Shown here in pieces: positions 1 to 64,000 of a stretch of 64,000 nucleotides of DNA; positions within the stretch are counted from its first letter, which is position 1, and every line of letters starts with the position of its first letter. The stretch spans positions 128,892 through 192,891 of the forward strand of contig LCBT01000003.1 in assembly GCA_000997385.1 (NCBI GenBank), written 5' to 3'. The position numbers were made by a program, and so were the translations under genes. The notes under the pieces are model-generated. The model did no database searches, had not been told where the DNA came from, and saw only the letters and a list, made by a program, of their open reading frames with translations. This stretch comes from Candidatus Daviesbacteria bacterium GW2011_GWA1_41_61 (GTDB lineage Bacteria; Patescibacteriota; Microgenomatia; Daviesbacterales; UBA10151).

Positions 1-348
1 ATTCTTCTCTGCGAGATATAAGGTGCAGCCTTTTCTTGCGTAATAATGATAGATACCCTGTAGCTGCTCAATGTTTTTCGATCCATCATCAGCTATAAAT
101 ATTCCCAGATCATTAGGATAATTTTGTTTTAAAATTGATTCTACGCAATCTTTTATATACCTGGGGTTCTCGTTATATGATGGTATGATTACACTTACTG
201 AAGGGTATGTAAACTCTTCTGGTAATTCTTTCCTCTTCTCTTTATCCTGGCGTCGGTGATTTGCGTGAGCGATAAGCATTTGAAATATAAAATGAGATAA
301 GCTTAATATTCCGTAAAATGTGAGTATGGCCAGCAATAGAACATGCAT
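1..348 (-). CDS. Family-2 glycosyltransferase (PgaC/IcaA/NodC-like polysaccharide synthase), N-terminal part only; the gene continues beyond the window start
   Basis: Not in the ORF track because no stop lies in the window. My own translation of the minus strand from ATG at 348 gives MHVLLLAILTFYGILS...FTYPSVSVIIPSYNENPRYIKDCVESILKQNYPNDLGIFIADDGSKN. This is an N-terminal TM helix followed by the GT2 'VIIPxYNE ... DDGS' signature. The ATG overlaps the stop of the upstream 350..2449 gene, suggesting an operon. Confidence 0.7.
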   Translation of the reverse strand, partial: MHVLLLAILTFYGILSLSHFIFQMLIAHANHRRQDKEKRKELPEEFTYPSVSVIIPSYNENPRYIKDCVESILKQNYPNDLGIFIADDGSKNIEQLQGIYHYYARKGCTLYLAEKN

Positions 349-349
349 A

Positions 350-2449
350 TTATTTCTTACGACTATTTTTAATAAAAGTGACCAACCCAAATAATAGAAA
401 TGCGAGATAGGTTGTTACCGACATCGCAAAGATAAGCGTCTGACTATTCATAAAATTAGAAACTTGCTTCAAATTAAAATTTAAGGGTTTAGGAGAATTT
501 TCTTTTTTTACCTTTGGAACAGAAACATGGTAATTATTCGCCAATACAGTGGAAGGGTTTTTCATGGAGGAGAGTAAGAGTTGTACTTCATAGTCACCAG
601 CAACCAATGAAGGCAGGATTATCCGGGCTAAACCCTCAGATCGATGGAAAAACTGTAAGTGTTTTCCATTCAAAGTTACTGATTCCACATATCTACCATT
701 CGGGAGAATGACCTGTAAATTCTGTCCTTCAGAGACAGGTCTTGATACAATAAGCTGAATTCTCTTTTCATTATCTAAGAGTACGTCGTTTTCAATGTCA
801 TTTAAAATGATCGCATCTCGCTCAAGGTAAAAATTAGCTACATCTTCTCCATAAAACCATCGGTAGTAGGTATTATTATTTTGTAGTTGGGTCAAAAAAT
901 TAGTCAATGCATCATAGGTTTTGTAAAATGCGTTCCCGTCATAAGGATTTTGTCCTGACCAAAGCTCCCAGATATGGACATGAAAGCTTGTTTCTTTCCC
1001 TAAGGAAACAAGTAAAGGACTAAAGGTAATACTTTGGTATGATTTTTTGTCTAAAATCGAAGTGAGAACTCCTTTATTGCACGGATCATCGTTTATAAGT
1101 ACCATACGATTTCCTAACGGAGTTTCGATTACGGTAGGAGAGAACTTAAATAACGGACTGTTCTCGCATACATGAGCAAGTTTTACGTTATTATCTGCTA
1201 AGACCAAAAGGCTTTCTTCAGTATACTTATACTGTGGAGCTCGGAATACTGTATGTGGTATGTTTTGACTATCTAAGATACCAATTCCTTTTTTAATGAT
1301 TGAATCGAGCCACTCTTGATTATTACTATTTGGTCCACTGAAATCAACTAACCCTGTATCAAAATGCTCAGGATTTGATGGGTCATCAGTTGGGTAGGCA
1401 TGATAGGTTCCATGCATGCCGAACCTTATATAGCCTGTATTTTTAAGACTGCTAAGTAGGTTGGTATCTAGTAGCTTGCTACGATTATCAAAAATATCAG
1501 GTACCACAACGAACGTAGTTTTAAAGTCAGGATCGAACGATTTAAGTTCTTCAAAATATTTTAATCTTTCTACAAAGTTTTCACTAAATACGCTATGAAT
1601 ATCATCAGCTTCATAGAGAAGATAAGTGTCGACACCAAATGGGTTATCTCCCTTATAGATTAGGGGTGAAGTTACTTTCTCCCCGGTTCCATATTCAAAC
1701 GGTACGATAAAGATTTCCCCACCCCCTTTGTTTAGATATTTCTTTCCCGAAGAAACGTGTTCTAATATTAGCTGAAATATGTCCTTATCCTGATCTAAGA
1801 CTATATATGCATGCGAACCGGTAAAATGGAACGCTAGACCTTTTCCCGTTTCAGAATTAATAATTGCCAATGATTGTCCAAAGAACCGGGGAGCAGACAA
1901 AGAGGTAATATCTTCCCACGCTCCTTTTATATTTGAGTAGAACTTTAGTTTTTCTTTAGGAAAATTTTTTTGATCAAATGCGGGGAGCAAAATTCTTGCT
2001 TTTGTCCATCTTCCAGATGGGGAGGCCTCAAAATCATATTTAATTTCTACAACATTCTTTTTAAGGTTATAGTCAGAAGTAAGAGTCACTATAGTTCCAT
2101 TTTCAGAAACCTTTTTCGGCACTTTTGGGCTAAGTGATTTGATCGCTAACGCTTCTTTGTCTTTTGATCCTACTTTTACTGACTGAGTTACAATTGGAGT
2201 GTTATCTTCTAAAAGTCCCTGAAACTGAAGTGGCTTCCCTTTTAAGTAGGACGTATTATTAACAGATAAGCTGTATGAATTTAAAAGGATAGTTGTTTTT
2301 ATTACGTCTTTTGTTAGTTGCACATTGGCTGTTTCGATTATACCTACCGAATGTTCAACGGCATAAGAATCAGTTGTAATTAAAATTACCCATAATATGG
2401 CTACAACTAATATTAATATTCTCTTCATTTTCATATTCATTTTTTCCAA
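350..2449 (-). CDS. Secreted or membrane-anchored polysaccharide deacetylase-like protein (CE4/NodB-PgaB-like), 699 aa, with N-terminal signal peptide and C-terminal TM helix
   Basis: ORF track. The N-terminus MKRILILVVAILWVILITTDSYA looks like a signal peptide and the C-terminus LIFAMSVTTYLAFLLFGLVTFIKNSRKK is a TM anchor. Internal motifs resemble CE4 deacetylases: YEADDIH (TFDDG-like), GMHGTYHAYP (H-S/T-x-x-H-P), and VFRAPQYKY (RxPY). It sits directly upstream of a GT2 synthase, in a PgaB/PgaC-like or NodB/NodC-like arrangement. Confidence 0.5.
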   Translation of the reverse strand: MEKMNMKMKRILILVVAILWVILITTDSYAVEHSVGIIETANVQLTKDVIKTTILLNSYSLSVNNTSYLKGKPLQFQGLLEDNTPIVTQSVKVGSKDKEALAIKSLSPKVPKKVSENGTIVTLTSDYNLKKNVVEIKYDFEASPSGRWTKARILLPAFDQKNFPKEKLKFYSNIKGAWEDITSLSAPRFFGQSLAIINSETGKGLAFHFTGSHAYIVLDQDKDIFQLILEHVSSGKKYLNKGGGEIFIVPFEYGTGEKVTSPLIYKGDNPFGVDTYLLYEADDIHSVFSENFVERLKYFEELKSFDPDFKTTFVVVPDIFDNRSKLLDTNLLSSLKNTGYIRFGMHGTYHAYPTDDPSNPEHFDTGLVDFSGPNSNNQEWLDSIIKKGIGILDSQNIPHTVFRAPQYKYTEESLLVLADNNVKLAHVCENSPLFKFSPTVIETPLGNRMVLINDDPCNKGVLTSILDKKSYQSITFSPLLVSLGKETSFHVHIWELWSGQNPYDGNAFYKTYDALTNFLTQLQNNNTYYRWFYGEDVANFYLERDAIILNDIENDVLLDNEKRIQLIVSRPVSEGQNLQVILPNGRYVESVTLNGKHLQFFHRSEGLARIILPSLVAGDYEVQLLLSSMKNPSTVLANNYHVSVPKVKKENSPKPLNFNLKQVSNFMNSQTLIFAMSVTTYLAFLLFGLVTFIKNSRKK

Positions 2450-2456
2450 TCAAAAA

Positions 2457-2502
2457 CCCGACCATAGCAGTGTAGTTTTATAACCCTCCGTTTGTGGTCG
2501 GG
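2457..2502. promoter_or_regulatory. Imperfect hairpin (8-bp arms CCCGACCA/TGGTCGGG with a roughly 30-nt loop) followed by a T-run, in the divergent intergenic region between the deacetylase-like gene and the XRE gene
   Basis: Seen directly in the sequence: cccgacca...tggtcggg then cagttttatttat. It is not a canonical terminator because of the large loop, and its function is unknown. Confidence 0.25.
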
Positions 2503-2522
2503 CAGTTTTATTTATGAAGCTA

Positions 2523-2543
2523 TTGTAGCACAAAATGCTACAA
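2523..2543. promoter_or_regulatory. Perfect palindrome TTGTAGCA-caaaa-TGCTACAA, a candidate operator for the adjacent XRE-family regulator
   Basis: Seen directly, about 58 nt upstream of the XRE start at 2601. XRE/Cro-type dimers typically bind 8-bp half-sites with short spacers. Confidence 0.35.
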
Positions 2544-2600
2544 GCAGAAGCTGGTCTGTCAGTCCCTTTTTACCTAACCTAAGTCACAGGTGGTAAAAAG

Positions 2601-2819
2601 ATGTCAGTATCTTCAATTCATGTAAAATTTGGTAAAAGGGTACAAGAGCTTCGAAAGCAAAAAGGACTAACCCAAGAAGATCTAGCAGACCTTGTAAGTG
2701 TTGACAGAAGCTATATGGGTTTTGTTGAGAGAGGGGAGCGAAATCCAACACTTGATAAGCTCGTAAAAATTGCTAAAGCACTTAAAATTACACTATCCGA
2801 ACTATTTCAGGGTGTGTAG
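2601..2819 (+). CDS. XRE-family helix-turn-helix transcriptional regulator (Cro/cI-type), 72 aa
   Basis: ORF track. KQKGLTQEDLADLVSVDRSYMGFVERGERNPTLDKLVKIAKAL is a canonical HTH_3/XRE signature. Confidence 0.85.
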   Translation: MSVSSIHVKFGKRVQELRKQKGLTQEDLADLVSVDRSYMGFVERGERNPTLDKLVKIAKALKITLSELFQGV

Positions 2820-2891
2820 TTTACCCGAAATGTCGTACCTGTTCAAATCTATTCTTTACTTTACTGAGAATTATTAGTATTCTTCAGCTAA

Positions 2892-3941
2892 ATGGCTAAG
2901 GCAGATCGTTTAAAATTAATAGCTTCCTTAGAGAAAGCAAGAGGTTCTAAGGTTATTTCTTATATTGGAGCAACAAGACAAGGGATCGGGTATGAAATGT
3001 CGCAATTAGATATAAGGATAATTTACGATCATCTTTACCAAATAAAAAAGAAGGAAAAAATTGATTTGCTGATCAATAGTTTTGGTGGAGATGTTACCTT
3101 TGCTTGGAGATTAGTTCATCTAATTAGGGAATTTTCGAGCGAGTTTAATGTTTTAATTCCGCTTCATGCTTTTAGTGCTGCTACCCTTATAGCCCTTGGG
3201 GCAGATTCCATAGTTATGCTTCCTGGATCATGTTTAGGTCCAACCGATCCACAGTCACGTAATGTATTTAACCCCTCAGAAGGTGCAAGTAAATTGCCTA
3301 TTCAAGTAGAAGATATTGCTTCTTACATAAATTTTCTAAAAGAGGATTTTGGTTTAAAAAGTGAATCTAGCTTCGTTGAATCTCTCAAGTTACTTTCACA
3401 GTCCGACAACAGGATACACCCCTTAGCTCTTGGTGCTTCTAAAAGGGGATCCCAATTAGCAAGACGGTATGCTCAAGATTTATTAGGTCTTCATATGAAG
3501 AAAAATAGCGATAAAGAAAAGATCACAAAGATAGTCGAAATGTTTAGTTCTAAACTTCTTGCACACGATCATCCAATAAATAGGGATGAGGCAGGGAAAT
3601 ATGGTTTAAAGATAAAGAAAGAGAAGCCAGAAATAGAAGGTTTAATTTGGGAACTATTTAATAAATATGAGGTTGAATTACAACTTGATGAGTTCTTTAG
3701 TCCAATAACAGAGTTTAAGAAAGTACAACCAAACATTCCACTCTCTCTAGGTAATCAATTACAACCAAAAGTAGAAGAAATATCTGTAGAATTAGCTGTT
3801 ATTGAGAGTGTTGAATATACTGATGTGAACAGTCAAGTCTTACAGGTGCAAGGATTAAAATTTCTTGATGGTTCTGGTAATATTAACGAGAATTATAGTT
3901 GGATTACCAAAAAGCAGGATTGGGAAAGACAAACAACTTAG
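2892..3941 (+). CDS. ClpP/crotonase-fold serine peptidase of the SDH ('serine dehydrogenase proteinase', S49-like) type
   Basis: ORF track. LLINSFGGDVTFAWRLV ... PLHAFSAATLIALGADSIVMLPGSCLGPTDPQ parallels the ClpP/SppA 'INSPGG ... AAS(M)G ... MIHQP' core, with the catalytic Ser in the SAAT context. The local sequence looks more AT-rich (AGA/ATA/TTA codons) than core genes, judged by eye. Confidence 0.55.
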   Translation: MAKADRLKLIASLEKARGSKVISYIGATRQGIGYEMSQLDIRIIYDHLYQIKKKEKIDLLINSFGGDVTFAWRLVHLIREFSSEFNVLIPLHAFSAATLIALGADSIVMLPGSCLGPTDPQSRNVFNPSEGASKLPIQVEDIASYINFLKEDFGLKSESSFVESLKLLSQSDNRIHPLALGASKRGSQLARRYAQDLLGLHMKKNSDKEKITKIVEMFSSKLLAHDHPINRDEAGKYGLKIKKEKPEIEGLIWELFNKYEVELQLDEFFSPITEFKKVQPNIPLSLGNQLQPKVEEISVELAVIESVEYTDVNSQVLQVQGLKFLDGSGNINENYSWITKKQDWERQTT

Positions 3942-4270
3942 ACCATTACAATTTTGTTACTAAAGTGTCATACTATTTTAGTAGACATTTGATATTAATT
4001 ATTTATGTTATTTTCTAAACTCTTTACTGGTCAGCAGAATAGTCAACCTTTGAATCCTTCTACTAAAGTTCAGGCTAGAACAATACATTTGTCTGCCAGT
4101 CAGCTTAAGAAAAAGAAACCGCTTAATACGAAAAAATTATTCACTTCTCTTGGAGAAGTTTCCTTTAAGTCTGCTTTAAACACCTATAGCATTCCCAAAA
4201 CAGAATGATAATACTATGGGTATGGTATGCTGAGTAAGTAACCCATCCTATCCAATTAACATCAGATGAG

Positions 4271-4816
4271 TTGGAGCTTGTAATCCAGCATTATCGTAAA
4301 CCTTTAAGTGAAGATATACGTTTAAGATCCCACTCTGTAATTCTTGTCAGTAAAGGGTATACTTTTGGAGAGATAGCAGAGATTTTACTCACCAGCGAAC
4401 AAACAGTTTACCGGTGGATTAAGGCATTCCAGAAAGAACGCATTGCCTCCTTGTTCCCCAAATACCTTAACAATCAGCATGCAGCGAAACTGACCAGGGA
4501 ACAAAAAGAGGAAATTGGGAGCATCCTTAAACAGCCACCCTCAGATTATGGCATCCCAAGTAAGTTCTGGGACATCTCATCCCTCAAAACATATATCAAA
4601 GCAGAATTTGGAGTTGAATATGAATCAGATGAATCCTACAGACTGATATTTTTATTGCATAACTACTCATTCCATCTTCCTGGTACTTTTGACATACATA
4701 GAAATGAACAACTGGTGGAAAAAAGAATTACTGAGATAAAATCAGAAATACAGCCATTTATGGAAACATGGAAAGTTCTGATTGGCTGGTATTTGCCTCA
4801 GATGAGTGCCGGATAG
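4271..4816 (+). pseudogene. IS630/Tc1-mariner family transposase, N-terminal DNA-binding (paired-like HTH) portion only; the DDE catalytic domain is absent, so this is an IS remnant
   Basis: ORF track, TTG start. LSEDIRLRSHSVILVSKGYTFGEIAEILLTSEQTVYRWIKAF ... GIPSKFWDISSLKTYIKAEFGVEYESDESYRLI matches the two HTH modules of IS630 OrfA/transposases. The ORF stops after 181 aa where the DDE domain should begin. No downstream ORF carries a DDE motif. Confidence 0.55.
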
Positions 4817-5028
4817 TCTGGGAATACCGGTGGTGATGGTGTAAGGTATGGTGGCAGCAGAAACTGGAGGTGGGAAAAAGAAGACAAGAGAAAAAACCAG
4901 CAGTAAGGATAATCCAGCAATCCACTTTATCATCTAATTGGAGTTTATGACAAGGAATGACTAGATTACAAGTAGTGATATTAAAAACTGACTAGCAAGG
5001 ACTTGCCAATTGTGGTATATTCTAATTT

Positions 5029-5436
5029 ATGGATGAGAAAAAGAATAAAAGAATCTTAATTGTTGAAGATGACCAGTTCCTCCGGGATTTTTATCAGGAA
5101 CTTTTAACCTCTGAAGGCTACAGTGTAGATGTGGCAGCTGATGGGGAAGTGGCTCTGCAAAAGATTGTCCAGGGAGGCTGGAGCTTAATTTTACTGGATA
5201 TTATGCTGCCTAAAAAAGACGGACTGCAAATTCTGCGTGACTTAAAGATTCAATCAGTGGCTCAACCTAACGGGCCTATTGTAGCTTTGACTAACTTAGG
5301 CCATGATGCGGTGATTGATCAGGCTTTTGATCTGGGAGCTAACGGCTATCTCATTAAATCAGCCATGAATCCTGATGAAGTTTTAATTGAAATTAACAGC
5401 TACCTTCAAAAGAATGGCACTAAAGCTACTTCTTAA
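5029..5436 (+). CDS. Single-domain response regulator (CheY-like receiver)
   Basis: ORF track. RILIVEDDQFLRDFYQELLTSEGYSVDVAADGEVAL...LILLDIMLPKKDGLQIL shows the receiver-domain D-D-K pattern. There is no output domain. Confidence 0.85.
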   Translation: MDEKKNKRILIVEDDQFLRDFYQELLTSEGYSVDVAADGEVALQKIVQGGWSLILLDIMLPKKDGLQILRDLKIQSVAQPNGPIVALTNLGHDAVIDQAFDLGANGYLIKSAMNPDEVLIEINSYLQKNGTKATS

Positions 5437-6193
5437 AGTTGTTTGGGAAGACAACTCTCTAGCAGTTTTTGATAAACCTCCCGGATTGGTAGTAACTACT
5501 TCAGAGACCCACCAGGAACCTACTTTGGAGGATATTTTAGTCTCGCAAGGCTCAACCCTGGAGCGTGGCGGAATTGTCCACCGTTTGGATAAAGATACTT
5601 CCGGGCTTATCTTGGTAGCTAAAAGATCGGAAGTTTTTGAAAACCTTCAATCTCAATTTAAAGAGCGGACTGTTTCCAAACAGTATCTGGCTTTGGTTCA
5701 CGGGCGGGTAGAAAAAGGAGGCAGGGTTGAAGCTCCTATTATCAGAAACCCCGGAGACAGGGAGAAGTTTGTGGTGGTTGAGGGATCAGGTATTGAAGGT
5801 CGGGAAGCTGTAACTGAGTATAAACCGGAAAAATTATTGGTTATGAGTGATGAGATATTAGAAAAGATCTTTGAAGGCTTTACCAAAATTCAATTCAAAA
5901 AACTGCAAACTGCAAACTATAAACTATTTACCCTTTTAAAGTGTAAACCCCTGACTGGACGGACCCATCAAATTAGGGTACATTTAAAGTACTTAGGGTT
6001 TCCCATTGTTGCTGACAGCAAGTATGGAGGGAGAAAGACTGTCAGGTTGGATCATCGATGGTGTCCCAGACAATTCTTGCATGCCTCTGTTTTGGAGTTT
6101 AACCATCCTCAGACAGGGGAGAGAATAAGACTGGAAAGCAAGTTACCAGAAGACTTAGAGAAAGTGTTGAGTTGTTTAGAGAAAGTTAAGTAA
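5414..6193 (+). CDS. RluA-family 23S rRNA/tRNA pseudouridine synthase
   Basis: ORF track (5387..6193). HRLDKDTSGLILVAKR is the catalytic-Asp motif, and GRTHQIRVHL is the conserved C-terminal motif. The likely true start is the internal Met (MALKLLLKVVWEDNSLAVFDKP) at 5414, which reduces the overlap with the receiver gene. Confidence 0.85.
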   Translation: MALKLLLKVVWEDNSLAVFDKPPGLVVTTSETHQEPTLEDILVSQGSTLERGGIVHRLDKDTSGLILVAKRSEVFENLQSQFKERTVSKQYLALVHGRVEKGGRVEAPIIRNPGDREKFVVVEGSGIEGREAVTEYKPEKLLVMSDEILEKIFEGFTKIQFKKLQTANYKLFTLLKCKPLTGRTHQIRVHLKYLGFPIVADSKYGGRKTVRLDHRWCPRQFLHASVLEFNHPQTGERIRLESKLPEDLEKVLSCLEKVK

Positions 6194-6290
6194 AAAATTA
6201 CTATATAGCAGAAGAAAGATATGTGGTGGACAATTCGGTAGTAGGACTATTGTTAAAAAGGGGGTATGTGCCGAATTAGTCCAAATATAT

Positions 6291-8009
6291 ATGGAGGGGA
6301 CAAATTCTTTATTTTTACAACTGGCTGTAGTCTTGGGGCTTTCAGCTGCCTTGGGCTTTATAGTCAGATCATTCCGCCTGCCTCTTTTGGTATCTTATCT
6401 GGTGGCTGGACTGCTTTTATCCCTGTTTCAAGTTTTTGATATCTCCCACTCTGAAGTTTTAACTTTTATGCCGGAGATCGGCATTGCTTTGGTACTGTTT
6501 TTTGTGGGCATGGAGCTGGATATGAAGGAGATTAAAAATTTAGGGAAACCGATTATTGCTGCCGGGCTGGGCCAAATTATCTTTTCCACCATGGCTGGTT
6601 TTGTTATAGCCCAAGCTTTAGGGTTTTCGGAAGGGGAAAGCTTTTACCTTGGAGCAGGTTTAGCTTTCTCTTCCACTATAGTGGTGGTTAAACTTCTGCT
6701 GGAGAAAAAAGATTTAAGTTCACTTTATGGTAAATTAGGTGTGGGGATTTTACTGCTTGAGGACTTGGTGGCAGTTATTTTATTGATGGTGATGACGGTG
6801 GGCAGCTCTTTTTTGGATAGCGGACTGCAAAGTAACTTTCCGCTGGTTGCTTTATTTATTAAAGGCGCAATATTGATGGTTTTGGCTTTTGGCCTGGCCA
6901 AATATGTTTTAGAAACAGTTTTTACGGCAGTAGCCAGATCAGCGGAACTTCTCTTTCTCTCTGCCGTAGCTTGGTGCTTTGTCTTTGTGGCTGCCTCACT
7001 TCTTTTGGGATTTTCCGTAGTCATCGGCGCCTTTTTGGCAGGGATCGCTTTGGCTAACTCGCCTTTTCACTTCGAAATCCAGGGGAAGGTTAAACCGCTC
7101 AGGGATTTCTTTGTAACTCTCTTTTTTGTTTACCTGGGATCACAGGTGGTTTTCCAGCATCTTGGATCAGTGCTGCCTTTAATCCTTATTTTTACCGTTT
7201 ATGCTTTAGTAATCAAACCCACCATTTTTTTGCTGATTTTAGGTTTGTTTGGGTTTAGGAAACATACCATCTTTAATACCGCTATTGGCCTGTCTCAGGT
7301 ATCGGAATTTTCCTTAATTGTGATGGTTGTGGGATTTAATTTAGGGATCGTTTCCCAGGCAGCCTTAACTGCCATGGCTTTAACCGGAGTCATCTCGATT
7401 ATTGCTTCCTCGATTATGATTACTTACTCAAAAATTATTTATAAAAAGATAGTTCCGGTGGTGAGTTTTTTTGAGCGTGGGGGATTTGTGCATCAACTTG
7501 AAAGTGTTTTGGGAGACGTAAGTTTAGAAAACCATGTTATTTTAATCGGAGCCCACCGGATGGGAGGAGAGGTTATTAAATTTTTAAAGAGAGAGAAGAT
7601 CCCCTTTTTAGTGTTGGATTTTAATCCGCGGGTGATCAAAAAGCTAATAGAGGAAAAGGTTCATGCTTTGTATGGAGATTTGGGAGATCCGGAGATTTTG
7701 GATTTTTTAAATCTGGAAAATAGTAAACTGATTATTTCTACTGCTGCCGATATTGATGACAACTTGATGTTACTTTCTGAACTGAAAAGAAGGAAGGCCA
7801 AGGCCATTACTATTTTGCGGGCTTCTTCACCGGATGAGGCTGAAAGCCTGTATAAGTTAGGTGCGGATTATGTCATCTTGCCGGAGGTAGTCTCCGGTGA
7901 CTTTGTAGCCCAGGTTTTAAAAGACCACTGGCCGGAAATGAAATTCTTCAAAGACCGTTCCGAGATAGAGCTGAACAAATTATCCCGTAACCACCTCGCT
8001 TTTGAGTAA
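6291..8009 (+). CDS. Monovalent cation:proton antiporter (CPA2, Kef-type) with C-terminal RCK/TrkA-N regulatory domain
   Basis: ORF track. About 12 TM helices are followed by ILIGAHRMGGEVIKFLKREKIPFLVLDFNPRVIKKL...YGDLGDPEIL, a Rossmann GxGxxG RCK domain. Confidence 0.85.
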   Translation: MEGTNSLFLQLAVVLGLSAALGFIVRSFRLPLLVSYLVAGLLLSLFQVFDISHSEVLTFMPEIGIALVLFFVGMELDMKEIKNLGKPIIAAGLGQIIFSTMAGFVIAQALGFSEGESFYLGAGLAFSSTIVVVKLLLEKKDLSSLYGKLGVGILLLEDLVAVILLMVMTVGSSFLDSGLQSNFPLVALFIKGAILMVLAFGLAKYVLETVFTAVARSAELLFLSAVAWCFVFVAASLLLGFSVVIGAFLAGIALANSPFHFEIQGKVKPLRDFFVTLFFVYLGSQVVFQHLGSVLPLILIFTVYALVIKPTIFLLILGLFGFRKHTIFNTAIGLSQVSEFSLIVMVVGFNLGIVSQAALTAMALTGVISIIASSIMITYSKIIYKKIVPVVSFFERGGFVHQLESVLGDVSLENHVILIGAHRMGGEVIKFLKREKIPFLVLDFNPRVIKKLIEEKVHALYGDLGDPEILDFLNLENSKLIISTAADIDDNLMLLSELKRRKAKAITILRASSPDEAESLYKLGADYVILPEVVSGDFVAQVLKDHWPEMKFFKDRSEIELNKLSRNHLAFE

Positions 8010-8366
8010 TCTATACCCCTTGATTTAAGATCAGATTTTGCCTAAACTAAAGTTGTGGGGAATATTAAGAAGATCCTTTTTGTTAGTGTTACAGCCATAG
8101 CCGGGTTACTTTTAACCTTAGCTGGCTTAAACTTAATTGAGTTATCTTCTAGTTTAATCTTATACTCTGGCTTGGGGTTATTATCGTTATCAGTAATAAT
8201 TTATTTTTTAAATTAGGTAGTCTGCGTTAAAGCTATGGTGAACCAAGGAGGTGAAAAATAGTGGGAAGTAGTGGTTTTTTTAAGGGGGAGAAGAAAAAAA
8301 GGAAAAAAGGCCAGGAAGGGAGCAGCTCTTCTGGTCTTGCACCGGCTTTTGTTCCTCCCCAAATAA

Positions 8367-9512
8367 TTGGCAAAGGAAAAAAGGAAGGTAAATAAAAAAG
8401 GCCGAAGAGACGGATTCGGTTTTCAAAATATGAGCGGGTCAGTCTCTAAAAAATCTAAGAAAAAAGCCGGCTGGAAAAAATACCAGCTTCAAACCAAAAC
8501 CCGCCATAAAATCAACTTAGGCCTTTATGTTTTGCTGCTTATTGTAGGCTTAGTAGTGCTGGGAAAATTAATCACCTTTACTACAGGGCTCACCAAACCC
8601 TATTCCCCAGACTTGGAGGAGACCGGTAAAAACTACAATTGGAACGGAAATTCCACTTTAAATTTAGTTGTCAAATCTCAAGAGCTGTTTGTCCTCTCTT
8701 TTAATCCTGCAAGTAAGACCATGGTTGCCATTAAAATTCCTGAGGATACTTATTTAGATCTGCCTTTTAACTTTGGCCGTTGGCCGGCCAGAAGTATTTA
8801 TGATTTAGGACAGGCAGAGAAACCACCTCTGGGAGCGGCTTTACTGAAAGCCACAATTACCACCTCTTTTGATTTGCCGGTAGATGGCTATGTGGTAACT
8901 TCCGGAAATTTTGCTGACTTATCAACTGAGGAGGTGTTGGAAAAACTTCGTAAGGAGCCTTTAGGCGGGTTTAATCTGCTTCGTCAGAGCCGCTCTGATT
9001 TAAGCTTTTGGGAGATGATGCAACTGCTGCTTAAGGTGCGGGGGGTAAGAGGCGATAAGGTCAAAATCACTGATTTAGGGCAGTCTCCGATTACCAAATC
9101 GCTGCTTTTAGCTGATGGGAGCCGGGTTTTGGGCATTGATAGCTTGAGGTTAGATCAATTTCTCTCCGATCAAATCCATGATTCTTTGATGGAGGAGTCA
9201 GATTTAACTATCGGAATCTTTAATGCTACAGACCATCCTCAGTTGGCAGAAAAGGCCGCCCGGATGGTCACTAATATGGGGGGCAGGGTTATTTTTACCG
9301 CCAATGCTTCACTGAGGCGTCAAGACAGCCTGGTTTCCGGTCCGGCTTCTTATACCACCACCCGCTTGGCTCAGGTTTTTGCTCCTTATTGCTTAAAAGA
9401 TCCGTGCGCTAATTCGGAGGGAGATCCTGTTTTAAGCTCTTCCCGGGCTGAAGCTAATGTGGTTTTGGGAGAAGATTTTTTCCTTAAAACTGTTCAGCGT
9501 CCGGGGATTTAA
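8367..9512 (+). CDS. LytR-CpsA-Psr (LCP) family cell-envelope glycopolymer transferase-like protein
   Basis: ORF track, TTG start. The real start may be ATG at 8430, MSGSVSKK. It has a Lys-rich cytoplasmic N-terminus and one TM helix. LNLVVKSQELFVLSFNPASKTMVAIKIPEDTYLDLP ... RSIYDLG resembles the LCP core (DTxxxxSxNxxxxxxxLSIPRDTYV...). Confidence 0.6.
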   Translation: MAKEKRKVNKKGRRDGFGFQNMSGSVSKKSKKKAGWKKYQLQTKTRHKINLGLYVLLLIVGLVVLGKLITFTTGLTKPYSPDLEETGKNYNWNGNSTLNLVVKSQELFVLSFNPASKTMVAIKIPEDTYLDLPFNFGRWPARSIYDLGQAEKPPLGAALLKATITTSFDLPVDGYVVTSGNFADLSTEEVLEKLRKEPLGGFNLLRQSRSDLSFWEMMQLLLKVRGVRGDKVKITDLGQSPITKSLLLADGSRVLGIDSLRLDQFLSDQIHDSLMEESDLTIGIFNATDHPQLAEKAARMVTNMGGRVIFTANASLRRQDSLVSGPASYTTTRLAQVFAPYCLKDPCANSEGDPVLSSSRAEANVVLGEDFFLKTVQRPGI

Positions 9513-9555
9513 TATTCCGGTTTCTCCTGATATACTATAGTCTAAACTTAAGAAA

Positions 9556-10287
9556 ATGATTATTTGGTTTGCACTTTTTTTTCTTGTTTTGCTGGTTTCC
9601 TTGATTCTGGCGTATAAATCAATGGAGGATTACCGGGAAACTACTATTGGTTTAGGAGTGGATTATTCCCTGTTTTTGATCCGTCAGCCTCAGGCTTTAA
9701 CGGAACAGATTATCCAATCTCTCCATCAGGAGATTTTAAAGGAAGGGCTAATTTTGTCCTGGGAAAGGCTTTTTAAGGGGTCCAAATCAGCCTTGGTAGT
9801 CTTTGGTCCGGTTAACCTATTACAACCCTTTTCTACCCGCTTGGGTTTGTTAGAACTGGAAGATTACAGCCAGAAACTTACTCCCCAGCATCTTACAGGT
9901 GTTACCTGTTGGGAAGTAGGTACCAAACACTCTCCTTCAGCTCCCTTATCCTTAAATAATCTGTTTAAGGAATTTCCCCAACTTCAGGTTGAGGAGGAGT
10001 TTTGGTGGCAAGTTGTAGTCCAGCCTAAGCTTTCCCATTTCCAGTCGGTTATCAGGGCAGTAGTGGTGGCGGCAAACCAAAAAAAAGCTCAGGAGTTACA
10101 AGAAAGCCTTTCTAAGATTGGAGGAGAGGCAGGTTTAGCGCTTTTGCCTCAACCATATGCGGTGTCTCAGCTGGTAAAGTTTTATCAAGACAGGGCTCTT
10201 CCTCATAACTTAACTGTTATTGCCGGCAAGGGAATTTTTCCCCTTTTAACTGCTTCTGAGATTTTGGACTTGGTGGGAGCTAGATAA
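9556..10287 (+). CDS. Hypothetical membrane-anchored protein
   Basis: ORF track. It has an N-terminal TM helix (IIWFALFFLVLLVSLILAY) and no recognisable catalytic motif. Confidence 0.45.
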   Translation: MIIWFALFFLVLLVSLILAYKSMEDYRETTIGLGVDYSLFLIRQPQALTEQIIQSLHQEILKEGLILSWERLFKGSKSALVVFGPVNLLQPFSTRLGLLELEDYSQKLTPQHLTGVTCWEVGTKHSPSAPLSLNNLFKEFPQLQVEEEFWWQVVVQPKLSHFQSVIRAVVVAANQKKAQELQESLSKIGGEAGLALLPQPYAVSQLVKFYQDRALPHNLTVIAGKGIFPLLTASEILDLVGAR

Positions 10288-11008
10288 CTTCTTCTTCATC
10301 ACCTTCATTAAAGGCGGTTTCTTCATCCTCAGCATGGACTATTAAATTAGAAGAATAGGCTAAATTAACATTTAAACCATCTAGGAATGAAGGTTGGTTT
10401 TTAAACCGGGGACAGCGGTAAACTTCTTTAATTAATATTGACAGGCTGTTGGTCTTAATATTTTTAATAATGGCTTGGTATTTATTACCTCCTCTAATAA
10501 GACGGATTAAATGGTGGGACAGATCATCCGGCAGGACTCCCAGATAATCTCCGTTTTGATCGGTAATAGCAATATAGCGGTTTTTGACTATTAAATTAAC
10601 TAACACTCCCGCCGAAAGCAGGGATAACTTTTGAGGCTCAGCTACTTTTAGGAGACCGACAATCTTAGTAGCTCCCGGCTCTTCAATAAACAGCTCACTG
10701 TTGACAGGAGAGTAATTGTGAGGCAAAGGCATTTTGTGACCCTTTTTACAAAAGGTGTCAATTCTTTTTAAAAATTTATAGGCAATTTGGTTATAGGGAT
10801 CCAATTCTAAGGCATACTGAAAGTTTTTTTTAGATTTGGTGAACTCTCCCACTTCAAAGCAGGCTCGTCCTAAGCGGTTTAAAGCATCTGTATTTTTGGG
10901 GTCTACCTCCAGAATTTGTTGGTTTAGTTTGATAGCCTCTTCCCAATTTGATGATAAAGCAGCATCGATAGCCTGCTTGAGAAGGTCAGAAGGATTTTCG
11001 TCCATCAA
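10280..11008 (-). CDS. TPR-repeat protein with uncharacterised C-terminal domain
   Basis: ORF track. The N-terminal roughly 80 aa (AIKLNQQILEVDPKNTDALNRLGRACFEVGEFTKSKKNFQYALELDPYN) are TPR-like. Confidence 0.55.
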   Translation of the reverse strand: MMDENPSDLLKQAIDAALSSNWEEAIKLNQQILEVDPKNTDALNRLGRACFEVGEFTKSKKNFQYALELDPYNQIAYKFLKRIDTFCKKGHKMPLPHNYSPVNSELFIEEPGATKIVGLLKVAEPQKLSLLSAGVLVNLIVKNRYIAITDQNGDYLGVLPDDLSHHLIRLIRGGNKYQAIIKNIKTNSLSILIKEVYRCPRFKNQPSFLDGLNVNLAYSSNLIVHAEDEETAFNEGDEEEVI

Positions 11009-11145
11009 CTAAAAGATTTTAATGAGAGTTTATTTTTTTTGCAATATATCACTTCAGTTATCACACTTCTAATTTGTTCAACCTCGGGGGTTGCATATTC
11101 ATGTCCTTGAAAAACTGGACACTAAACGCTATCATCTAAGCTTGT

Positions 11146-11928
11146 ATGAGTGGACACAGTAAGTGGTCAACAATTAAGAGACAAAAAGGGGTGGCGGATA
11201 TTAAAAGAGGCCAGACCTTCACTAAAATTGCTAATGCGATCACCATTACTGCCAGAACCGGTGGCTCTGGTGATCCCAACTCTAATCCCAGGCTTCGAGC
11301 TGCTTTAGAAGATGCCGGGAAAGTTAATATGCCCAAGGAAAATATCCAAAGGGCCATAGATAGGGGCTTAGGTAAACTTCCTGGCCAAATTTTAGAAGAG
11401 GTAATTTATGAGGGCTTTGGGCCGGGCAAAGTAGCTTTTTTAGTAGAAGGAGTAACAGATAACAAGTTAAGAACCAACCAAGAGATAAGGAACCTTTTTG
11501 AAAGGTCAGGAGGATCTTTAGGGGGACAGGGAAGTACCTCCTATATGTTTGATAAAAAAGGGGAAATTAAGGTGAAAGGTAAAGGGGGGAGTGTGGAAGA
11601 GGAAATGTTGGAGTTAATAGATTTGGGAGTTGAGGATGTGGAAGATTTTGTGGAAGAGAATATACAAAAATATTTAGTCTATACAGAAAGCCCAGAATTA
11701 AATACTATGGGTAATAAAATTACTCAGGTTGGTTTTGAAGTAGAAGAGTCAGGGATAGTTTATAAGCCTAATGTTTTAGTGGATATTCACGACCCGGAGA
11801 CAGCTAAAAAAGTGATGGATTTTACTGAAAAACTGGAATCAATGGATGATATCCAAAAAGTCTATGCTAATTTTGATGTTTCCGATAACTTATTGGAGGA
11901 AAGGCAAGGTTCTGCAAGCGAGCAGTAA
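11146..11928 (+). CDS. yebC: YebC/PmpR-family transcriptional regulator (TACO1 homologue)
   Basis: ORF track. MSGHSKWSTIKRQKGVADIKRGQTFTKIA...RLRAALEDAGKVNMPKENIQRAID is diagnostic. It lies upstream of ruvC, as in many bacteria. Confidence 0.9.
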   Translation: MSGHSKWSTIKRQKGVADIKRGQTFTKIANAITITARTGGSGDPNSNPRLRAALEDAGKVNMPKENIQRAIDRGLGKLPGQILEEVIYEGFGPGKVAFLVEGVTDNKLRTNQEIRNLFERSGGSLGGQGSTSYMFDKKGEIKVKGKGGSVEEEMLELIDLGVEDVEDFVEENIQKYLVYTESPELNTMGNKITQVGFEVEESGIVYKPNVLVDIHDPETAKKVMDFTEKLESMDDIQKVYANFDVSDNLLEERQGSASEQ

Positions 11929-11930
11929 TA

Positions 11931-12482
11931 ATGATTATTTTAGGTATTGATCCGGGGACTGCTACTACTGGATATGGAATTATCAGAGTGCCTGATGATA
12001 TTTTGGGCAGAAAATTTGACTATGGTATTGGGCTTATAGATTATGGTTTTATCTCGACCCCTAAGGATTTACCCATGCCCCAAAGGCTGGTAATACTTCA
12101 TCATCAAATAGAGGATATTGTGGAAAAGTTTAAGCCCGATATAATCTCTTTAGAGATGTTATTTTTTGGAGCTAACACTAAGACAGCTATTGCTGTCGGA
12201 CAGGCAAGGGGAGTGATCATGCTATCTGCTGGCATGAGACAGATTCCCATTCATGAATACACCGGCCTTCAGGTAAAACTGATGGTGGCTGGAGCAGGGA
12301 GGGCTGATAAAAAACAGGTCCATGATGGGGTGAGAAAGTTTTTAGGTAAAAATGGGCAGAAGAGTAGAGAGCTGCTCCGGCCCATGGTAGGCTTAAAAAG
12401 GAGCCAAAAAAAGTTCTCTGATGATGCCACTGACGCTATTGCCATTGCTATTTGTCATGTTTTAAAACTGGCAGCGAAGTGA
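11931..12482 (+). CDS. ruvC: Crossover junction endodeoxyribonuclease RuvC
   Basis: ORF track. MIILGIDPGTATTGYGII shows the catalytic Asp, and DDATDAIAIAICH is the C-terminal motif. Confidence 0.9.
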   Translation: MIILGIDPGTATTGYGIIRVPDDILGRKFDYGIGLIDYGFISTPKDLPMPQRLVILHHQIEDIVEKFKPDIISLEMLFFGANTKTAIAVGQARGVIMLSAGMRQIPIHEYTGLQVKLMVAGAGRADKKQVHDGVRKFLGKNGQKSRELLRPMVGLKRSQKKFSDDATDAIAIAICHVLKLAAK

Positions 12483-12489
12483 TGAGGTT

Positions 12490-13269
12490 ATGAATTTTAA
12501 TTTAAGCAAGCGTCATAAAATTATTCTTACTTCAATTATTTTGTCGCTGGGTTTGCTGTCTACTCAGCTTGTGCCTATCTATTTAACCTACAAATTTATT
12601 GGTGGTTTAACTATTTTAGCCTATTTGACATCCCTGTGGGCTTTATGGGAGGGGTTAGACAGGCTAAAGGCGGTAGTTTTAATGATCCTTCCTACTTTAT
12701 TTACTTTGGCTGCAGCCAGCTATTATTTCTTGTTGCCTCTCAGTTGGTGGTCCAGACTGCCGGTGGCGGTCCTTTTTGGTATAACTTTTTATACTTTGTT
12801 GCTTTCTCAAAATGTTTTTAATGTCGCTTCCATGCGGACCATCCCGCTTTACCGGGTGGCTTCAACGACTGTTTTTGTCTTAACTTTAATCACCGCCTAT
12901 CTGTTATTTAACGTCATTTTTTCTTTTAACTTAATTTTTATTTGGAATGCTTTACTGATATTTTTGTTGAGCTTTCCCTTAATCCTGCATCTTATCTGGT
13001 CAATTGAAATGGAGGGAATCACTGCCTCAATTTTGATTTACTCACTGATCCTGGCTTTTCTAGTGGCTGAACTGGGGTTGGCGCTGTCTTTTTGGCCTAT
13101 CTCTAAGGCTATGGCTTCCTTGATGCTTGCTACTACTATCTTTATTACCCTGGGTATTACCACCCATGCTTTAAGGGAGAGGCTGACCAGGGGAATAGTC
13201 TGGGAGTATGTCGGGTGGGGGGTATTAGTGTTTATTATTGCTGCTATTACTACCTCTTGGGTAGGATGA
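12490..13269 (+). CDS. Polytopic integral membrane protein of unknown function
   Basis: ORF track. About 7-8 hydrophobic helices are visible. Confidence 0.5.
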   Translation: MNFNLSKRHKIILTSIILSLGLLSTQLVPIYLTYKFIGGLTILAYLTSLWALWEGLDRLKAVVLMILPTLFTLAAASYYFLLPLSWWSRLPVAVLFGITFYTLLLSQNVFNVASMRTIPLYRVASTTVFVLTLITAYLLFNVIFSFNLIFIWNALLIFLLSFPLILHLIWSIEMEGITASILIYSLILAFLVAELGLALSFWPISKAMASLMLATTIFITLGITTHALRERLTRGIVWEYVGWGVLVFIIAAITTSWVG

Positions 13270-13540
13270 GATCAAATAGAGGAGAGAGGGTACTTATTTG
13301 AGGTAATTCTTACACATAATTGATATAGTATGATATAGTTGAAGAAAATTGTGGATAAGTTTATATAAAAACTATAGGGTATATTTTTATCATCAAAAGA
13401 TCATCAGTTATTTTTTTAAAGAGCAGGGCTAAATTATTTTAGAGAGGATTGAGAGTAGAGTACTCTTTTTCTTGCTTGTTACTCTCCTGAAGATATTGCT
13501 AAATTGCTTTTCACGCGTGAAAAATAAGCGGTCTTATTGT

Positions 13541-13576
13541 TGGGGAAGATCTTATTGTTGGGGAAGAGAGGTTTGG
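13541..13576. repeat. Perfect tandem duplication of the 18-mer TCTTATTGTTGGGGAAGA, inside a roughly 1-kb non-coding region
   Basis: Seen directly: tcttattgttggggaaga tcttattgttggggaaga. Other short tandem duplications lie nearby: tgatatagta x2 at about 13321 and cttttactg x2 at about 13852. Confidence 0.7.
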
Positions 13577-14305
13577 GGGTTTAAATGGAGGTGCCATAAG
13601 ACACAATAAGCTCTTTTTGCGGGCTCTCACCTTCAGATCCGTCTTTCTCTCCCTTCCCCTTAGGATAGGGCTCTACCCGATATATGTCGTACAATGTATC
13701 TTATGCGACATTCTGGATGCCTAGGTCCAGGGGGAGACCCAGATTCGCCAGTTGACGAATAATTAAAGATTTAAAATTAAAGATAATAAATTATTATTAT
13801 TGTACTTAATTTTGCCACTTCCCAATAGAATTTTTTCCCAAAATTTTTTAGCTTTTACTGCTTTTACTGATGATTATTAAATATCGCTTATAAATTGATT
13901 AGGTTGTCCTAACAATCTAATCCTTAAATGATGTATCATACGTCTCACTTCCCTTCCGGCCGTTTTAGGGCCCTTCCAGGGCCTTATGCCTGAAAAGTCT
14001 CTTGAAAGCTCTACAGAGGTTAGATTAGGCTTGCCGAACAGTCGGACAGCTGGTAAAATGCTATTATTGTCTAGTTATTTGAATTTCCAACTTTTTAATC
14101 TTTTTTCAAATATCTAAGTTCTAAACCGGCTTTTTTAATCTTTCTCATGTTTCTATTTTCGTTGTCGTACAATATTTATCTCTTCCCGAATTATTGGCCT
14201 GGTAAACTGCCAGATTTTGCCTGATTGAAAACAGCGAACCTTCTTTTATGCATGGTAGCTTGACAACTGCCTGCTTCTACCCTACTCTAAGATTGACCAC
14301 ATAAA

Positions 14306-14581
14306 ATGGAAGATTTTAGACGGGAGTTTTTAACTAAAAATAATCTTATTGCTTTTTTATTGCTGGGTATTTTTGCTTTGTCCATACCTTTAACAGTCAG
14401 CCTGCTTAAAGAGCAGCAAAGACTAAGGTCCAAAGCTGCCGAGGAACCGCCAATTGTTTTTAAGGGAGACAGTGTTAAAGTAAACTCCACTCTGCCGATA
14501 ACAGATCCGGCTTATTACACCACCACTGATCCTACCGTCCAAGTAGAGCTAAGGTCTCCTTTGGGAGACCCAAGGCCTTAA
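14306..14581 (+). CDS. Small single-pass membrane protein (91 aa)
   Basis: ORF track. The TM helix is LIAFLLLGIFALSIPLTVSLL. It lies immediately upstream of the dockerin-bearing protein gene. Confidence 0.4.
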   Translation: MEDFRREFLTKNNLIAFLLLGIFALSIPLTVSLLKEQQRLRSKAAEEPPIVFKGDSVKVNSTLPITDPAYYTTTDPTVQVELRSPLGDPRP

Positions 14582-14600
14582 GAGAGTAAAAGGAACGCTA

Positions 14601-16391
14601 ATGAAGCACAAATCTATTATATTTTTGACTCTAGGATTAATAACCTATGCTTCGACTTTTTTTTTAGGAATACCCACTTCTTATGCAGGCAACTGTGATG
14701 CTCAATGCACCAATGATGGCATCCATAACCCTAGTTGCCCTGCTGATAGGGATTGTACTCTTCAATGTTTTAAAAATGCCGATGGAACTTGTTGGGGGGG
14801 TGAGTGGGTAGGAGATTGCGCTTGTGGTGGGAATAATACCTGTACTAATAACTATCAATCAACACCTTTTACTGATACTTATAGTACCGGGAGCTGTACG
14901 CTTACTATTACTCATTTAGGTTGGGATCTTAGTGATAATCAGCCTGTGGGGTATAGAGATTTGGGCACTGGTACAAACTCCCATCGGGTAGCAATGAACG
15001 ATTCGGGTGCTACCTGTAAAGATGAAACCAATTTAGATTTTACTAATAATTGGAATACCAGTTCTGGTAGTAATTTCTCCATAACTACGACCATTAATTC
15101 CAAAAGCGCTGGCAATACCTTAGCTGCTGGATGGCAGTTAAATGCTTCAGGTTGTACTATTGGTGATAGTAGTACAACCCAGATTAGTCCAACTCAGGTA
15201 GTGACAAATAGTGGATCAGGGACAAGAAATTATACCTTGTACTATGGATCTCCTCCTACAATAACTTTAACTCCCACTAATACTCCCATACCTACTGCTA
15301 CTCCAACTTTGCCCCCTAATGTTACTGCTACCGCCACTCCCACCTCTACTCCTATCCCAACTCCCACTAGCACACCAACTCTTACTCCCACCCTCACCCC
15401 TACTCCGGCAATTTATACTGTCTCCTACCGCTATGGGGAAAATTTAGCTGATTTAAATCAGGCCCCAAGTTATAACTATAACAGCCAACCGATAAATTTA
15501 ACTTATACCTTTTTAAATAACACTCCCGGCATTAAGACTTTATTTGTAGAATTTACCGACAGCACCGGCCGAAAGGATGTCAGGCAAAAAAGTATTACCT
15601 TGCTTCCCCCTGTTCCTAAAATTAACAGCCTTAGCTGCAACTATGATGTCTTAACCGGAATTGGGACAATTGCCAAAATCAGCGGGGCTAACTTTGGAGC
15701 TTCAGGCAGCGCTACAGTTAAGATGGATAATCAGCTTGCCCGGATTCAATCTTGGACTGATCAGTTGACAGCTACTTCTTCAACCTCTTCTTCTGTACTC
15801 AGCAGTACATCTACGGTGATAGCCAGGGTGAGCACCAGATTAGATGGAGAAATTCCGGTAGAGATGACTTTCAATGATGGACGGCAGTTAGAGGGTAGTT
15901 GTCTGATTGATACCACCACCATTAGTTTTGCCGCTTATGCTCAGTGCGCTCCCCCAACCAACCTTTCTTTGTCCGATGTTGAGGTCACAATTTATGATAA
16001 GGAGGGTGGGAGCCGTCCTTTGTATACTCAAACCATAACTTTAAACGACAAAGGTAAACCGACCAATTTTGCCCCTCAACTAGAGATTGGCCGGGACTAT
16101 GCGATGTTTGTCAAAGCCCCCCGTTCTGTTGCCCAGCGGCTAGATTTTACAGCCTTGGAAGGGACAACAGTTCTCTCCATGTTGGAGTTGGCTGTTGGCA
16201 ACATCAGCAGCAACCGGGGAGGTTTGCCTGATGGCAGGATTGATACTTTTGATGTCTCTAAACTTTATCAACAGTGGAGTTTAATCCAAAGTGTCCAAAG
16301 AAGCGGTGATTTTAACTCTGACACCCGGGTTAACAGCGTGGATTACTCTTGTCTTATTAGCAATTGGGGCAAAGAAGATGCCAAGTTTTAG
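14601..16391 (+). CDS. Secreted multi-domain protein: signal peptide, Cys-rich N-terminal module, Pro/Thr-rich linker, and C-terminal dockerin-like module
   Basis: ORF track. The signal peptide is MKHKSIIFLTLGLITYASTFFLGIPTSYA. There are 11 Cys in about 55 aa (GNCDAQCTNDGIHNPSCPADRDCTLQCFKNADGTCWGGEWVGDCACGGNNTC). A PT linker follows: TPTNTPIPTATPTLPPNVTATATPTSTPIPTPTSTPTLTPTLTPTP. The C-terminal roughly 57 aa, LPDGRIDTFDVSKLYQQW...GDFNSDTRVNSVDYSCLISNW, contain two 22-residue repeats. The second has a perfect EF-hand-like D1-N3-D5-N9-D12 Ca-loop, as in type I dockerins. Confidence 0.6.
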   Translation: MKHKSIIFLTLGLITYASTFFLGIPTSYAGNCDAQCTNDGIHNPSCPADRDCTLQCFKNADGTCWGGEWVGDCACGGNNTCTNNYQSTPFTDTYSTGSCTLTITHLGWDLSDNQPVGYRDLGTGTNSHRVAMNDSGATCKDETNLDFTNNWNTSSGSNFSITTTINSKSAGNTLAAGWQLNASGCTIGDSSTTQISPTQVVTNSGSGTRNYTLYYGSPPTITLTPTNTPIPTATPTLPPNVTATATPTSTPIPTPTSTPTLTPTLTPTPAIYTVSYRYGENLADLNQAPSYNYNSQPINLTYTFLNNTPGIKTLFVEFTDSTGRKDVRQKSITLLPPVPKINSLSCNYDVLTGIGTIAKISGANFGASGSATVKMDNQLARIQSWTDQLTATSSTSSSVLSSTSTVIARVSTRLDGEIPVEMTFNDGRQLEGSCLIDTTTISFAAYAQCAPPTNLSLSDVEVTIYDKEGGSRPLYTQTITLNDKGKPTNFAPQLEIGRDYAMFVKAPRSVAQRLDFTALEGTTVLSMLELAVGNISSNRGGLPDGRIDTFDVSKLYQQWSLIQSVQRSGDFNSDTRVNSVDYSCLISNWGKEDAKF

Positions 16392-16435
16392 GTTCCTGGA
16401 CAGTTTGTTAAAAGTGTGCTTCAATCATATATAGT

Positions 16436-17059
16436 ATGATCCTGCCAAATTTTACAGCCAGTGGTATTAAGAGACTAATTATTTTTACCGTAGCGGCGGT
16501 TATTGCCGGAGAGATAGTTTGGGCAGGTTGGGTTTTAACTCAGCCGGCAGTTAAAGTTGACCGCAAAGATGTCCCTTCAAAAGCTGCTAAGGATGTTATC
16601 AAACCAGTTTCTTTGGCGAAAGTTTCTTTAACTACTCCCCAAAAAACTGTCAAAGTTGGCCAAACTGTTCCGGTAACGATTAATATTTCTTCTTCTAAGC
16701 TCTCTGACGGAGCGGATTTGATTATCTATTATGACAGTAGACTGCTAACCGTAGTTACCTCTGGTAAACCAGCCGTACCGGTAACTGCGGGCAACGTTTA
16801 TCATGAATATCTTTTTAATGATCTGGATGAGAAGGCTGGGGTTATCTCTGTCTCAGCTGTTAACAGAAGGGGTGAGGCAACATTGGCTCGGGGGATATTT
16901 GGTCTAATTAATTTTAAAGCCAAAGCAGTCGGTCAGGCCAAGGTGGCTTTTGATTTTACCACCTTGGGGAATACCCGGGATTCTAATGTTATTGAGTCCA
17001 AAACTACTAAGGATCTGTTGGGAGAGGTTGAAAACCTGGAGGTAAATATCTTACCATGA
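16436..17059 (+). CDS. Membrane-anchored protein with cohesin-like domain
   Basis: ORF track. An N-terminal TM/signal anchor is followed by KTVKVGQTVPVTINISSSKLSDGADLIIYYDSRLLTVVT...GVISVSAVN...ATLARGIFGLINFKAKAVGQAKVAFDF. This fits the cohesin pattern 'G.tV.VPV......gi...d..i.YD...L......g......f.......g.i......... g.la.i.Fka...G...v.f'. Confidence 0.6.
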   Translation: MILPNFTASGIKRLIIFTVAAVIAGEIVWAGWVLTQPAVKVDRKDVPSKAAKDVIKPVSLAKVSLTTPQKTVKVGQTVPVTINISSSKLSDGADLIIYYDSRLLTVVTSGKPAVPVTAGNVYHEYLFNDLDEKAGVISVSAVNRRGEATLARGIFGLINFKAKAVGQAKVAFDFTTLGNTRDSNVIESKTTKDLLGEVENLEVNILP

Positions 17060-17757
17060 AGACAATGATCAAATTTAAGCTTTGGCATGTTTTGACTCTG
17101 ATATTACTTATCACCGGTAATCTATCGCTTATTGCTCTCCCTGCCTTGGCTCAAACGGCAAGCTTGTCTTTATCTCCGGCTTCCGGAACATTTAACCAGG
17201 GATGTACTTTCTCGGTTGAGATTAAGGTTGACACCGGAGGGAATCAAACAGATGGAACTGACGCCATCCTTTTTTATGACCCAACCCGCTTTACCGCTAC
17301 CGATATCAGAAATGGTACTGTTTATCAAAGTTACCCCCAAAGTAATATTTTTGATAGTGAGGGGAAAATTGCCATTGCCGGAGTAGCCTCTGTCAGTTTG
17401 CCTTTTCAAGGGGTTGGGACTTTGGCGACGATTGACTTTAAAGTAACTGATACAGCTCCTACCGGAGTCAGCCAAATCAAGTTTGATTTTGATCCTAATG
17501 ATAAGGAAAAAACCAGTGATTCCAATATTGTTGACCGGGCGACGACCTCGGATATTTTAAGTAAAGTCAGTAGTGGCAGCTATACAGTGGGAACCGGAGC
17601 TTGTAGTAAGGCAGTCAAACCTGTAGGTGGAGTTACAGATACTGATAAAGTAGCGCCTACCCTACCTCAGTCCGGGGCTTTTGAAAACACTTTAGCTTTA
17701 GCAGTGGTGGGCAGCGTCTTGATTTTAATTGGCATATTGGGGCTGCTACTGCTTTAA
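17056..17757 (+). CDS. Cell-surface protein with cohesin-like domain, signal peptide and C-terminal LPQSG plus hydrophobic anchor
   Basis: ORF track. The signal peptide is MKTMIKFKLWHVLTLILLITGNLSLIALPALAQ. The cohesin-like core is ASGTFNQGCTFSVEIKVDTGGNQTDGTDAILFYDPTRFTATDIRNGTVYQS...GKIAIAGV...GVGTLATIDFKVTDTAPTGVSQIKFDFD. The C-terminus TLPQSGAFENTLALAVVGSVLILIGILGLLLL is an LPxTG-like motif plus a TM, but it lacks a basic tail. Its start overlaps the stop of the 16436 gene by 4 nt, which suggests an operon. Confidence 0.6.
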   Translation: MKTMIKFKLWHVLTLILLITGNLSLIALPALAQTASLSLSPASGTFNQGCTFSVEIKVDTGGNQTDGTDAILFYDPTRFTATDIRNGTVYQSYPQSNIFDSEGKIAIAGVASVSLPFQGVGTLATIDFKVTDTAPTGVSQIKFDFDPNDKEKTSDSNIVDRATTSDILSKVSSGSYTVGTGACSKAVKPVGGVTDTDKVAPTLPQSGAFENTLALAVVGSVLILIGILGLLLL

Positions 17758-17783
17758 AGTCCTGTTAGGTATAGTTTGTATCT

Positions 17784-18704
17784 ATGACTCTCTCAGCTTT
17801 GATCACTGATTTTTTAGAATATCTGGAACTGGAAAGAGGAGCCTCTCAAAAAACTATCCAAAACTATGATCATTATCTAAAAAGGTTTTTGGATTTTACC
17901 GGCGATATTGAGCCTTCTTTGATTGATTTAGGTTTGGTGAGAAAGTACCGTCTCTATCTTTCCCGTTTTAAAGATCCTTTAACCGGGGAGGTGTTAAAAA
18001 GGGTGACTCAAAACTATTTTATGATTGCTCTGCGGGCATTTTTGCGGTATTTAGCCCGTCATGATGTTAACAGTTTATCAGCAGAAAAAGTTGAGCTGGG
18101 AGAAGCTGAGGCATCACCTATTAAGGTCTTGGATGAGACTGATTTAAAGAGATTGCTTAAGGCTCCTGATGTTTTAGATAAATCAGGTTTGAGGGATAAA
18201 GCCTTACTGGAAACACTTTTTTCCACCGGCCTTCGGGTGTCGGAGCTGGCCTCTTTAAACAAAGATACCATTAATTTAGACAGGCAGGAGTTTCCGGTCA
18301 TTGGTAAGGGTTCCAAAGAAAGGATTGTTTTTCTATCAGATGAGGCGGTAAAATGGCTGGATCAGTATATCAAAAGCAGGAAAGACAACTTTAAGCCTTT
18401 ATTTATAAGACACCAGGGGAAAATAGATCCGGAAAATGATGGGGAGAAGATGAGGCTTACTCCCAGATCTGTTGAAAGGATAGTGGAAAAGTATGTCAAA
18501 GCAGCAGGTTTATCAGTGAAAGCTACGCCTCACACTTTAAGACACTCCTTTGCTACAGATTTGTTGATTAATGGAGCAGATATCAGGTCAGTTCAGGAAA
18601 TGTTGGGGCATTCTAATATCTCCACCACCCAAATCTATACTCATGTTACCAATAAGCATTTAAAAGATATACATAAATCTTTTCATTCGGGTAATCGAGA
18701 GTAG
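17784..18704 (+). CDS. Tyrosine site-specific recombinase of the XerC/XerD type
   Basis: ORF track. TPHTLRHSFATDLLINGADIRSVQEMLGHSNISTTQIYTHV holds the R-H-R-Y catalytic box, and the N-terminal core-binding domain is present. Confidence 0.9.
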   Translation: MTLSALITDFLEYLELERGASQKTIQNYDHYLKRFLDFTGDIEPSLIDLGLVRKYRLYLSRFKDPLTGEVLKRVTQNYFMIALRAFLRYLARHDVNSLSAEKVELGEAEASPIKVLDETDLKRLLKAPDVLDKSGLRDKALLETLFSTGLRVSELASLNKDTINLDRQEFPVIGKGSKERIVFLSDEAVKWLDQYIKSRKDNFKPLFIRHQGKIDPENDGEKMRLTPRSVERIVEKYVKAAGLSVKATPHTLRHSFATDLLINGADIRSVQEMLGHSNISTTQIYTHVTNKHLKDIHKSFHSGNRE

Positions 18705-18767
18705 AAGTAGTACTTATTATAAACGTCTAAAGCTTGCCTTTTTGCTACGCAAAAACGTAAACACCTA

Positions 18768-18809
18768 AAAGATGTCCATAAGAGTTTCCACTTAGGGAAT
18801 AAGGAATAG
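18768..18809 (+). pseudogene. Displaced, diverged copy of the last 13-18 codons plus stop of the xer recombinase gene
   Basis: Seen directly. 18664-18705 encodes KDIHKSFHSGNRE*, and 18768-18809 encodes KDVHKSFHLGNKE* in the same orientation. The upstream RKHLKD also matches NKHLKD. Differences are mostly synonymous: TCT/AGT, CAT/CAC, TTT/TTC, AAA/AAG, GGT/GGG. There is no start codon. Confidence 0.5.
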
Positions 18810-18863
18810 TATGGGATATGGATGAACGTCATCCTGGAGGGAGCGAAGCGACCGATAGGATCT

Positions 18864-19151
18864 TTAAATAATGGAATCGTATAAGTCTTTCCAGTAGGGA
18901 TTTTCTTTCTCTATTAACAGATTTTTCTTCCTCCTTACCAGATTTTTGAGTGATTTCTCTCTTGCAATGGCCAGTTTAATATCTTCATAGACTTCAAAAT
19001 AAACGAGTTTAGTTAAATTGTATTCTGCTGTAAAACCAGGAACAAGTTTTTGTTTATGTTCATACACTCTCCTTAGAAGGTTATTAGTGACTCCAATATA
19101 GATCGTAGTATTTGTGTAATTAGTCATTATGTAGACATAACTATTCCTCAT
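18864..19151 (-). CDS. GIY-YIG nuclease family protein (UPF0213/COG2827-like, 95 aa)
   Basis: ORF track. YVYIMTNYTNTTIYIGVTNNLLRRVYEHK ... YEDIKLAIAREKSLK shows the GIY...YIG...R...E...N core. Confidence 0.85.
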   Translation of the reverse strand: MRNSYVYIMTNYTNTTIYIGVTNNLLRRVYEHKQKLVPGFTAEYNLTKLVYFEVYEDIKLAIAREKSLKNLVRRKKNLLIEKENPYWKDLYDSII

Positions 19152-19165
19152 TTTTAGATTCTATC

Positions 19166-19182
19166 GCCCGCCCTCGGCGGGC
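19166..19182 (-). terminator. GC-rich hairpin GCCCGCC-ctc-GGCGGGC, 13 nt downstream of the nfo stop; a possible terminator or RNA-stability stem, though it lacks a U-tract
   Basis: Seen directly. It is the only 7-bp all-G/C stem in an AT-rich intergenic spacer between nfo and the GIY-YIG gene. Confidence 0.3.
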
Positions 19183-19194
19183 TCCAGAATGACG

Positions 19195-20031
19195 TTAATG
19201 GATTAAATTTTTTAATCTTAAGATGTTATTAGTATCAGGACCTGAGCCTTCTCCTGGAACTTCTAAAATAAAGGGAATATCTTTTAATATAGGATGGTTG
19301 ATGATATTTCTAAAGCCTTCCAGTCCAATAAATCCCTCTCCAATATTTTCATGCCTGTCTCTTTTGGAGTTAAACTCGGTTTTGGAATCATTAGCATGGA
19401 TAGCTATCAAATTTTTAAGCCCCACTTCCCTATCAAACTCCTGTAAAGTTTTATTCAAACCTTCTTGACTTTTAACATCTATACCTGAGGCAAAGGCATG
19501 TTGGGTATCCAAACAAACTTTTACCCGGGAATCATTTACTCGTCGTACAATCTCCCCTATCTCCCGAAAGCTGTCTCCTATTAGATTGCCTGCTCCGGCT
19601 GAGTTTTCCAAAATTAAATTAACTTGTCCACTACTCCCTAAAATCTCCTTGATAGCCTCAATAACCTGTTTTAGGGCTTTTTCTTCAGTACTATTTTTAA
19701 AAGAACCAAGATGGAAAATAGTTCCTTTCATTCCCAACTTTTCTGCCAACTTTTGGGAGTAGATTAACCAATCAATAGATTTTCTAACTAATTCCGGATT
19801 TGGCGAGGCTAAATTGATAAGGTAAACAGCATGGATAAAGTTAGGGCTTATTTTAGTACTCTCGGTTTTTCTTCGGTACTCCTCTATTATCTGATCAGAA
19901 TGGTTTACTTTTGCCCATTGTTGGGGAGGAGAGATAAAAATTTGGGTACACTGGGCCCCCAGCTCCCAAGCCCTGTCCAGGCTTAAACTAAGATTCCCGG
20001 CAGCCGAAACATGCGCTCCCACCTTAGGCAT
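19195..20031 (-). CDS. nfo: Endonuclease IV (AP endonuclease family 2)
   Basis: ORF track. MPKVGAHVSAAGNL...IHAVYLINLASPN...FHLGS...LILENSAGAGNLIGDSFREIGEI...VCLDTQHAFASG is the Nfo metal-binding pattern. Confidence 0.9.
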   Translation of the reverse strand: MPKVGAHVSAAGNLSLSLDRAWELGAQCTQIFISPPQQWAKVNHSDQIIEEYRRKTESTKISPNFIHAVYLINLASPNPELVRKSIDWLIYSQKLAEKLGMKGTIFHLGSFKNSTEEKALKQVIEAIKEILGSSGQVNLILENSAGAGNLIGDSFREIGEIVRRVNDSRVKVCLDTQHAFASGIDVKSQEGLNKTLQEFDREVGLKNLIAIHANDSKTEFNSKRDRHENIGEGFIGLEGFRNIINHPILKDIPFILEVPGEGSGPDTNNILRLKNLIH

Positions 20032-20049
20032 AATGGTAGTATATCATGG

Positions 20050-20277
20050 TTAATAGAGAATTTTGCCGGCGAAGCCGTAGGTTTGGAGATCAAAAATAAA
20101 GCCTGGAACTTGAATAGGCCAGGTAAAAACTACAGCATAAAACCCGGGGCTAAAAAAGGATAAAGGCGGCCAGTGGTAAAACAGAGCATAGAGGATAGAA
20201 AAAAGTATGCCAATAGTAAAATAAATAATAGCCAAGGAGGAGATTTTTTTATCCAGATTGAGGCTTCCTAGTTTCAT
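20050..20277 (-). CDS. Small hydrophobic membrane protein (75 aa), hypothetical
   Basis: ORF track. It has two hydrophobic segments and is wedged between gyrA and nfo. Confidence 0.35.
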   Translation of the reverse strand: MKLGSLNLDKKISSLAIIYFTIGILFSILYALFYHWPPLSFFSPGFYAVVFTWPIQVPGFIFDLQTYGFAGKILY

Positions 20278-20291
20278 AGTTACATTCTAAT

Positions 20292-23200
20292 CTATCCCTT
20301 CTCTTCCTGGTGGGAAACTATGGTGGCTGCTACCACTCTTTCCCCCTCCCTCATCCTCATCAGTATTACCCCCTGGGTTTGTCTTTGTAAAGTGGGGACA
20401 TCTTTAATATTAATTTTAATGAGCTGTCCTTTGTTGGAAGTTAAGACCAGAGTATCACCATCCTTATCCATAATTTGGGCTGTCACAATGGGCCCAGTTT
20501 TATTTGTTACCTGGGCAGCCTTTACTCCCATTCCTCCCCTGCCCTGTTTGTTCCAAGAAGAGATGAGAGTTTTTTTGCCTAAACCGTTGGCCATAACTAC
20601 CAGCAACTGATCTCCTTTAATGTCAGACACCTTGTTTAAGGAAACCACGCTGTCATCTTTGCTCAGTCTGACTCCCCTGACTCCGGAGGTATCGCGGTGG
20701 GTGGGACGGACATTCTTTTCGGTAAACCTGATTGATTGGCCTAGTTTAGAGACAATAATCAGCTCATTTTCTCCATTGGTTGGCACTACCCAACCCAAAG
20801 TATCTCCGCTGTCAAGATTGATAGAGATTAAGCCGTTTCTTCTAATAGAGGCATATTGGGAAGTTTCAGTCTTTTTAACATTTCCTTGCTTGGTACACAT
20901 AAAGAGGTATCTGGCAGTGTCTTTTTGCCGCAGTGTTAAAATGGCGGTAATCTTTTCTCCTTGATCAATATTAATCAGGTTCACCACAGCCTGGCCTTTG
21001 GCTATCCGGGAAGTTTCCGGGATCTCCCAAACTTTAAGTTGGAAAACCCGGCCTTTATCGGTAAAGAAAAGGATGTTGTCCAAAGTCATGGTATGAAAGA
21101 TATGGCTGACAGCATCCGCCTCTTTAGTAGTAATGCCGGAAACTCCTTTGCCTCCTCTGGCCTGAACCCTAAAGGTAGAAGGGGCTTGTCTTTTGATATA
21201 ACCGCCATCAGTAATAGTCACAATAGTGGGCTCATCAGCAATGAGATCTTCCTCAGAGAATTCCCCGACTTTGGATTTATAAACCCGGGTTTTTCTTTCA
21301 TCACCATACTTTTCTTTAATTTTTACAAGTTCATCTCTGATAACTTTTAAGATTTTTTCGGGATGGGCCAGCAAATCTTCCAAATAAGCGATGGTTTCCC
21401 GGACCATCTTCAGCTCTTCTTCTATTTTTAACCTTTCTAAAGCTGCCAGCCTTCTCAACTGCATGTCCAAAATAGCCTGAGCTTGAATGTCAGTCAACTT
21501 AAATTTGTTTATTAAATTGACTTTAGCCTCATCAGCATCTTTACTTTTTCGGATGGTGTCAATAATAGCATCAATATTGGAAATAGCGATCATCAGCCCT
21601 TCCAGGATATGTTCCCTGGTTTTTGCTTCTTCCAGTTCAAACTCGGAACGTCTTCTGACTACCATTTGCCGATGGTTGATAAACTCTTCTAGAATATGCT
21701 TTAAAGTTAAAAGATGAGGTACTCCGTCTACTAAAGCCACAGTATTAACGTTAAACACCGACTGCATGGCAGTGTGTTTGTAGAGGTTATTTAAAATTGA
21801 CTTCGGTTGGGCATCTCTTTTTAGTTCAATGACTACCCTCATGCCGTGGCGGTCTGATTCATCACGAAGATCAGCAATGCCTTCCACCTTTCTTTCTTTG
21901 TGCAGTTCAGCAATCCTGGCTACCAAGTTGGCTTTGTTGACTTGAAAGGGGAGTTCGGTAATAACAATATCAAATCTGCCTCCTTTGGTCTCTTCAATTT
22001 CAGCTTTAGCTCTCATGACAACCCTGCCTTTGCCGGTAGCATAGGCATTTAAGATCTCTTGAGAATCATAGATTGATCCACCTGTGGGGAAATCCGGGCC
22101 CTTGATAAACTTCATCAGGTCTTCAACATTAGCTTCACTGGTAAATTTAGGTTCTAATTTTCCATCTTCTGCCTGTTGCTCACCTCGCGGCAAAGCGGGC
22201 CTGCTGCCTGTTGCCTTCTGGGAATGATCAATCATATAAGATAGAGCATCAATCACTTCTCCTAAGTTATGGGGTGGAATTTGGGTAGCCATACCCACAG
22301 CAATACCGGAAGCTCCGTTGAGAAGTAAGTTAGGGATAATTGAAGGAAGCCAAACCGGTTCTTGGGTGGTACCGGAATAGTTGTCTACAAAATCAACTGT
22401 TTTTTTATGAATATCCCGGAGTAGCTCATCAGCAATAGCCGATAACCTGGCCTCGGTATTATGATTGATAAATCCATTGGCCACAAATGAATGACAATCA
22501 CTTTCAACTTTCAGAGAGTAAACATTCTCTAGGCCGTTTTCTTTAACCTGGCTTACTTTTTCAAACAGATAATCGTTTGTGATAAGGTATTCTAGGAATG
22601 GTTTTAAATTTTCTCCTGTTTTTTTAAGAAAGATTTCAGATACTTGGGGAGCTTGGACTTGTAAGTTACCATATCTGTCAAAATTATGTTTGACTAAAAA
22701 CTTTGAGTAACCTACTTGTTGTCTAACATAATCAGCCAAAAAAGGAACGTAGTCGAACAAAGAGTTATCTTTTTGGTAATTTAAAATGACAACTTCGAGC
22801 TTTTTATTTTTTAGCTCTCCAACAAAACCGATCTCTTTGTAGAACTTAAGAATATTTCTTTTTCCTCGTAAGTACAATTTATGGGTTTTTCTATATTTAT
22901 CGAATCGTTTAGTACTATCAATTCCAAAGCGAAGTAGAAGAATTTGCATAGTTTTAAGGAGTGTTTCGCTGACCGAGCAACAGCTTAATTCAATCATCTT
23001 CTGTGAAGATGAAATGGATCCATCGCCTTCAAAATAGCCCCTTAAAAAAGATGAAACAGTGTTTTTAGTAGAAAGTAAGATGGTGTGAGGAATCCTTTTA
23101 ATATTTGAACGCCCCACTGTCAGCCCGATGTTTTTTAGAAAATCTATAGTATATAAGTAATGGCATTCCAGACGAAAATAGTTTTTTTTGCCGTATGAGT

Positions 23201-24134
23201 TGGGTTGGCGGATAAACTGATGTAACACAGAATCAGGAAATGTTTTTTGCCAGGCATCAATAAATTTATTGATGTATTCCGGGTCAGCGTTACAAAATTC
23301 AATCTTATTTTCGGAAATACTACCTTCAGCAACTAAACTCCCTAAAATAAAACCTAGTTCTGGGGTGAATTTTTGGGGTAAAATGGTTTGTTTCGTCCGG
23401 TCAGTTCTTGGCCCAGGATAGTAGGAGGATAAATCAAGATCTGAAACAGGCCATAAGATATCCGTGGACCTATCTATAACAACAATGTCCTCAGTTCGTA
23501 TATCCTGAAGTAGTCTCCAAGACAACTTTGGTTTTTCAGTTGCATCTTTTATGAGAGTAAGTACTGGATGGTTATAGGAGCCTTGGAGCGTAAACCCTTT
23601 ATTGGTGGTTATTTTAATTGTGGGATGTTTACCTGAGTCAAACCATTTAGAGGCCTGACTAATTTTTTTATCCTTAGATAGGACCTGAATTTGGATATTC
23701 TCCTGAGAAGCAATCTTTTCAATAGGAACTAACCCTGCGTTTGTAATTACCAAGGTATCACCTGTCACGCAATACCTCATGGCAGCCGGAGAGTCACCGT
23801 CAACTGAACCAAAATTTCCCTGTCCGTCAATTAAGGTATATCTCATAGAGAAGTCTTGGGCCATTCTTACCATAGCCTCATAAACTGGAGCGTCACCGTG
23901 GGGGTGGTAGTTTTTTAAAACTTCTCCTACCACAGCAGCAGATTTTTGATAACGGCTAGTGTGGTGTAGCCCCTGCTGGGACATGGCATAAACAATCCTT
24001 CGCTGGACCGGTTTTAAACCGTCACGGACATCGGGTAAAGCTCGGGCTACAATAACCGACATGGCATAATCCAAATAGGACCGCTTCATCTCTTCTACAA
24101 TAGGTGTGGGTTCAATTTTGCCAATATTACTCAT
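20292..24134 (-). CDS. gyrA: DNA gyrase subunit A precursor (1280 aa) containing a 438-aa intein at the active-site Tyr (gyrA-a site)
   Basis: ORF track. The N-extein ends ...[12 protein letters not shown], the catalytic-Tyr motif AAMRYTE, which is interrupted by the intein. The C-extein resumes [16 protein letters not shown]. The extein sum is 842 aa, with the typical GyrA C-terminal beta-pinwheel. Confidence 0.95.
22458..23771 (-). mobile_element. Intein with LAGLIDADG (dodecapeptide) homing-endonuclease domain inserted in gyrA
   Basis: Coordinates were derived by codon counting: residues 122-559. Block A is CVTGDTLV. Block B is [10 protein letters not shown]. The two LAGLIDADG motifs are [14 protein letters not shown] and [12 protein letters not shown]. 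It ends ...VANGFINHN, followed by extein Thr. Confidence 0.85.
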
Positions 24135-24205
24135 GAGGTTTTAAACAAGAAAAACGCCCTGTTGGGCACAATTATTATGTCATTTTTAGGATAAAAAGGC
24201 AAGCT

Positions 24206-25339
24206 TTATACCACTTCTCTTCTGGTGGAGGAGGCCAGATGGACTAATAAGTCATAAGGAATGGTTTGGCAGGTTTGGGCTGCATTTTGAATAGAATTTG
24301 GATCTTTGGCTTGATCTGAAAAGATAACTACTTCTTGGTTAACTTGAGGATTTTTAACTTTACTTAAATCTATGGTGGTAATATTCATACTAACTCTGCC
24401 TACTATTGGACATTTTACACCCTCTACTAAGAAAGCTCCTTGGTTGGAAAGCCTTCTGTCTACTCCGTCGAAATAGCCAATTGGCAGCACTCCCAAGATC
24501 AACTCTTTTTTGGCAGTATAAGTCCCATCATAACCAATCTTATCCCCTTTCTTCAATTTTTTAATCTGAGCTATTTTGGTAGTTAATTTAAGAGCTGGTT
24601 TTAGATGAGAGCTTTCCTTATTTGGTGAGATACCATAAACAGATAAACCACATCTCGCCATGTTGGAAAACTTACTTAACTCCTTTCTAATTTGGGGGTT
24701 TAGCAGTCCGGCTGAGGCAGACAAATGAACCCATTTAGGATCAAAACCACTCTTCCTGATAATCTTTAAGGCTTGCTTAAAATTTTTGACCTGAGTTTGG
24801 TAAAGAGTGTCTTGAGTGTTGGAAGCTGAAGCTAGATGAGACATCACTCCTTCTACCTTTAAGTTGGGTAATTTTTTTAGCTCTTGTAAAAAGGCAGACA
24901 GTTCTTCTAAAGGGACTCCTAAACGGTGCATCCCGGTATCTATTTTGATATGGATTTTAGCATCCCATTGATAGTTATTTAAAACTTGGGCCATTTGTAA
25001 ATCATAAACAGCATAGGAAAATGGGAGCTTTTTGACTTTAAAATTATTAGGGTGGGTATAGCCCATGATCAAGATGGGTGTTTTAATATGGGCTTTTAAC
25101 AACTCATAAGCTTCATAGAGGCTGTCCACACAAAAAAAAGGAGCTCCAAGGGAATCTAAAACTTTAGCTGCTTCTGTTATCCCATGTCCATAAGCATTAC
25201 TTTTTAAAACCGGAGCCACTTTTAAATTTTGATCCAAAGAAGACAAATGGTGGTAATTATGGGTCAAGGCATCATGGGAGATTTGAATCAGATTAAGTGT
25301 TTGATATTGTCTTTTAAGGATGTTGAAAAGCTGAATCAT
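24206..25339 (-). CDS. alr: Alanine racemase
   Basis: ORF track. PVLKSNAYGHG is the PLP-Lys motif. The length and the C-terminal beta-domain fit. Confidence 0.85.
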   Translation of the reverse strand: MIQLFNILKRQYQTLNLIQISHDALTHNYHHLSSLDQNLKVAPVLKSNAYGHGITEAAKVLDSLGAPFFCVDSLYEAYELLKAHIKTPILIMGYTHPNNFKVKKLPFSYAVYDLQMAQVLNNYQWDAKIHIKIDTGMHRLGVPLEELSAFLQELKKLPNLKVEGVMSHLASASNTQDTLYQTQVKNFKQALKIIRKSGFDPKWVHLSASAGLLNPQIRKELSKFSNMARCGLSVYGISPNKESSHLKPALKLTTKIAQIKKLKKGDKIGYDGTYTAKKELILGVLPIGYFDGVDRRLSNQGAFLVEGVKCPIVGRVSMNITTIDLSKVKNPQVNQEVVIFSDQAKDPNSIQNAAQTCQTIPYDLLVHLASSTRREVV

Positions 25340-25356
25340 CTTACTATTAGCCCTGC

Positions 25357-26772
25357 CTAGGGGAATATTTTTTCTACTGCCTGGTTAAATTTCCTACCCC
25401 GGTCGAATTCATTTTGAAATAGATTAAATGAAGCTGCTCCGGGAGAAAAGAGAATTACATCTCCTTTCTGAACAATTTTTTTGATATCTTTTAGTAGTAT
25501 TTCTAAATTATTATAGACTTCTTGATTTTTATCAGAAGGGAAATCTTTTAAGATTTCATCAGTAGCTGTTCCTTCCAGAAAATAGACAGCTTTGGCATAT
25601 TTACTGACAGCTTCTGCCATTTTCTTGTAAGGCAAATTTTTATTCACTCCTCCGGCAATAAGAATGGAATTTGGTAAGCTTTGTAAAGCTTCAATAGTTG
25701 CTTGGGGATTGGTGGCAGCGGTGTCGTTGTAAATTTTTATCCCCTGGTGGTGATAAATTAGTTGCAATCTAAACTCCACTCCTTTGAAGTTTTCTAATAC
25801 TTTAATAGCTGTTTTTTGTTCTATACCTAAGGTTTGTGCTACTGCCAAAGCTGCTGCCATATTAGTCAAATTATGTTCACCAGGAAGCTTGGGAGTAAAA
25901 CCTTGAGGCAGATCATCTTTAGAAAAGTAAGTAATTTGTCCTCTCAAGCCATTGATAAAAGACGAGTTGTTGGTTACTTCATCCCCCTTTTTGAGGAACA
26001 AAAAATCTTCCTTGGTCTGGTATTTGCCAATGGCTTTCTTGGCTTCAATATAGTTTTCCATTGAGCCATGAAAATTAATATGATCAGGATAAATATTGGT
26101 AATAATTGCCCACCTGGGAGAAATTTGATGCTGATCAAAGGCTTCCAGCTGGGCTGAAGAAAGCTCTAAAACTACCAGGGTATCTTTTTTAACATAAGAA
26201 CTTGCTTCGCTCGCAGTAGAAGATATTTTACTGCTCGCTTGCAAAACCTTGCCTTTTGTCTTCGATAAAACGTGAGGAATGGTATCAAAAACGCTTTTCC
26301 CTATATTACCGGCAAAGACAATCTCCTTACCTCCAGCTTTGATGATTTCATAGATTAAAGAGGCGGTGGTGGACTTGCCTTTAGTACCAGTCACCCCAAT
26401 AATTTGCTGGGGGCTGACAAATTGCAGGAAAACACCTAAGTCCAGCTCCATATCTTTGCCCTTCTCCTTGGCATATTTGATGTACTCATTATCCGGCTTT
26501 AAGGCCGGGTTTTTGATGATTAAATCTGCCCAGTCAAGATCCTCAAAGCGATGCTCACCTAAAACATATTCAATATCAGGGAAATCTTTTAAGGCATTTA
26601 AGGAAACCTGAAGCTGTTCTTTACTTTTTAAGTCAGTGACGCGAACTTTAGCTCCGGCAGTAGCAAAAAACCTAGTGGCACCCAACCCTCCTTGATTGAT
26701 CCCCAGTCCTAAAATAAGTACTTTTTTATTGTGAAACAAAATATTTGCTTTATTTTGATAAGACTCGCTCAT
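25357..26772 (-). CDS. murD: UDP-N-acetylmuramoyl-L-alanine:D-glutamate ligase
   Basis: ORF track. VLILGLGINQGGLGATRFF is the N-terminal Rossmann domain, and IIGVTGTKGKSTTASLI is the P-loop. It lies immediately downstream of murC. Confidence 0.8.
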   Translation of the reverse strand: MSESYQNKANILFHNKKVLILGLGINQGGLGATRFFATAGAKVRVTDLKSKEQLQVSLNALKDFPDIEYVLGEHRFEDLDWADLIIKNPALKPDNEYIKYAKEKGKDMELDLGVFLQFVSPQQIIGVTGTKGKSTTASLIYEIIKAGGKEIVFAGNIGKSVFDTIPHVLSKTKGKVLQASSKISSTASEASSYVKKDTLVVLELSSAQLEAFDQHQISPRWAIITNIYPDHINFHGSMENYIEAKKAIGKYQTKEDFLFLKKGDEVTNNSSFINGLRGQITYFSKDDLPQGFTPKLPGEHNLTNMAAALAVAQTLGIEQKTAIKVLENFKGVEFRLQLIYHHQGIKIYNDTAATNPQATIEALQSLPNSILIAGGVNKNLPYKKMAEAVSKYAKAVYFLEGTATDEILKDFPSDKNQEVYNNLEILLKDIKKIVQKGDVILFSPGAASFNLFQNEFDRGRKFNQAVEKIFP

Positions 26773-28058
26773 TATTTTAACATTAAAACTTCTTTAGCCA
26801 GTTTTTCAGTATCGCCAGCCCCCATAAAAAATATTACGCTATCTTTTCCAAACACATCTTGAATTTGCTCTAAAGCTGGTTTTTGAGGTCCGAGATAAGT
26901 TACACTTTTTTTCCCTACAGCTTCAACTAATTGGCGGCTGTTTACTTTTCCGGTATCAACCTCCCGAGAAGGATAGATGTCCATAATGTAAATTTTATCT
27001 ACCGGGGCTTCTTTCAAAACCCTGACAAAATCATTAAACAAGGTGTAGGTGCGGGAAAACATATGAGGCTGGAAAATGACCATCAGCCGTTTTTTAGGAA
27101 ATTTTTCTCTAGCTGCTTGAAGTGTGACTTTAATTTCTGTGGGATGATGAGCGAAATCACTATAGATATAGGCTCCTTGATAATCACCAAGGTGATCAAA
27201 TCTCCGTCCGATTCCGGTAAAATTACGCAAACTTTTTTGAATAGTTTCGGGGTTTATGCCTAAGGCTAGCCCTACCTGATAAGCTGCTGAAGCATTTAAG
27301 ACATTATAACGCCCAGGAATTTGTAGAGGAAAATCTATAGGATGGGATGAGTAATCTACAATTACCTTGCCACCCTTGGGGTGTAAAGCTAAAGCTTCTT
27401 TTACTCCGGGATCTGATAAATTAGCAATAATCTTACCTTTTGTCTGGCTGAAGAATTTGGCAAAGCTAGCCTTATACGCTTCAAAATCTTTAAAGTATTC
27501 CGGATGGTCCATCTCCAAAGTGGTTACTACGGTAATATCAGGGTGGCTGACTAGAAAGTTATCGTTAAACTCATCCGCCTCAGTGACAAAATATTTTCCC
27601 CTACCTATCCGATAATTTACCCCCCACTTGGGGACCTTGGCTCCAAGTTCTACCATTGGATCCAGCTTTGCATCCTCAAGGATAGTTCCTACCATGGCTG
27701 TAGTTGTTGATTTGCCATGAGTTCCACAAACAGCGATAACAAATTTATCTTTTTCCAGATATTTACCCATAAATTGCTGCCAGGTCAGAATTTTTATCCC
27801 CTTTTCTTTGGCAGTCAGAAGCTCGGGATTATTAGCATCTGATGAATAAATTGCTGGTGTGACGGCCAAAATCTCTACATCTGTTAAATGATCAGCAGAG
27901 TGACCTTCATAAAGCAGCTTTGGATCAAATTTTTTAGTAAACTCTCTTTGAAGATTTTTGTCACACCCGCTTATGGTGTATCCTTGTGCTTGAGCTATGG
28001 CAGCAATGGCTGAAGCTCCGCTGCCGGCTATACCTAAAAAATGGATTTTTCCTTTCAT
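26772..28058 (-). CDS. murC: UDP-N-acetylmuramate:L-alanine ligase
   Basis: ORF track. KIHFLGIAGSGASAIAAIA...GYTISGCD is the N-terminal motif, IAVCGTHGKSTTTAMVGTIL is the P-loop, and TEADEFNDNFL fits. Confidence 0.85.
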   Translation of the reverse strand: MKGKIHFLGIAGSGASAIAAIAQAQGYTISGCDKNLQREFTKKFDPKLLYEGHSADHLTDVEILAVTPAIYSSDANNPELLTAKEKGIKILTWQQFMGKYLEKDKFVIAVCGTHGKSTTTAMVGTILEDAKLDPMVELGAKVPKWGVNYRIGRGKYFVTEADEFNDNFLVSHPDITVVTTLEMDHPEYFKDFEAYKASFAKFFSQTKGKIIANLSDPGVKEALALHPKGGKVIVDYSSHPIDFPLQIPGRYNVLNASAAYQVGLALGINPETIQKSLRNFTGIGRRFDHLGDYQGAYIYSDFAHHPTEIKVTLQAAREKFPKKRLMVIFQPHMFSRTYTLFNDFVRVLKEAPVDKIYIMDIYPSREVDTGKVNSRQLVEAVGKKSVTYLGPQKPALEQIQDVFGKDSVIFFMGAGDTEKLAKEVLMLK

Positions 28059-28125
28059 TATTAGGTATTTTAACCTAAAAATAAAATTTTTGCTTTTTGT
28101 GGCTAATTATGATATATTATAGGAC

Positions 28126-29010
28126 ATGAAGGAATTTGATCAACAAGAAGCCCAGCTCTATAAGAATTTAGATGCCCTTAACGCGGTAGAAATCAACTAT
28201 GCATTTTCTCCTCGTAAGTTTGGCAATATGGCTTTTCCTTATGGGGAGATGACGGAAGTTATAGCCAACCGAAGACGTTTTTTAGCGGCTGCAGGTATGA
28301 CTTTAGAAGACGTGGTTTTTATGAGACCTGTTCATAAGGTTAATATTGAAGTTGTAGGATTAAAAGATAAAGGAAAAGGATCTTTAGAAGCATCTTCGGC
28401 AATTCTTTCAACTGATGCGCTGATCACGACCGATAAAGGAGTGGGGTTGGCTTTAAATGCTGCTGATTGCGCCCCAGTAATTTTAACAAATCGCCAAGCT
28501 GAATTCCTTGCTTTATATCATGCCGGTAGAGAAGGGAGTGATTTACAAATCGGCCATCTGGTAATTACTCGGCTCAAAAGGATGGGTTTTACCAATCTTG
28601 ATGATTTTGTGGCTGGCATAGGTCCAGCTATAGGTAAATGTTGCTACAGACAGCAATACCTTCAAACTCATACCCCTGATCCTTGGCTTCCCTACTTAAG
28701 CTGTGGAGATAGTAATAGTACTTGTATTGTGGAAAGAATTAATAATTTAGAACCTCCCTTGTATAAGGTCAGAGCTGAAGATGCTAGCTCAAAACTTTAC
28801 CTAGATATTAATGGTTTTAATAGAGCTCAACTTATAACGGCAGGAGTTCTGGAGAGTAATATCGCAGTGTCGACTTGCTGTACATCCTGTGATGCGGAAA
28901 GAGATTTAATTTTTTCCCATGTTGTCTCTGCTCGTTATGTAAGTACTCAAAAAGCTTCTGCCTTTCCTGAGGGACGGTTTATGGCGGTAGCAATACTAAA
29001 AGAAGATTAA
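28126..29010 (+). CDS. pgeF: YfiH/PgeF-family (DUF152, Cu-oxidase_4) purine-nucleoside/peptidoglycan-editing enzyme
   Basis: ORF track. RPVHKVNIEVVG ... TDALITTDKGVGLALNAADCAPVIL ... ALYHAGREG matches the family's 'QVHG ... ADCxPVLL ... HAGWRG' motifs. A Cys/His cluster sits near the C-terminus. Confidence 0.7.
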   Translation: MKEFDQQEAQLYKNLDALNAVEINYAFSPRKFGNMAFPYGEMTEVIANRRRFLAAAGMTLEDVVFMRPVHKVNIEVVGLKDKGKGSLEASSAILSTDALITTDKGVGLALNAADCAPVILTNRQAEFLALYHAGREGSDLQIGHLVITRLKRMGFTNLDDFVAGIGPAIGKCCYRQQYLQTHTPDPWLPYLSCGDSNSTCIVERINNLEPPLYKVRAEDASSKLYLDINGFNRAQLITAGVLESNIAVSTCCTSCDAERDLIFSHVVSARYVSTQKASAFPEGRFMAVAILKED

Positions 29011-29312
29011 GGATTTTCCTCTTCTTGCCAAGCAGGAGGTAGCTCTATGCCTTTGAAACCTACCGGATCAATGGTCGCACTGTAGCTTCCCCTTGCACCA
29101 ACCCGGACATCAATTCTGGTACAGCCGTTTTCTCCTACTTGCAGAAATTCCCTATCTTGAATCCGGACAATTTTGCTACCCTGCCAAACAACTCCTTCTC
29201 CACGTGTAGTTTGGCCACTTTTAGCTCTTTTGACAATAGCAATCTCTAACTCTTGCAGGCTTTCTATATTTCCATAAGGAATGGATTCAGTAAATAGTTC
29301 GGTTTCAGTCAT
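29007..29312 (-). CDS. Hypothetical 101-aa protein downstream of gyrB
   Basis: ORF track only. There are no diagnostic motifs. The compact operon placement (4-nt gap to gyrB) argues it is real. Confidence 0.4.
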   Translation of the reverse strand: MTETELFTESIPYGNIESLQELEIAIVKRAKSGQTTRGEGVVWQGSKIVRIQDREFLQVGENGCTRIDVRVGARGSYSATIDPVGFKGIELPPAWQEEENP

Positions 29313-29314
29313 AT

Positions 29315-31279
<1,965 letters not shown>

Positions 31280-31360
31280 TTACCAGTTTGGGTCAAATAT
31301 TGCAAGTTTGGGTTGATAAATTAGATTACTAGAAAGCTCTAAACTCCCTCTAAATATCCT

Positions 31361-32050
31361 CTATTGTTTAAGCTGGGGCAGCTTTAATATTAAGTATTCC
31401 AAGACGGCCCTGATATTAACATTTTGTTTAGCCCATCTTTGGGCTTGGATAAGTTCTTTTAGATAGCTATGAAGTTGTTGATGTGTCCACCTGGAAGGTG
31501 GACTGGTATTGACACCTGAAGGGTGGTCTAGAAGTTGGTTTCTAAAGTAAGTGGTTAAAGTTTTTAAAAACTCCCCTCTCTCTTTTAGTTTTTCTATAAA
31601 AACAAAACGTTCTTCCACAGAAGATTCTAAGAGTTTTTCAATACTTTTGACATCTTTTTCAGTTAAGGTTTTTTGCTGATCTTCAGAAGATTCTAAGAAA
31701 AAGGTTTGGCAACGGGATAAAATAGTAGGCAGCAGTTGATCTTCCGAAGAGACCCCTAAGATAATTAAAGCTTCCCCTGGTGGTTCTTCCAAAGTTTTTA
31801 GCAAAGCATTTTGGGCATCTAAAGTTAAATTTTCAGCTGCTATTAAAACCACCGCCTGGCTGCCCCCGTGATATGGCTTTAAACTTAAAAATTCTTTAAT
31901 CTGTCTAACCTGCTCTATCCCCAACTTATCCTCTTCATCAAACCACAATAGATTAAGATGGTTTCTGGAAAGCCCCTTAGATTCTAAGACCTTTTCTGCT
32001 GCAAATCGTCTTTTTAAAACTTCAGGATGGATTAATAAATGAGGAACCAT
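31361..32050 (-). CDS. holB: DNA polymerase III delta-prime subunit-like protein (short form without Walker A)
   Basis: ORF track. NALLKTLEEPP and LPTILSRCQ are the clamp-loader box VII / sensor motifs. The N-terminus lacks GxxGxGK. Confidence 0.6.
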   Translation of the reverse strand: MVPHLLIHPEVLKRRFAAEKVLESKGLSRNHLNLLWFDEEDKLGIEQVRQIKEFLSLKPYHGGSQAVVLIAAENLTLDAQNALLKTLEEPPGEALIILGVSSEDQLLPTILSRCQTFFLESSEDQQKTLTEKDVKSIEKLLESSVEERFVFIEKLKERGEFLKTLTTYFRNQLLDHPSGVNTSPPSRWTHQQLHSYLKELIQAQRWAKQNVNIRAVLEYLILKLPQLKQ

Positions 32051-32105
32051 TTGATGTGATTATATCACTAGGTTTGTTTAATGATTTACGTTTCTACATG
32101 TTGCG

Positions 32106-32126
32106 TTCCCACATGGAGTGTGGGAA
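32106..32126. promoter_or_regulatory. Palindrome TTCCCACA-tggag-TGTGGGAA in the holB/pilB divergent intergenic region. TGGGAAG recurs as a direct repeat 26 nt downstream
   Basis: Seen directly. Confidence 0.3.
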
Positions 32127-32194
32127 GCCAAACTTTGGAAATTATGGGAAGACCCTGATTGACACTTCTAATCTAATCTGTTGATAATAGAAGT

Positions 32195-32215
32195 AGGCCT
32201 TTTTTGAAAAGGCCT
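32195..32215. promoter_or_regulatory. Perfect 21-nt palindrome AGGCCTTTT-ttg-AAAAGGCCT, 8 nt upstream of the pilB start codon; an operator or 5'-UTR hairpin
   Basis: Seen directly. It has a 9-bp stem and a 3-nt loop, and the downstream spacer lacks a Shine-Dalgarno sequence. Confidence 0.4.
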
Positions 32216-32223
32216 ATCTGCCT

Positions 32224-33924
32224 ATGCAGCCAGACCAACTTGGAATTGAAGATATCCTCTTTAAACAAGGGCTAATTAATGCTAACCAGCTTTCAGCTGT
32301 TAAATTGGAATCCATCAACAGCGGTAAATCTACGGAAAGGATTATTCAGGAACATCAATTAGTTTCTGCCGCTAAATTTTATTCTGCTAGGGCGCAGCTT
32401 TTAGGTGTTTCTTTTATTGATTTGGAAGGTAAGGCTATCCCTACCGAAGTTTTGGATCTAGTGCCGGAAGCAGCAGCCAGCCGTTACCATATCATTCCCT
32501 TTGATCGAAAAGACGATAAGTTATTTGTAGCTATGGTAGACCCATTGGACTTACAGATTATTCAATTCATTGAGAAAAAATCCGGTCTTTTTATCAAACC
32601 TTATCTGGCAGCCCTTGGGGATATTACCAAAGCTATTAATGATCAGTATTCCCAAAATTTAACTTCTGATGTGACCTCAGCTTTAAAGGAGGTTACAGAC
32701 TTAAAAAAGGGTGAAGAAGACCAAACTGCTGATAAAGCTGAAGTAATTAGGGAAGCCCCGGTGGCCAATATCATTACCCAGCTTTTAGAATATGCTGTTA
32801 AATCCCGGGCTTCCGACATTCACGTTGAACCATTGGAAGATAAAACCCGGGTGAGGTACAGAATTGACGGCATTTTGCATGAGAAGATTATTCTTCCCCG
32901 GGGTGTTCATGATGCTTTGGTTTCCCGGATCAAGATCCTCTCCAGTTTAAAAATTGAAGAAAAAAGACTTCCTCAAGACGGCAGGTTTAGTTACATCTCC
33001 AGTAAACATGTTTATGACTTACGTATCTCTACTGTTCCGACTGTTTTCGGGGAAAAAGTTGTCATGAGGCTTTTGCCTAAAAGCAGCGTTGCTCCCACTT
33101 TGCAGGAGTTGGGTCTTCGCGGTTCAGCTTTAAGAACCTTAGAAACTCAAATCACCCGTCCTCACGGTATTATTTTAATCTGCGGTCCAACTGGCTCCGG
33201 TAAAACCACCACCCTCTATTCCATTTTAACGAAGCTGTCAACCACCAGGGTAAATATTTTAACTATTGAGGATCCGGTAGAGTACCAAATCCTTGGGACC
33301 AACCAGGTTCAGGTTAACCCTCAAATTGGTTTGACTTTTGCTTCAGCTCTGCGTTCTTTCTTACGTCAAGATCCGAACATCATGTTAGTGGGAGAGGTCC
33401 GTGATACGGAGACAGCTGAGTTAGCTATCCAGGCAGCTTTGACCGGCCACCAGGTATTTTCTACCTTGCACACCAATACTGCTTCCGGATCCTTACCCAG
33501 ACTTTTGGATATGGGGGTAGAATCTTTTCTCTTAGCATCCTCCATCAACGCTGCAGTGGGACAAAGGATTTTGCGCCAGATTTGTCCCGGCTGTAAGGTG
33601 TCTTTTGATCCGCCGCCTGAGGTGGCAGACAACATTAGGCGGGTTTTGGGGAGGTTAGTTCCGGAGAACCAACCGATTAAACTTTATAAAGGTAGTGGAT
33701 GTGAACAATGCGGACATCTTGGATATCTGGGCCGGATTGGTATCTTTGAGGTTTTGTCTCTTTCTCCGAAGATTATGCAGTTGGTTTTAGAAAGATCTTC
33801 TGCCAAAGAGATTGAAGCAGTAGCTATCTCCGAAGGGATGATTACTTTAAAGCAGGATGGTTATATGAAAGTTTTAGAAGGGGTAACCACCTTGGAAGAG
33901 GTCCTGCGGGTTGCCGAAGACTAA
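32224..33924 (+). CDS. pilB: Type IV pilus assembly ATPase PilB (GspE family)
   Basis: ORF track. It has an N-terminal T2SSE_N domain. Walker A is GPTGSGKTTT, and the Asp/His boxes are present. The tetracysteine motif is CPGCKV...CEQCG. Confidence 0.9.
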   Translation: MQPDQLGIEDILFKQGLINANQLSAVKLESINSGKSTERIIQEHQLVSAAKFYSARAQLLGVSFIDLEGKAIPTEVLDLVPEAAASRYHIIPFDRKDDKLFVAMVDPLDLQIIQFIEKKSGLFIKPYLAALGDITKAINDQYSQNLTSDVTSALKEVTDLKKGEEDQTADKAEVIREAPVANIITQLLEYAVKSRASDIHVEPLEDKTRVRYRIDGILHEKIILPRGVHDALVSRIKILSSLKIEEKRLPQDGRFSYISSKHVYDLRISTVPTVFGEKVVMRLLPKSSVAPTLQELGLRGSALRTLETQITRPHGIILICGPTGSGKTTTLYSILTKLSTTRVNILTIEDPVEYQILGTNQVQVNPQIGLTFASALRSFLRQDPNIMLVGEVRDTETAELAIQAALTGHQVFSTLHTNTASGSLPRLLDMGVESFLLASSINAAVGQRILRQICPGCKVSFDPPPEVADNIRRVLGRLVPENQPIKLYKGSGCEQCGHLGYLGRIGIFEVLSLSPKIMQLVLERSSAKEIEAVAISEGMITLKQDGYMKVLEGVTTLEEVLRVAED

Positions 33925-33975
33925 GGAGAACTCTTGCAAAAAAATAATCTATTACCAATAATAGAAGTATAGGGC

Positions 33976-35028
33976 ATGAATATTCAGCAGTTATTAGAAT
34001 TGACTATTGCCAGAAACGCTTCCGACCTTCACTTAGTGGTAGGTTATCCTCCGATGCTGCGGATAAATGGCGAGCTTTCTCCGGTGATGGAACAATCCTT
34101 AGTTGATGGGGATATTGCCGGTTTGATTTTGGCGATGCTGACTCCTGGTCAAAAACAGGCCTTTGATAATAATATGGAGTTAGATTTTGCTTTGGCTTTT
34201 CAAGACCGGGGCCGATTCAGGGTGAATGTTTTCCGCCAGCAAGGCCATCTAACAGCAGCTTTTAGATTGATCCCGGTTAATATTCCTGAGGTGGACAGTT
34301 TAGGCCTTCCTCCGGCTGCTTTAAAACTGGTTAATCTTCGCCAAGGTTTTATTTTAGTGACCGGTCCTACCGGTCATGGCAAGTCAACTACTTTGGCGGC
34401 GATGATTAACCGGGTTAATCAAACTCGGCCCGCCCATATCTTAACTATTGAAGATCCGATTGAGTATATTTATCCTAAGGCTAAAGGTTTGGTCAGTCAG
34501 AGAGAGCTGTTAGTAGATACCAAATCCTGGGCCAATTCTTTAAGGTCAGCTTTAAGGGAGGATCCGGATGTGGTGCTGGTAGGTGAGATGCGGGACTATG
34601 AAACTATCGCCACTGCCTTGACTATTGCTGAAACCGGCCACTTAGTCTTGGCAACACTTCATACTAACTCGGCGGCCCAAACGGTTGACCGGATTATTGA
34701 TGTCTTTCCGGAAAATCAACAAGCCCAAATCCGTATCCAGCTGGCAGCGACACTCGAGGCAGTCATCTCTCAACGTCTGATCCCCACCATTTCTCCGGGC
34801 CGGATTTTAGCCACTGAGCTTCTGTTGAAAACTCCGGCTGTTTCTTCTTTAATCAGAGAGTCTAAAAGCTATATGATTGATAATTTAATACAAACTTCGG
34901 GAGAGCTGGGGATGGTCAGTTTAGAGACCTCCCTAGCCAGACTGGTGAAAGAAGGTCAGGTTGCTTTAGAAACAGCTCAAAATTACACCTTAAGACCTGA
35001 TGTATTAGTTAAATTGGTGGGGCTTTAA
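33976..35028 (+). CDS. pilT: Type IV pilus retraction ATPase PilT
   Basis: ORF track. VTGPTGHGKSTT, AHILTIEDPIEY and GHLVLATLHTNSAAQT are present. Confidence 0.9.
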   Translation: MNIQQLLELTIARNASDLHLVVGYPPMLRINGELSPVMEQSLVDGDIAGLILAMLTPGQKQAFDNNMELDFALAFQDRGRFRVNVFRQQGHLTAAFRLIPVNIPEVDSLGLPPAALKLVNLRQGFILVTGPTGHGKSTTLAAMINRVNQTRPAHILTIEDPIEYIYPKAKGLVSQRELLVDTKSWANSLRSALREDPDVVLVGEMRDYETIATALTIAETGHLVLATLHTNSAAQTVDRIIDVFPENQQAQIRIQLAATLEAVISQRLIPTISPGRILATELLLKTPAVSSLIRESKSYMIDNLIQTSGELGMVSLETSLARLVKEGQVALETAQNYTLRPDVLVKLVGL

Positions 35029-35040
35029 AGATTTGAAACC

Positions 35041-36249
35041 ATGGCAGTTTTTACTTATGCAGCCAAAGATAACCTAGGTCAATATCATAAAGGAGAAGTT
35101 GAGGCTGCTAATGAATATCAAGCAGCTAATCTGGTAAGGCGTCAAAAACTGATCATCATCTCTTTAAAGTCCAAAACTGAAATTTCCAAAGGGTTTTTTT
35201 TAAACTTTTTTAACCGGGTTCCTTTTAGTGAAATTGTCGTTACCACCCGTCAGCTGGCAACTATGGTCGCTGCTGGTTTAGTTTTATCTGAAGCTTTAGA
35301 TATCTTAAAGGAGCAGCAAACTAATGCCAGGTTAAAAAAAGTTTTGGAATATATTTCGACTGATGTTAAAGGAGGACTCGATTTTGCCTCTTCCATAGAA
35401 AAATTCCCGGATGTTTTTCCCAACCTTTATGCTAAATTGGTCCGGGCTGGCCAAGCCTCCGGAAAGCTGGATATAGTTTTACAAGATTTAGCTACTACCT
35501 TGGAAAAGGAAAGAGAGTTTAAAAGTAAGGTTAAAGGAGCGATGATTTATCCCCTTGTGGTGGTAATAATGATGTTTGTGGTCATTGGGGTGATGGTCTT
35601 TTTTGTGATGCCTAGGCTTATGGGTTTATACAAAGAATCAGGAATTGAGTTGCCCCTCCCCACTAAGATAGTGATTGCCTTTACTGGCTTTATCAGCGGT
35701 TTTTGGTGGGCTATACTTTTGGCCTTGGTTTTAGTATTTTTGGTTACCAAAAAATACACCGCTACGGCGGAAGGCAGATACCATTTTGATCGTTTTATCT
35801 TAGAAACTCCCGTCTTAGGTAAAATTAGCCGTTTAATAGTACTGACCAATTTTACCAGAACTTTTTCTCTGCTTACAGCTTCCGGTCTATCAATCCTTGA
35901 TGCCATTAAAATTGTCAGCGATGTGGTGGGTAATAAAGTGTACCAAGAGGCTTTAAGCGTTTCTTACCGGGGGGTGGAAAGAGGGTTGCCCCTTTCGGGG
36001 CAGCTGCTAGGTCTGCCTATTTTCCCCAGGATTGTCGGTCAGATGGTTAAAACCGGGGAAGAAACAGGTAAATTGGATGAGGTGATGTCTAAGCTGGCCC
36101 AATATTTTGAGTCTGAATCAGAACACTCCTTAAAAAATATTACTACTTTAATAGAACCGATAGTGTTAATCGTTTTAGGTGTGGGGGTGGGGTTTTTAGT
36201 CATTTCCGTTATTATGCCGATTTATCAGTTGACAACCAATATTAAGTAA
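35041..36249 (+). CDS. pilC: Type IV pilus platform protein PilC (GspF family)
   Basis: ORF track. It shows two T2SSF repeats with 3 TM helices. Its placement between pilT and the pilin gene fits. Confidence 0.9.
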   Translation: MAVFTYAAKDNLGQYHKGEVEAANEYQAANLVRRQKLIIISLKSKTEISKGFFLNFFNRVPFSEIVVTTRQLATMVAAGLVLSEALDILKEQQTNARLKKVLEYISTDVKGGLDFASSIEKFPDVFPNLYAKLVRAGQASGKLDIVLQDLATTLEKEREFKSKVKGAMIYPLVVVIMMFVVIGVMVFFVMPRLMGLYKESGIELPLPTKIVIAFTGFISGFWWAILLALVLVFLVTKKYTATAEGRYHFDRFILETPVLGKISRLIVLTNFTRTFSLLTASGLSILDAIKIVSDVVGNKVYQEALSVSYRGVERGLPLSGQLLGLPIFPRIVGQMVKTGEETGKLDEVMSKLAQYFESESEHSLKNITTLIEPIVLIVLGVGVGFLVISVIMPIYQLTTNIK

Positions 36250-36340
36250 ACTCAAATTTGAGTTATTTCGAGTACTTGACTGGAAGTTGTTTCTGTGGCA
36301 ACAATAATAATAGAGCAGAACAATTAGAGGGGGTGAAAAG

Positions 36341-36883
36341 ATGACTAAAAAATTTGCTAAGGGTTTTACTTTGGTGGAGCTTTTGATTGTTATTGCTATT
36401 ATTGCTATTTTGGCAGCTGTGGTGGTGCTGATTGTTAATCCTTTGGAGCTGACCAGAAGAAGCCGGGATTCAGCCCGTTTAACTGATTTGGCTAATATCC
36501 AACAGGCGATTAATATTTCGCTTCAGGAAGGATCAGCAGCCGGTCAGTTGTCACCAGCTTGTAATGATAACACTGCTACTGATGTGACTTGTACAGATAA
36601 CAGTGTCGCTGGGAGCAGGGCGGTTAATGGTACTGGTTGGGTGAAGATTAATTTTGCCGGCCAATCTAATGTCACGGTTCCGGTCTTATCAGTTGATCCG
36701 ACTAATAATACAACCACTGGTTACTATTACCGGTATTGCGGTAATGGGACTAACTGGAGGATCTTGACCAATTTGGAATCAGAGAAGGAAAAAGCCAGAG
36801 AGAGTGTTGATGGAGGTTTGGATGCTGCCCATTATGAGGTGGGTTCTGATTTAACTAGCACTTGGGCATTTTGTACTTGGTAA
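36341..36883 (+). CDS. Type IV (major) pilin, class III signal peptide
   Basis: ORF track. MTKKFAKG|FTLVELLIVIAIIAILAAVV shows Gly-1, Phe+1 and Glu+5. It is the first pilin after pilC, with a good GGGGTG SD upstream. Confidence 0.75.
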   Translation: MTKKFAKGFTLVELLIVIAIIAILAAVVVLIVNPLELTRRSRDSARLTDLANIQQAINISLQEGSAAGQLSPACNDNTATDVTCTDNSVAGSRAVNGTGWVKINFAGQSNVTVPVLSVDPTNNTTTGYYYRYCGNGTNWRILTNLESEKEKARESVDGGLDAAHYEVGSDLTSTWAFCTW

Positions 36884-36886
36884 GAG

Positions 36887-37789
36887 ATGGTTATTGTGGG
36901 CTTTATAATTGGTACGGTTTTAGGAAGTTTTGTTGAGGCAGTCTCCAATAGGCTGATTAAACAAACTTCTATTTTAGGAAGGTCATACTGTGAGAAGTGT
37001 CGAAAAACACTTGCCTGGTATGACCTTTTTCCTGTTGTTTCTTACCTGCTTCTAAAAGGCAGATGCCGCTATTGCCAGAAAAAGATTCCCCGGCAAGCTT
37101 TAATAGTAGAAGCAGGAATGGGTTTGGCTGTGGCTTTACTTTTTGCACTAACAGCTCCCCGGTTTGAGATGTTGGTAAATTTTAATCAGCAGACTTTATT
37201 GTTGGGACTGGAACTTTTTTTTAAATTATTTGTAGTGTCTATTTTAGCCATTGTTTTTTTAGTGGATTTGAGAACCGGCTATATCTTTGATAAAGTAACT
37301 TATCCGGCGGTAGCTTTGTCTGGGCTTTTCCTGATTATCTCTACAGCAGCCAAAAGCTGGTTTTTTTATCAAGATAGTCTGAGCAGTTCCTTAGGTAAAT
37401 ACTTCCTTCCCCCCTACTCTAATTATGTGACAGATATTATCCAAAGGATGTGGCTTGCGGTAGGCTGGAGTTTTCTTTCTGCTGTAGCTTTAGCTTTGAT
37501 CTTTGTTCTACTGATATTGATAACCCGCGGTAAAGGCATGGGCTGGGGGGATGTGAAATATGTTTTATTTTTGGGGTTGGCTTTAGGCTTTCCTAATAAT
37601 TTAGTAGGCATATTTTTAGCTTTCTTTTTAGGAGCCATAGTTTCGGTTTTTTTAATCGCTTTTGGGAAGAAACATTTTGGACAAACCATCCCTTTTGGGC
37701 CTTTCCTAAGCTTAGGAGCTTATTTGGCTTTGCTCTTTGGTCCTCAGGTTTTAAACTCCTATCTTTCCAGCTTCAAATTGGGGTATTGA
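36887..37789 (+). CDS. pilD: Prepilin peptidase (A24 family, PilD)
   Basis: ORF track. The Zn-binding motif is CEKCRKTLAWYDLFPVVSYLLLKGRCRYCQKKI. It is polytopic with conserved Asp-containing loops. Confidence 0.85.
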   Translation: MVIVGFIIGTVLGSFVEAVSNRLIKQTSILGRSYCEKCRKTLAWYDLFPVVSYLLLKGRCRYCQKKIPRQALIVEAGMGLAVALLFALTAPRFEMLVNFNQQTLLLGLELFFKLFVVSILAIVFLVDLRTGYIFDKVTYPAVALSGLFLIISTAAKSWFFYQDSLSSSLGKYFLPPYSNYVTDIIQRMWLAVGWSFLSAVALALIFVLLILITRGKGMGWGDVKYVLFLGLALGFPNNLVGIFLAFFLGAIVSVFLIAFGKKHFGQTIPFGPFLSLGAYLALLFGPQVLNSYLSSFKLGY

Positions 37790-37849
37790 CAGCTGTTTTA
37801 GTTTATGACAATACTAGATTAGAGCAAGAAAGTTTAAAGATTACTGCCC

Positions 37850-38341
37850 ATGACACAAAAGTTAATTGCTAAGAAAATTCAAAAAGCTACTCAAGGTTTT
37901 ACCCTCATTGAACTTTTAGTCGTAGTCTCCATTATTGCTATTTTGGCAGTAGTATCACTCTCACTATTTGGTAATGCTCAAAAGGTAGCCCGGGATGGAG
38001 TAAGAAGAGCAGAGATTAATGCCATTGCTAAATCATTTGAATCATCAAGAGATATCCCTAACGCAACATATCAATATAACACTACTTATTATAATAATGA
38101 TTTTGGTAACAGTAATCCGGCAGATCCCCTAGGAACAAGGAATTATTGCATAGGTATTAATACTACCGATACCACACCTCCAGCACCACCAGCAGCTTGG
38201 ACTTCTGGTTGTCCAGCAGCACCATTTAATAATGCTTTTAGTGATACTTGGACCATGGCAGCTGGGACAAGATCATGGACAGCTTGTGCTAGCTTGGAAG
38301 CCACTACTACTCCTTTCTGTATCAAGAGTATTATTAGATAA
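37850..38341 (+). CDS. Pilin-like protein (minor pilin 1)
   Basis: ORF track. The prepilin motif is ...KATQG|FTLIELLVVVSIIAIL. Confidence 0.7.
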   Translation: MTQKLIAKKIQKATQGFTLIELLVVVSIIAILAVVSLSLFGNAQKVARDGVRRAEINAIAKSFESSRDIPNATYQYNTTYYNNDFGNSNPADPLGTRNYCIGINTTDTTPPAPPAAWTSGCPAAPFNNAFSDTWTMAAGTRSWTACASLEATTTPFCIKSIIR

Positions 38342-38396
38342 CCTCCCTTAATTGACAGTTGATAGATTTAAGCCTTATGATGGAATTAACCTAAGG

Positions 38397-38861
38397 ATGA
38401 AAAGATTAAGTAGGGGTTTTTCCCTGATCGAACTTTTAATTGTTGTCAGCATCATTATCATTTTAATCACCATTGCGGTTTCTTCTTATTCCGGTTTTCA
38501 AAAAAATTCCCGCGATGTTAAAAGGCAAACTGATTTAAAGATTATCCAAAGCGCTTTGGAGCAGTATCATGCTGACCAAAGCTATTATGCCAGCAATTCT
38601 GCTATGGTTGCTGCTACCTTAAGCGGGCTTACAAGCGGTTTAAAGACGTATCTAAGGGTTTTCCCTAAAGATCCTAAGGCTGACAGTGACTTAACTTTTA
38701 AATACCTTTATGAAGCTTCCCCCTCGGGATGTCAAAATGATCCGGTATTAAAAAATTACTGCACCGGGTATCGGATGTGCGCTAAACTGGAAACTACTCC
38801 TTCCGGCAGTATTTGTTCTTTTGACGGCTCACTCAACTATGAGGTTACGCCTCAACTCTAG
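38397..38861 (+). CDS. Pilin-like protein (minor pilin 2)
   Basis: ORF track 38352..38861. The likely start is MKRLSRG|FSLIELLIVVSII at 38397. Confidence 0.7.
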   Translation: MKRLSRGFSLIELLIVVSIIIILITIAVSSYSGFQKNSRDVKRQTDLKIIQSALEQYHADQSYYASNSAMVAATLSGLTSGLKTYLRVFPKDPKADSDLTFKYLYEASPSGCQNDPVLKNYCTGYRMCAKLETTPSGSICSFDGSLNYEVTPQL

Positions 38862-38882
38862 CAACTCTTTTCCCGATGTGAT

Positions 38883-39371
38883 ATGTTAGATTTAATGCCT
38901 TACTCTAGAGGTTTTACCATATTAGAACTTTTAGTGGTTATCTCTATCATGATACTGCTTAGCGTGCTGGGACTTTCTGTTTATGGCAATGCTCAAAAAA
39001 ACAACCGGGATCAAGCCCGCCTGCTGGATCTAAATACTATTAGTCAATATTTAGAGCTTTACCGCCATGATCAACTTTATTACCCTCAAAACTTTAATCC
39101 ATCTATTGATAACCAATTGCAGGCTCCGGATGGTCGGGTTTATTCCGATGATATACCCAAAGATGTCGATGCCAACCGCAAATATGTTTACAGTGCTGCA
39201 GATTGTGTTACCGTAGGTGGCCAGACTAAATGTTACAGTTATATTCTTTGTGCCAAACAGGAAGGAGGCATGACTTTTACTGATCCTTTAGTGGGGAGTG
39301 TCAAGTGTAGCGACCTAACTTGTGGCAGCTCCCCCGCTTACACTTGTACCATGGGGGTTTCATCTGATTAA
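38883..39371 (+). CDS. Pilin-like protein (minor pilin 3)
   Basis: ORF track. The motif is MPYSRG|FTILELLVVISIM. Confidence 0.7.
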   Translation: MLDLMPYSRGFTILELLVVISIMILLSVLGLSVYGNAQKNNRDQARLLDLNTISQYLELYRHDQLYYPQNFNPSIDNQLQAPDGRVYSDDIPKDVDANRKYVYSAADCVTVGGQTKCYSYILCAKQEGGMTFTDPLVGSVKCSDLTCGSSPAYTCTMGVSSD

Positions 39372-39372
39372 T

Positions 39373-39957
39373 ATGGCTGAATGTTTAACTGTCAGAAAAA
39401 AAGGCTTTACCCTTTTGGAGTTGATGTTGGTAATCGGTATTATCGCCGGACTAGTGGCTTTAATCTTGCCTAAAATGAATAATTTTCAAAAGTACCAAAA
39501 ACTTGATGATACTGCCCAGCAACTGCAGTCCCATATCCGTCTGGCCCAAAATCAGGCTTCAAGCGGGGTTAAATGCCTCTCCGGAGCCCGGGCTAAGAAC
39601 TGGTCTTTGGTACTGGAGAATACCCGCAGTTATAAAATAGTCCCTCAATGCACCGACGGGACGGACAAACCAACGACCGTCTATTCTTTACCTGCCGAAA
39701 CAGAGATATTAACTTTAGAGGTTGTTACCGCAGCCGGCAGTTGCAGCGATACAAGCAAAGTTTTTGCCGGGTATTCACTGATCTTTGATAATATTACCGC
39801 CGATACCAATTTTAATATCCCCGAGGTTTCCCCTTGCTTCAGTTATACTGCCCAGCCGGTTAAAAACCTTGGTGTGTTTTTAACGCTCTCTGCCTTACCA
39901 ACTGAATTTACTTCAGTAGTGGTTCAAAAGGGTGGCGGTATTTATGTCAGCAACTAA
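39373..39957 (+). CDS. Pilin-like protein (minor pilin 4)
   Basis: ORF track 39322..39957. The likely start is MAECLTVRKKG|FTLLELMLVIGII at 39373. Confidence 0.7.
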   Translation: MAECLTVRKKGFTLLELMLVIGIIAGLVALILPKMNNFQKYQKLDDTAQQLQSHIRLAQNQASSGVKCLSGARAKNWSLVLENTRSYKIVPQCTDGTDKPTTVYSLPAETEILTLEVVTAAGSCSDTSKVFAGYSLIFDNITADTNFNIPEVSPCFSYTAQPVKNLGVFLTLSALPTEFTSVVVQKGGGIYVSN

Positions 39958-40477
39958 AATGATGAGAAAACAGTTGGGACAAAGTCTGGTTGAAGTTTTA
40001 ATTGCCTTAGTAGTGGTGACAATACTGTCTTCGGCTTTGATTGTTGCCATTATTACTGGTTTAAAAAATTCCCAATTTGCCCAAAAACAGACTCAGGCAA
40101 CCAAATACGCCCAGGATGCTATGGATAGAATCAGGACCATTAGGGATAGGGACGGTAATGTAACATTTAAGGGTACGACCGCCACCTTTTCCGCTTTGTG
40201 GAATATGAATATGTCATACCCGACTAATTGTAATGGTCCCTGCTATTTTAAATTAGTTGACACAGGGGGTGAGATTTCTCTTACTGATAGTGGAGTAAGT
40301 TCTTCTTACTGGGAGAGTTTAGGAGAAAGTTTATCCCGGCAGATTATCTTTGAAGATATATCTACGGGAACTCCTCCGCTTTATCAAAGTGAGAAGGATC
40401 TAACTGTCAGAGTTAAATGGACAGATACCAGCGGGGACCATGAATCATACCTGCAGACTACTTTAACTAAATACTGA
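39932..40477 (+). CDS. Pilin-like protein (minor pilin 5; Gln at +1, PilV/GspI-like)
   Basis: ORF track. The motif is ...MRKQLG|QSLVEVLIALVVV with Glu+5. The true start is probably an internal Met near 39956. Confidence 0.6.
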   Translation: MAVFMSATKMMRKQLGQSLVEVLIALVVVTILSSALIVAIITGLKNSQFAQKQTQATKYAQDAMDRIRTIRDRDGNVTFKGTTATFSALWNMNMSYPTNCNGPCYFKLVDTGGEISLTDSGVSSSYWESLGESLSRQIIFEDISTGTPPLYQSEKDLTVRVKWTDTSGDHESYLQTTLTKY

Positions 40478-41151
40478 TGAAAAAACCGGGGTTTACCCTA
40501 ATTGAACTGATTATAGTAGTGAGTATCATAGTCCTTTTGGGACTGATTTTTACTGATATTTTAGTCCAGACTTTAAGGGGACAAAATAAGGTGAGGATTT
40601 TAAACCAGGTTAAGCAAAACGGTCAGGTGGTCATGGAAAAGCTTTCTACCAGTATCCGCCAGGGCGGAGAGGTCAAATGTGTCGGAGATTTAGAGGATGA
40701 TAGTGATACTATTGATGATACTATTACCATGTTTAAACCCAGCGGCTATTCCCCCAATCAGGGTACCTATATCAGGTTTAGATTAATAAGACCTGTGGCC
40801 AATACTACCAACGGTTATTTAACTGAGGAGTATTTCACGGATAAAGAGCAAAGCAGTCAGGGGTTTACTGATTCGCAGCTTTGTATCAAAAGGGTTGATC
40901 TGGGTTTTAAAAGCTATCTGACGGACTTGGATACCATCAAAGGAGTCTCGGTAGATCATTATTCGACTGATGAAGCCAGCTTCAGCCCTTTATTTAAAAA
41001 GATTGAAAAAAAGGGGTACAATGATGCTATAACAGTAACCTTTAGACTGTTTCCCGGAGTCAAAGTTGGAGCAGGAGCTTATGAGGCAGACGTTAAGGAA
41101 GGAGGTATTCCGGTATTTACCACTACGGTACAGCTTCGGCGTTCGTGGTGA
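40477..41151 (+). CDS. Pilin-like protein (minor pilin 6)
   Basis: ORF track. The motif is MKKPG|FTLIELIIVVSIIVLLG. Confidence 0.7.
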   Translation: MKKPGFTLIELIIVVSIIVLLGLIFTDILVQTLRGQNKVRILNQVKQNGQVVMEKLSTSIRQGGEVKCVGDLEDDSDTIDDTITMFKPSGYSPNQGTYIRFRLIRPVANTTNGYLTEEYFTDKEQSSQGFTDSQLCIKRVDLGFKSYLTDLDTIKGVSVDHYSTDEASFSPLFKKIEKKGYNDAITVTFRLFPGVKVGAGAYEADVKEGGIPVFTTTVQLRRSW

Positions 41152-42119
41152 TTTTAAAAAAAGAAATGCGGAAAAGTTTTCATCAAAAAGGGCAAGTCAT
41201 AATTATTTTATTACTGGTGATGGTAGTCTCACTGGCCGTGGCTTTATCTATTGTCGGCCGCAGCATTAATGAGATCTCTACCTCCAAAAAAACTGAAGAT
41301 TCTTCCCGGGCTTTTTCGGCTGCTGAAGCCGGGATTGAGAAGGTCTTAAAGTTAGCCACTCCTCCGGGTGTTGCTGTCCCGGTAAATTTTCCTAATTTAG
41401 CTACTGCTTCAGCCGAATTCTATAAACTGCCTGTAGGCAATAATGCCTTAGAACACCCTCCCATTGGTAAACCATCTTTTGCCCAGTTTTGGTTTGCCGA
41501 TCCGGATAAAGATAATGACCCCTTGGATGGTGTTCCTGATGCTTTTTATGGTTTTGCCTCAGGCGGAGTTAAACCTTTAAACACTTTTAATATTTATTTT
41601 GGTATCCCTCAGGCCTATACTGATGCGGCAGACAAACCGGCCATTGAAATTGACTCGATTGTTTGGAATACCGCCACTGCCACTCCCCGCTTTGAAAGCC
41701 GGCGCAGTTGGATAGAGACGGAAGAGCCGACAGCAAGAGGCACTAATTTTACTAAATGTACCAGCGTTGACAGCAGCGGAGATAGTAATAGGGTTTTAAC
41801 AAACAATAATACTATAGAAAGCGAGTTTTATTGTAAACATACTATTTCCTATGCCAGTGCTTCAGAGAATATTGCCACCTCATCCGGTGTTTATTTAGTA
41901 ATGGCTCGGGTGAGGATTTTATACAGCAGTTTAAATCACCCGGTAGCAGTCAAACCGACTGGTAATGCTAATGACGTTTTGCCACCTCAGGCTAATATCT
42001 ATAAATCAACTGGTGAAGCTGGAGAAGCCCAGAGGGTACTACAAGTTTTTCGCCAAAGAGAAGTAATGCCTCACTTTTTTGATTTTGTCCTCTTTTCGGA
42101 AGCACCTATTAATAAGTAG
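41145..42119 (+). CDS. PilX_N-domain minor pilin-like protein (324 aa)
   Basis: ORF track. The motif is ...HQKG|QVIIILLLVMVVSLAVALSIVGRSINEISTSKKTEDSSRAFSAAEAGIEKV, with the PilX N-terminal 'AFqAAEAgl' signature and no Glu+5. Confidence 0.6.
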   Translation: MVILKKEMRKSFHQKGQVIIILLLVMVVSLAVALSIVGRSINEISTSKKTEDSSRAFSAAEAGIEKVLKLATPPGVAVPVNFPNLATASAEFYKLPVGNNALEHPPIGKPSFAQFWFADPDKDNDPLDGVPDAFYGFASGGVKPLNTFNIYFGIPQAYTDAADKPAIEIDSIVWNTATATPRFESRRSWIETEEPTARGTNFTKCTSVDSSGDSNRVLTNNNTIESEFYCKHTISYASASENIATSSGVYLVMARVRILYSSLNHPVAVKPTGNANDVLPPQANIYKSTGEAGEAQRVLQVFRQREVMPHFFDFVLFSEAPINK

Positions 42120-42132
42120 CAAAGGATTGATC

Positions 42133-42567
42133 ATGGTACTGCCCAGCACAATTAGAATTAAACCTTCATCCCAGTCAGGAATTTCTTTAATTGAACTTAC
42201 TTTGGTGGTAATGCTTGTTTTGGCATTAGCCATGGTTGTGGCTAATCTACCATCGTGGACAGCTTCGATTACCGGCAGCAAATACAATTCCATCGCCCGG
42301 GAGGTAGCCAGTAAGAAGATTAATTATTTAAGAAAGAACCTCTATAGTAAAAATTTGCCTAATGGGACAACTGTTTTTTCTGACGAGAGTTTAACTAAGA
42401 TACCCTCCTCCACAGCTTCCTATAGTATTGAGGACTGTTCTGAAGACATTTGTTTAAATGATGAACAGGTTAAAAAAGTAACTGTCCAAATTAACTGGAA
42501 AGAACGAGCCGAGAATAAATTTTTAGAGCTTGTGACTTTAGTAGGTGTAGGAGGTGTTGGACAGTGA
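42133..42567 (+). CDS. Pilin-like protein (minor pilin 8)
   Basis: ORF track 42079..42567. The motif is ...SQSG|ISLIELTLVVMLVLALA with Glu+5. The likely start is MVLPST at 42133. Confidence 0.55.
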   Translation: MVLPSTIRIKPSSQSGISLIELTLVVMLVLALAMVVANLPSWTASITGSKYNSIAREVASKKINYLRKNLYSKNLPNGTTVFSDESLTKIPSSTASYSIEDCSEDICLNDEQVKKVTVQINWKERAENKFLELVTLVGVGGVGQ

Positions 42568-43127
42568 AAGGTCTGACTTTAGTTGAGATGCTGATTGTGA
42601 CGGCTGCAGCCCTAATTGTGGGAGTTATGCTGGTGACGCTTTTAGTCAACAATAGCGGATTTTTTTACAAACAATCGTCCATTATTGATCAGGGATTAAG
42701 TTTAAATGAGGGGCTGCAGGAGATTGATAAAAATATCCGTCAAGCGGTAAAGGTAGCTGTGGGGTACCCTGAGGACAGTCCCCTTTATACCACCAGCAGC
42801 CAGACCTTAGTTTTAAAAATGCCGGCTTTGGGGCCTTCGGAGGTTATCAGTGATACTTATGATTATACAGTGGTCAATATTGATGCAGCTGAGGATAAAA
42901 TTTTAAGGTTACAGGTTTTTCCTAATCCCTTAAGCACCAGGAAAAGCCAAAGCCTGGTTTTAACTAAGGCACTAAGCTCCATAACTTTTAACTACTTAGA
43001 TAATAATGACACTGTGGTGAGTGCTAATATAGCTACGCAAGTGGAGGTAATTTTGTCAATTTTAGAGAACAATGGGCCTCAAAGTTCGTTCCGGACTTCT
43101 AAGGCAGTGACTAGTTTAAGGAATTGA
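42564..43127 (+). CDS. Pilin-like protein (minor pilin 9, PilW-like)
   Basis: ORF track. The motif is MKG|LTLVEMLIVTAAALIVGVML with Glu+5. Confidence 0.65.
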   Translation: MKGLTLVEMLIVTAAALIVGVMLVTLLVNNSGFFYKQSSIIDQGLSLNEGLQEIDKNIRQAVKVAVGYPEDSPLYTTSSQTLVLKMPALGPSEVISDTYDYTVVNIDAAEDKILRLQVFPNPLSTRKSQSLVLTKALSSITFNYLDNNDTVVSANIATQVEVILSILENNGPQSSFRTSKAVTSLRN

Positions 43128-43131
43128 AACT

Positions 43132-44913
43132 ATGCAAAAAGGACAGATTTTTGTTCTGGCTTTAATTGTTTTGGGTCTTATTTTAACCATGACTTTAGTC
43201 ATTATCAGCGGGGCGATGAATTTTTGGGTTAACAGCCGCTACTCCCTTCAGTCAGCTCAGGCAATCAATTTAGCTGAAGCCGGTTTGGATAAAGCGATTA
43301 CTTCTTTAAATGCCCAAGGAGGAGCTTACTTTGGCCAGGGGGAAACATTTTTTGGACCTGGTTCCTTTGAAATTACAGTTACAACTTTAGCTAATGGATC
43401 TAAAAATGTAGAGTCCTGGGGGTTTGTTCCCTCCAAAGCCCAGCCAAAATCTAAAAAGCAAGTTAAAGCCACGGTTTCCCGGGGTTTAGGGGCGGCTTTT
43501 TATTATGGCATCCAAGTTGGTGAGGGTGGGTTAATAATGTCCGAAAACAGCCAGGTTACGGGAGTAGGCAGCAATGTTGGCTCGGTTTATTCTAATGGAA
43601 ATATTATCATGCAGAATAACTCAGGCATTACCGGGGATGTTTATGTGGCCGGCGGTATCCAACCGACTGCTAACCAACAAAGTGCTTGCTCATCAGTTTG
43701 CAGCGATTTTATCTTTGGGACTAATGTCAGCGGTCAGGACATTTTGGACACCGCCCAAAGTTTTAAGCCTACTTTAAGTAGTGTTTTGAATAAGGTCAAG
43801 TTAAGGCTTAAAAAATATGGTTCCCCTCCCGATCTGGTAGTAAGGATTTTAGCTGACAGTAGCGGGAAGCCGGATAAAAATAATATCCTCTCCTCAGGCA
43901 CCTTACTGGCTAGTACAGTAACAGGCACCTATGGTCTAGCCGAGGTGGTCTTTACCTCTCCACCTTTTTTGAATGCTGATACTACTTATTGGATATTGCT
44001 TGACACTTCTTCCAGCTCAACTAACTATTGGGCTTGGTCGGCAGACTCCCTTCAAGGTTATACCAGGGGCTTGGCTAGTTGGACCTCTCATTGGCTGGCA
44101 GCCAATGCTACTTGGACTCAAGTAAACTTTGATCTGGATTTTGAAACCTATATGGGAGGAGTACCAACATATATAAACGGCAGCAACGGGGTGAATATTG
44201 GCGGTGATGCCCATGCTAACACTTTGCGTAACTTAAATATTGGCGGAGGAGCTTATTATCAAATAGCTGAGGATATTAACGCTTCGAGTACTTATCCGGG
44301 GTCATCTGATCCTGTAGCTCAGCCGATGCCTCTGTCGGAGAGTAACATCAGCCAATGGAAAAACACTGCCTCCTCATCGGCAGTTTACAGTGGTGACATC
44401 ACTACCTGTCCCTCCACTTTGGCAGCTGGGAAATATGTTGGTTCCATCTCCCTGCCTTTAGGTTGCACTGTCACTGTCGGTTCACCGATCTGGATTACCG
44501 GTAACCTGGCTTTAAGCAACAATAATACTCTAAGGCTAGATCCGGCCTATGGTGATTCCAGCGGAGTGGTGATGGTTGATAACTTTATCACCTTGGAAAA
44601 TGGCAATAGATTGCTTGGCAGCGGTACCCCCGGGAGCTATTTGATTGTTCTTTCCGAGTTTAACAGCCGTGACGACCCGGAGGGACGGGATGCCATCTCT
44701 TTAAATAACTCCGATAATTCCGGCATCATCTATACTAATTTAGGTAGTATTATGGTTGCCAACAACAACAATATGACGGAAATTACCGCCTGGAAGCTTA
44801 AATTGATGAACAATGTGGTAGTCAGGTATGACCAGGGATTGGCTAACAGCTTCTTTTCTTCAGGTCCTTCCGGAGCTTATTCTTTAATTAAGGGTACTTA
44901 CCAGATAAGATAA
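43132..44913 (+). CDS. Large (593 aa) pilus-associated protein with PilX_N-like N-terminus and Gly/Asn-rich repetitive (beta-helix-like) body; a candidate tip adhesin
   Basis: ORF track. The motif is MQKG|QIFVLALIVLGLILTMTLVIISGAMN...QSAQAINLAEAGLDKAI. The body shows NGSNGVNIGGDAHANTLRNLNIGGGAYYQ repeats. Confidence 0.55.
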   Translation: MQKGQIFVLALIVLGLILTMTLVIISGAMNFWVNSRYSLQSAQAINLAEAGLDKAITSLNAQGGAYFGQGETFFGPGSFEITVTTLANGSKNVESWGFVPSKAQPKSKKQVKATVSRGLGAAFYYGIQVGEGGLIMSENSQVTGVGSNVGSVYSNGNIIMQNNSGITGDVYVAGGIQPTANQQSACSSVCSDFIFGTNVSGQDILDTAQSFKPTLSSVLNKVKLRLKKYGSPPDLVVRILADSSGKPDKNNILSSGTLLASTVTGTYGLAEVVFTSPPFLNADTTYWILLDTSSSSTNYWAWSADSLQGYTRGLASWTSHWLAANATWTQVNFDLDFETYMGGVPTYINGSNGVNIGGDAHANTLRNLNIGGGAYYQIAEDINASSTYPGSSDPVAQPMPLSESNISQWKNTASSSAVYSGDITTCPSTLAAGKYVGSISLPLGCTVTVGSPIWITGNLALSNNNTLRLDPAYGDSSGVVMVDNFITLENGNRLLGSGTPGSYLIVLSEFNSRDDPEGRDAISLNNSDNSGIIYTNLGSIMVANNNNMTEITAWKLKLMNNVVVRYDQGLANSFFSSGPSGAYSLIKGTYQIR

Positions 44914-44914
44914 T

Positions 44915-45961
44915 GTGATAATATATAAATATATGGCTGATTTTGTTACCGGTTTGGATATTGGGACTTCTTCCATTAAAGCTGTGGTTTTATCCCACAA
45001 AAGTAAGCCGGCTAAATTGGTAGCCTTTGGCAGCATAGCTGCTCCCCAGCCTGGGATGATCTCTGATGCCGATGTGGATCTGGAGACAGTAGCTTCGGCC
45101 ATTAAAAACCTTTTGAGTTCAGTGAAAACTCCCTCCTCTTCAGTGGTGGTTGCTTTGCCGGAATCAAAAATTTTTACCAGAGTAGTCAGTGATTTCCCCT
45201 ATCTTTCGGACGGAGAAGTGGCTTCGGCTATTCGTTATTCAACAGAAGAGTTTGTGCCTCTTCCCGCTGATCAAGTCAGCCTCTATTGGCAGGTTATCGG
45301 CAGATCAAAGGACCGCAATAACACTACTGTTTTTGTGGTAGCTTCTCCTAAAAATACGGTTTCCAAATACCTGCGGGTGTTAGAATTGGCTAAACTGAGG
45401 CCTCAAGCCCTGGAAACGGAGCTGATTGCCGCAACCAGAGTTTTAATAGGGAGCAATGAGTTTGCTCCCACAACCTTGATTATCAACTTTGGAGCCAACT
45501 CTACTGACTTTGCCGTGGTTTCCAAGGGGTTGATCTTACTGACCCGTTCCATTGCTACTGGAGGGATGGCTTTAACCCGGGCTATTGCCCAGTATCTTAA
45601 TTTTGAACCCCTGCAGGCCGAGGAATATAAAAAGGTTTATGGGTTGTCCCAGGAGCAGCTGGGAGGTAAAATCCATCAGGCCCTAAAACCTTTAGTAGAT
45701 ATTATCGTTACTGAGTCGCAAAGAGTCATTCAGTCCTTCCAAACCAAGTACACTCAAAATCCAGTTAAACGGATGGTCTTGTCCGGGGGTGGGGCCAAAA
45801 TGCCTGGGCTGGTAATATATCTGGCCAACAATTTAGGGATGGAAGTACAAGAAGCTGACCCTTGGGCTTCTATTCAAAAGGATCGCAGCATCGAAAGCAA
45901 ATTGGAAGAGAATACTGTTCAGTATGTGGTAGCTGTTGGCCTGGCTCTACGTGAGGGGTAA
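44915..45961 (+). CDS. pilM: Type IV pilus assembly protein PilM (actin-like ATPase fold)
   Basis: ORF track. VTGLDIGTSSIKAVVL is the phosphate-1 motif and VLSGGGAKMPGL is the phosphate-2 motif. Confidence 0.85.
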   Translation: MIIYKYMADFVTGLDIGTSSIKAVVLSHKSKPAKLVAFGSIAAPQPGMISDADVDLETVASAIKNLLSSVKTPSSSVVVALPESKIFTRVVSDFPYLSDGEVASAIRYSTEEFVPLPADQVSLYWQVIGRSKDRNNTTVFVVASPKNTVSKYLRVLELAKLRPQALETELIAATRVLIGSNEFAPTTLIINFGANSTDFAVVSKGLILLTRSIATGGMALTRAIAQYLNFEPLQAEEYKKVYGLSQEQLGGKIHQALKPLVDIIVTESQRVIQSFQTKYTQNPVKRMVLSGGGAKMPGLVIYLANNLGMEVQEADPWASIQKDRSIESKLEENTVQYVVAVGLALREG

Positions 45962-45979
45962 ACTTAGCCAGTAAAAATT

Positions 45980-46546
45980 ATGGATAGTCAAACCGTCAAT
46001 ACTTCCAGACCTGCTTTTAACCTACTTCCGGAAGATCTTCTTCTGGAGAGAAAACACAGCTCTAAACTCGTTTTTGTCAACAGGCTCAGTATTGTGGTTT
46101 TGGTGCTGATTGTTCTCTTTGCCTCCGGAACTTTAATGTTAAGGCTTTCCCAAGAAGCTCCCCTAAAAAAAGCTCAGGAAACCTTGTCCGGGGCAGAGAG
46201 TAAAATAACGGCGCTTAAAGACAGAGAATCTCAGCTGCTTACTTTGAAACAACAACTGGGTTTGATTGACAGCCTAAGTGGTGGAGATACCAAAAAGAGG
46301 GCTGTTTTTAATCTGATGGTTCTCTCTCTCCCTTTTGAGACACAAATATCTGATCTAGGAGTTGATAAGAATGGGCAGATGGAGGCCGTTTTAAGCTCTG
46401 TTTCGGTTGATTCCTTGGAAACACTTTTGGTAAATTTAACTAATCAAGAAAAAAATTCTGACCTGATCAGGAAGATAGAGTTAAACAGTTTAGCTGTGGG
46501 TAAAGACGGGCAATATAGATTTTCTCTGAGTATTACGCCAAAATGA
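45980..46546 (+). CDS. pilN: PilN-like bitopic inner-membrane pilus assembly protein
   Basis: ORF track. FNLLPEDLL is the hallmark INLLP motif, followed by one TM and a coiled coil. Confidence 0.75.
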   Translation: MDSQTVNTSRPAFNLLPEDLLLERKHSSKLVFVNRLSIVVLVLIVLFASGTLMLRLSQEAPLKKAQETLSGAESKITALKDRESQLLTLKQQLGLIDSLSGGDTKKRAVFNLMVLSLPFETQISDLGVDKNGQMEAVLSSVSVDSLETLLVNLTNQEKNSDLIRKIELNSLAVGKDGQYRFSLSITPK

Positions 46547-46565
46547 AGAAGGAGAAAAGCAGTCG

Positions 46566-47267
46566 ATGTTAGGTCTAGAGAAATTTTACGAAAAATATAA
46601 ACTTTGGCTGTGGCCAGTCTTTGTGGCTGCGGCTGCAGTGGGGATTGTGACAGCGGTGATAATCCCTCAGTTCCTGGACTATCTAAAACTGAGAGAAGAG
46701 ATAGTGGTCATCAGTGATAAGTCTGCTCAGCTTGCTCAGAGGGCTCAGCAGATGGAAGCAATTGATCAAGTGGCAGTTAAAGAGGGTTTAAAAGTGGTCT
46801 TTACGGTTTTACCCGGTGATCAAGATGTCTCAGAAGCCCTCTCATCTTTACAGGAGTTAGTCAACCGGTCGGGGTTAATCTTAAAATCAGTGTCGTATGC
46901 TTCGGCAAAAAGACCATCTTCAGATAAAGATAGCTTTCAACTAAACACGACTGTTTTGGGGCCTATCAGCTCGGTGAAAGATTTTTTGATTAATCTTAAG
47001 GAAGGTTCCCGGGTTTTTCGGGTTGACGCTATCGGCGCTAGGTTTCAAAAGGATGGGGTTATTGTGGAGTCAGATATTCCCATATCAGTTTTTTATACTG
47101 CTGCTCCGATTGCTTCGGTTGTGGCTTTAGATCAGCCGGTGCCTCAATTTACCCCCAGAGAAAGTCAACTTTTAAGCAAATTATCTAAAATAGTCTCCGA
47201 GTCTTTACTTAGTACCACTGACGAGACTGCGTCTGTGCCTTTAGGTAAAGCTAACCCTTTTGAATGA
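46566..47267 (+). CDS. pilO: PilO-like pilus assembly protein
   Basis: ORF track. It has one N-terminal TM (LWLWPVFVAAAAVGIVTAVII), a coiled coil, and a position after pilN. Confidence 0.6.
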   Translation: MLGLEKFYEKYKLWLWPVFVAAAAVGIVTAVIIPQFLDYLKLREEIVVISDKSAQLAQRAQQMEAIDQVAVKEGLKVVFTVLPGDQDVSEALSSLQELVNRSGLILKSVSYASAKRPSSDKDSFQLNTTVLGPISSVKDFLINLKEGSRVFRVDAIGARFQKDGVIVESDIPISVFYTAAPIASVVALDQPVPQFTPRESQLLSKLSKIVSESLLSTTDETASVPLGKANPFE

Positions 47268-47270
47268 AGG

Positions 47271-47966
47271 CTAGCTTTTTAAAAGATCAGGACGGATTTT
47301 TTGGGTTTTCTCAAGGGACTGTACTTTCCGCCAGTGGGCAATTTGTTGATGGTTGCCGGAAAGTAAAACCTTAGGCACCCGGGAATTTTCAAAACTTTCT
47401 GGTCTGGTGTATTGAGGATATTCCAGTATCCCGGCGTTTAGCTTGGCGAAGCTTTCATCTTCAGTCGCTGCCTCTTTTTTAAGAACTTTAGGGATCAGCC
47501 TGACTGTAGCATCAATAACCACCATGGCTGGCAGCTCTCCTCCGGTTAAAACATAATCCCCAATAGAGATCTCTTCATCAACATAAGTTTCAACAAACCT
47601 TTGGTCTACCCCCTCATAATGCCCGCAAACGATCATCAGATGATCAAATTGAGTAAACTTTTGGGCTTTGGACTGTTTAAAAGGAAATCCTGAAGCAGAC
47701 ATTAAAATAGTATATGGTTTATGGTTTGCGGTTTGTGGTTTGGCGGCAGCCTGCCAGGCTTTGGCTAAGACATCCGGTTTTAAGACCATCCCCGGACCTC
47801 CTCCAAAAGGCCGATCATCAACTACTTGATGTTTACCCTCTCCAAATTGTCTTAGGTCAAGCAAATTGTATTCCACCAAGCCTTTATCTTTAGCTCTTTT
47901 CAAAATTGAAGTATTCAGTACAGGTTCAAAAATCTCTGGGAATAAAGTGATGACAGTTATTTTCAT
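47271..47966 (-). CDS. trmD: tRNA (guanine37-N1)-methyltransferase
   Basis: ORF track. MKITVITLFPEIFEP ... DDRPFGGGPGMVLKP ... ISIGDYVLTGGELPAMVVIDATVRLIP are present. Confidence 0.9.
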   Translation of the reverse strand: MKITVITLFPEIFEPVLNTSILKRAKDKGLVEYNLLDLRQFGEGKHQVVDDRPFGGGPGMVLKPDVLAKAWQAAAKPQTANHKPYTILMSASGFPFKQSKAQKFTQFDHLMIVCGHYEGVDQRFVETYVDEEISIGDYVLTGGELPAMVVIDATVRLIPKVLKKEAATEDESFAKLNAGILEYPQYTRPESFENSRVPKVLLSGNHQQIAHWRKVQSLEKTQKIRPDLLKS

Positions 47967-47986
47967 TTGTTTAGGATGAGGCAGAA

Positions 47987-48229
47987 TTATTTAACCTCTT
48001 GGAGGTTAACATTGACCCGCAGTTTGGAGTTTTCGGCAATAGCCCGGGTAACGAGAATTCTTCTGATGGCTTTGATGGTTTGACCGCTTTTTCCTATAAC
48101 CATGCCCATATCTTCGGGATCTATCGTTAAGTTAAAGTTAAGGGTATTATCTTGTGTTTCCTCAGTAATTTCCACTGCCTCAGGTTTGAAGACTAAGCTC
48201 TTAACAATATATTCAAGTAAATCCTTCAT
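47987..48229 (-). CDS. KH-domain RNA-binding protein (YlqC/UPF0109 family)
   Basis: ORF track 47987..48382. The likely true start is MKDLLEYIVKSLV at 48229. The KH GxxG motif is VIGKSGQTIKAIRRIL. It has the conserved position between rpsP and trmD. Confidence 0.7.
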   Translation of the reverse strand: MKDLLEYIVKSLVFKPEAVEITEETQDNTLNFNLTIDPEDMGMVIGKSGQTIKAIRRILVTRAIAENSKLRVNVNLQEVK

Positions 48230-48233
48230 TAAT

Positions 48234-48602
48234 TTATACTTCTTCCTTTTTTGGTTCTTCTGAAGGAGTTTCTGCTTCAGACTCCTGAGCTTCCTTTGCA
48301 GGTTCTTGGGCAACTGCAGATTCTGCTTTCTTTTCTTGGGCTTTTTTAGGCTTTCTGGGGGGTTTTTGAGGGGCTTTACCAATAATCCTTAAGTATCCAT
48401 CAGAGGGGACTGCTCCATGCTCCATCCAGTAATTAATCCTTTCCTTTTTTAAGATAATTTCTTTAGGTTCAGTTAAAGGGTTATAAGTTCCCAAAAGTTC
48501 CAGATATGCTCCGGTTCTTTTTCTTCTTTCATCAACAGCTACCACCCTGTAAAAGGGTCTGCTTTTAGCACCTATTCTCATCAGTCTGATCTTTACCGGC
48601 AT
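48234..48602 (-). CDS. rpsP: 30S ribosomal protein S16 with Lys/Glu-rich C-terminal extension
   Basis: ORF track 48234..48638. The likely start is MPVKIRLMRIGAKSRPFYRVVAVDERRKRTG at 48602. The tail is ...KPPRKPKKAQEKKAES...EEPKKEEV. Confidence 0.85.
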   Translation of the reverse strand: MPVKIRLMRIGAKSRPFYRVVAVDERRKRTGAYLELLGTYNPLTEPKEIILKKERINYWMEHGAVPSDGYLRIIGKAPQKPPRKPKKAQEKKAESAVAQEPAKEAQESEAETPSEEPKKEEV

Positions 48603-48665
48603 GGGCAAAAGTATAACCGATATCTTACTTTGATTCAAGGGAGAAGATATTAAGGGTTAACTAAA

Positions 48666-49355
48666 TTATTTGGTGAGTTTGATGAGGGCTTCTTTGGCTG
48701 CTTCTTCTTCTGCTTGTTGCTTGCTGGAGCCTGCTCCTTGTCCTATCTGTTCCCCTTGGACAAAAACTCCGACTGTAAATTGTTTAGCATGATCAGGACC
48801 TGAGGTTTGTAAAATTTTATATTTAGGGGAAGTTTGCAGTTTATTTTGAGCTACCTCCTGCAGCTGGCTTTTAGGGTCCCTGGGAGCCCCTTTTTCCACC
48901 TCTTGAACAAAAAGTGGTAAAAGTGTAGCCTCAACAAATTTTCTGGTTGGCTCTAATCCTAAATCCAGAAAAATAGCCCCCAAAAGGGCCTCATAAGTGT
49001 TAGCCAGCAGTTGGGAGTTATCCCTGCCTCCAGACAATTCTTCTCCCCTGGATAATTTTAAGTAATGCCCTAAATTAAGTTGTTTGGCTACCCTGGCTAA
49101 ACTGTCAGTTTTAACAATATAGGCCCGAAGATTAGTCAGATCCCCTTCTTTGTCTTGGGGTCTGATCTCAAACAGATAGGAAGAGATGATAAAAGATAAA
49201 ACTACATCCCCTAAAAACTCTAATCTCTCGTTGGATTCTATTGCTACTTTGACTTCATTTAAAAAAGAACGGTGAGTAAAAGCAGTCCGATAAAAAGCTT
49301 CCTTTTGAGGCCTTAGCCCATATCCCTCTAGAATTTTACGAAACTCGATATTCAT
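48666..49355 (-). CDS. rnc: Ribonuclease III
   Basis: ORF track. ERLEFLGDVVLSFIIS is the RNase III signature, and a C-terminal dsRBD is present. Confidence 0.9.
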   Translation of the reverse strand: MNIEFRKILEGYGLRPQKEAFYRTAFTHRSFLNEVKVAIESNERLEFLGDVVLSFIISSYLFEIRPQDKEGDLTNLRAYIVKTDSLARVAKQLNLGHYLKLSRGEELSGGRDNSQLLANTYEALLGAIFLDLGLEPTRKFVEATLLPLFVQEVEKGAPRDPKSQLQEVAQNKLQTSPKYKILQTSGPDHAKQFTVGVFVQGEQIGQGAGSSKQQAEEEAAKEALIKLTK

Positions 49356-49387
49356 AATTGCTTACCTTTTGGCTGATCGGCAGGAGA

Positions 49388-49624
49388 TTATTCTAATGAT
49401 TTATCTTCGATTAGCTCTATTAGGTCACTCACAGTTTTTATCTGTTGAGCCTCAGCAGGTTCAAAGACAATATTGAAACGGCGGGCTAGATACTCTAATA
49501 GGTCAGCCACTTCCACGGGATTTAAACCCAGATCATCCTGCAGATGAGACTCTGGATCAATATCCGGGGCTGGTAAAGTTAAAGCTTCACCGATAGCTTC
49601 GATGATCTGTTTTTGGTCAATCAT
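49388..49624 (-). CDS. Acyl-carrier-protein homologue lacking the phosphopantetheine-attachment Ser (DSL replaced by LNP)
   Basis: ORF track. It aligns to ACP (IIEAIGEAL...DDLGLNPVEVADLLEYLARRFNIVFEPAEAQQIKTVSDLIELI versus ...[21 protein letters not shown]...). The acpP-rnc adjacency is conserved, but the Ser is Asn here. Confidence 0.6.
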   Translation of the reverse strand: MIDQKQIIEAIGEALTLPAPDIDPESHLQDDLGLNPVEVADLLEYLARRFNIVFEPAEAQQIKTVSDLIELIEDKSLE

Positions 49625-49681
49625 AATTTCTTTTTTCCCTCCTTATTCTTTTTTATAGATTATTGCCTCTTCTGTCAACAC

Positions 49682-50050
49682 TCATTTGTTAATTTCATGT
49701 TTACTGATGATATTACCTAAGACTCCATTGATAAAGCTGGGGCTGGAATCTGATCCAAACTCTTTGGCCAGTTCAACTGCTTCATCAACCACTACTTTAA
49801 AGGGAGTATCTTTCTTTATTAAAAGTTCAAAGATTGCCAGACGCAAAATTGCTAAATCCAGCCGGTTAATTTGTTTTAAAGGCCTGTCGGAAGCTGCCTG
49901 CTCAATGGCTCTGTCTATTTGATCTAAGTTTTTAACTACCGCTGTTCCTAACTCTGTCTGGGGATTAATTTTAGGCTGAAATTCCCAGGCAAAAAGATCT
50001 TTTATCGCCTTGACTCTTTTGAGATGGCGGGGATCCTGGGAAGTCTTCAT
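49682..50050 (-). CDS. nusB: Transcription antitermination factor NusB
   Basis: ORF track. INRLDLAILRLAIFEL and FINGVLG are present. Confidence 0.85.
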   Translation of the reverse strand: MKTSQDPRHLKRVKAIKDLFAWEFQPKINPQTELGTAVVKNLDQIDRAIEQAASDRPLKQINRLDLAILRLAIFELLIKKDTPFKVVVDEAVELAKEFGSDSSPSFINGVLGNIISKHEINK

Positions 50051-50251
50051 CTAGGCTTTTACTACCTGGACATTGGTCTTTCTTTTGACCTGCCTTCCCT
50101 GATAAAAGCCGCAGTGCTGGCACACCTGATGGGAAGGTGTTAACTCTTTGCAATGAGAGCACTTTATTAAACCCAGGCTGACTAACTTAATAGCTGCTCT
50201 TCTGGTTCTTTTTCTTGCTTTACTATGTCTTCTTTTTGGTTCTGCAGGCAT
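50051..50251 (-). CDS. rpmF: 50S ribosomal protein L32
   Basis: ORF track. It has a basic N-terminus plus the CxxC...CxxCG zinc ribbon (CSHCKELTPSHQVCQHCGFYQGRQV). Confidence 0.85.
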   Translation of the reverse strand: MPAEPKRRHSKARKRTRRAAIKLVSLGLIKCSHCKELTPSHQVCQHCGFYQGRQVKRKTNVQVVKA

Positions 50252-50260
50252 AGAAACTTC

Positions 50261-52303
50261 CTAATCTGGTGATACAGTTTGTGCTAAACTAGACAATTTT
50301 GCACGAAGCTTAGGGTATTTGTCAAGATCAGGGTTTTGCTCTAGGATTTTAGTTGCCGCTTCCCGGCTTTTTTCTATTAAACTTAAGTTGGAAAAAGAAG
50401 CTATTTTTAAATTCCATCTGCCGCTTTGTCTGGTTCCAAAGATTTCTCCACTGCCTCTGATTTTAAGATCAATTTCGGAAAGTTTAAGCCCATCGTGGAT
50501 GTGTTCTAGGTTTTTTAACCTGTTAATGGCTGAAGCATTTTCCTCCTCAGAAAACAAAAAAGTATAAGATTGCTCAGATCCCCTGCCTACCCTGCCTCGG
50601 AGTTGGTGCAGTTGGGCTAAACCAAACCGCTCTCCCCCTTCAATCAGCATAATAGTAGCATTAGGCACATCCACTCCTACCTCTACTACTGAGGTAGAGA
50701 CTAAGATATCAATCTGAGCATCTTTAAACTGGTTTAAAACCTCTTCTTTGTCTTTGGATTTGAGTTTTCCATGGAGTAGCCCTAATCTAAGGTGAGAGAA
50801 AACTTCCTTTTTAAGTCTTTCAAACTCTACTTTGGCAGCTTTAGCCGAAAGGATGGTTTCTGACTCTTCTATTAAAGGGGTAATAATATAAACTTGTTTG
50901 CCTTCTTTGACTTGAGCCTCAATAAATTTATAAGCATCAGCTCTTTTATAGGCAGGGACAAAATGAGTTCTAACTTCCTTTCTGCCCTTAGGCAGTTCAT
51001 CAATAACAGACATGTCTAAATCTCCATGGATGGTTAAGGCTACAGTTCGAGGAATTGGGGTAGCAGTCATGGTTAAAAAGTGAGGGATTTTAGCTTTACT
51101 TCTAAGCAAAGTTCTCTGCTCCACTCCAAACCTTTGTTGCTCATCTATCACTATTAACCCAATGTTATCTATTTCCAGGGTTTTAGAAAGCAAAGCATGG
51201 GTACCAACGATAACATGAGAACTACCCTGCAAAATTTTTCTGCTGCCTGTATAAATCCCCACCTCTAGACCATAGGGAGCTAAAAGGTTAGTTAAAGTTT
51301 GACAGTGTTGGAAAGCTAAGATCTCTGTGGGAGCCATAAGTAAAGAGTTGAGCCCATTTAAATAGGTTAAATAGATAATGATGGCTGCCACCACAGTTTT
51401 ACCTGAACCCACATCTCCTTGGACTAATCTGTTCATGGGATGTCCCTTTTGCAGATCATCAATGATCTCCTGAGTAACTTTTTTTTGGGCAGAAGTCAGT
51501 TCAAAGGGCAGATTTTTAACAAACCGGTTTATCTTTTCCTGATCAATCTTTAAGGGTTTAATAGTTTGTTTTTGTTGCCAATCCAGCCTAGCTTTTTGGG
51601 TAGCCAGCTGGATATAAAAGAGTTCATCAAAAGACAGCCTTTTTTTAGCTTTGGCAACATCATCAAAAGTTTGGGGAAAATGGATTAGATTTAAAGCTTC
51701 TGGCAGAGGTAACATCTCATCTTTGATAGAATTTGGTAAAGGGTCTCCTATTTGAAACAAAGCTCGGGGGAGTAAAGAAGCTATTTTTTGTCTGAGCCAC
51801 TTGGATGTTAAACCATAGGTTTCAGGATAAACAGGGACCAGTCTGCCGGTATGGAGGTTCACTTTACCCTCCTCTACTTTTTCCCAGTCAGGAGCTACCA
51901 TGGTGGTTTTAGAACCAAACCTGTCTATTTTTCCGGAAGCTCTAATCTTCTCCCCTACTTTAATATTTTTAGTCAGCCAGGATTGATTAAACCAGATAAG
52001 TTCCATAGAGCCAGTGCTATCATTTAAAGTAGCCTTAGTTAAAACTTTTCTAAACCTGGTATAGGTATTTTTAATACTCCAAACCTCCCCTTCCAAAGTT
52101 ACAGTCTCCCCTACTTTTACTTCAGAGATTTTAGAAACTTTAGAAAAGTCATCATACCTAAAAGGATAATGGTTAATTAAATCTTCTACTTTAAAAAGCT
52201 CCAGACGAATAAGCCTTTTGGCCAAGGTATAGCCTATCCCCGGTAAACCAGATAAAGGGGTGTTGAGTTCCATGAGCCAATTATACTCCTTGGGATATAC
52301 CAT
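50261..52303 (-). CDS. recG: ATP-dependent DNA helicase RecG
   Basis: ORF track. It has an N-terminal wedge domain. The helicase motifs are GDVGSGKTVVA, DEQQRFGV and QLHQLRGRVGRG. Confidence 0.9.
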   Translation of the reverse strand: MVYPKEYNWLMELNTPLSGLPGIGYTLAKRLIRLELFKVEDLINHYPFRYDDFSKVSKISEVKVGETVTLEGEVWSIKNTYTRFRKVLTKATLNDSTGSMELIWFNQSWLTKNIKVGEKIRASGKIDRFGSKTTMVAPDWEKVEEGKVNLHTGRLVPVYPETYGLTSKWLRQKIASLLPRALFQIGDPLPNSIKDEMLPLPEALNLIHFPQTFDDVAKAKKRLSFDELFYIQLATQKARLDWQQKQTIKPLKIDQEKINRFVKNLPFELTSAQKKVTQEIIDDLQKGHPMNRLVQGDVGSGKTVVAAIIIYLTYLNGLNSLLMAPTEILAFQHCQTLTNLLAPYGLEVGIYTGSRKILQGSSHVIVGTHALLSKTLEIDNIGLIVIDEQQRFGVEQRTLLRSKAKIPHFLTMTATPIPRTVALTIHGDLDMSVIDELPKGRKEVRTHFVPAYKRADAYKFIEAQVKEGKQVYIITPLIEESETILSAKAAKVEFERLKKEVFSHLRLGLLHGKLKSKDKEEVLNQFKDAQIDILVSTSVVEVGVDVPNATIMLIEGGERFGLAQLHQLRGRVGRGSEQSYTFLFSEEENASAINRLKNLEHIHDGLKLSEIDLKIRGSGEIFGTRQSGRWNLKIASFSNLSLIEKSREAATKILEQNPDLDKYPKLRAKLSSLAQTVSPD

Positions 52304-52332
52304 CTGGTATATCCCTGCAGCAGTAGTAAATC

Positions 52333-52983
52333 CTACTGTTTGTGTTTTTTTCTGAAGTGGTGGAAATAGATGGGGATGGCTGCTAGGATAATTGTGACTG
52401 CATAGAAGGTCAAGAGTGCTGAAGTGAGATTTTCAAATTTGGTAAAGATATAATAACTTAAAATTGTTCCTGGAATACCTGCTAAAAAGTTTACAGCAGC
52501 AAAGGTTTTAAAAGAGAGTTTAGTAAGTCCCAGTCCATATGACAAATAATCAAAGCTGCCTCCCTGAAAGACCCTTAAGATCACTAAACTAAAAGTTCCG
52601 GCATCGGCAACATAATGATCAATCTTTCCCATGGGAGTTTTACCAATAATTTTTTCTACCAAAGGCCTGCCATACCTTCTGGCTAAATAAAAGTTTAAAA
52701 GATAGGTAGGGGTAACTACTAAGTAAGCTAAAGTTAAAGCTATACCTGGACCAAATAAAGCAATCATGGTGATAACTAAGAAAAATCCACCTAAAGGGGC
52801 TAAAACAACAGTGATAAACTGTAAGATGATATAAACCAGGATTACAAAGGGACCAAAGCTGGAAAGCCATTTGGTAACCTCTTCCTGATTAGCTAAAACT
52901 AAGCCTTGAAGGTAATAAGAAAGGGTAATAATCAATATAAAAGGTAATATAAAAATCAAGTAAGGTTTTATCTTTAGCCACAT
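52333..52983 (-). CDS. DedA/TVP38 (SNARE-associated) family membrane protein
   Basis: ORF track. The polytopic pattern and the G...G motifs (LAPLGGFFLV...GPGIALTLAYL) are typical of the DedA family. The family assignment is tentative. Confidence 0.5.
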   Translation of the reverse strand: MWLKIKPYLIFILPFILIITLSYYLQGLVLANQEEVTKWLSSFGPFVILVYIILQFITVVLAPLGGFFLVITMIALFGPGIALTLAYLVVTPTYLLNFYLARRYGRPLVEKIIGKTPMGKIDHYVADAGTFSLVILRVFQGGSFDYLSYGLGLTKLSFKTFAAVNFLAGIPGTILSYYIFTKFENLTSALLTFYAVTIILAAIPIYFHHFRKKHKQ

Positions 52984-53098
52984 AAGCTGAGTATATCATC
53001 TATAAAGGAAGAGAAATTATTAGAAAAATACTTTAAAAGTTAAATACATTATTGTCTTTTAAGATAAAACAAACTATGATAGATCAGTAATTTTTCCT

Positions 53099-54376
53099 AT
53101 GGGGTTAAGAGAATCTCAGGTTGCTGAAACCTATCCAATTGATTCTGCCTTACAAAAAACTTCTATAAGAGAACAAGCCTGTGTTGCTATCTTAGGAAAG
53201 GGTTCTTTATTGTGGTGCGGAAGAACCAGAATATTTCCAGTGGAAACTGGTTTTACTTTAACCCCAGAAGAAGAATCCTCTACCGGAGCCTATCTTCAGC
53301 AAAGACTTCTTGATACCAAAAATTCAACTCAAGCAGAAAGAAAAGTTTCCGACCGAAATCAGATAATTGATCAGGGAATGACCGAGCTAGCAAAGTACTT
53401 GCAAGACACTCCTTTGTTAGTACTATTTGATAAGAGAAAGGAAGTCGAAAGGAATATTTTTCAAGGTATTCCTGCTCAATCAAGGAAAGGGAAAACTCTT
53501 TCTGTTAATGAATCTAATGAATTGCTTGGTTTAAAACGGGCCCAAAGGCTAGCGAGGCTTTATAGAAGTGGACGAATTGATTTAGACGATCTGACAAAAG
53601 CTGTTGAGGTGGTGAGCCTTCAAGATAAGTTTAAAGTTGACGCTATGGTTGGGGAGCTTTGGGCTTTAAAGAGAAATAAGGAAATTTTAAGGAAAGAGAA
53701 GGTTGCTTTAAGACGGTCTCAAAGGAAACAGGGAGTGCTAGAACTGTGGAATAGTTATTTTGCTCATCAGAGAGAGTTGGATCAAAACCTAGAACAAGTA
53801 TCTTGGCAGTTGACGGAAGCTCAAAGGCAACGGTTATTTTATGAGGAGATGAAAGCGCAGATGTTACGTAATTGGGGAAGTTGGGATGGGGTGAGTGTTT
53901 ATGATGATCAGATAGCAGAGTGTAAAACTAGAGCAGAACAATTGGGTGAGGAGTTTGGAGTTATTGGCTCACAAGTTCCACCTGAAGTTCTGCAGAGATT
54001 GGCTTCTCCAGTTTTAAAATGTAATGTTTTAAATCAATTATTGAGAAGAGAAAAAATAGATAAAAATTTAGGGGGTAAATTAGCTCAGTTGGCTTTGGCC
54101 AAACATGCTCAGATTATAAAGGAAGCAGAGGAAGCCAGAAAGGTAGAGGCTAGAGAAAGCTATCAAAGAATTTTAACTGCTGTTAGGGTTCCTTTGGTAG
54201 TGTCTGAAAGAGAACCAAAAAGAGCTTCTAGGTGGACAATCCCAGCTTTGGGAGCAGTATTAGGCTCTGTAATGAATAATTTGGCTGGAATTGTTGATAG
54301 AAAAACTCTTCAAAATAGCTTTCCGGCTAAAGGAACACTTACTTTTACACCCTATAGGTGGGAAGCTAACCTTTAG
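53099..54376 (+). CDS. Hypothetical soluble 425-aa protein, charged and helical, with no recognisable family
   Basis: ORF track. It has no TM or signal peptide and is Arg/Glu/Lys/Gln-rich with coiled-coil-like stretches. Its codon usage is AGA/TCT-rich and looks unlike the core genes, judged by eye. Confidence 0.5.
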   Translation: MGLRESQVAETYPIDSALQKTSIREQACVAILGKGSLLWCGRTRIFPVETGFTLTPEEESSTGAYLQQRLLDTKNSTQAERKVSDRNQIIDQGMTELAKYLQDTPLLVLFDKRKEVERNIFQGIPAQSRKGKTLSVNESNELLGLKRAQRLARLYRSGRIDLDDLTKAVEVVSLQDKFKVDAMVGELWALKRNKEILRKEKVALRRSQRKQGVLELWNSYFAHQRELDQNLEQVSWQLTEAQRQRLFYEEMKAQMLRNWGSWDGVSVYDDQIAECKTRAEQLGEEFGVIGSQVPPEVLQRLASPVLKCNVLNQLLRREKIDKNLGGKLAQLALAKHAQIIKEAEEARKVEARESYQRILTAVRVPLVVSEREPKRASRWTIPALGAVLGSVMNNLAGIVDRKTLQNSFPAKGTLTFTPYRWEANL

Positions 54377-54443
54377 ATTGATCTTACCTTTTTATTACCC
54401 TATTTTTATTCCTTTTTATCTTGTACTATAGTATAGTACAAGT

Positions 54444-55055
54444 ATGTTTGAACTTCCCGATCTTCCTTATGGCTATAATGCTTTAGAGCCTTATATTGAT
54501 GAGGCTACTATGAAAGTCCATCATGATGGACACCATGCCACCTATGTTAAAAACTTAAATGAAGTTTTAGAAGGACATGAGGAATTTTTGAAGATGGATG
54601 TTGAGACACTGTTAAAATCTTTAGATAAAGTTCCTTTGGAAATCCAAACTAAAGTTAAAAATAACGCCGGAGGGCACTATCATCATTCTATCTTTTGGAC
54701 CATGATGGCTCCTTCTGGTGAAGGTAAACCTCATGGAAAGTTAGCTGAAACTATAAACCAAACTTTTGGTGGATGGGAAGCTTTTAAAGAACAATTTAAC
54801 CACTCAGCTTTGGGAGTTTTTGGCAGCGGTTGGACCTGGCTTGTTTTGGACAGTGGTAAACTGGTAATAGTTAACACTCTTAACCAGGACTCCCCAATTT
54901 CTCGAGGGGAGTTTCCAGTTTTAGGACTCGATCTTTGGGAACATGCTTATTATTTAAAGTATCAAAACAAAAGGGCTGATTATATAGAAAGTTGGTGGAA
55001 GGTAGTAAATTGGGAAGAGGCAGAAAAACGTCTTGAGCAAGCCTCAACTAAATAA
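54444..55055 (+). CDS. sodA: Fe/Mn superoxide dismutase
   Basis: ORF track. It has the metal ligands H(26)...H...D...H (HHDGHHATYV, GGHYHHSIFW, DLWEHAYYL). Confidence 0.95.
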   Translation: MFELPDLPYGYNALEPYIDEATMKVHHDGHHATYVKNLNEVLEGHEEFLKMDVETLLKSLDKVPLEIQTKVKNNAGGHYHHSIFWTMMAPSGEGKPHGKLAETINQTFGGWEAFKEQFNHSALGVFGSGWTWLVLDSGKLVIVNTLNQDSPISRGEFPVLGLDLWEHAYYLKYQNKRADYIESWWKVVNWEEAEKRLEQASTK

Positions 55056-55068
55056 CTTTAGTTTTTTT
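55046..55068 (+). terminator. Weak AT-only hairpin AACTAAA-taac-TTTAGTT followed by TTTTT, downstream of sod
   Basis: Seen directly. It is a low-stability stem at a convergent junction with the aaRS gene. Confidence 0.25.
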
Positions 55069-55238
55069 AAATTATTTTCTAAAGATCTATTCCCGGCCAA
55101 TTAGGATTTAACTATAGTTATTTAAATACCCTGCAAAAGAGGCAGAAGTGAGAAAAGGATAATAGAAGCTCCGGCTATAACAGAAAGAATAATCCAAAAG
55201 ATTTTAAATTTTTTTGAATACAACATAAAATTATTGTA

Positions 55239-56339
55239 TCATTTTTTAGTAAATTTCTCTATCTCTTCTAAGGCAGTTTTTCTTTGGGGATCTTCAAAAT
55301 ACTTTCTGGCAGGTTCTAATTTAGCTATTAACCACTCTGCTACAGCTTGTTTTAGATCCTGAGGATGTAATTTTTTAGCTCCATAATCAGCCTCTAAATC
55401 TTGGTAGGAAGTGTAGTGTAAATCCCCTCCCCATTTCTCATCCCTTTTAACCACCAAAGTGGTGTTTGGATTATAAAAGATTAGATGCTTACACCAATCT
55501 AAAATGGGATTAAATTTAACTTCTTCCTCTGGAGCAAAAGCGTTATTTACTTTTCTTCTAATTTCCTCTGGGCTATCATGGATAAAGACAGCGCTGTCCG
55601 GTTTAGATTTACTCATTTTTAGTGCAGTTATCATGTCTTCCCGGCTTTCCTCAGGAATTGGCCAGACGGCAGGTTTAAGAAGACCTTGTAATAGATGATG
55701 ATGGATAGCCACTGGTTTTTGACGATTTAAATCTCTGCTGACGTCTCGTGCTACAACATGGACATTCCTTTGATCTGTTCCGGCATGGGTAATATTTACA
55801 CTTAAAGTAAAGATATCAGCTGCTTGCATAGCTGGGTAAAATAGACTAGCTGTATCGGATGATTCACCAGCTTGCCTCCCCATGATAGTAGTTGATCTTA
55901 ACATCCTGGAGATGGTAGTGGCTTTAGCTACTTTTATTGTGGTTGCCCAGAATTCGGGATTTTCTTTGTATATCTCACTTCCTTGTCTAAATATAAGAGT
56001 TGAAGGGTCTCCTCCTAAACAGAGATAAGCAGCTTTCATGGCTTCTTCAAAGTATAGACGAGCCATTTTCTGAGAAGTTTCTAATGTCCCGTCTAATTTA
56101 TTATTTATCCATCCATGCCAGTCTGCTAACCAAATAATTGTTTCTGCTCCAGCCTGATACAATTCTTTCACTTTTTGTAAGGTGGCTAATCCAGTTCCTA
56201 AATGAACTTTACCTGATATTTCAAAACCAATGTAATGCTTGAGCGGTGTTCCTGAGGCAATTAGAGCTTTAAGTTCTTCTTCAGTTAAAACTTCATCTAA
56301 ATTCCTGGTTATTAAATTGAACTTTTGCTCATCAGTCAT
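55239..56339 (-). CDS. tyrS: Class-I aminoacyl-tRNA synthetase of archaeal/eukaryotic type, most like tyrosyl-tRNA synthetase
   Basis: ORF track. HYIGFEISGKVHLGTGL is the HIGH-region analogue, IIWLADWHGWINNK fits, and KMSKS is present (ALKMSKSKPDSAVFIHDSPEEIRRKV). The C-terminus KLHPQDLKQAVAEWLIAKLEPARKYF strongly recalls archaeal TyrRS. Tyr versus Trp specificity is not fully resolved from sequence alone. Confidence 0.7.
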   Translation of the reverse strand: MTDEQKFNLITRNLDEVLTEEELKALIASGTPLKHYIGFEISGKVHLGTGLATLQKVKELYQAGAETIIWLADWHGWINNKLDGTLETSQKMARLYFEEAMKAAYLCLGGDPSTLIFRQGSEIYKENPEFWATTIKVAKATTISRMLRSTTIMGRQAGESSDTASLFYPAMQAADIFTLSVNITHAGTDQRNVHVVARDVSRDLNRQKPVAIHHHLLQGLLKPAVWPIPEESREDMITALKMSKSKPDSAVFIHDSPEEIRRKVNNAFAPEEEVKFNPILDWCKHLIFYNPNTTLVVKRDEKWGGDLHYTSYQDLEADYGAKKLHPQDLKQAVAEWLIAKLEPARKYFEDPQRKTALEEIEKFTKK

Positions 56340-56430
56340 AAGTTGGTATATAAATTATATCTTAGAGTAGTAACAAATAACAAACTTTTCTTTCTTCCCT
56401 CCTAATATATATTTATGGTAGGATAGTACG

Positions 56431-58257
56431 ATGGAACCCGAAAAAACCCCGACAAAGAAATTTGATCAAATTAAAGAGACCGCTACAGTCTCCTGGAAAC
56501 TTTTAAAGCTAGTCTGGCAGGTTGACCGCTGGCTTTTTATAGGTTCAGCTACTGCCTCAATTTTGCCAGCCATAATACCTTTTATAAATTTCTACATCTA
56601 TAAATTAATTATTGATTTGGTAGTAGCTGTAGTTTCCCAGGGGGTACCAATAGATTTTAATCGGCTCTACCTGCTTATTGGACTTCGAGTTGTAACCTAT
56701 TTTGTTTTAGATGTTACCTTTAGAACCCAAGAGTTGATGGAACGTTTATTTTGGACTAAGGTACCAATTTATCTTAATGAGAAGATCTTTCAAAAAACGG
56801 TCAATTTGGATATCCAGTATTTTGAGGATAGTAAGTTTAAGGATCTCTTAGAAAAAGTTAGGGACAGTGTTTCCTGGAGGCCTCAGCAATTAGTTTCCTA
56901 TTTATTTATGGGAGCTCAGAGTTTGGTTCAGGTAATAATTGCTTTTATTGCTATCGCCAATCTTAACCCTTTCTTAGTACTTTTGATTGCTTCAGTGGCT
57001 GTCCCAGAATTTATTAATCAAACACAACAGTCAAAGCTCTCTTGGGGTATCTGGGAGAGAAATTCACCTTTTAGGAAAAAGTTTTGGTATTTATCGGGAC
57101 TATTACAACATGCCTGGACTATCAAGGAGGTAAAAATATTTCGATTAGCCAAAAAGTTTCTTGACGAGATTAGATCTATTCAGGAAAAATTTTACCTTGA
57201 TAATGCCAAGCTTGCTAAACGCAATTATGGTTTAAATTTGATTTTTAATGCGCTCTCGACAGCAGTTTTTATTGGCTTTGAAATCTTTGTGATCTTTGAA
57301 GCTCTAGCCAGAAGAATTACCATTGGAGACGTTAATTTTTATACCGGAGTGGTTTCTAATTTCCAAAGCGGGTTAGGAGGTCTATTTAGGAATATGACTG
57401 GAGTGTTTGAAAACAGCCTTTATATTAAAAGTATGTTTGATATTTTGGAAGCTAGACCTAAAGTGGTACAGGCGGAGAATCCTCAAAAGCTAACCTTAAG
57501 GAGGACTCCCCTTGTTGAATTTAGAGATGTTACTTTTGCCTATCCTGATTCTAAACAGAAAATATTAAAAAACTTTTCTTTAACTATAAACCCAGGAGAA
57601 AAAATTGCTTTGGTAGGCGAAAACGGGGCTGGAAAATCAACAGTTATTAAGCTTTTAGTGAGGTTTTATGATGTCCAGGAGGGGGGAATCTTCATTGATG
57701 GTATTAACTTGAAGGATCTTGATTTAGAGGATTGGTACCGGCATGTAGGAGTTTTATTCCAGGATTTTAATAAGTATGAACATACAGTAACAGAGAATAT
57801 TGGGTTTGGTAAGGCCTTTGAGGAGGTTAATGTTGGAGAAGTTATTCGGGCAGCTACCTCTGCTGGAGCACACCCAATGATCCAAAAGTTAGACCAAGGA
57901 TATCAGCAGATGCTAGGAAAAACATTTGAAGGTGGAGTTGATTTGTCTATTGGGCAGTGGCAGAAGATTGCTTTAGCACGGGCATTCTTAAGAAATGCTC
58001 CAGTTTTGGTTTTGGATGAACCTACCGCTTCAATTGATGCCAAAGCTGAATCAGAAATTTTTAACAGGGTGGAAAGGTTGTCTCACGATAAAACAGTCAT
58101 TATCATCTCTCACCGGTTTTCCACTGTCAGAAATGCTGACAAAATTTATGTCATAGATAATGGTAAAATTGTGGAATCTGGCAGCCACAGTGATCTGATG
58201 AAGGTTGACGGCCAGTATGCCACCCTTTTTAAACTTCAAGCCAAAGGTTACCAGTAA
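56431..58257 (+). CDS. ABC transporter, fused permease/ATPase (type I exporter, MsbA-like)
   Basis: ORF track. Six N-terminal TM helices are followed by Walker A GENGAGKST, the signature LSIGQWQKIALARAF, and Walker B VLVLDEPTASID. Confidence 0.9.
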   Translation: MEPEKTPTKKFDQIKETATVSWKLLKLVWQVDRWLFIGSATASILPAIIPFINFYIYKLIIDLVVAVVSQGVPIDFNRLYLLIGLRVVTYFVLDVTFRTQELMERLFWTKVPIYLNEKIFQKTVNLDIQYFEDSKFKDLLEKVRDSVSWRPQQLVSYLFMGAQSLVQVIIAFIAIANLNPFLVLLIASVAVPEFINQTQQSKLSWGIWERNSPFRKKFWYLSGLLQHAWTIKEVKIFRLAKKFLDEIRSIQEKFYLDNAKLAKRNYGLNLIFNALSTAVFIGFEIFVIFEALARRITIGDVNFYTGVVSNFQSGLGGLFRNMTGVFENSLYIKSMFDILEARPKVVQAENPQKLTLRRTPLVEFRDVTFAYPDSKQKILKNFSLTINPGEKIALVGENGAGKSTVIKLLVRFYDVQEGGIFIDGINLKDLDLEDWYRHVGVLFQDFNKYEHTVTENIGFGKAFEEVNVGEVIRAATSAGAHPMIQKLDQGYQQMLGKTFEGGVDLSIGQWQKIALARAFLRNAPVLVLDEPTASIDAKAESEIFNRVERLSHDKTVIIISHRFSTVRNADKIYVIDNGKIVESGSHSDLMKVDGQYATLFKLQAKGYQ

Positions 58258-58354
58258 TTAGTACAAAAGATATCAAAAACAGTCAAAAATAATTTGATGG
58301 TTGAGTTTGTCTTTACAAGGTTTAAATTTGCAAAATTAGCCTCAAAATTTTTAG

Positions 58355-58383
58355 TTGACAAAGTTTTTAAATCTTTCTATATT
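58355..58383 (+). promoter_or_regulatory. Near-consensus sigma70-type promoter TTGACA-N17-TATATT, immediately upstream of the CAP-domain protein gene
   Basis: Seen directly. The -10 ends 8 nt before the GTG start at 58392, which implies a leaderless or very short-leader mRNA, or a different true start. Confidence 0.4.
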
Positions 58384-58391
58384 CAAAGTCT

Positions 58392-59006
58392 GTGACTTTT
58401 ACGTCTGCCATATTAGCCACACTTTTATTGCCTTTAGGGTTTTTCAGCCATCTATCCGGCCTGATAATTAAACCGGCTTCTACTCCTCCTCCTAAACCAA
58501 AGATTATTTTAACAACTGCCTCTGAGCCTGTGTACGATATTACCTTTGAAGTTATCTCTACCCCAACTGCAACGGTGACCCCTACTCCTACTGTAAAACC
58601 TACCTCCTCCCCCACTCCTAAACCTACTTCTCCCCCTCCTCCACTAACCTCTGGTTCTTCTGTCCAAGATTACCTGATGCAGGAGATTAATAACTATAGA
58701 AGATCCCAAGGATTATCTGAAGTTAAAACTGATTCTTATACTTGTGATTTTGCAGCTATAAGAGCCCAAGAAATCTCTTCAGCTTTTAACCATGACGGCT
58801 TTAGCAATAGGTTGAGTAGTAAGACTCTCCCCTACCCCAGTTATAGTGTAGTAATAGAAAACCTGGCCAAAATTTCTGATTACCAGAAAGTGGTTACTTT
58901 GTGGATTAATTCCTCCGGCCATGCTGCCAATATGAGGAAAGATACCCCCTTTGTTTGTGTGGCTCAAAACGGCAACTTCTTTGCTTACGAAGGCTTCAAA
59001 CCGTAA
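58392..59006 (+). CDS. Secreted CAP/SCP/PR-1-like domain protein with Pro/Thr-rich linker
   Basis: ORF track, GTG start. A hydrophobic N-terminus is followed by a PT linker (TPTATVTPTPTVKPTSSPTPKPTSPPPP). The CAP core is YLMQEINNYRRSQGL...HDGFSNRL...WINSSGHAANM. Confidence 0.7.
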   Translation: MTFTSAILATLLLPLGFFSHLSGLIIKPASTPPPKPKIILTTASEPVYDITFEVISTPTATVTPTPTVKPTSSPTPKPTSPPPPLTSGSSVQDYLMQEINNYRRSQGLSEVKTDSYTCDFAAIRAQEISSAFNHDGFSNRLSSKTLPYPSYSVVIENLAKISDYQKVVTLWINSSGHAANMRKDTPFVCVAQNGNFFAYEGFKP

Positions 59007-60285
59007 AATCAACGCTGATGCCTTTTCTGTCTACATGCTGCCAAAAGCAACGCTTTTGGTTAATGCTTTGGGAAAGTTTAGGTAAATTGATTAAAGCTTT
59101 GATTAAAGCCACATATTCTACAAAACTTAATAAATAGAAAAAGATATACATGGTGGGAGAAATTAACAATAATTTGATTTTGTCTTTTTTCCCTAATGTT
59201 TCTTCAGCTAGAATATTTATGCCGATATAGGCAGAGATAACAGTATAAGCTGAGATAAAGGTAAAAGTGTCTTTAAAAATAAGGATTACCAGCAGAATAT
59301 AGCCTGCCAAAAACGGTTCTAAAAAGAAGGCAAAATCACAAAAGATCGCAAATGGTAAATAAAAATAGGTCAAAAGCCGGCTATATTTTTGATCAGAATT
59401 AAAAAACATATTTTTATTTTTGAAAAATGTCTGACTTCTTCCCCATTTCCAACGATAACGCTGTTTAATCAGGGCGCCTATTGTTTGACAACTTTCAGTA
59501 TAGGCTATTACATCAGCTCCATAAATTACCCGGTAGTGTTTATTGCCTTTTTGTAAGATTTTCATGGTTAAATCAATATCTTCAGTAACGGTGTCGTGAT
59601 CGTAAAACCCAACCTTTTTTAAAATGCTTTTTCTAAATACTGAACCGATTCCGCCGATAATATATTCAATGTTAAAAGTAGTTTGAGCTCTCTTCATTTG
59701 GTAGCAGATTAAATATTCAAATTTTTGAATTAAGTTTATCAAGCTGTTATCATCGATAATTTTGACATTAGAAGATAAGGCTGCGACTTTTTGATCTTCA
59801 AAATATTGGGCAGCGTAAGTCAAAGCATTTTTTTCTAAATAAGAATCACCATCAAGGCACATTACCAGTGATCCTTTAGTATAGTTTTTTATCCCCTTAT
59901 TTAAAGCATTAGCCTTACCGGAATTTTTTTGTCTAATTAACTGTAAATTCAAAAGCTTGTTTTTTTCTTTAAATTTTCTAACCAAATTAGGGGTATGGTC
60001 AACTGATCCGTCATCAATCACAATAATTTGCAGTTTACTTTGAGGATAGTTATTAGAAGCCACAGAGCTGAGGCAGCGGATAATCGTTTTTTCTTCATTA
60101 TGGGCGGGAATAACGACGCTAAGTAACGGCTTATAGAGCTTCTTTTTGCTTTGGGTAGATTTTTTTTGAGCAAGATGTTTTTTAAGCCCATAAATATCAG
60201 AGCCGATAAGAAAGATCATCATTCTCAACAGATTAACAATACCCAAAAAAACAATTAGATAGCTAATAAAAGATAATATTTTCAT
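58996..60285 (-). CDS. Processive family-2 glycosyltransferase (PgaC/IcaA/cellulose-synthase-like)
   Basis: ORF track. LLSVVIPAHNEE, IIVIDDGSVDHT and GKANALNKG are present. The DGD motif is CLDGDSYLE, ED sits in TVTEDIDLTMK, and QRYRWKWG is the Q(R/Q)xRW motif. It has several TM helices. Confidence 0.8.
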   Translation of the reverse strand: MKILSFISYLIVFLGIVNLLRMMIFLIGSDIYGLKKHLAQKKSTQSKKKLYKPLLSVVIPAHNEEKTIIRCLSSVASNNYPQSKLQIIVIDDGSVDHTPNLVRKFKEKNKLLNLQLIRQKNSGKANALNKGIKNYTKGSLVMCLDGDSYLEKNALTYAAQYFEDQKVAALSSNVKIIDDNSLINLIQKFEYLICYQMKRAQTTFNIEYIIGGIGSVFRKSILKKVGFYDHDTVTEDIDLTMKILQKGNKHYRVIYGADVIAYTESCQTIGALIKQRYRWKWGRSQTFFKNKNMFFNSDQKYSRLLTYFYLPFAIFCDFAFFLEPFLAGYILLVILIFKDTFTFISAYTVISAYIGINILAEETLGKKDKIKLLLISPTMYIFFYLLSFVEYVALIKALINLPKLSQSINQKRCFWQHVDRKGISVDFTV

Positions 60286-60887
60286 ATGACTTTTAAAAAG
60301 TCGAAATACATCAACCTTCGTTTACTGTTTAAAAACCCGCTGCAAGTCATTAAAGTCAGCTGGGGTTTACCTTGATAACGAAAAATTTCCATGTTTTCCG
60401 GTGCGACTTCCTCATATTCTCTGTATCTATATTCAAAAATCAAATTATTCTTGGTATAAATTAAAACTTTATCTCCTATCTTTATCCTTTTTAAGGATCC
60501 GAATAAATTATCCGTGTTGTGGGCATAAATTAAGGTATTACCGGAGAAATTATTTGGCCGGGAAGTCACTTCGGCAAAATAGGCATCAACCGGAGAAATA
60601 TCCCAAACTTTAGTGTTAAGATTATATTTTCCGGGTTTAATATTGGCCTTTATTCCTACCGCAGGCACCTCTATCGCTGAAGGGTCCCCTAGTAAATAGT
60701 TTGTTTGGGGTAGAGAAGGCTTCCGACTCTCTGATAAAGATAAAAATCCCAGCCTTTCGTTTATCTGAGACTGCCTTCCCCCCCAAAAACTTCTTGTTTG
60801 AATAACAAAATAGCCTATCATTAAAACTACTAATAGATAGGCCGGTAAGAGCTTGAGAATAAGCGAGGTTCTATTTAAATTGATCAT
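60282..60887 (-). CDS. Sortase (transpeptidase)
   Basis: ORF track. It has an N-terminal TM anchor. LGDPSAIEVPAVGIKANIKPG, the His in NTLIYAHNTDN, the catalytic QLTLMTCSGF (TLxTC) and the downstream KRRLMY (Arg) are present. Its 3' end overlaps the GT2 gene start by 4 nt. Confidence 0.8.
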   Translation of the reverse strand: MINLNRTSLILKLLPAYLLVVLMIGYFVIQTRSFWGGRQSQINERLGFLSLSESRKPSLPQTNYLLGDPSAIEVPAVGIKANIKPGKYNLNTKVWDISPVDAYFAEVTSRPNNFSGNTLIYAHNTDNLFGSLKRIKIGDKVLIYTKNNLIFEYRYREYEEVAPENMEIFRYQGKPQLTLMTCSGFLNSKRRLMYFDFLKVI

Positions 60888-60891
60888 TTTT

Positions 60892-61074
60892 CTATATGAC
60901 TCTTTTTAATACTCGAGTCACTATAAAACTAATTAAAACAATAGAACCAGTAGCTATGGATGCAAAAGATAAAACCATGGTTAGGGGTTCATTACCGGTA
61001 TTTGGTAAGACAGCTGCACCGCCAGCTAAAGCCACAGAGGCACCTAAAATTTGTCCTGTTGTACTCTGATACAT
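60892..61074 (-). CDS. 60-aa LPNTG 'mini' sortase-substrate-like protein (short N-terminal segment, LPNTG, TM helix, basic tail)
   Basis: ORF track. MYQSTTGQILGASVALAGGAAV-LPNTG-NEPLTMVLSFASIATGSIVLISFIVT-RVLKRVI is a full cell-wall sorting signal. A strong Shine-Dalgarno AAGAAAGGAGGAGGAT lies immediately upstream of the ATG. It is 4 nt from the sortase start. Confidence 0.5.
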   Translation of the reverse strand: MYQSTTGQILGASVALAGGAAVLPNTGNEPLTMVLSFASIATGSIVLISFIVTRVLKRVI

Positions 61075-61254
61075 GATATCCTCCTCCTTTCTTTTTTAAC
61101 TTCAGCCGGGCAGAAGAAGACTGAACAACGAATAATAACATTTTTTCAGCTTATAGTCAATCACTATAACATAAACTATTTTAGAAATTTCCCTCTTTTT
61201 GAAAACATTACTTCTCTTGACTGTCTTTTATGGCTTCAGGTAAAATGTGCTGTT

Positions 61255-61986
61255 ATGGATATTGAGATTGCTGCAGAAACTATTGGACATATCGGTTCTT
61301 TCCCGATTACTAATTCCCTTTTAGTAACTTTAGCCACTACCGGGATTCTTTCTGCCCTGGCTGTAATATCTTCCCGGAAAATTACCCCCATACCTTCTTC
61401 TTTACAAAATTTTTGGGAATTTATAATCGAAGCGATTTATAACTTAAGCGAAGAGATTGCCCATTCTAGAGCTAAAATCTTTTTCCCTTTTGTGATGACT
61501 TTTTTCCTGTTTATTATTACCGCTAACTGGCTAGGACTTCTCCCAGGTTTTGGGACTGTTGGCTTTAAAGAAGTTCATGAAGGGAAACAGGTTTTTGTGC
61601 CCCTTCTTCGTTCAATTAATGCCGACTTAAATACTACCCTGGCTTTGGCTGCAATTTCAGCTGTAGCCACCCACTTTTTTGCCCTCAAATATTTAGGAAT
61701 TTGGCAGTATTTAAAAAAGTGGTTTAGCCTAAACCCTATATTTTTATTTGTGGGAATATTGGAGTTGGTGGGAGAATTTACTAAACTCATCTCGCTTTCT
61801 TTCAGGTTATTTGGTAATATATTTGCTGGAGAAATTGTTTTGGCAACAATTGCGGGGATTTTTGCTTTTGTTGTTCCTCTCCCCTTTTATTTTTTAGAAA
61901 TAATTGTTGGTTTTATCCAAGCGGCAGTATTTATGATGCTGACGCTTGTCTTTATGGCTTTGTTATCTGAAAAACCCGGGCATTAA
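61255..61986 (+). CDS. atpB: F0F1 ATP synthase subunit a
   Basis: ORF track 61051..61986. The likely start is MDIEIAAETIGHIG at 61255. LSLSFRLFGNIFAGEIVL contains the essential Arg. Confidence 0.85.
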   Translation: MDIEIAAETIGHIGSFPITNSLLVTLATTGILSALAVISSRKITPIPSSLQNFWEFIIEAIYNLSEEIAHSRAKIFFPFVMTFFLFIITANWLGLLPGFGTVGFKEVHEGKQVFVPLLRSINADLNTTLALAAISAVATHFFALKYLGIWQYLKKWFSLNPIFLFVGILELVGEFTKLISLSFRLFGNIFAGEIVLATIAGIFAFVVPLPFYFLEIIVGFIQAAVFMMLTLVFMALLSEKPGH

Positions 61987-62001
61987 GGAAAGAATTATTG
62001 A

Positions 62002-62244
<243 letters not shown>

Positions 62245-62247
62245 TCA

Positions 62248-62286
62248 GTCATCAGCTATCCCGATTTAATCGGGATAGCTGATGAC
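62248..62286 (+). promoter_or_regulatory. Perfect 18-bp stem / 3-nt loop hairpin between atpE and atpF; the atpF ATG lies inside the 3' arm
   Basis: Seen directly: GTCATCAGCTATCCCGAT-tta-ATCGGGATAGCTGATGAC. Confidence 0.55.
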
Positions 62287-62791
62287 TTTAATTATGGAGA
62301 TTTTAAATGAGTTTGGTGTTAAACCAGTTTTATTGATAGCACAGGTAGTAAATTTTCTGTTACTGCTTTTTATCTTAAAGAGGTTTTTATATAAACCGAT
62401 CTTGAAGGCTTTAGAGCAGCGGAAACAGAAAATTGTTCAGAGTTTAAAAAACGCTGAGGAAATTGAGAAAAGACTTGAGGCAGTTTCTAAAGAACGTGAG
62501 GAGGCTTTAAGAAAAGCTTCTAAAGAAGCGGAGACGATCATTGGGGAAGCGACTACCTCGGCTGACAGAATTATTGCCCAAGCTCATGAAAAAGCTCAAA
62601 AGGATATTTCTAAGATGATAGAAAGGTCCCAGCAGTCTCTTAAGCTGGAAAGAGAAAAGTTGTATCAAGACATAAAGGGTGAGTTAGCCGGTTTGGTGAT
62701 GGTAGCACTTGAGAAAGTAACTGGTAAAGTGGTGACCGAGAAAGATCAAAAAGAGCTGATTAAAAAGTCTATAAAGCAGTTAGAGAGTTAA
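62282..62791 (+). CDS. atpF: F0F1 ATP synthase subunit b
   Basis: ORF track. It has one N-terminal TM followed by a long charged coiled coil (EQRKQKIVQSLKNAEE...). Confidence 0.85.
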   Translation: MTLIMEILNEFGVKPVLLIAQVVNFLLLLFILKRFLYKPILKALEQRKQKIVQSLKNAEEIEKRLEAVSKEREEALRKASKEAETIIGEATTSADRIIAQAHEKAQKDISKMIERSQQSLKLEREKLYQDIKGELAGLVMVALEKVTGKVVTEKDQKELIKKSIKQLES

Positions 62792-62799
62792 ATTAAATC

Positions 62800-63198
62800 A
62801 TGAAAAAAGATAAACAACTAAAAAAGTTAGTTGAGAAGTTAGTTGAAATGAGTTTTGATAATAAGGGTAATTTAGTGGAAGAAAAAGTACAAAAGTGTGT
62901 CACAATTTTAAAACAATTACCGCTCTCAAAGGCAATTATTGCTTTAGAAGCTTATCTTTTGGGTTTAAGACGCGGTGTGGAAAAGAGGACTCTCCAAATT
63001 TGGAGCACTATACCGCTGACTGGTGATCAAGTAGATAAGATCTCTAAACAAATGGGACTAAATTATCCGGTAAATGATGTGGTAACTAGTGTTAACCCTT
63101 CACTTTTAGGAAGGTTACGGGTTAAAATTGGCGATGTTGTTTATGATGACAGTGTTGGTAAAAAGATAGTTAAATTGCAGGAAGCAATTAGAGACTGA
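62800..63198 (+). CDS. atpH: F0F1 ATP synthase subunit delta (OSCP), short form
   Basis: ORF track. The C-terminus [22 protein letters not shown] resembles the delta-subunit GGIxVxVGDxVxDxSV. Confidence 0.75.
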
Positions 63199-63200
63199 GA

Positions 63201-64000
63201 ATGAATAATTTAATTACTGAAATCGAGAATCAAATTAAACAGCTAAAAACCGCTGCAGTGGTAGAAAATGTGGGTACAGTGGTAGAAGTGGGAGATGGAA
63301 TTGCCAGGATTGAAGGCTTGTCTAATGTTCAGATGTCTGAACTAATTGAGTTTCCAGGTGGAGTGTTTGGTTTAGCTTTAAATTTGGAGCAGTATAGCGT
63401 AGGAGCAATTATTTTAGGAGACTTTACTAAAGTTAAAGAAGGTGATGAGGTAAAAACTACGGGCAGGCTCCTTCAGGTTCCGGTAGGTGAAGAATTGATT
63501 GGAAGGGTAGTTGATGCCTTGGGTAATCCTTTAGACGGCAAAGGTCCGGTTAAGTCCAAACTTTCTTACCCGGTAGAAAAAGTTGCTCCAGGGGTAATTA
63601 CCAGAAAATCAGTTTCTGTTCCTCTACAAACAGGGATCAAGGCTATCGATGCTTTAATTCCTATTGGACGAGGCCAAAGAGAGCTTATTATTGGTGATCG
63701 GAATACCGGTAAAACTACTATTGCTGTTGATACCGTCATCAGTCAAAAAGATGTTATCTGTATTTATGTGGCCATTGGTCAAAAGCAGTCTAAGGTTGCC
63801 CAACTGGTAGCTAAACTGGAAGAGAATGAGGCGATGGATCATACCATCGTGGTGGTAGCCTCTGCTTCCGATCCAGCCTCCATGCAATATTTGGCTCCCT
63901 ACTCCGGTACAGCTATGGGTGAGTATTTTATGGACCTGGGCAAAGACGCACTTATTATCTATGATGATCTTTCCAAGCATGCTTGGGCTTACCGGCAAGT
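63201..64000 (+). CDS. atpA: F0F1 ATP synthase subunit alpha, N-terminal 266 aa; the gene runs off the window end
   Basis: My own translation from ATG 63201 gives [40 protein letters not shown]... The Walker A motif is [14 protein letters not shown]. It is not in the ORF track because no stop lies in the window. Confidence 0.9.

Follow-up and report, generated by a model that had tools for sequence, protein, structure and literature searches.

The locus at positions 14306-17757 of Candidatus Daviesbacteria GW2011_GWA1_41_61, a groundwater bacterium of the CPR/Microgenomates with a genome of ~1 Mb, raises the question whether adjoining genes encode genuine cohesin and dockerin partners and what such partners may do at the cell surface. 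The window analyzed is a stretch of 64 kb. Four ORFs of 91, 596, 207, and 233 aa, designated S, D, CA, and CB, are all present at the locus and form a four-gene operon. The relevant features of the window are as follows.

14306-14581, + strand: S, a 91-aa small membrane protein with a TM helix at residues 14-34
14601-16391, + strand: D, a secreted protein of 596 aa with a dockerin tail (signal peptide, variable head, PT linker, stalk, dockerin)
14688-15245, + strand: D head, a Cys-rich, beta-rich module (residues 30-215, 12 Cys)
15249-15410, + strand: Pro/Thr-rich linker of D (residues 217-270)
15411-16148, + strand: D stalk, a beta-rich region of about 245 aa common to all D proteins (residues 271-516)
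16149-16388, + strand: dockerin module (D residues 517-596)
16194-16277, + strand: dockerin repeat 1 with the insertion-bearing loop GNISSNRGGLPDGRIDTFD
16305-16367, + strand: dockerin repeat 2 with a canonical D-N-D-N-D loop
16436-17059, + strand: CA, 207 aa, with one cohesin domain behind an N-terminal TM anchor (residues 14-34)
16607-17056, + strand: CA cohesin domain (residues about 58-207)
17056-17757, + strand: CB, a 233-aa protein with a signal peptide (residues 1-33) and a flexible linker (residues 183-202)
17155-17601, + strand: CB cohesin domain (residues 34-182)
17662-17676, + strand: LPQSG of CB (residues 203-207)
17677-17754, + strand: C-terminal TM helix of CB (residues 208-233)
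17784-18704, + strand: XerC/D-type tyrosine recombinase (Pfam Phage_integrase, 158.8 bits), starting 26 nt past CB
about 32.2-47.3 kb of the window: type IV pilus locus
60282-60887, - strand: sortase (Pfam Sortase, 64.7 bits; TLMTC motif), the sole sortase in the window

Both CA and CB contain a single genuine cohesin domain, as the sequence-only reading had proposed from a residue pattern. CA and CB scored 30.8 and 34.9 bits against Pfam Cohesin, respectively, both above the curated cut-off of 24.1 bits, and 38 of 45 CA orthologues also matched this family. A search of the PDB with the CA family profile returned cohesins only (best 3l8q_A, 1.4e-10), and the CA and CB families aligned to each other with 99.9% probability (hhalign, E 6e-35). 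The AlphaFold2 model of CB was confident (pLDDT 86.1), with a beta-sandwich at residues 35-182. The best 50 Foldseek matches of this model in the PDB were all cohesins, among them 6kgf_C (E 1.9e-11, TM 0.79, rmsd 2.7 A).

The last 80 residues of D are a dockerin. Both segments quoted for the tail are present, VGNISSNRGGLPDGRIDTFDVSKLYQQW at residues 532-559 and GDFNSDTRVNSVDYSCLISNW at residues 569-589, and the second is indeed a textbook calcium loop, the only dockerin-type Ca-loop match in the whole window. The first had been described as a degenerate copy. It is non-canonical, but it is better seen as a lineage-typical loop carrying an insertion of 8 residues than as a product of random decay. 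Because the canonical ligands are absent at positions 1 and 3, Ca2+ binding at repeat 1 is uncertain. Against Pfam Dockerin_1 (curated cut-off 22.9 bits) the isolated tail of 83 aa scored 34 bits (E 3.5e-8), while the same region within the whole protein reached 17.7 bits, below the cut-off. All 43 orthologous dockerin modules matched Dockerin_1, and the dockerin family profile aligned over both repeats with the solved dockerins 4fl4_A (7.6e-11) and 1daq_A (1.7e-8). The whole-protein score and the marginal PDB sequence match of the CB profile (E 0.017) are what might be cited for a chance resemblance or an annotation artefact. This reading is contradicted by all other domain and structure tests and by conservation of the cassette in 71 species, and we regard it as effectively refuted. 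The cohesin and dockerin features of the locus are not due to chance, and statistics support the domain matches.

D is a Sec-type secreted protein, and its N-terminal signal-peptide-like segment and long PT linker agree with the earlier description. It is identical to the NCBI entry 'hypothetical protein UU73_C0003G0169'. The N-terminal module had been credited with 11 Cys; the correct count is 10 in residues 30-100 and 12 in total. Imperfect DNA repeats of 12-30 nt occur at 15269-15403, inside the linker region. In BLASTP, residues 271-516 matched the region directly N-terminal of the dockerin in the D protein of nearly every D-bearing related locus, with identities of 22-35% and 74% for the close relative L007. 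Searched alone, the stalk had no Pfam match. A TIG domain is on record for P0004, somewhere within that protein. Throughout the D proteins, stalk and dockerin are conserved and the heads lack mutual similarity. As judged from sequence comparison, D is thus built as a hypervariable head on a conserved stalk of 245 aa plus dockerin. The predicted model of D was unusable (pLDDT 39).

The head of D from the window yielded no Pfam match and no enzyme signature, and in a search of 1.84 billion proteins its homologues were limited to 19 cluster representatives (E<=1e-3). The same module turns up, shuffled, in large adhesin-like proteins that carry SdrD_B, PA14, fn3, or Big_13 domains, and also in P0142, another D-family protein. 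Among the related loci, L007 matched at 40% identity over most of the length and L040 in one stretch of 47 residues. Most of the 58 heads scanned contain no recognizable binding domain; the heads with recognizable domains are of binding or adhesin types (lectin, adhesin, beta-helix, cohesin). None of the 58 matched a glycoside-hydrolase catalytic family.

The S gene was absent from the sequence-only reading and is a conserved component of the cassette. In S, the TM helix is followed by QQRLRSKAA and a conserved extracellular segment with the end VQVELRSPLGDP. The protein is conserved in L006 and L007 with an invariant VELRSP.G. In 20 related loci its module is a gene of its own, and in 16 it is fused to the D protein at the N-terminus. 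S matched neither a Pfam nor an NCBIfam family.

The order D-CA-CB is kept in 71 species at a fixed chromosomal position, with RuvC-DUF5656 upstream and XerC-GyrA downstream; these flanks were counted in favor of vertical inheritance. The cassette is lineage-wide, single-copy, and set among housekeeping genes. In the 59 related loci for which 3.5 kb or more of sequence precedes CB, CA (57 loci) and a dockerin protein (56-57 loci) are located directly upstream on the same strand; L010 and L013 keep the cohesin gene(s) and have no D gene at the locus. Of all components, CB is conserved best, with a mean identity of 59% and 549 homologues at E<1e-5. The CA/CB overlap, which had been called in-frame and suggestive of co-translation, is a 4-nt ATGA joining frames 2 and 1. 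It is therefore out of frame, a classic arrangement for translational coupling that 41 of 57 related loci retain. Downstream of CB, 68 of 69 related loci have a XerC homologue in the same orientation. On this evidence of position, the XerC/D-type recombinase is a conserved neighbor and at most a candidate member of the display system; a repeat search of the locus DNA found no inverted repeats suggesting an invertible switch.

The proposal of an assembly gains weight from the near-universal D-CA-CB adjacency and by the numbers of dockerins and cohesins, which rise together across loci. A single dockerin is present in 49 loci, and the six that encode two dockerin proteins each have a minimum of three cohesin domains. 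L060 and L077 contain the D-CA unit as a tandem duplication. Dockerin distances tracked those of CA (r 0.41, Mantel p 0.001) but not those of CB (r 0.12) or XerC (r about 0). Co-variation with D and joint duplication make CA the likelier cognate partner of D. When the stalk was controlled for, the dockerin-CA co-variation was no longer significant (r 0.10, p 0.10), and it could stem from physical linkage of adjacent DNA instead of an interface. The ligand of CB may be something other than the D dockerin.

CA and CB are held at the surface in opposite topologies, as read from hydrophobic segments and AlphaFold helices. CA has the predicted N-terminal anchor, and CB combines all three elements noted earlier: a signal peptide, LPQSG as an LPxxG-like motif, and a terminal hydrophobic helix. 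It is the only LPXTG-like tail in the whole window, which likewise contains one sortase-type TLxTC ORF. The family consensus of this motif is LPPAG, and LPxTG occurs in only 4 of 120 CB homologues; 115 of the 120 have no basic residue within the last 8 positions, the tails ending in a near-invariant GILGLALL. Gram_pos_anchor scored 17.3, below its cut-off of 20, and no NCBIfam sorting-signal model matched the tail. Because of the non-canonical LPQSG, the missing basic tail, and this score, covalent sortase anchoring of CB is doubtful. A pilus locus and sortases had been placed nearby. The pilus locus is present, whereas there is just one sortase, ~43 kb from the cassette; it is a possible candidate for the enzyme processing the CB tail. 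The episymbiotic lifestyle that had been thought probable is an assumption for this organism.

Taken together, we consider it probable (roughly 70%) that S-D-CA-CB constitutes a minimal cohesin-dockerin system, distinct from cellulosomes, for display on the Daviesbacteria envelope, and the surface-display interpretation of the sequence-only reading is largely supported. Exported D would bind Ca2+ through its dockerin and then plug into a cohesin, more likely that of CA, and CB may offer a further socket that is better conserved and nearer to the wall. The stalk and the PT linker may keep the lineage-specific head at a distance from the cell, with the heads serving as interchangeable binding modules. 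As the recognizable heads are of lectin, adhesin, beta-helix, or cohesin type, the system likely fastens the bacterium to partner cells, particles, or polymers, or else makes up a variable coat on its surface. Where a species has two D proteins, one dockerin is followed by a fused extra cohesin, to which the second D may dock, so that the first D would act like an adaptor scaffoldin. Given the same cassette at the same chromosomal spot in ~70 related species, it is probably a lineage-wide device for attaching variable binding proteins to the cell surface.

Other readings of the cassette have to be weighed. Cohesin and dockerin might anchor an abundant S-layer-like protein, the hypervariability of its heads reflecting evasion of phages or predators and not ligand binding. 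This reading differs from the best explanation in purpose, the mechanism being the same. The single-copy presence of the cassette among housekeeping genes throughout the lineage, heads diverged past recognition on conserved anchoring parts, and the scarcity of recognizable binding domains would all fit, but there is no sign of self-assembly domains or high expression, the recognizable heads are lectin, adhesin, or beta-helix types, and the head module of the window recurs in adhesin-like proteins with SdrD_B and PA14. We therefore consider a coat of this kind unlikely. Somewhat less probable still is a system acting in trans, in which CA and CB capture dockerin proteins from elsewhere or from other cells and D docks onto a foreign cohesin, resulting in cell-to-cell adhesion. 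Near-universal adjacency, co-duplication of D and CA, matching dockerin and cohesin counts across loci, and the single dockerin in the window speak against it, whereas the lack of CB-dockerin co-variation and the two species retaining cohesins without an adjoining D are in its favor. So are a second locus in at least one Daviesbacteria genome (L073), with proteins bearing both cohesin and dockerin domains, and the dockerin proteins without reported cohesins in Patescibacteria other than Daviesbacteria (PMC10633639).

A mini-cellulosome that tethers polysaccharide-degrading enzymes for extracellular polymer breakdown is very improbable. Pectate-lyase-like beta-helix domains in 3 of the 58 heads, CBM60 in one, and an HExxH-containing domain C-terminal of the dockerin in L017 and L032 point in this direction; against them stand the absence of glycoside-hydrolase catalytic families from all 58 heads, a window head without enzyme signature, no multi-cohesin scaffoldin in the window, and the 49 loci with one dockerin each. 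The display system set out above remains our preferred reading.

The same two domain families build the clostridial cellulosomes (C. thermocellum OlpC/SdbA, C. acetobutylicum CohA2-Doc0917; PDB 4dh2, 2b59, 6kgf). CB superposes on type I cohesins at a TM of about 0.8, the CA profile finds its best matches among type II cohesins, and the Daviesbacteria dockerin profile aligns with type I dockerins across both repeats. A single-cohesin cell anchor combined with a secreted dockerin protein is also the logic of clostridial anchoring scaffoldins. Unlike cellulosomes, however, the window lacks a glycoside hydrolase, a CBM, and a multi-cohesin primary scaffoldin; the cargo is one hypervariable head per locus, and the host is a CPR bacterium with a ~1 Mb genome. 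Clostridial anchoring occurs by SLH domains or a canonical LPXTG signal, in Daviesbacteria by TM helices or an LPxxG-like tail, and repeat 1 of the Daviesbacteria dockerin has an insertion of 4-8 residues, and the two repeats are asymmetric. With Gram-positive sortase-anchored LPXTG proteins, CB shares the signal peptide, an LPxxG pentapeptide, a C-terminal hydrophobic helix, and a sortase gene in the window, but it differs in LPQSG, a mostly missing basic tail, and the sub-threshold Gram_pos_anchor score.

Cohesin-dockerin pairs outside cellulosomes had been called rare. This is overstated, as such modules are widespread in genomes according to the statement in PMC9012536 that cites Peer et al. 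2009. A cell-cell interaction role has been proposed for those of consortial ANME archaea (PMC9012536). The toxin/glycosidase complexes of Clostridium perfringens (X82/FIVAR) are likewise non-cellulosomal and assemble secreted proteins acting on the surface of another organism (PDB 2vo8, 2jh2, 2w1n; weaker CB matches, E about 1e-6). Their modules reside on large glycoside hydrolases and link enzymes together, not to the cell, whereas the Daviesbacteria system has no enzyme and both cohesins are cell-anchored. The archaeal and non-cellulolytic modules (Peer et al. 2009, PMC3035643) also occur in organisms that do not degrade cellulose, with few cohesins per protein, and the Archaeoglobus fulgidus cohesin 2xdh ranks high among the structural matches of CB (E 1.6e-9). 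No description of a side-by-side, lineage-conserved cohesin-dockerin operon of this architecture was found in the searchable literature. In contrast to the archaeal and non-cellulolytic modules, the Daviesbacteria partners come from neighboring genes of one translationally coupled operon, which has a defined head-stalk-dockerin architecture and an S leader module and keeps its position and order across the lineage in 71 species. What the comparison adds is the cassette at a fixed position in these species, a D protein with a hypervariable head, a third cohesin where two dockerins occur, and the co-duplication of D and CA.

The cassette comprises four ORFs on the same strand, with 19 nt between S and D, 44 nt between D and CA and a 4-nt overlap of CA and CB, and is followed by a recombinase gene.

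Genes of the cassette and the adjoining recombinase gene
14306-14581, + strand: S, ORF of 91 aa, transmembrane (TM) protein
14601-16391, + strand: D, ORF of 596 aa, secreted dockerin-tailed protein
16436-17059, + strand: CA, ORF of 207 aa, cohesin protein
17056-17757, + strand: CB, ORF of 233 aa, cohesin protein
17784-18704, + strand: XerC/D-type tyrosine recombinase (XerC), starting 26 nt past the stop codon of CB

D and CB are listed as 'hypothetical protein' at NCBI (contig LBZY01000003.1, identical in sequence), and NCBIfam, sorting-signal models included, returned no match for S, D, CA or CB.

The cohesin fold is a nine-stranded, flattened beta-sandwich (jelly-roll). The sequence-only reading had assigned one such module each to CA and CB, and this assignment held in a search with Pfam Cohesin (PF00963; gathering cut-off 24.1 bits), in which CA scored 30.8 bits and CB 34.9 bits. 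The same model matched 38 of 45 CA orthologues at E<=0.001, and a precomputed PF00963 match is present on nearly all CB homologues among those listed. In an AlphaFold2 model of CB, based on an alignment of 42 homologues (mean pLDDT 86.1), residues 35-182 form a beta-sandwich, which is preceded by a signal helix at the N-terminus and followed by a disordered linker and a TM helix at the C-terminus. As anticipated, the predicted sandwich superposed on solved cohesins: the best 50 matches obtained with Foldseek in the PDB were all cohesins (TM 0.73-0.81, rmsd 2.5-3.5 Å). The closest structures were type I cohesins, such as 6kgf_C (E 1.9e-11, TM 0.79, rmsd 2.7 Å), and the 50 best matches included 2xdh, a non-cellulosomal cohesin of Archaeoglobus fulgidus. 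Profile searches against PDB sequences yielded one marginal match for CB, a cohesin (E 0.017), and cohesins only for CA (profile of 45 orthologues), the best being the type II dyad 3l8q_A (E 1.4e-10). The CA and CB profiles aligned to each other with a probability of 99.9% (hhalign), and the two proteins are 29% identical over 146 aa. Judged from sequence and, for CB, predicted fold, the domains of CA and CB are bona fide cohesins, and their genomic association predicts that they capture a dockerin.

A type I dockerin is a compact fold of two or three helices with two repeats of about 22 residues arranged in tandem; in each, a helix follows an F-hand Ca2+ loop, whose ligands are at positions 1, 3, 5, 9 and 12. 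Pfam Dockerin_1 (PF00404; gathering cut-off 22.9 bits) scored only 17.7 bits on the full 596-aa D protein, but reached 34 bits (E 3.5e-8) in two stretches on the isolated last 83 aa and matched all 43 orthologous tails tested (best E 9.9e-14). Thus, the proposed dockerin was recovered from the isolated tail and its orthologues, though not from the full-length protein. A profile of these tails retrieved dockerins of types I and II with known structure from the PDB, with both repeats aligned, the best match being 4fl4_A (E 7.6e-11). Within the dockerin of D (residues 517-596), repeat 2 (DFNSDTRVNSVD) has the fully canonical Ca2+ loop that had been recognized earlier, while the description of repeat 1 as a degenerate copy proved to be partly correct. 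An insertion of 8 residues separates the initial G(D/N)I from the DG.I(N/D)..D core and moves ligand positions 1 and 3 out of place, and position 1 is Asn instead of Asp; however, positions 5, 9 and 12 are kept (DGRIDTFD), and the insertion is the norm of D dockerins (consensus LPVGDIFP..GGDGKINSLDKSELNRQW). A few divergent D dockerins are insertion-free, with both loops canonical. A model of full-length D, built from a 6-sequence alignment, had a mean pLDDT of 39, and its helices at 552-563 and 582-587 are not trustworthy. A dual binding mode is typical of many type I dockerins; the asymmetry of the D repeats would argue against such a mode here. We concluded from these comparisons that the tail of D is a bona fide dockerin with predicted cohesin binding.

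The two cohesin proteins differ in their anchors. CA has one N-terminal TM helix and, hence, a type II topology. In CB, a hydrophobic helix (residues 208-233) follows the motif LPQSG, in line with the C-terminal anchor that had been proposed. A sortase sorting signal comprises an LPXTG pentapeptide, a hydrophobic segment and a positively charged tail. CB ends with ...GILGLLLL and no basic residue, and among 120 homologues (tail consensus LP[PQE][AGS]G[TS]E..T...AIVG..LT.LGILGLALL-COOH) 115 are devoid of a basic residue in the last 8 positions; LPxxG occurs in 82 of them and LPxTG in only 4. The Pfam Gram_pos_anchor model scored 17.3 bits on CB, below its cut-off of 20 bits, and no NCBIfam sorting-signal model matched the protein. 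The non-canonical motif, the missing basic tail and the sub-threshold model scores indicate that the CB tail either serves simply as a C-terminal membrane anchor or is a sorting signal specific to the lineage. These features do not support canonical anchoring of CB by a sortase, despite a sortase encoded in the window (60282-60887, - strand; Pfam Sortase, 64.7 bits) at a distance of 43 kb from CB.

A search with CB at E<1e-5 gave 549 homologues; of those listed, nearly all are 205-257 aa long, and the source-named ones belong to Daviesbacteria or unclassified Patescibacteria. Scanning species-representative genomes yielded 71 loci, all from Daviesbacteria, Microgenomates or Patescibacteria. 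In a gene-order survey with HMMs derived from the window and the relatives first found, D, CA and CB occurred in this order throughout the related loci: where at least 3.5 kb upstream of CB was available (59 loci), CA was present in 57 and a dockerin protein in 56-57. The exceptions were locus L010, which keeps CB only, and locus L013, which keeps CA and CB, both without a dockerin-protein gene at the conserved position. The ATGA overlap of CA and CB is kept in 41 of 57 loci. Of 69 related loci, 68 have an XerC homologue 3' of CB in the same orientation, and RuvC-DUF5656 is found upstream wherever the contig extends far enough. These fixed flanks indicate that the cassette is inherited vertically and is not mobile. 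With a mean pairwise identity of 59%, CB is its most conserved part, followed by the dockerin (42%) and CA (38%). A second, paralogous locus (L073:4990-13649) occurs in the same MAG as locus L067 and encodes a 594-aa protein with Cohesin (41.7 bits) and Dockerin_1 (31.7 bits) domains, a 274-aa protein weakly matching both models and a LamG-domain protein, pointing to a wider cohesin-dockerin network in some Daviesbacteria. For the genome of the window, the census of dockerin and cohesin genes covers the 64 kb presented here.

The D proteins of the related loci range from 267 to 1728 aa and share only the C-terminal ~325 aa, which comprise a stalk of ~245 aa and the dockerin. In the window, the stalk (residues 271-516) is preceded by a Cys-rich head (30-215) and a PT linker (217-270). 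The sequence N-terminal of the stalk is lineage-specific, with a mean column identity of 7% among the heads. Pfam returned no match for the stalk alone and no domain in the window head, consistent with the earlier statement that the dockerin protein carries no glycoside hydrolase. Relatives of the window head are rare (19 among 1.84 billion cluster representatives); the module recurs in P0142, another protein of head-stalk-dockerin design, and in large proteins with SdrD_B, PA14, fn3 or Big_13 domains. Most of 58 heads from related loci had no Pfam domain either. The domains detected were cohesin (4), pectate-lyase-like beta-helix (3), SdrD_B (2) and fn3 (2) as well as LamG, F5/8-type-C, TSP1 and CBM60 (one each), and glycoside-hydrolase catalytic families were found in none of the 58. 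Conservation of the cassette throughout the lineage is, thus, accompanied by hypervariability of the head. In two loci (L017:2863-6318 and L032:2467-6213), D runs on past the dockerin into a conserved domain occupying the last ~225 aa, which has a zinc-protease-like HEAAVHELAHVWWH motif and no Pfam match.

Besides the near-universal adjacency of their genes, three observations support a partnership between D and the cohesins. Two dockerin proteins are present in six loci, each of which has at least three cohesin domains; usually, the additional cohesin is fused right behind one dockerin (L054, L057, L066, L067 and L076). L060 and L077 have a tandem duplication of the D-CA unit but a single CB. 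In a mirror-tree test on 49 loci, with significance given as Mantel p, dockerin distances correlated with those of CA (r 0.41, p 0.001) but not with those of CB (r 0.12, p 0.14) or XerC (r of about 0). This result favors CA as the cognate cohesin but is suggestive only: stalk distances also track CA (r 0.60), and after control for the stalk the dockerin-CA signal was r 0.10 (p 0.10). As the dockerin-specific signal is weak once the stalk is controlled for, linkage is an alternative explanation of the co-variation between dockerin and CA.

The S protein displays the conserved pattern KKN-TM-QQ.LKSRAA...PI.F.G..V...I.LELTSPLGPP. It is encoded by a stand-alone gene in 20 related loci and is fused to the N-terminal end of D in 16; where S is separate, as in the window and in locus L006, D has its own signal peptide. 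The module also occurs at the N-terminal end of other large secreted proteins near the cassette. The pattern of fusion and fission points to a functional link of S to D, and S could be a signal-anchor leader or, alternatively, a small tether or assembly factor.

Upstream of S, a gap of ~1 kb (13270-14305; core ~13674-14000) contains no ORF of at least 60 aa. Its + strand DNA is conserved: nhmmer matched it in 30 related loci (E 1e-39 to 1e-4), always between DUF5656 and the first S-bearing gene. It holds an invariant CCGTTTT and hairpin-like blocks. No Rfam family matched the gap at gathering score, and none did so at E<=1. Covariation of the hairpins was modest: 68.9% of cells were paired versus 67.1% in shuffles (slid controls 31-53%), and the covariation score was 0.188 versus 0.161 in shuffles, 7 of 500 of which reached 0.188. 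The gap may represent an ncRNA of a new kind, or it may be a long leader that regulates the cassette. Within it, an 18-nt unit (TCTTATTGTTGGGGAAGA) is repeated perfectly in tandem (two copies, 13532-13567). The gap that precedes the cassette in L006 harbors a gene (L006:7039-7407, - strand) for a 122-aa four-helix-bundle protein of the 23S_rRNA_IVP family (PF05635), which includes DGR accessory proteins. The idea of a DGR, raised by this Avd-like gene, was set aside, as the window contains neither such a gene nor a reverse transcriptase.

The chromosomal neighborhood consists of housekeeping genes, with YebC, RuvC and the membrane protein DUF5656 on the 5' side and XerC, GIY-YIG, endonuclease IV, GyrA with a LAGLIDADG intein, Alr and Mur ligases on the 3' side. 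XerC is probably a housekeeping Xer within a frozen gene order, although its co-transcription with a surface-protein operon would be odd. An invertible switch, suggested by this constant neighbor, was rejected because no credible inverted repeats were found in 13200-18800. The GIY-YIG gene encodes a stand-alone nuclease-domain protein of 95 aa (18864-19151, - strand) between XerC and endonuclease IV. GyrA (20292-24134, - strand; 1280 aa) is split by an intein that contains a homing-endonuclease domain of the LAGLIDADG type; the syntenic GyrA of L006 has 853 aa and is intein-free. The sequence-only reading had placed a pilus locus and sortases nearby, and a type IV pilus locus is indeed present at ~32-47 kb, whereas the number of sortases is one. 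The type IV pilus/pseudopilus locus (32224-47267, + strand) encodes PilB-like and PilT-like ATPases, PilC, the prepilin peptidase PilD, PilM and at least seven pilins with an N-methyl motif, along with ORFs without Pfam match at 41145-42119, 43132-44913 and 45980-46546. The sortase gene overlaps the start of a family-2 glycosyltransferase gene (58996-60285, - strand), and this pair adjoins a gene for a CAP/cysteine-rich secretory family protein (58392-59006, + strand).

The cassette thus encodes two surface-anchored cohesins of opposite topologies and a secreted protein composed of head, linker, stalk and dockerin, in an operon-like, translationally coupled arrangement. In the mechanism that we propose, the Ca2+-loaded dockerin of D would plug into a cohesin, with CA as the likelier cognate partner and CB as a second, conserved socket nearer the wall. 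Docking would display the species-specific binding head on its stalk, and the extra cohesins on some D proteins might permit chaining. Such a system may let the cell attach to a polymer or a partner cell or may, alternatively, form a variable surface coat. More speculatively, the cassette could be a lineage-defining attachment organ of Daviesbacteria, in which CA and CB would form a vertically inherited socket and D a quickly exchangeable plug whose head sets host or partner specificity; we give this reading a probability of roughly one in five. In such an organ, the membrane protein CA could capture D at export and pass it to the wall-proximal CB, and dedicated roles in assembly and regulation could fall to the conserved S peptide and the conserved non-coding element upstream.

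To our knowledge, how ultra-small cells of the CPR/Patescibacteria recognize and hold their partners is largely unknown beyond a few cultivated Saccharibacteria. Here, a whole lineage with genomes of ~1 Mb maintains a compact cassette at one chromosomal address, with constant anchors and a head that varies between species, and its small, expressible modules (dockerin ~80 aa, cohesins ~150 aa) offer a way to test surface display and the specificity for partners in bacteria that have not been cultivated. To cohesin-dockerin research, the cassette contributes a natural minimal system with two single, differently anchored cohesins, an asymmetric dockerin with an insertion in the first Ca2+ loop and about 50 naturally paired orthologue sets for the study of specificity. 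Protein engineering may gain candidate orthogonal plug-and-socket pairs from it. If the attachment-organ reading is true, the cassette would be the first defined host-recognition apparatus of a CPR lineage other than the Saccharibacteria, and a natural cohesin-dockerin system that evolved for specificity swapping rather than enzyme synergy.

Cellulosomes are built on a multi-cohesin primary scaffoldin with a CBM, and their dockerins reside on glycoside hydrolases or other plant-cell-wall enzymes. In contrast, CA and CB have one cohesin each, the window cassette has no CBM, and no dockerin-borne glycoside hydrolase occurs in the window head or the 58 related heads; with neither scaffoldin, CBM nor dockerin-borne glycoside hydrolase, the cassette lacks the defining features of a cellulosome. 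A likeness to adaptor scaffoldins exists in the two-dockerin loci, where the extra cohesin is fused behind a dockerin. According to Peer et al. 2009 (cited in PMC9012536), non-cellulosomal cohesin and dockerin modules are widespread, for the most part without a known function, and binding has been demonstrated for archaeal cohesin-dockerin pairs (PMC9012536). A dockerin-domain protein is essential in one cultivated Saccharibacterium (PMC10633639). Our literature search found no paper tying Daviesbacteria or Microgenomates to cohesins, and the cohesin/dockerin papers that mention CPR or Patescibacteria appear, from their titles and abstracts, to deal with other topics. The cassette proteins themselves are already public, a few under the automatic name 'cohesin domain-containing protein'. 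What is new compared to the known systems is the operon-level picture, namely the fixed position of the cassette in the chromosome, its two anchors with one cohesin each, the design of D as head, stalk and dockerin, the insertion in the dockerin and the S leader.

Follow-up and report, generated by a model that had tools for sequence, protein, structure and literature searches.

Several described systems resemble, in part, the locus analysed here. Integron cassette arrays are characterized by attC hairpins, and intronless homing by free-standing GIY-YIG endonucleases is exemplified by the T4 Seg proteins. REP/RAYT and IS200/IS605 systems depend on a Y1 (HUH) transposase and include short non-autonomous derivatives, as established in the work of Ton-Hoang, of Bertels and Rainey, and of Siguier. 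It has further been reported that integrative elements which target the 3' ends of genes leave a duplicated gene end behind, and that both decayed elements and tandem accretion occur (PMC5704250). Finally, homology-facilitated illegitimate recombination (HFIR) has been described as additive integration in natural transformation (de Vries & Wackernagel, 2002; Prudhomme et al., 2002; both as summarized in PMC6382021, whose account is the one used here). In this study, we examined the 3' end of a xer gene in a stretch of 64,000 nt of Daviesbacteria DNA (the window), where an earlier note had described a second, synonymously diverged xer 3' end downstream of the intact gene. Our literature searches brought up no account of xer gene-end remnants, nor of GIY-YIG/hairpin cassettes, in Patescibacteria.

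The features of the locus are listed in Table 1. With the NCBIfam models the window Xer protein is assigned to the XerD/XerC/XerA type, the cutoff being passed for the XerA model only, and its catalytic tyrosine lies within ...TTQIYTHVTN. xer is a core gene with upstream synteny that is conserved across all Daviesbacteria loci, and the distance from it to nfo or gyrA varies among relatives (loci used for comparison are given as L numbers). Its neighbour can be very close: the gap measures 5 nt in L114 and just 3 nt in L124. In L027 the xer remnant even overlaps the convergent gene. Read directly from the sequence, the intact gene ends in ...NKHLKDIHKSFHSGNRE* with its stop codon at 18702-18704. 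The terminal unit of the gene carries an unusual I and RE when compared with the family consensus KHLKDVHKSFHSGNK(E), and its serine is encoded by TCT, as against AGY in the relatives of the same clade and in the remnant. The second copy is indeed present and differs from the gene end almost only synonymously. Positions 18756-18809 read RKHLKDVHKSFHLGNKE*, where a CGT codon precedes the remnant and AAT stands at the same place in the gene. The remnant has no start codon, it is separated from xer by stop codons, and it agrees with the family consensus except for an S to L change at an otherwise invariant serine, which looks like early decay. The earlier note had counted 10 of the last 13 residues as identical and had named six synonymous codon pairs, all of which proved correct; it had also placed the copy 64 nt downstream, which is imprecise, the distance from the stop being 51 nt to the R codon or 54 nt to the K codon.

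Table 1. Features of the xer 3' region (positions in the window)
Feature	Position	Strand	Basis
xer-family tyrosine recombinase gene, intact, 306 aa	17784..18704	+	Pfam Phage_integrase, E=1.4e-46, plus N-terminal SAM-like domain
Current (imported) terminal unit of xer, KHLKDIHKSFHSGNRE + stop	18654..18704	+	Residues and Ser codon usage
Spacer between the gene ends, 54 nt	18705..18758	+	Sequence read; contains weak inverted copies, hairpin and 3-nt tail CGT
Perfect 7-bp hairpin TTTTTGC TAC GCAAAAA	18739..18755		Folding
Displaced native 3' end (remnant), KHLKDVHKSFHLGNKE + stop, 16 codons + stop	18759..18809	+	Alignment to xer end and family consensus
GIY-YIG cassette, separate insertion	18822..19199	-	Nuclease gene 18864-19151 (95 aa) between inverted repeats
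nfo (endonuclease IV), convergent neighbour, bounds the variable spot	19195..20031	-	Profile match

Over 54 nt the two copies are identical at 35 positions (65%) and differ at 19, and the longest identical run is 8 nt. Among the 18 codons compared, 5 are identical, 9 differ synonymously, including the TCT/AGT serine pair, and 4 differ non-synonymously. This amounts to 11.5 synonymous differences on 9.2 synonymous sites, that is to saturation, with a pN of 0.18; when 19 substitutions were placed at random, at least 14 of the 18 codons were kept in 0 of 200,000 trials. A simple tandem duplication with identical or randomly decaying copies was rejected, as none of these trials reproduced the protein conservation. 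The same pattern was seen in L098, where all 11 differences between the copies are synonymous, and in L097, with nine synonymous differences and one conservative one. Since the divergence is almost purely synonymous in all three cases, both copies must once have been working gene ends in different lineages, and the suggestion in the earlier note of two alleles that diverged under purifying selection is therefore upheld.

When each of 66 ORFs of the window was compared with the DNA downstream of it in search of a repeated C-terminus, xer was the sole outlier (score 85, with 28 for the next best ORF and a control maximum of 28), and it is the only one with a duplicated end among approximately 780 ORFs in the loci. 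No other xer fragments were found within the 64-kb window. The window Xer protein is present on 24 contigs (NCBI, JGI, ENA and Logan), and the stretch from xer to nfo is 100% identical over 2250 nt in the four loci that span it, with a fifth locus, which ends early, matching over 1074 nt. An assembly collapse or error, against which the earlier note had cautioned, is ruled out because the sequence is identical in six independent assemblies, with loci from four sources. The second copy is thus real. It represents the old end of xer (17 codons with the stop), pushed downstream.

Tandem xer ends were found in four further lineages, three from Daviesbacteria and one from Peregrinibacteria. In all five lineages the junctions fall within 12 nt, just past the catalytic-tyrosine codons, with microhomologies of 1-6 nt (T, AAT, AC). 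The species bearing a duplicate belong to separate clades and their nearest relatives are without one, so that the distribution is patchy. Two sister comparisons show which copy is native. Relative to its sister L017 (90% aa identity), L012 has an insertion of approximately 79 nt, and the L012 remnant is colinear with the L017 end and its downstream flank and shares the ...SGNKDI end; L114, with 91% aa identity to L097, is empty at this site, and its functional end agrees at 22 of 24 positions with the oldest remnant of L097. Furthermore, the AGY (AGT) serine codon is limited to the clade of the window species and to the window remnant. Based on the empty sites in the sister species and on this clade-specific codon, we conclude that the downstream copy is the native end and the intact end the newcomer. 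This agrees with the proposal in the earlier note that an incoming allele displaced the resident 3' end, and the comparison of orthologous loci it had called for identifies the resident copy as the downstream one. Where copies are stacked, the older ones lie further from xer and are more decayed, with the newest adjoining the gene. No relative of the window species above 83% aa identity was found; for the window itself, the argument on the order of events therefore draws on analogy and on one codon character. The 42-nt ends were not resolved phylogenetically, since all pairs are identical at 31-36 of the 42 positions. The remnant in L027 (DMH, FYS) was recognized by eye and subsequently by a position-weight scan. 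A pattern scan of metagenomes, which by design reached only copies at most 125 nt apart and starting with AAAGA, returned 13 matches, with only three loci being real (L097, L090/L098) and the rest simple repeats.

The strains L100 and L101 are approximately 99.8% identical and differ by an 82-nt unit inside a tract of approximately 240 nt that is identical to L097, which indicates that the units move by homologous recombination. The end in L101 is a mosaic, its first 27 nt differing from the L100 remnant and the rest being identical.

Within the window spacer the junction codons recur as weak inverted matches (CTTATT at 18713-18718 and TAAAGCTTG at 18728-18736), and the junction lies 3 nt 3' of the hairpin. 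When folded, this hairpin alone is no more stable than shuffled sequences, and it is single-copy within the 64-kb window. Rfam families and canonical terminators were absent from 17-20.5 kb, the spacer itself having no Rfam match, and a viral match to the hairpin pattern turned out to be an unrelated phage terminator beside a tRNA. The 3' part of the spacer, CTTGCC-TTTTTGC-TAC-GCAAAAA-CGT, is homologous to positions 3995-4022 of L101, where it follows the oldest xer remnant. A common layout, consisting of an A[A/T]GCT[T/A]G motif, a stem of 5-7 bp, a T[T/A]C loop, a short tail and then the remnant, recurs in L012, both L097 spacers (S1 and S2), L101 and the L027 repeat. Conservation of the hairpin module extends to species that are saturated with synonymous differences. 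Spacers elsewhere measure 25-39 nt, compared with 54 nt in the window.

One relative has a full-length insert at this position. In L027 the two gene ends are 82% identical and lie 1373 nt apart, and the 1.3-kb insert, located at the same position as the spacer, encodes a cNMP-binding protein as well as a RAYT-like Y1 transposase, the latter between hairpin repeats of 35 nt, and no integrase; the last of these hairpin repeats abuts the remnant. RAYT-like genes with hairpin repeats also lie directly after xer in L007 and L122, the closest relatives of the window species, and in L013. These Y1 proteins pass the Pfam Y1_Tnp cutoff and remain below the NCBIfam RAYT cutoff (46-48 against 80 bits). 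The mobile DNA found at the junction is a hairpin-repeat/RAYT-like Y1 transposase system.

We hold it, with modest confidence, to be probable that a diverged xer end together with hairpin-repeat DNA was added to the window genome by way of a homologous left arm and a non-homologous right junction, with displacement of the native end. According to this model, DNA from another Daviesbacteria lineage would have entered the cell bearing the xer end of that lineage, followed by a short hairpin-repeat element such as those found with RAYT-like Y1 transposases in these bacteria. Homologous recombination inside xer would have formed the left border, and on the right side the end of the hairpin element may have been joined without homology just after the catalytic-tyrosine codons (..THVTN|KHL..), the making of this right junction being, like the order of events, inferred. 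The product would be a xer gene with a new working end, followed by the hairpin-containing spacer and by the old end, now outside the gene. As xer abuts or overlaps a convergent neighbour in these compact genomes, an insertion must bring a replacement gene end, and events of this kind would be retained because the added DNA restores xer. Once in place, the arrangement passes from strain to strain through ordinary homologous recombination, and it can be stacked. A foreign segment with a homologous anchor, as in HFIR, is indicated by the synonymous saturation and by the borders of the homologous tract in L100. However, a random non-homologous right junction does not explain the clustering within 12 nt in five lineages, and it leaves the inverted copies found in L012, L097 and L098 unexplained. 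Also counting against our preferred model are the lack of a Y1 transposase in the 64-kb window, the single-copy state of the hairpin, the distance to the nearest relatives and the fact that no donor, with this hairpin after a native xer end and no remnant, was found among approximately 40 species. In addition, recombination between alleles as diverged as these is expected to be rare (PMC6382021).

A second model, which we regard as unlikely, is that the unit itself, made up of 17 codons, a stop, an inverted copy of its own first bases and the hairpin, is a mobile element, small and non-autonomous. Its mobile form would be folded single-stranded DNA, handled either by an IS200/IS605-RAYT type Y1 (HUH) transposase or, in a manner resembling integron attC sites, by Xer; the fixed target in xer would be chosen by base pairing, and the host would survive because the unit carries a surrogate gene end. 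In its most explicit and likewise doubtful form, the last 17 xer codons, the inverted copy and the hairpin would constitute a cargo-less selfish module of approximately 80-105 nt, moved by a RAYT-like Y1 protein or Xer, directed to its target by 9-17 nt of pairing and rendered harmless by the replacement gene end. Consistent with such an element, the layout a-X-stop-a'-hairpin followed by a-X'-stop, in which a' is the inverted copy of the unit start a, occurs in two phylum-level lineages. At its start the spacer repeats, in inverted orientation, the bases with which the new unit begins (9 of 9 nt in L012, 12 of 13 in L097 and 16 of 17 in L098). This is a better fit than to the remnant, for which 9 of 13 nt match in L097 and 11 of 17 in L098. 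The a' sequence is located at the stop codon, the junction coincides with the start of a, and a circular a'-hairpin-a form would give one long hairpin, as in L012 (dG -16.6, z -4.7). An attC-like imperfect hairpin with the boundary at the 5' edge of its outer 3' arm would fit L012, unit 0 of L097 and L098. The same model would accommodate the stacking with the newest unit next to xer, the conservation of the hairpin module, the repeated presence of RAYT-like genes beside xer, and the short spacers, which retain features of both ends of the L027 insert, namely a weak inverted copy of 8 nt near the left end and a hairpin repeat at the right end. However, in the window the inverted copy is weak and not significant and the attC-like fit is weak as well, and for L097 unit 1 the inverted copy corresponds to an interior stretch of the unit instead of its start. 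The junction positions and their 5' flanks differ between lineages, and hence there is no single target word. Moreover, the sole polymorphism observed, between L100 and L101, is the homologous tract described above, which reaches at least 89 nt upstream of the junction, and not a clean 82-nt insertion. No solo units away from xer were found, the window contains no transposase, and only about five lineages are known.

We consider it quite improbable that the gene end and its terminator were duplicated in place, by replication slippage or unequal exchange, and that the working copy was later overwritten by diverged alleles through homologous recombination, a process that would introduce synonymous changes only. 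Replacement of alleles over short tracts does take place in this segment, as seen from the first 27 nt of the L101 mosaic, the L097 spacers S1 and S2 are homologous to each other, and there is microhomology at the junctions (AAT AAA, T, AC). However, the inverted copy beside the L098 stop fits the new allele and not the remnant, so that the unit came in as one piece. The flank of the remnant is unlike that of the new end in the window as well as in L012 and L098, with no second copy of the spacer after it, the two ends in L012 differ in length and in their C-terminal residues (NNKE and KDI), and a hairpin of the spacer type is absent after xer in about 30 duplicate-free species.

The earlier note had also suggested an integration event, with dif-like sites and IMEX-like elements to be searched for; integration of the IMEX/dif or integrase type found no support. 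As in an attachment-site duplication, direct repeats of the gene 3' end lie at both borders (18654-18704 and 18759-18809), and the stacked remnants resemble accretion, so that one could regard the locus as the CIME-like scar of a phage, ICE/IME or IMEX that had integrated at the xer 3' end or at dif and lost its body. We believe this to be very improbable, as integrase, excisionase and phage genes are lacking between the copies in all five lineages, and in none of about 45 Daviesbacteria loci was an intact xer end separated from a remnant by an element with an integrase. Element bodies as short as 25-54 nt would need to have originated repeatedly, and the two copies do not share an identical core sequence. 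In 36 loci no conserved non-coding 12-mer, and hence no conserved dif-like motif, was found near xer, the conserved k-mers being coding only; the palindrome AAAAGAT..ATCTTTT, which lies within the coding end, lacks conservation at its synonymous positions. GC skew merely follows gene orientation at the locus, without a terminus-like switch, and no viral contigs carrying a xer-type end were found. With regard to other element types, the window Xer reaches 127 bits with the integron integrase model, for which the cutoff is 265, and passes no integron-integrase cutoff; the units are gene ends and not the independent ORFs of integron cassettes. A diversity-generating retroelement was rejected, as there is no reverse transcriptase among the neighbours and the differences involve all base pairs rather than being adenine-specific.

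The GIY-YIG nuclease gene on the opposite strand beyond the remnant is present as described in the earlier note (Pfam PF01541, E=3.7e-16), but the link drawn there between this gene and the duplication was not supported. The inverted repeats of its cassette, of 41 and 43 nt (18822-18862 and 19157-19199), each consist of AACGTCATYCTGGAG, a GC-rich stem and GATAGRATC, and the nfo stop (19195-19197) falls within the right one. Repeats of this family also border GIY-YIG genes in Saccharibacteria loci, and they stand alone in L097 and L110. The cassette is an insertion separate from the xer-end event. It could be imagined that the nuclease cuts GIY-free xer genes after the tyrosine codons and that repair from a GIY-carrying genome imports a resistant, synonymously different end, as in an imperfectly resolved intronless homing. 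The gene lies only 55 nt past the remnant, the junctions cluster at a conserved catalytic motif, which is the usual kind of homing target, and in some species (L033-L040) xer is broken at the same place. Nevertheless, we consider homing by this nuclease extremely improbable. Among the lineages with the duplication, only the window species has such a gene near xer, as it is absent in L012, L027, L097/L100/L101/L110 and L098. Even in the window the gene is not part of the duplicated segment but belongs to a cassette with inverted repeats of its own. Proteins of this type, of approximately 95 aa, comprise the catalytic domain only, unlike known homing enzymes with a DNA-binding domain. Furthermore, synonymous sites at the junction vary freely, and thus there is no conserved DNA target.

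CPR bacteria have tiny and tightly packed genomes and little is known of how they take up DNA, for which this locus offers a concrete route: a core gene that abuts its neighbour is a recurrent entry point for DNA. The displaced gene ends form a readable fossil stack, newest nearest the gene, that can be used to order events and to trace exchange between co-occurring species. The locus also links a poorly known hairpin-repeat/Y1-transposase system to a target just past the catalytic tyrosine of Xer. Should the small units prove able to move by themselves, they would rank with the smallest known transposable elements that are guided and spare their host, and if the module reading were true, CPR bacteria would have a guided transposon that replaces gene ends and whose larger relatives, as in L027, carry the transposase. 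For annotation, such remnants account for spurious coding-like intergenic sequence and for odd xer C-termini in metagenome bins.

Compared with the systems introduced above, the locus shares with T4 Seg homing a nuclease gene beside a conserved gene whose allele differs synonymously; however, the nuclease here is missing in all other cases, is encoded outside the duplication and is a small protein with the catalytic domain only. As in integrons, a Xer-related recombinase gene stands beside an array of units, with the newest unit next to it, and units such as those of L012 and L098 can be read as closing with an imperfect hairpin that has paired outer arms, the unit boundary being placed where the 3' arm begins on its 5' side. 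Here, however, the units are the end of the recombinase gene itself, the arms have no conserved core site and there is no attI/Pc layout. The likeness to REP/RAYT systems lies in short hairpin repeats that flank a Y1 gene (L027, L007, L122, L013), in a junction a few nucleotides 3' of a hairpin, in the sequence 5' of the hairpin foot, which is complementary across the junction in a way reminiscent of guide/cleavage-site pairing, and in the lack of a classical target-site duplication. The differences are that the proteins here score below the RAYT cutoff, that the hairpin repeat is single-copy within 64 kb and that the complementarity extends over 9-17 nt instead of 4. To our knowledge, IS200/IS605-RAYT elements carry no surrogate end of their target gene. 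As in CIMEs and accretion arrays of the ICESt1/ICESt3 family (PMC5704250), the displaced native end lies downstream of the restored gene and successive ends are stacked, but in our case an integrase-bearing element and an identical core are both lacking, and just 25-54 nt of spacer separate the copies. With HFIR, as it is summarized in the source cited above, the locus has in common one homologous anchor, here the body of xer, a non-homologous junction with 1-6 nt of microhomology, the addition of foreign DNA and the duplication of a segment. While the junctions in that account are scattered, those described here lie at nearly the same codons in five lineages, and the imported piece always ends just after the hairpin and begins with the bases that are inverted at its stop.

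In this CPR/Microgenomates bacterium, a member of Daviesbacteria (record GCA_000994095.1, contig LBZY01000003.1), the gene for an xer-family tyrosine recombinase is followed by a second copy of its own 3' end, here called the remnant, and the synonymous divergence between the two that was described in the earlier note is borne out: the alignment covers 18 codons, of which 5 are unchanged, 9 carry synonymous differences and 4 carry non-synonymous ones. Nucleotide identity is 35/54, synonymous sites are saturated with a pN of 0.18, and none of 200,000 trials with 19 randomly placed substitutions kept the observed protein identity. The remnant lacks a start codon, and stop codons intervene between it and xer; it follows CGT, at the place where xer has AAT, and equals the family consensus but for leucine at an invariant serine. 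The locus shows 0 differences over 2250 nt across contigs from NCBI, JGI, ENA and Logan, and a mis-join, which the earlier note had considered, is therefore excluded as the cause of the duplicate.

Features of the window and of xer loci from relatives (L-numbers, each with its own coordinates)
Locus	Feature	Position (nt)	Remark
Window	secreted or anchored proteins	14601-17757 (+)	three
Window	xer	17784-18704	terminus KHLKDIHKSFHSGNRE, stop
Window	spacer between xer ends	18705-18758	54 nt
Window	hairpin part	18733-18758	CTTGCC-TTTTTGC-TAC-GCAAAAA-CGT
Window	remnant	18759-18809	second copy of the 16 codons and stop at the xer end; KHLKDVHKSFHLGNKE, stop
Window	repeat/GIY-YIG site	18822-19199	
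Window	cassette inverted repeats	18822-18862 and 19157-19199	41/43 nt
Window	GIY-YIG gene	18864-19151	in own cassette
Window	gyrA	20292-24134 (-)	1280 aa
L012	duplicate		Daviesbacteria STC_54; spacer 25 nt
L097/L100/L116 population	duplicate		two successive remnants, second with internal deletion
L027	duplicate		copies 1373 nt apart
L090/L098	duplicate		Peregrinibacteria-type xer, 44% identical to window's
L100	exchanged tract	3778-3977	
L110	xer	2501-3454	
L033, L034, L035, L036, L038, L040	broken xer end	near 4850-4920	
L007	RAYT-like Y1 transposase gene	4985-5638	
L013	RAYT-like Y1 transposase gene	5149-5799	
L122	RAYT-like Y1 transposase gene	3478-4128	
L027	RAYT-like Y1 transposase gene	5489-6205	
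L009	PF05635 gene	4949-5323	
L061	repeat/GIY-YIG site	2384-2818	
L065	repeat/GIY-YIG site	~2886	
L047	repeat/GIY-YIG site	8276	
L053	repeat/GIY-YIG site	2011	
L097	repeat/GIY-YIG site	8991-9025	
L110	repeat/GIY-YIG site	after 3479	
L008	DUF5656-type gene	411-1283	
L008	duplicated 3' end	1250-1440	

Of the three secreted or anchored proteins encoded upstream of xer, one has 596 aa and a Pro/Thr-rich linker and two have cohesin domains; this block is kept beside xer in all Daviesbacteria loci. The window gyrA contains an intein that includes a homing endonuclease domain of LAGLIDADG type; in relatives gyrA encodes 810-870 aa and the intein is absent.

The gene-end duplication is specific to xer. 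When the sequence downstream of each ORF was searched for a repeat of that ORF's C-terminus, xer reached a score of 85 in the window (66 ORFs), the next-best ORF and the reverse-strand control each reaching 28, and in all fetched loci (~780 ORFs) matches were restricted to xer, save simple tandem repeats and one unrelated case in L008. There, the DUF5656-type membrane protein gene has its 3' end in duplicate, as CATATCACAACCTCTTGGG[C/T]GGGATAG, with a 29-nt tandem repeat of ~4.5 copies in between; this is another kind of gene-end duplication, unlike that of xer.

About 45 Daviesbacteria loci were examined with 4-kb flanks, and a metagenome scan covered xer-end copies separated by at most 125 nt; duplicates of this kind were found in at least four lineages beyond the window. 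The divergence between the ends is synonymous in all duplicate-bearing lineages (11/11 differences in 51 nt of L098, a stop-to-stop change included; 9 codons synonymous and 1 conservative in L097), and the left edges of the remnants, at H/V in L098, V/T in L027, T/N in L097 and N/K in L012 and the window, span no more than 12 nt straight after the catalytic tyrosine codons. Species that carry the duplicate are dispersed over the tree built from the Xer body, and the relatives nearest to them have none. As a separate observation, several species have an xer truncated or fused right after the catalytic Tyr (ends VTN/TLK, IY/RLCSGKL and TH/SGNK, each then stop), and that of L034 (TTQ/KMFT, stop) lacks the Tyr; the C-terminal tail seems to be dispensable, or often lost at the same breakpoint region.

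Comparisons between relatives indicate that new ends are added beside the gene body and old ones pushed outward. L012 has a ~79-nt insertion relative to its sister L017 (90% aa), whose ...SGNKDI terminus is shared with the L012 remnant and not with the L012 working end, i.e. the current terminus of the intact gene; the remnant then runs on into flank common to L017. In L114 (91% aa to L097) the site is empty and 5 nt separate the xer stop from a convergent holin-like gene; the working end of L114 is a 22/24 match to the outermost L097 remnant. In L110 (89%), the working end is the allele found as first remnant in L097; its stop is lost (TAG to GAG), and read-through of the spacer, ending in FHSGNKEVETSSPSLCSE, stops at the junction with the next remnant. 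The outermost copy is the most decayed. For the window species, with no relative above 83% among the matches listed, the remnant has a serine codon, AGT, found elsewhere only in its own clade (L009, L016, L124), and the working end has TCT there; the remnant is best read as the native xer end in early decay. The suggestion that an incoming allele displaced the resident 3' end is thus supported, the downstream copy being the resident one in L012, L097 and, judged by the AGT codon, probably the window.

The best-supported account is an import in four steps. A diverged xer end with hairpin-repeat DNA, with or without cargo, would arrive from another lineage; its left arm would recombine by homology within xer; its right end, just beyond the hairpin, would be attached a little past the tyrosine codons by non-homologous joining; and the product would be retained because xer is restored where intergenic room is absent. 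Duplication in place, followed by allele replacement, fits less well and we regard it as improbable.

Exchange of such units (new xer end, stop and spacer with hairpin) can be seen between strains. Over 6.9 kb, L100 and L101 share about 99.8% identity and are one 82-nt unit apart; this unit sits within a ~240-nt tract in which L100 equals L097, a more distant relative, and which is bordered on both sides by L101-type sequence, and the L101 working end is a mosaic. Its transfer in L100 is ordinary short-tract homologous recombination, and the tract is direct evidence that natural populations of Daviesbacteria in the Rifle aquifer undergo such exchange.

The spacer itself is a module. In L012, L097 and L098 its first bases, starting at the stop codon, repeat in inverted form the opening 9, 13 and 17 nt of the new unit (matching at 9/9, 12/13 and 16/17), and this inverted copy is closer to that unit than to the remnant; no such copy was seen at the xer stop in about 30 duplicate-free loci. 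In L098 the stem exceeds shuffled sequences in stability by 7 SD. A short hairpin comes next, with the remnant starting 2-4 nt beyond it. The inverted copies in the window (CTTATT, TAAAGCTTG) are weak and not significant. The window hairpin part is homologous to sequence 3' of the oldest remnant in the L100-L109 population, and this homology persists though synonymous sites between these species are saturated. The window, L012, both successive L097 spacers (S1/S2), L101 and L027 have a common layout of A(A/T)GCT(T/A)G, a 5-7 bp stem, a T(T/A)C loop and a short tail. Clustered junctions, an inverted copy at the stop codon and a conserved hairpin would all be expected of a unit able to move on its own, as folded single-stranded DNA, by Y1/HUH or attC-like chemistry, and the import account leaves them unexplained; the L100/L101 tract speaks against self-mobility for the one visible event, and we hold it to be possible but rather unlikely.

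In L027, a 1.3-kb insert between two xer ends (82% identical) contains a small hairpin, a cNMP-binding-domain gene and a RAYT-like transposase gene, whose product passes the Pfam Y1_Tnp cutoff and has its best NCBIfam match, below cutoff, to REP-associated tyrosine transposase. This gene lies between 35-nt direct repeats, each containing a hairpin; the second abuts the remnant with a 2-nt overlap, and the remnant overlaps the end of a convergent gene. In L007 and L122, which of the matches listed are most closely related to the window species, RAYT-like genes flanked by hairpin repeats likewise lie 8-12 nt past the xer stop; in L013 such a gene lies ~230 nt downstream of xer. L124, another close relative, has no insert, and the gene that follows comes 3 nt after the xer stop. 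The occurrence in four Daviesbacteria species of three clades suggests that the site downstream of xer is preferred by a RAYT-like/hairpin-repeat system, and, given the L027 insert and these genes, the short spacers resemble solo copies of L027-type hairpin-repeat DNA, or derivatives reduced to its two ends. In L009, the variable spot after xer holds a 23S rRNA intervening-sequence protein gene.

The GIY-YIG nuclease gene was earlier read together with the duplicate as a possible footprint of mobile DNA, a link that finds no support: every other duplicate-bearing lineage lacks the gene, which sits in its own inverted-repeat cassette, inserted where a few bases part the native xer end from the nfo stop. 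Repeats of this family bracket GIY-YIG genes in Saccharibacteria loci and occur alone in L097 and L110; relative to L114, the solo L110 repeat is a ~30-nt insertion directly after the old xer stop. The cassette is a small insertion of its own, the second at this crowded gene junction and independent of the first, and GIY-YIG homing, which fits less well than import, is very hard to credit as the source of the duplicate. GIY-YIG genes of ~90 aa bracketed by inverted repeats, (A)ACGTCATCCTG plus a GC-rich stem (plus GGATC), look like a nuclease-plus-palindromic-repeat system widespread in CPR and analogous to RAYT/REP; repeats of this type also occur alone as ~30-nt insertions between convergent genes.

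A decayed integrase element or IMEX likewise fits less well than import and is highly unlikely. The xer arrangement resembles in outcome the duplicated gene ends and accretion arrays left by integrative elements (PMC5704250), but it lacks an integrase-bearing element. The closest known process to the proposed import is homology-facilitated illegitimate recombination (background in PMC6382021).

Follow-up and report, generated by a model that had tools for sequence, protein, structure and literature searches.

In this work we describe a small genetic module in which a gene of 60 codons is followed by a sortase gene and by the gene of a processive GT2 glycan synthase, in a stretch of 64,000 nucleotides from a Candidatus Daviesbacteria genome (hereafter the window). 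Judged by its conservation, the short ORF is a real gene encoding a cargo-less sortase substrate, and it belongs to a family of mini-LPXTG proteins found throughout the CPR. We put at about one in two the chance that a dedicated sortase transfers the N-terminal peptide of this mini-protein to an amine of the envelope, and that this transfer serves to build or anchor a poly-HexNAc-like exopolysaccharide; cleavage, topology, acceptor and glycan are all inferred in this model. The original prediction, which described a nearly bare sorting signal encoded in one operon with a sortase and a processive GT2, was borne out by all the tests that were feasible. A literature search found no description of a mini-gene/sortase/GT2 module, and a preprint on the CPR 'Pam' pilus turned out to be unrelated to it.

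Organization of the locus

The three genes lie in a row on the minus strand, in the order mini-ORF, sortase and GT2, as seen in the ORF listing and in the sequence itself (Table 1). The coupling within 4 nt that had been claimed for them is present at both junctions: four nucleotides (AAAA) separate the stop codon of the mini-ORF from the sortase start, and the sortase stop overlaps the GT2 start by 4 nt (ATGA). The mini-ORF also has the strong Shine–Dalgarno sequence ascribed to it, and upstream of it lies a promoter-like site that matches the consensus at 10 of 12 positions, a similarity for which there is no functional evidence. No intrinsic terminator was found, and no known RNA, riboswitches included, between positions 58000 and 61600. 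The CAP gene had been called divergent; it is actually convergent with the GT2 gene, the 3' ends of the two genes overlapping by 11 nt, and the divergent neighbour of the module is atpB. The CAP protein (PF00188, 32.3 bits for a cutoff of 21.1) is secreted and has a Pro/Thr-rich linker; we rejected it as a member of the module because its homologues adjoin the module in the same species only.

Table 1. Positions in the window of the module genes, their neighbour and the putative expression signals
Feature	Position	Strand	Remark
CAP/SCP-domain gene, 204 aa	58392-59006	plus	convergent neighbour
Processive membrane GT2 synthase, 429 aa, PgaC/IcaA-like	58996-60285	minus	
Sortase, 201 aa, membrane-anchored	60282-60887	minus	
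Mini-LPXTG gene, 60 aa	60892-61074	minus	
Shine–Dalgarno AGGAGG of the mini-ORF	61083-61088	minus	8 nt before ATG
Promoter-like TTGACT-17 nt-TATTAT, extended TG	61132-61160	minus	mini-ORF starts ~57 nt downstream

A family of small proteins with a sorting signal

The mini-protein reads MYQSTTGQILGASVALAGGAAV-LPNTG-NEPLTMVLSFASIATGSIVLISFIVT-RVLKRVI. The predicted layout, 22 residues followed by LPNTG, a transmembrane (TM) helix and RVLKRVI, agrees with the sequence and with the Kyte–Doolittle profile: residues 1–22 form the N-terminal peptide, LPNTG occupies residues 23–27 (encoded at 60994–61008), the helix spans approximately residues 30–53, with a sole hydrophobic segment at 34–52, and RVLKRVI makes a basic tail. 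The architecture of an LPXTG sorting signal, that is a pentapeptide, a hydrophobic helix and a basic tail, is satisfied. Sequence inspection revealed no Sec-type signal peptide, no passenger and no basic n-region, only 22 uncharged residues, rich in Gly, Ala, Ser and Thr, in front of LPNTG. With the LPXTG sorting-signal models (TIGR01167 and PF00746) the relatives score 16.7–16.8 for a cutoff of 20; the window's protein has no Pfam match and reaches 10.1 bits with TIGR01167, short of the cutoff of 15.9, and no family in Pfam or NCBIfam covers the mini-protein. AF2 predicts for the family a helix–loop–helix of low confidence (pLDDT 54–62 in the N-terminal part), a model that would fit a hairpin with an internal N-terminus just as well, and is hence uninformative on topology.

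A word-index search with the mini-protein alone as the query returned only the query itself. A profile built from 15 mini-proteins gave 112 homologous protein clusters, all of which are 51–82 aa long. About 90% of the family has an LPxTG motif (LPFTG in 36, LPATG in 23, LPNTG in 17), and degenerate forms occur in some relatives (LPYA[AS]G, LA[NT]TA, LPAAI/SKATG, LPNIN). All members have two to four Lys or Arg among their last 12 residues, and a Tyr, Ser or Thr among their first six. L23 is invariant, and conservation is 90% or higher at G7, G11, G19, P24, T26 and G43. The gene is under purifying selection (dN/dS 0.05–0.25), diverges at about the rate of the sortase domain and of the GT2 from the same locus pairs, and encodes an identical protein in at least seven independent assemblies of the species; in relatives it is preceded by a strong Shine–Dalgarno sequence or has a leaderless-type start. 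It is this conservation, and not the motif alone, that places the ORF beyond chance. The original prediction would have been refuted by an ORF that is not conserved or is frame-disrupted in relatives, or by relatives in which it is fused to a larger substrate, and neither was encountered. Since conservation acts on the amino acids, those of LPxTG included, we also discarded a uORF or leader peptide.

A last possibility here was that the ORF is non-functional, being a chance ORF or the leftover C-terminal fragment of a large substrate that has decayed. The N-terminal motif of the mini-protein does resemble the segment preceding LPXTG in the proteins of loci L023 (...TGQVLGVSTLAGTG) and L037 (...GGGQVAGAAVTQLPKTG). 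Against this resemblance stand the small size of every homologous cluster, the low dN/dS, the translation starts found in relatives and the identical copies in independent assemblies, and the status of pseudogene or fragment is ruled out by the first two; as far as sequence allows, this explanation is refuted, and we regard it as virtually untenable. L023 and L037 encode large substrates beside related sortases. A 'GQVLG' segment, considered as a possible hallmark of large CPR substrates in general, was present in just two or three of the five examples in the loci examined.

The sortase, the synthase and their linkage

The second gene product matches the sortase family of Pfam (PF04203, 64.7 bits for a gathering threshold of 26.6, E = 9e-18). 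The catalytic residues of the original prediction (TLMTC, His and Arg) are found as H123 in IYAHNT, C182 in TLMTC and R190/R191, and alignments A1, A2 and A4 show them to be invariant or conserved to 90% or more. The AF2 model (mean pLDDT 89.8) consists of a TM helix (7–35), a flexible linker and a β-barrel (66–201), which satisfies the expectation of an eight-stranded barrel with an N-terminal membrane anchor. The recommended classification by HMM succeeded only in part: membership of PF04203 is clear, and assignment to one of classes A–F failed, as no model reached its cutoff. With the NCBIfam class models (NF033745–NF033748 and related ones) the best score was 33 bits, for class C with a cutoff of 160, and the sortases of seven relatives did not exceed 44 bits (cutoffs 140–166). 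From its predicted fold and its catalytic residues the protein looks like an active enzyme, and activity on LPNTG is an inference. A neighbour-joining tree of sortase domains contains no clean clade restricted to the module: sortases of the same clade adjoin ordinary large substrates without a GT2, and those of L033, L034 and L037, each beside a large substrate, nest among the module sortases.

Searched with Foldseek, the sortase model is equally close to solved class A and class C sortases (E about 1e-9) and is not discriminated between them. Class C sortases polymerize pilins, which leaves room for a mini-pilin, a self-ligating peptide that would polymerize head to tail or via Lys5 into a thin fibre, or close into a cyclic peptide. 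Along the same line, 86 of 115 N-terminal peptides of the family have a Lys or an Arg, mostly the Lys of a conserved YGKG. The window's protein and all of subfamily 1 have a Gln in place of this Lys, no pilin domain is present, and self-ligation would leave the GT2 and the deacetylase described below without a role; we therefore find a mini-pilin quite unlikely.

The GT2 carries the motifs DDGS (residue 91), DGD (145), TED (234) and, as had been predicted for a processive synthase, QRYRW (275, encoded at 59449–59463). Of its TM segments, one is N-terminal (10–28) and at least three are C-terminal (304–322, 326–344 and 372–390). The protein matches PF13632 and PF13641, and aligns with BcsA over residues 53–368. 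GT-A motifs together with C-terminal TM helices meet the definition of a processive membrane GT2 of the BcsA, PgaC, NodC or HAS type. The best NCBIfam match is PgaC_IcaA (TIGR03937), with 184.7 bits, far under the equivalog cutoff of 422.3, in an alignment that is nearly full length (GT2 residues 20–420 on model positions 11–406 of 407); the second best is the XrtG-associated GT2 family (TIGR03111), with 120 bits. That the polymer is a poly-HexNAc is inferred solely from this best HMM match and from the presence of a NodB-type deacetylase in relatives.

Comparison of synteny in relatives, which had been recommended as a check, upheld the linkage: mini-gene, sortase and GT2 adjoin in all 19 loci with enough flanking sequence to count, in three gene orders. 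Mini-gene and sortase point the same way in every locus, including the seven in which the GT2 lies on the opposite strand. Sortases of only 35–38% identity (P0003 and P0004) still lie in cassettes made of a 63-aa ORF, a GT2 and a sortase, and a scripted metagenome scan located at least 15 more loci with a mini-ORF immediately upstream of a sortase. Scanning contigs with a single sortase as the query gave no loci, and an alignment-based rescan gave five. Outside the core genes, a secreted NodB-type deacetylase (PF01522) is divergently upstream in eight loci; its best NCBIfam model is the holdfast deacetylase HfsH, and it also weakly matches the deacetylase family of the XrtA system. No deacetylase was detected by tblastn in the window. 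A murC or murA-like gene adjoins the module in several lineages; no LCP gene and no recurrent two-component or other sensor gene was seen in the module neighbourhoods.

These neighbourhoods bear on a regulatory function, in which the mini-protein would be a decoy that titrates the sortase, or a sensor whose cleaved C-peptide reports sortase activity. Streptococcal C-peptides are a described precedent for such reporting, and a protein without cargo encoded immediately upstream of the sortase would suit this function. The lack of recurrent sensor genes argues against it, and it offers no reason why the N-terminal peptide is so strongly conserved, so that a decoy or sensor appears very improbable to us.

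A closer competitor is that the mini-protein is a membrane subunit or regulator of the synthase, analogous to IcaD or PgaD, which the sortase would mature or inactivate, the C-terminal fragment (Gly, TM helix and tail) being the active part. The PgaC/IcaA-like GT2 always adjoins the mini-gene, and in loci of the Saccharibacteria type the mini-gene immediately precedes it; in addition, G43, in the middle of the TM helix, is among the conserved residues, and in subfamily 2 the TM helix is conserved as much as the rest of the protein. The diverged subfamily points the other way, with a mean pairwise identity of 0.43 for the N-terminal peptide and 0.57 for the motif, compared with only 0.25 for the TM helix and 0.26 for the tail, as one would expect were the transferred peptide the product. 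The constant orientation of the mini-gene with the sortase, and not with the GT2, is also against a synthase subunit, and so are the two TM helices of IcaD and PgaD, which lack a sorting motif. We judge this possibility unlikely.

A proposed role for the peptide and its relation to known systems

The constant association with a PgaC/IcaA-like GT2 and the frequent one with a NodB/HfsH-like deacetylase lead us to propose that the peptide acts in the biogenesis of a poly-HexNAc-type exopolysaccharide. The C-terminal helix of the mini-protein would insert in the membrane with its basic tail inside, in the manner of the Pf3 coat protein, thereby exposing the 22-residue peptide and LPNTG on the outer face; without a Sec-type signal peptide, export of the N-terminal peptide is an assumption only. 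The co-translated sortase would use H123, C182 and R190/R191 to cleave between LPNT and G, and would move the resulting 26-residue peptide, via a thioacyl intermediate, to an envelope amine provided either by lipid II/peptidoglycan or by free GlcN residues made by the deacetylase, and the peptide would then tie the glycan covalently to the wall, as a linker or an anchor. The lack of a deacetylase in the window, the same-clade sortases that lie beside large substrates without a GT2, the degenerate motifs, the low score of the GT2 with the PgaC/IcaA model and the equivocal AF2 model of the mini-protein also count against this mechanism, and there are no expression or biochemical data behind it.

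Ligation to peptidoglycan (lipid II) alone would be a simpler outcome, the peptide being for instance a short hydrophobic decoration of the wall and the GT2 and deacetylase being merely co-regulated. A canonical LPxTG and the usual catalytic residues point to this default acceptor, and the mur genes beside the module agree with it. Co-regulation alone hardly produces an adjacency seen in 19 of 19 loci, with three gene orders and two strands, and a peptide of 20 residues has no evident function of its own; we consider a role confined to the wall improbable.

Within the proposed link to exopolysaccharide, the peptide could be ligated onto free glucosamine amines of a polymer that is partly de-N-acetylated, or a peptide bearing the glycan on its conserved N-terminal Tyr, Ser or Thr could be anchored to peptidoglycan. 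That one or the other of these specific schemes is right is possible, if doubtful; we know of no natural sortase that uses a glycan amine as acceptor. Either scheme would make the mini-protein a dedicated linker peptide and would endow CPR/Patescibacteria cells with an adhesive, holdfast-like glycan to which a peptide is covalently linked; no such product has been described for the sortase family. The accepted role of sortases is to display or polymerize folded proteins, and the occurrence of more than 100 cargo-less substrates, each with its own sortase and glycan synthase and often with a deacetylase, suggests that the short peptide itself is attached. The module may point in this way to an undescribed route for building or anchoring a surface glycan, and to an annotation gap, with a peptide that lacks a curated family and a sortase that lacks a class, in organisms of whose surface biology and host-cell attachment little is understood. 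CPR/Patescibacteria are unusually rich in sortases (PMC6744442).

The module resembles several known systems and is identical to none of those compared here. Like the dedicated sortases of the 'class GN/marine' type, it pairs one sortase with one adjacent substrate that has a three-part signal, and the enzyme has the catalytic His, Cys and Arg. Known dedicated substrates are domain proteins of full size that carry a signal peptide, whereas here about 20 residues accompany the sorting signal, and the low scores with the curated class models also set the module sortases apart. A genetic tie between a transpeptidase-type sorting enzyme and exopolysaccharide synthesis is known for PEP-CTERM/exosortase (EpsH) loci (PMC1569441), and the second-best match of the GT2 extends the likeness to the XrtG system. 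The likeness is functional only, as the enzyme of the module is a true sortase that would act on LPNTG and not on PEP, its single substrate has no cargo and its CPR carriers have no outer membrane; the module would be a Gram-positive-style counterpart of exosortase/EPS systems.

In Actinomyces oris, sortase attaches a glycosylated LPXTG protein to the cell wall (PMC6381275). This GspA–LcpA–SrtA pathway first links its LPXTG protein to a glycan and then anchors it, which is the logic that we propose for the module, except that GspA is of normal size and is glycosylated by an LCP enzyme, whereas the glycan enzyme of the module is a processive synthase. The icaADBC and pgaABCD operons share with the module a synthase of the PgaC/IcaA type, aligned over its full length, and a small membrane protein, and the deacetylase of relatives adds a likeness to Caulobacter HfsH. 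They differ from it by the distance of the GT2 from the equivalog cutoff, by the absence of IcaC, PgaA and PgaD from the module and of a deacetylase from the window, and by a small protein that bears LPXTG and is paired with a sortase. As for the mini-protein itself, the Pf3 coat protein is likewise very short and lacks a signal peptide, its single TM helix being preceded by a tail of about 20 residues and followed by a basic C-terminus; the likeness is one of topology only, itself inferred, and most members of the mini-protein family differ by a Lys in the N-terminal tail.

Elsewhere in the window, a cohesin-domain protein (17056–17757) had been put forward as another substrate. Its link with the sortase is only a possibility, and it lacks a basic tail; what holds is the end of the protein, LPQSG with the hydrophobic segment that had been claimed as a TM helix.

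The operon and its mini-gene

Three closely packed minus-strand genes (58996-61074) encode a 60-aa mini-protein, a sortase and a processive GT2. The original prediction of such an operon holds, apart from one detail on a neighbouring gene: the sortase gene begins 4 nt past the mini-ORF stop, and the sortase stop and the GT2 start codon overlap in ATGA. The mini-protein, MYQSTTGQILGASVALAGGAAV-LPNTG-NEPLTMVLSFASIATGSIVLISFIVT-RVLKRVI, consists of 22 uncharged residues, the pentapeptide, a single hydrophobic helix and a basic tail. PF04203 matches the sortase at 64.7 bits, and H123, TLMTC (C182) and R190/R191 are all present. The GT2 carries DDGS, DGD, TED and QRYRW motifs, has one TM segment at its N-terminus and three or more towards its C-terminus, and can be aligned to BcsA over residues 53-368. 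The window matches a genome of Candidatus Daviesbacteria (CPR, Microgenomates), and the operon proteins are identical in at least seven independent assemblies. The CAP-domain gene, predicted to be divergent, actually converges on the GT2 gene with an 11-nt overlap at the GT2 3' end, and the divergent neighbour is atpB. The CAP gene is linked to the module within the species only; among strains of one species it can be split or encode a 238-aa variant, the operon being identical where it varies. The window also contains a tandem pair of cohesin-domain genes (PF00963) that overlap, of which the second ends in an atypical sorting signal, LPQSG and a hydrophobic segment without a basic tail.

A word-index search with the single mini-protein sequence matched only itself. 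The closest two relatives of the sortase (35-38% identity, from Saccharibacteria-like genomes) lie in cassettes with a GT2 and a 63-aa ORF of mini-protein architecture (e.g. MTDGTTIGTVIGSSAVLAASTVALPYASGSVGK-TM-...). A scripted, alignment-based genome and metagenome scan gave at least 15 further loci with a mini-ORF immediately 5' of the sortase gene, and a profile of 15 mini-peptides yielded 112 protein clusters. The reading that the mini-ORF is not a gene is effectively excluded: no frame disruption or fusion to a large substrate was seen in relatives, pairwise dN/dS is 0.05-0.25 and all 112 clusters measure 51-82 aa, with no long member. Compared locus pair by locus pair, the mini-ORF, the catalytic domain of the sortase and the GT2 diverge about equally fast. 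Pfam and NCBIfam hold no family for the peptide, LPXTG-anchor matches being sub-threshold only, and the database label of some members is merely 'LPXTG cell wall anchor domain-containing protein'.

Many relatives lack a Shine-Dalgarno sequence at the mini-ORF and have, about 6-8 nt upstream of its ATG, the end of a TATAAT-like box (e.g. gatataatacggcaATG), a layout suggestive of leaderless transcripts; a strong GGAGG takes its place in the window and in the subfamily-2 loci (a second mini-protein subfamily).

Coordinates and gene orders (L handles are loci in relatives' genomes or metagenomes)
Feature	Position or loci	Strand	Remark
Mini-ORF	60892-61074	-	60 aa; AGGAGG 8 nt upstream of start
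Sortase	60282-60887	-	201 aa
GT2	58996-60285	-	429 aa
CAP-domain gene	58392-59006	+	
CAP variants	L002:5134-5875; L003:5074-5790		split; 238 aa
Cohesin-domain genes	16436-17757	+	
TATAAT-like boxes	L018:3540-3570; L020:110-140; L061:4975-5000; L029:200-225; L023:785-810; L019:420-445; L008:4505-4532		
Order mini, sortase, GT2	window, L018, L019, L020, L021, L023, L029, L060, L061		
Order mini, GT2, sortase	L008, L011, L012		
Order mini, sortase, GT2	L026, L028, L030, L062-L065		GT2 on opposite strand
HTH-MurA-like fusion	L062:7922-9442; L063:6114-7634; L065:4899-6419		adjoins module GT2, subfamily-2 loci
Split GT2	L008:4741-6008 (also L009, L010, L013); L012:3507-4780; L032:729-2002		
Tandem sortases	L023:1-728		
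Cys-rich ORF	L014:1118-1258; L024:~3560-3700; L035:~670-810; L036		46 aa; in L036 upstream of sortase at 3881

Constraint within the mini-protein

The canonical LPxTG motif is found in about 90% of the family (LPFTG 36, LPATG 23, LPNTG 17), after an N-terminal part of 11-29 residues (mode 16) rich in Gly, Ala, Val, Thr and Ser. Each protein of the family has Tyr, Ser or Thr among its first six residues, contains a motif of the type [Y/T]-G-[Q/K]-(V)-L-G, and has 2-4 Lys/Arg in its final 12 positions. L23 never varies, and conservation reaches at least 90% at G7, G11, G19, P24, T26 and G43. The more diverged subfamily (n=18) has mean pairwise identities of 0.43 in the N-terminal peptide and 0.57 in the motif, against 0.25 in the TM helix and 0.26 in the tail. 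What is constrained is thus exactly the part that the sortase would take as acyl donor, and constraint is weakest in the piece left in the membrane. In a less likely rival reading, the mini-protein is an IcaD/PgaD-like subunit. The PgaC/IcaA model covers the whole GT2, but at 184.7 bits, below the cutoff of 422.3.

We consider it most likely that the mini-protein inserts with its N-terminus out and its C-terminus in, an inferred topology that the AF2 model of the family does not decide (low-confidence N-terminal helix, loop at LPNTGNE, confident TM helix), and that the sortase would cut LPNT|G and move the 26-residue peptide onto an envelope amine, cleavage and acceptor being likewise inferred. 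What the data themselves show is the gene structure, the motifs, the fold, the conservation and the synteny. In further, less likely rival readings, the product might be a mini-pilin or a cyclic peptide, or the mini-protein a decoy or sensor.

The N-terminal motif resembles the pre-LPXTG segment of some large substrates beside related sortases (...TGQVLGVSTLAGTG in L023, ...GGGQVAGAAVTQLPKTG in L037), which points to a possible origin of the mini-protein from an extended sorting signal.

Synteny and the proposed link to a glycan

The GT2 adjoins the mini-gene and sortase in all 19 loci with enough flank, and mini-gene and sortase are always co-directional. Since this adjacency is kept through rearrangement into three arrangements, it argues for a functional link, and speaks against the rival in which the peptide decorates the wall without relation to the glycan. 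Peptidoglycan precursor genes also recur beside the cassette, namely murC (L008, L011) and an HTH-MurA-like fusion (L062, L063, L065) of 506 aa, which joins an N-terminal Xre-type HTH to a MurA-like UDP-GlcNAc 1-carboxyvinyltransferase (325 bits on NF006873). A secreted NodB-type deacetylase (PF01522) that carries CBM_4_9 or Big_7 domains lies divergently upstream of the mini-gene in 8 loci, and is matched best in NCBIfam by HfsH, the holdfast deacetylase; none was found in the window. Peptide transfer as a part of the biogenesis or anchoring of a GT2-made exopolysaccharide, inferred to be of poly-HexNAc type, remains the most likely reading, and in many lineages the neighbouring enzyme would de-N-acetylate this polymer. 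The acceptor might be lipid II/peptidoglycan, with the glycan attached to the peptide, or the glycan's own GlcN amines.

The functionally nearest systems are the PEP-CTERM/exosortase-EPS systems (PMC1569441), the XrtG-associated GT2 family (second-best NCBIfam match of the window GT2), the GspA-LcpA-SrtA pathway of Actinomyces oris (PMC6381275), and the glycan systems of the ica/pga and holdfast kinds. The module belongs to none of these: it is a true sortase/LPXTG pair, but its substrate is cargo-less and its sortase unclassified. No description of it turned up in literature searches or in the papers checked for sortase mentions.

The module GT2 is broken into two reading frames in three lineages, which also carry the most degenerate sorting motifs (LPYASG, LPAAI/SKATG). 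The L008 lineage shows the same split in three independent assemblies, so there it is probably genuine, whether through decay or as a split gene.

The sortase lineage

The AF2 model of the sortase (61 homologues, mean pLDDT 89.8) comprises a TM helix (7-35), a flexible linker and a barrel (66-201). In Foldseek it came about as close to class A as to class C sortases (E ~1e-9), and none of the NCBIfam class models (A-F, GN) came near cutoff for this sortase or seven relatives. An exhaustive profile search gave 4116 representative proteins at E <1e-3, so the lineage is large, consistent with the reported occurrence of sortases in over half of CPR genomes (PMC6744442). In a rough NJ tree the module sortases fall within one large clade, shared with a few sortases adjoining ordinary large substrates. 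In L023 two sortases lie in tandem, the first following the C-terminus of a large protein that ends in ...PPPPPPVTGQVLGVSTLAGTG and a TM segment, the second accompanied by the mini-gene and GT2; they look like a housekeeping and dedicated paralogue pair. In a separate clade of CPR sortases the sortase gene is preceded by a conserved Cys-rich ORF, MPKECRECGT(S/T)TTCTECRGRGYYSGFFVAGR.C.HCKGTGKCP.NE, which from its sequence looks like a zinc-finger motif; mini-LPXTG gene and GT2 are absent from these four loci. In a close sortase homologue (P0075) Lys replaces the catalytic Cys (TILTKHG), and this protein may be an inactive paralogue.
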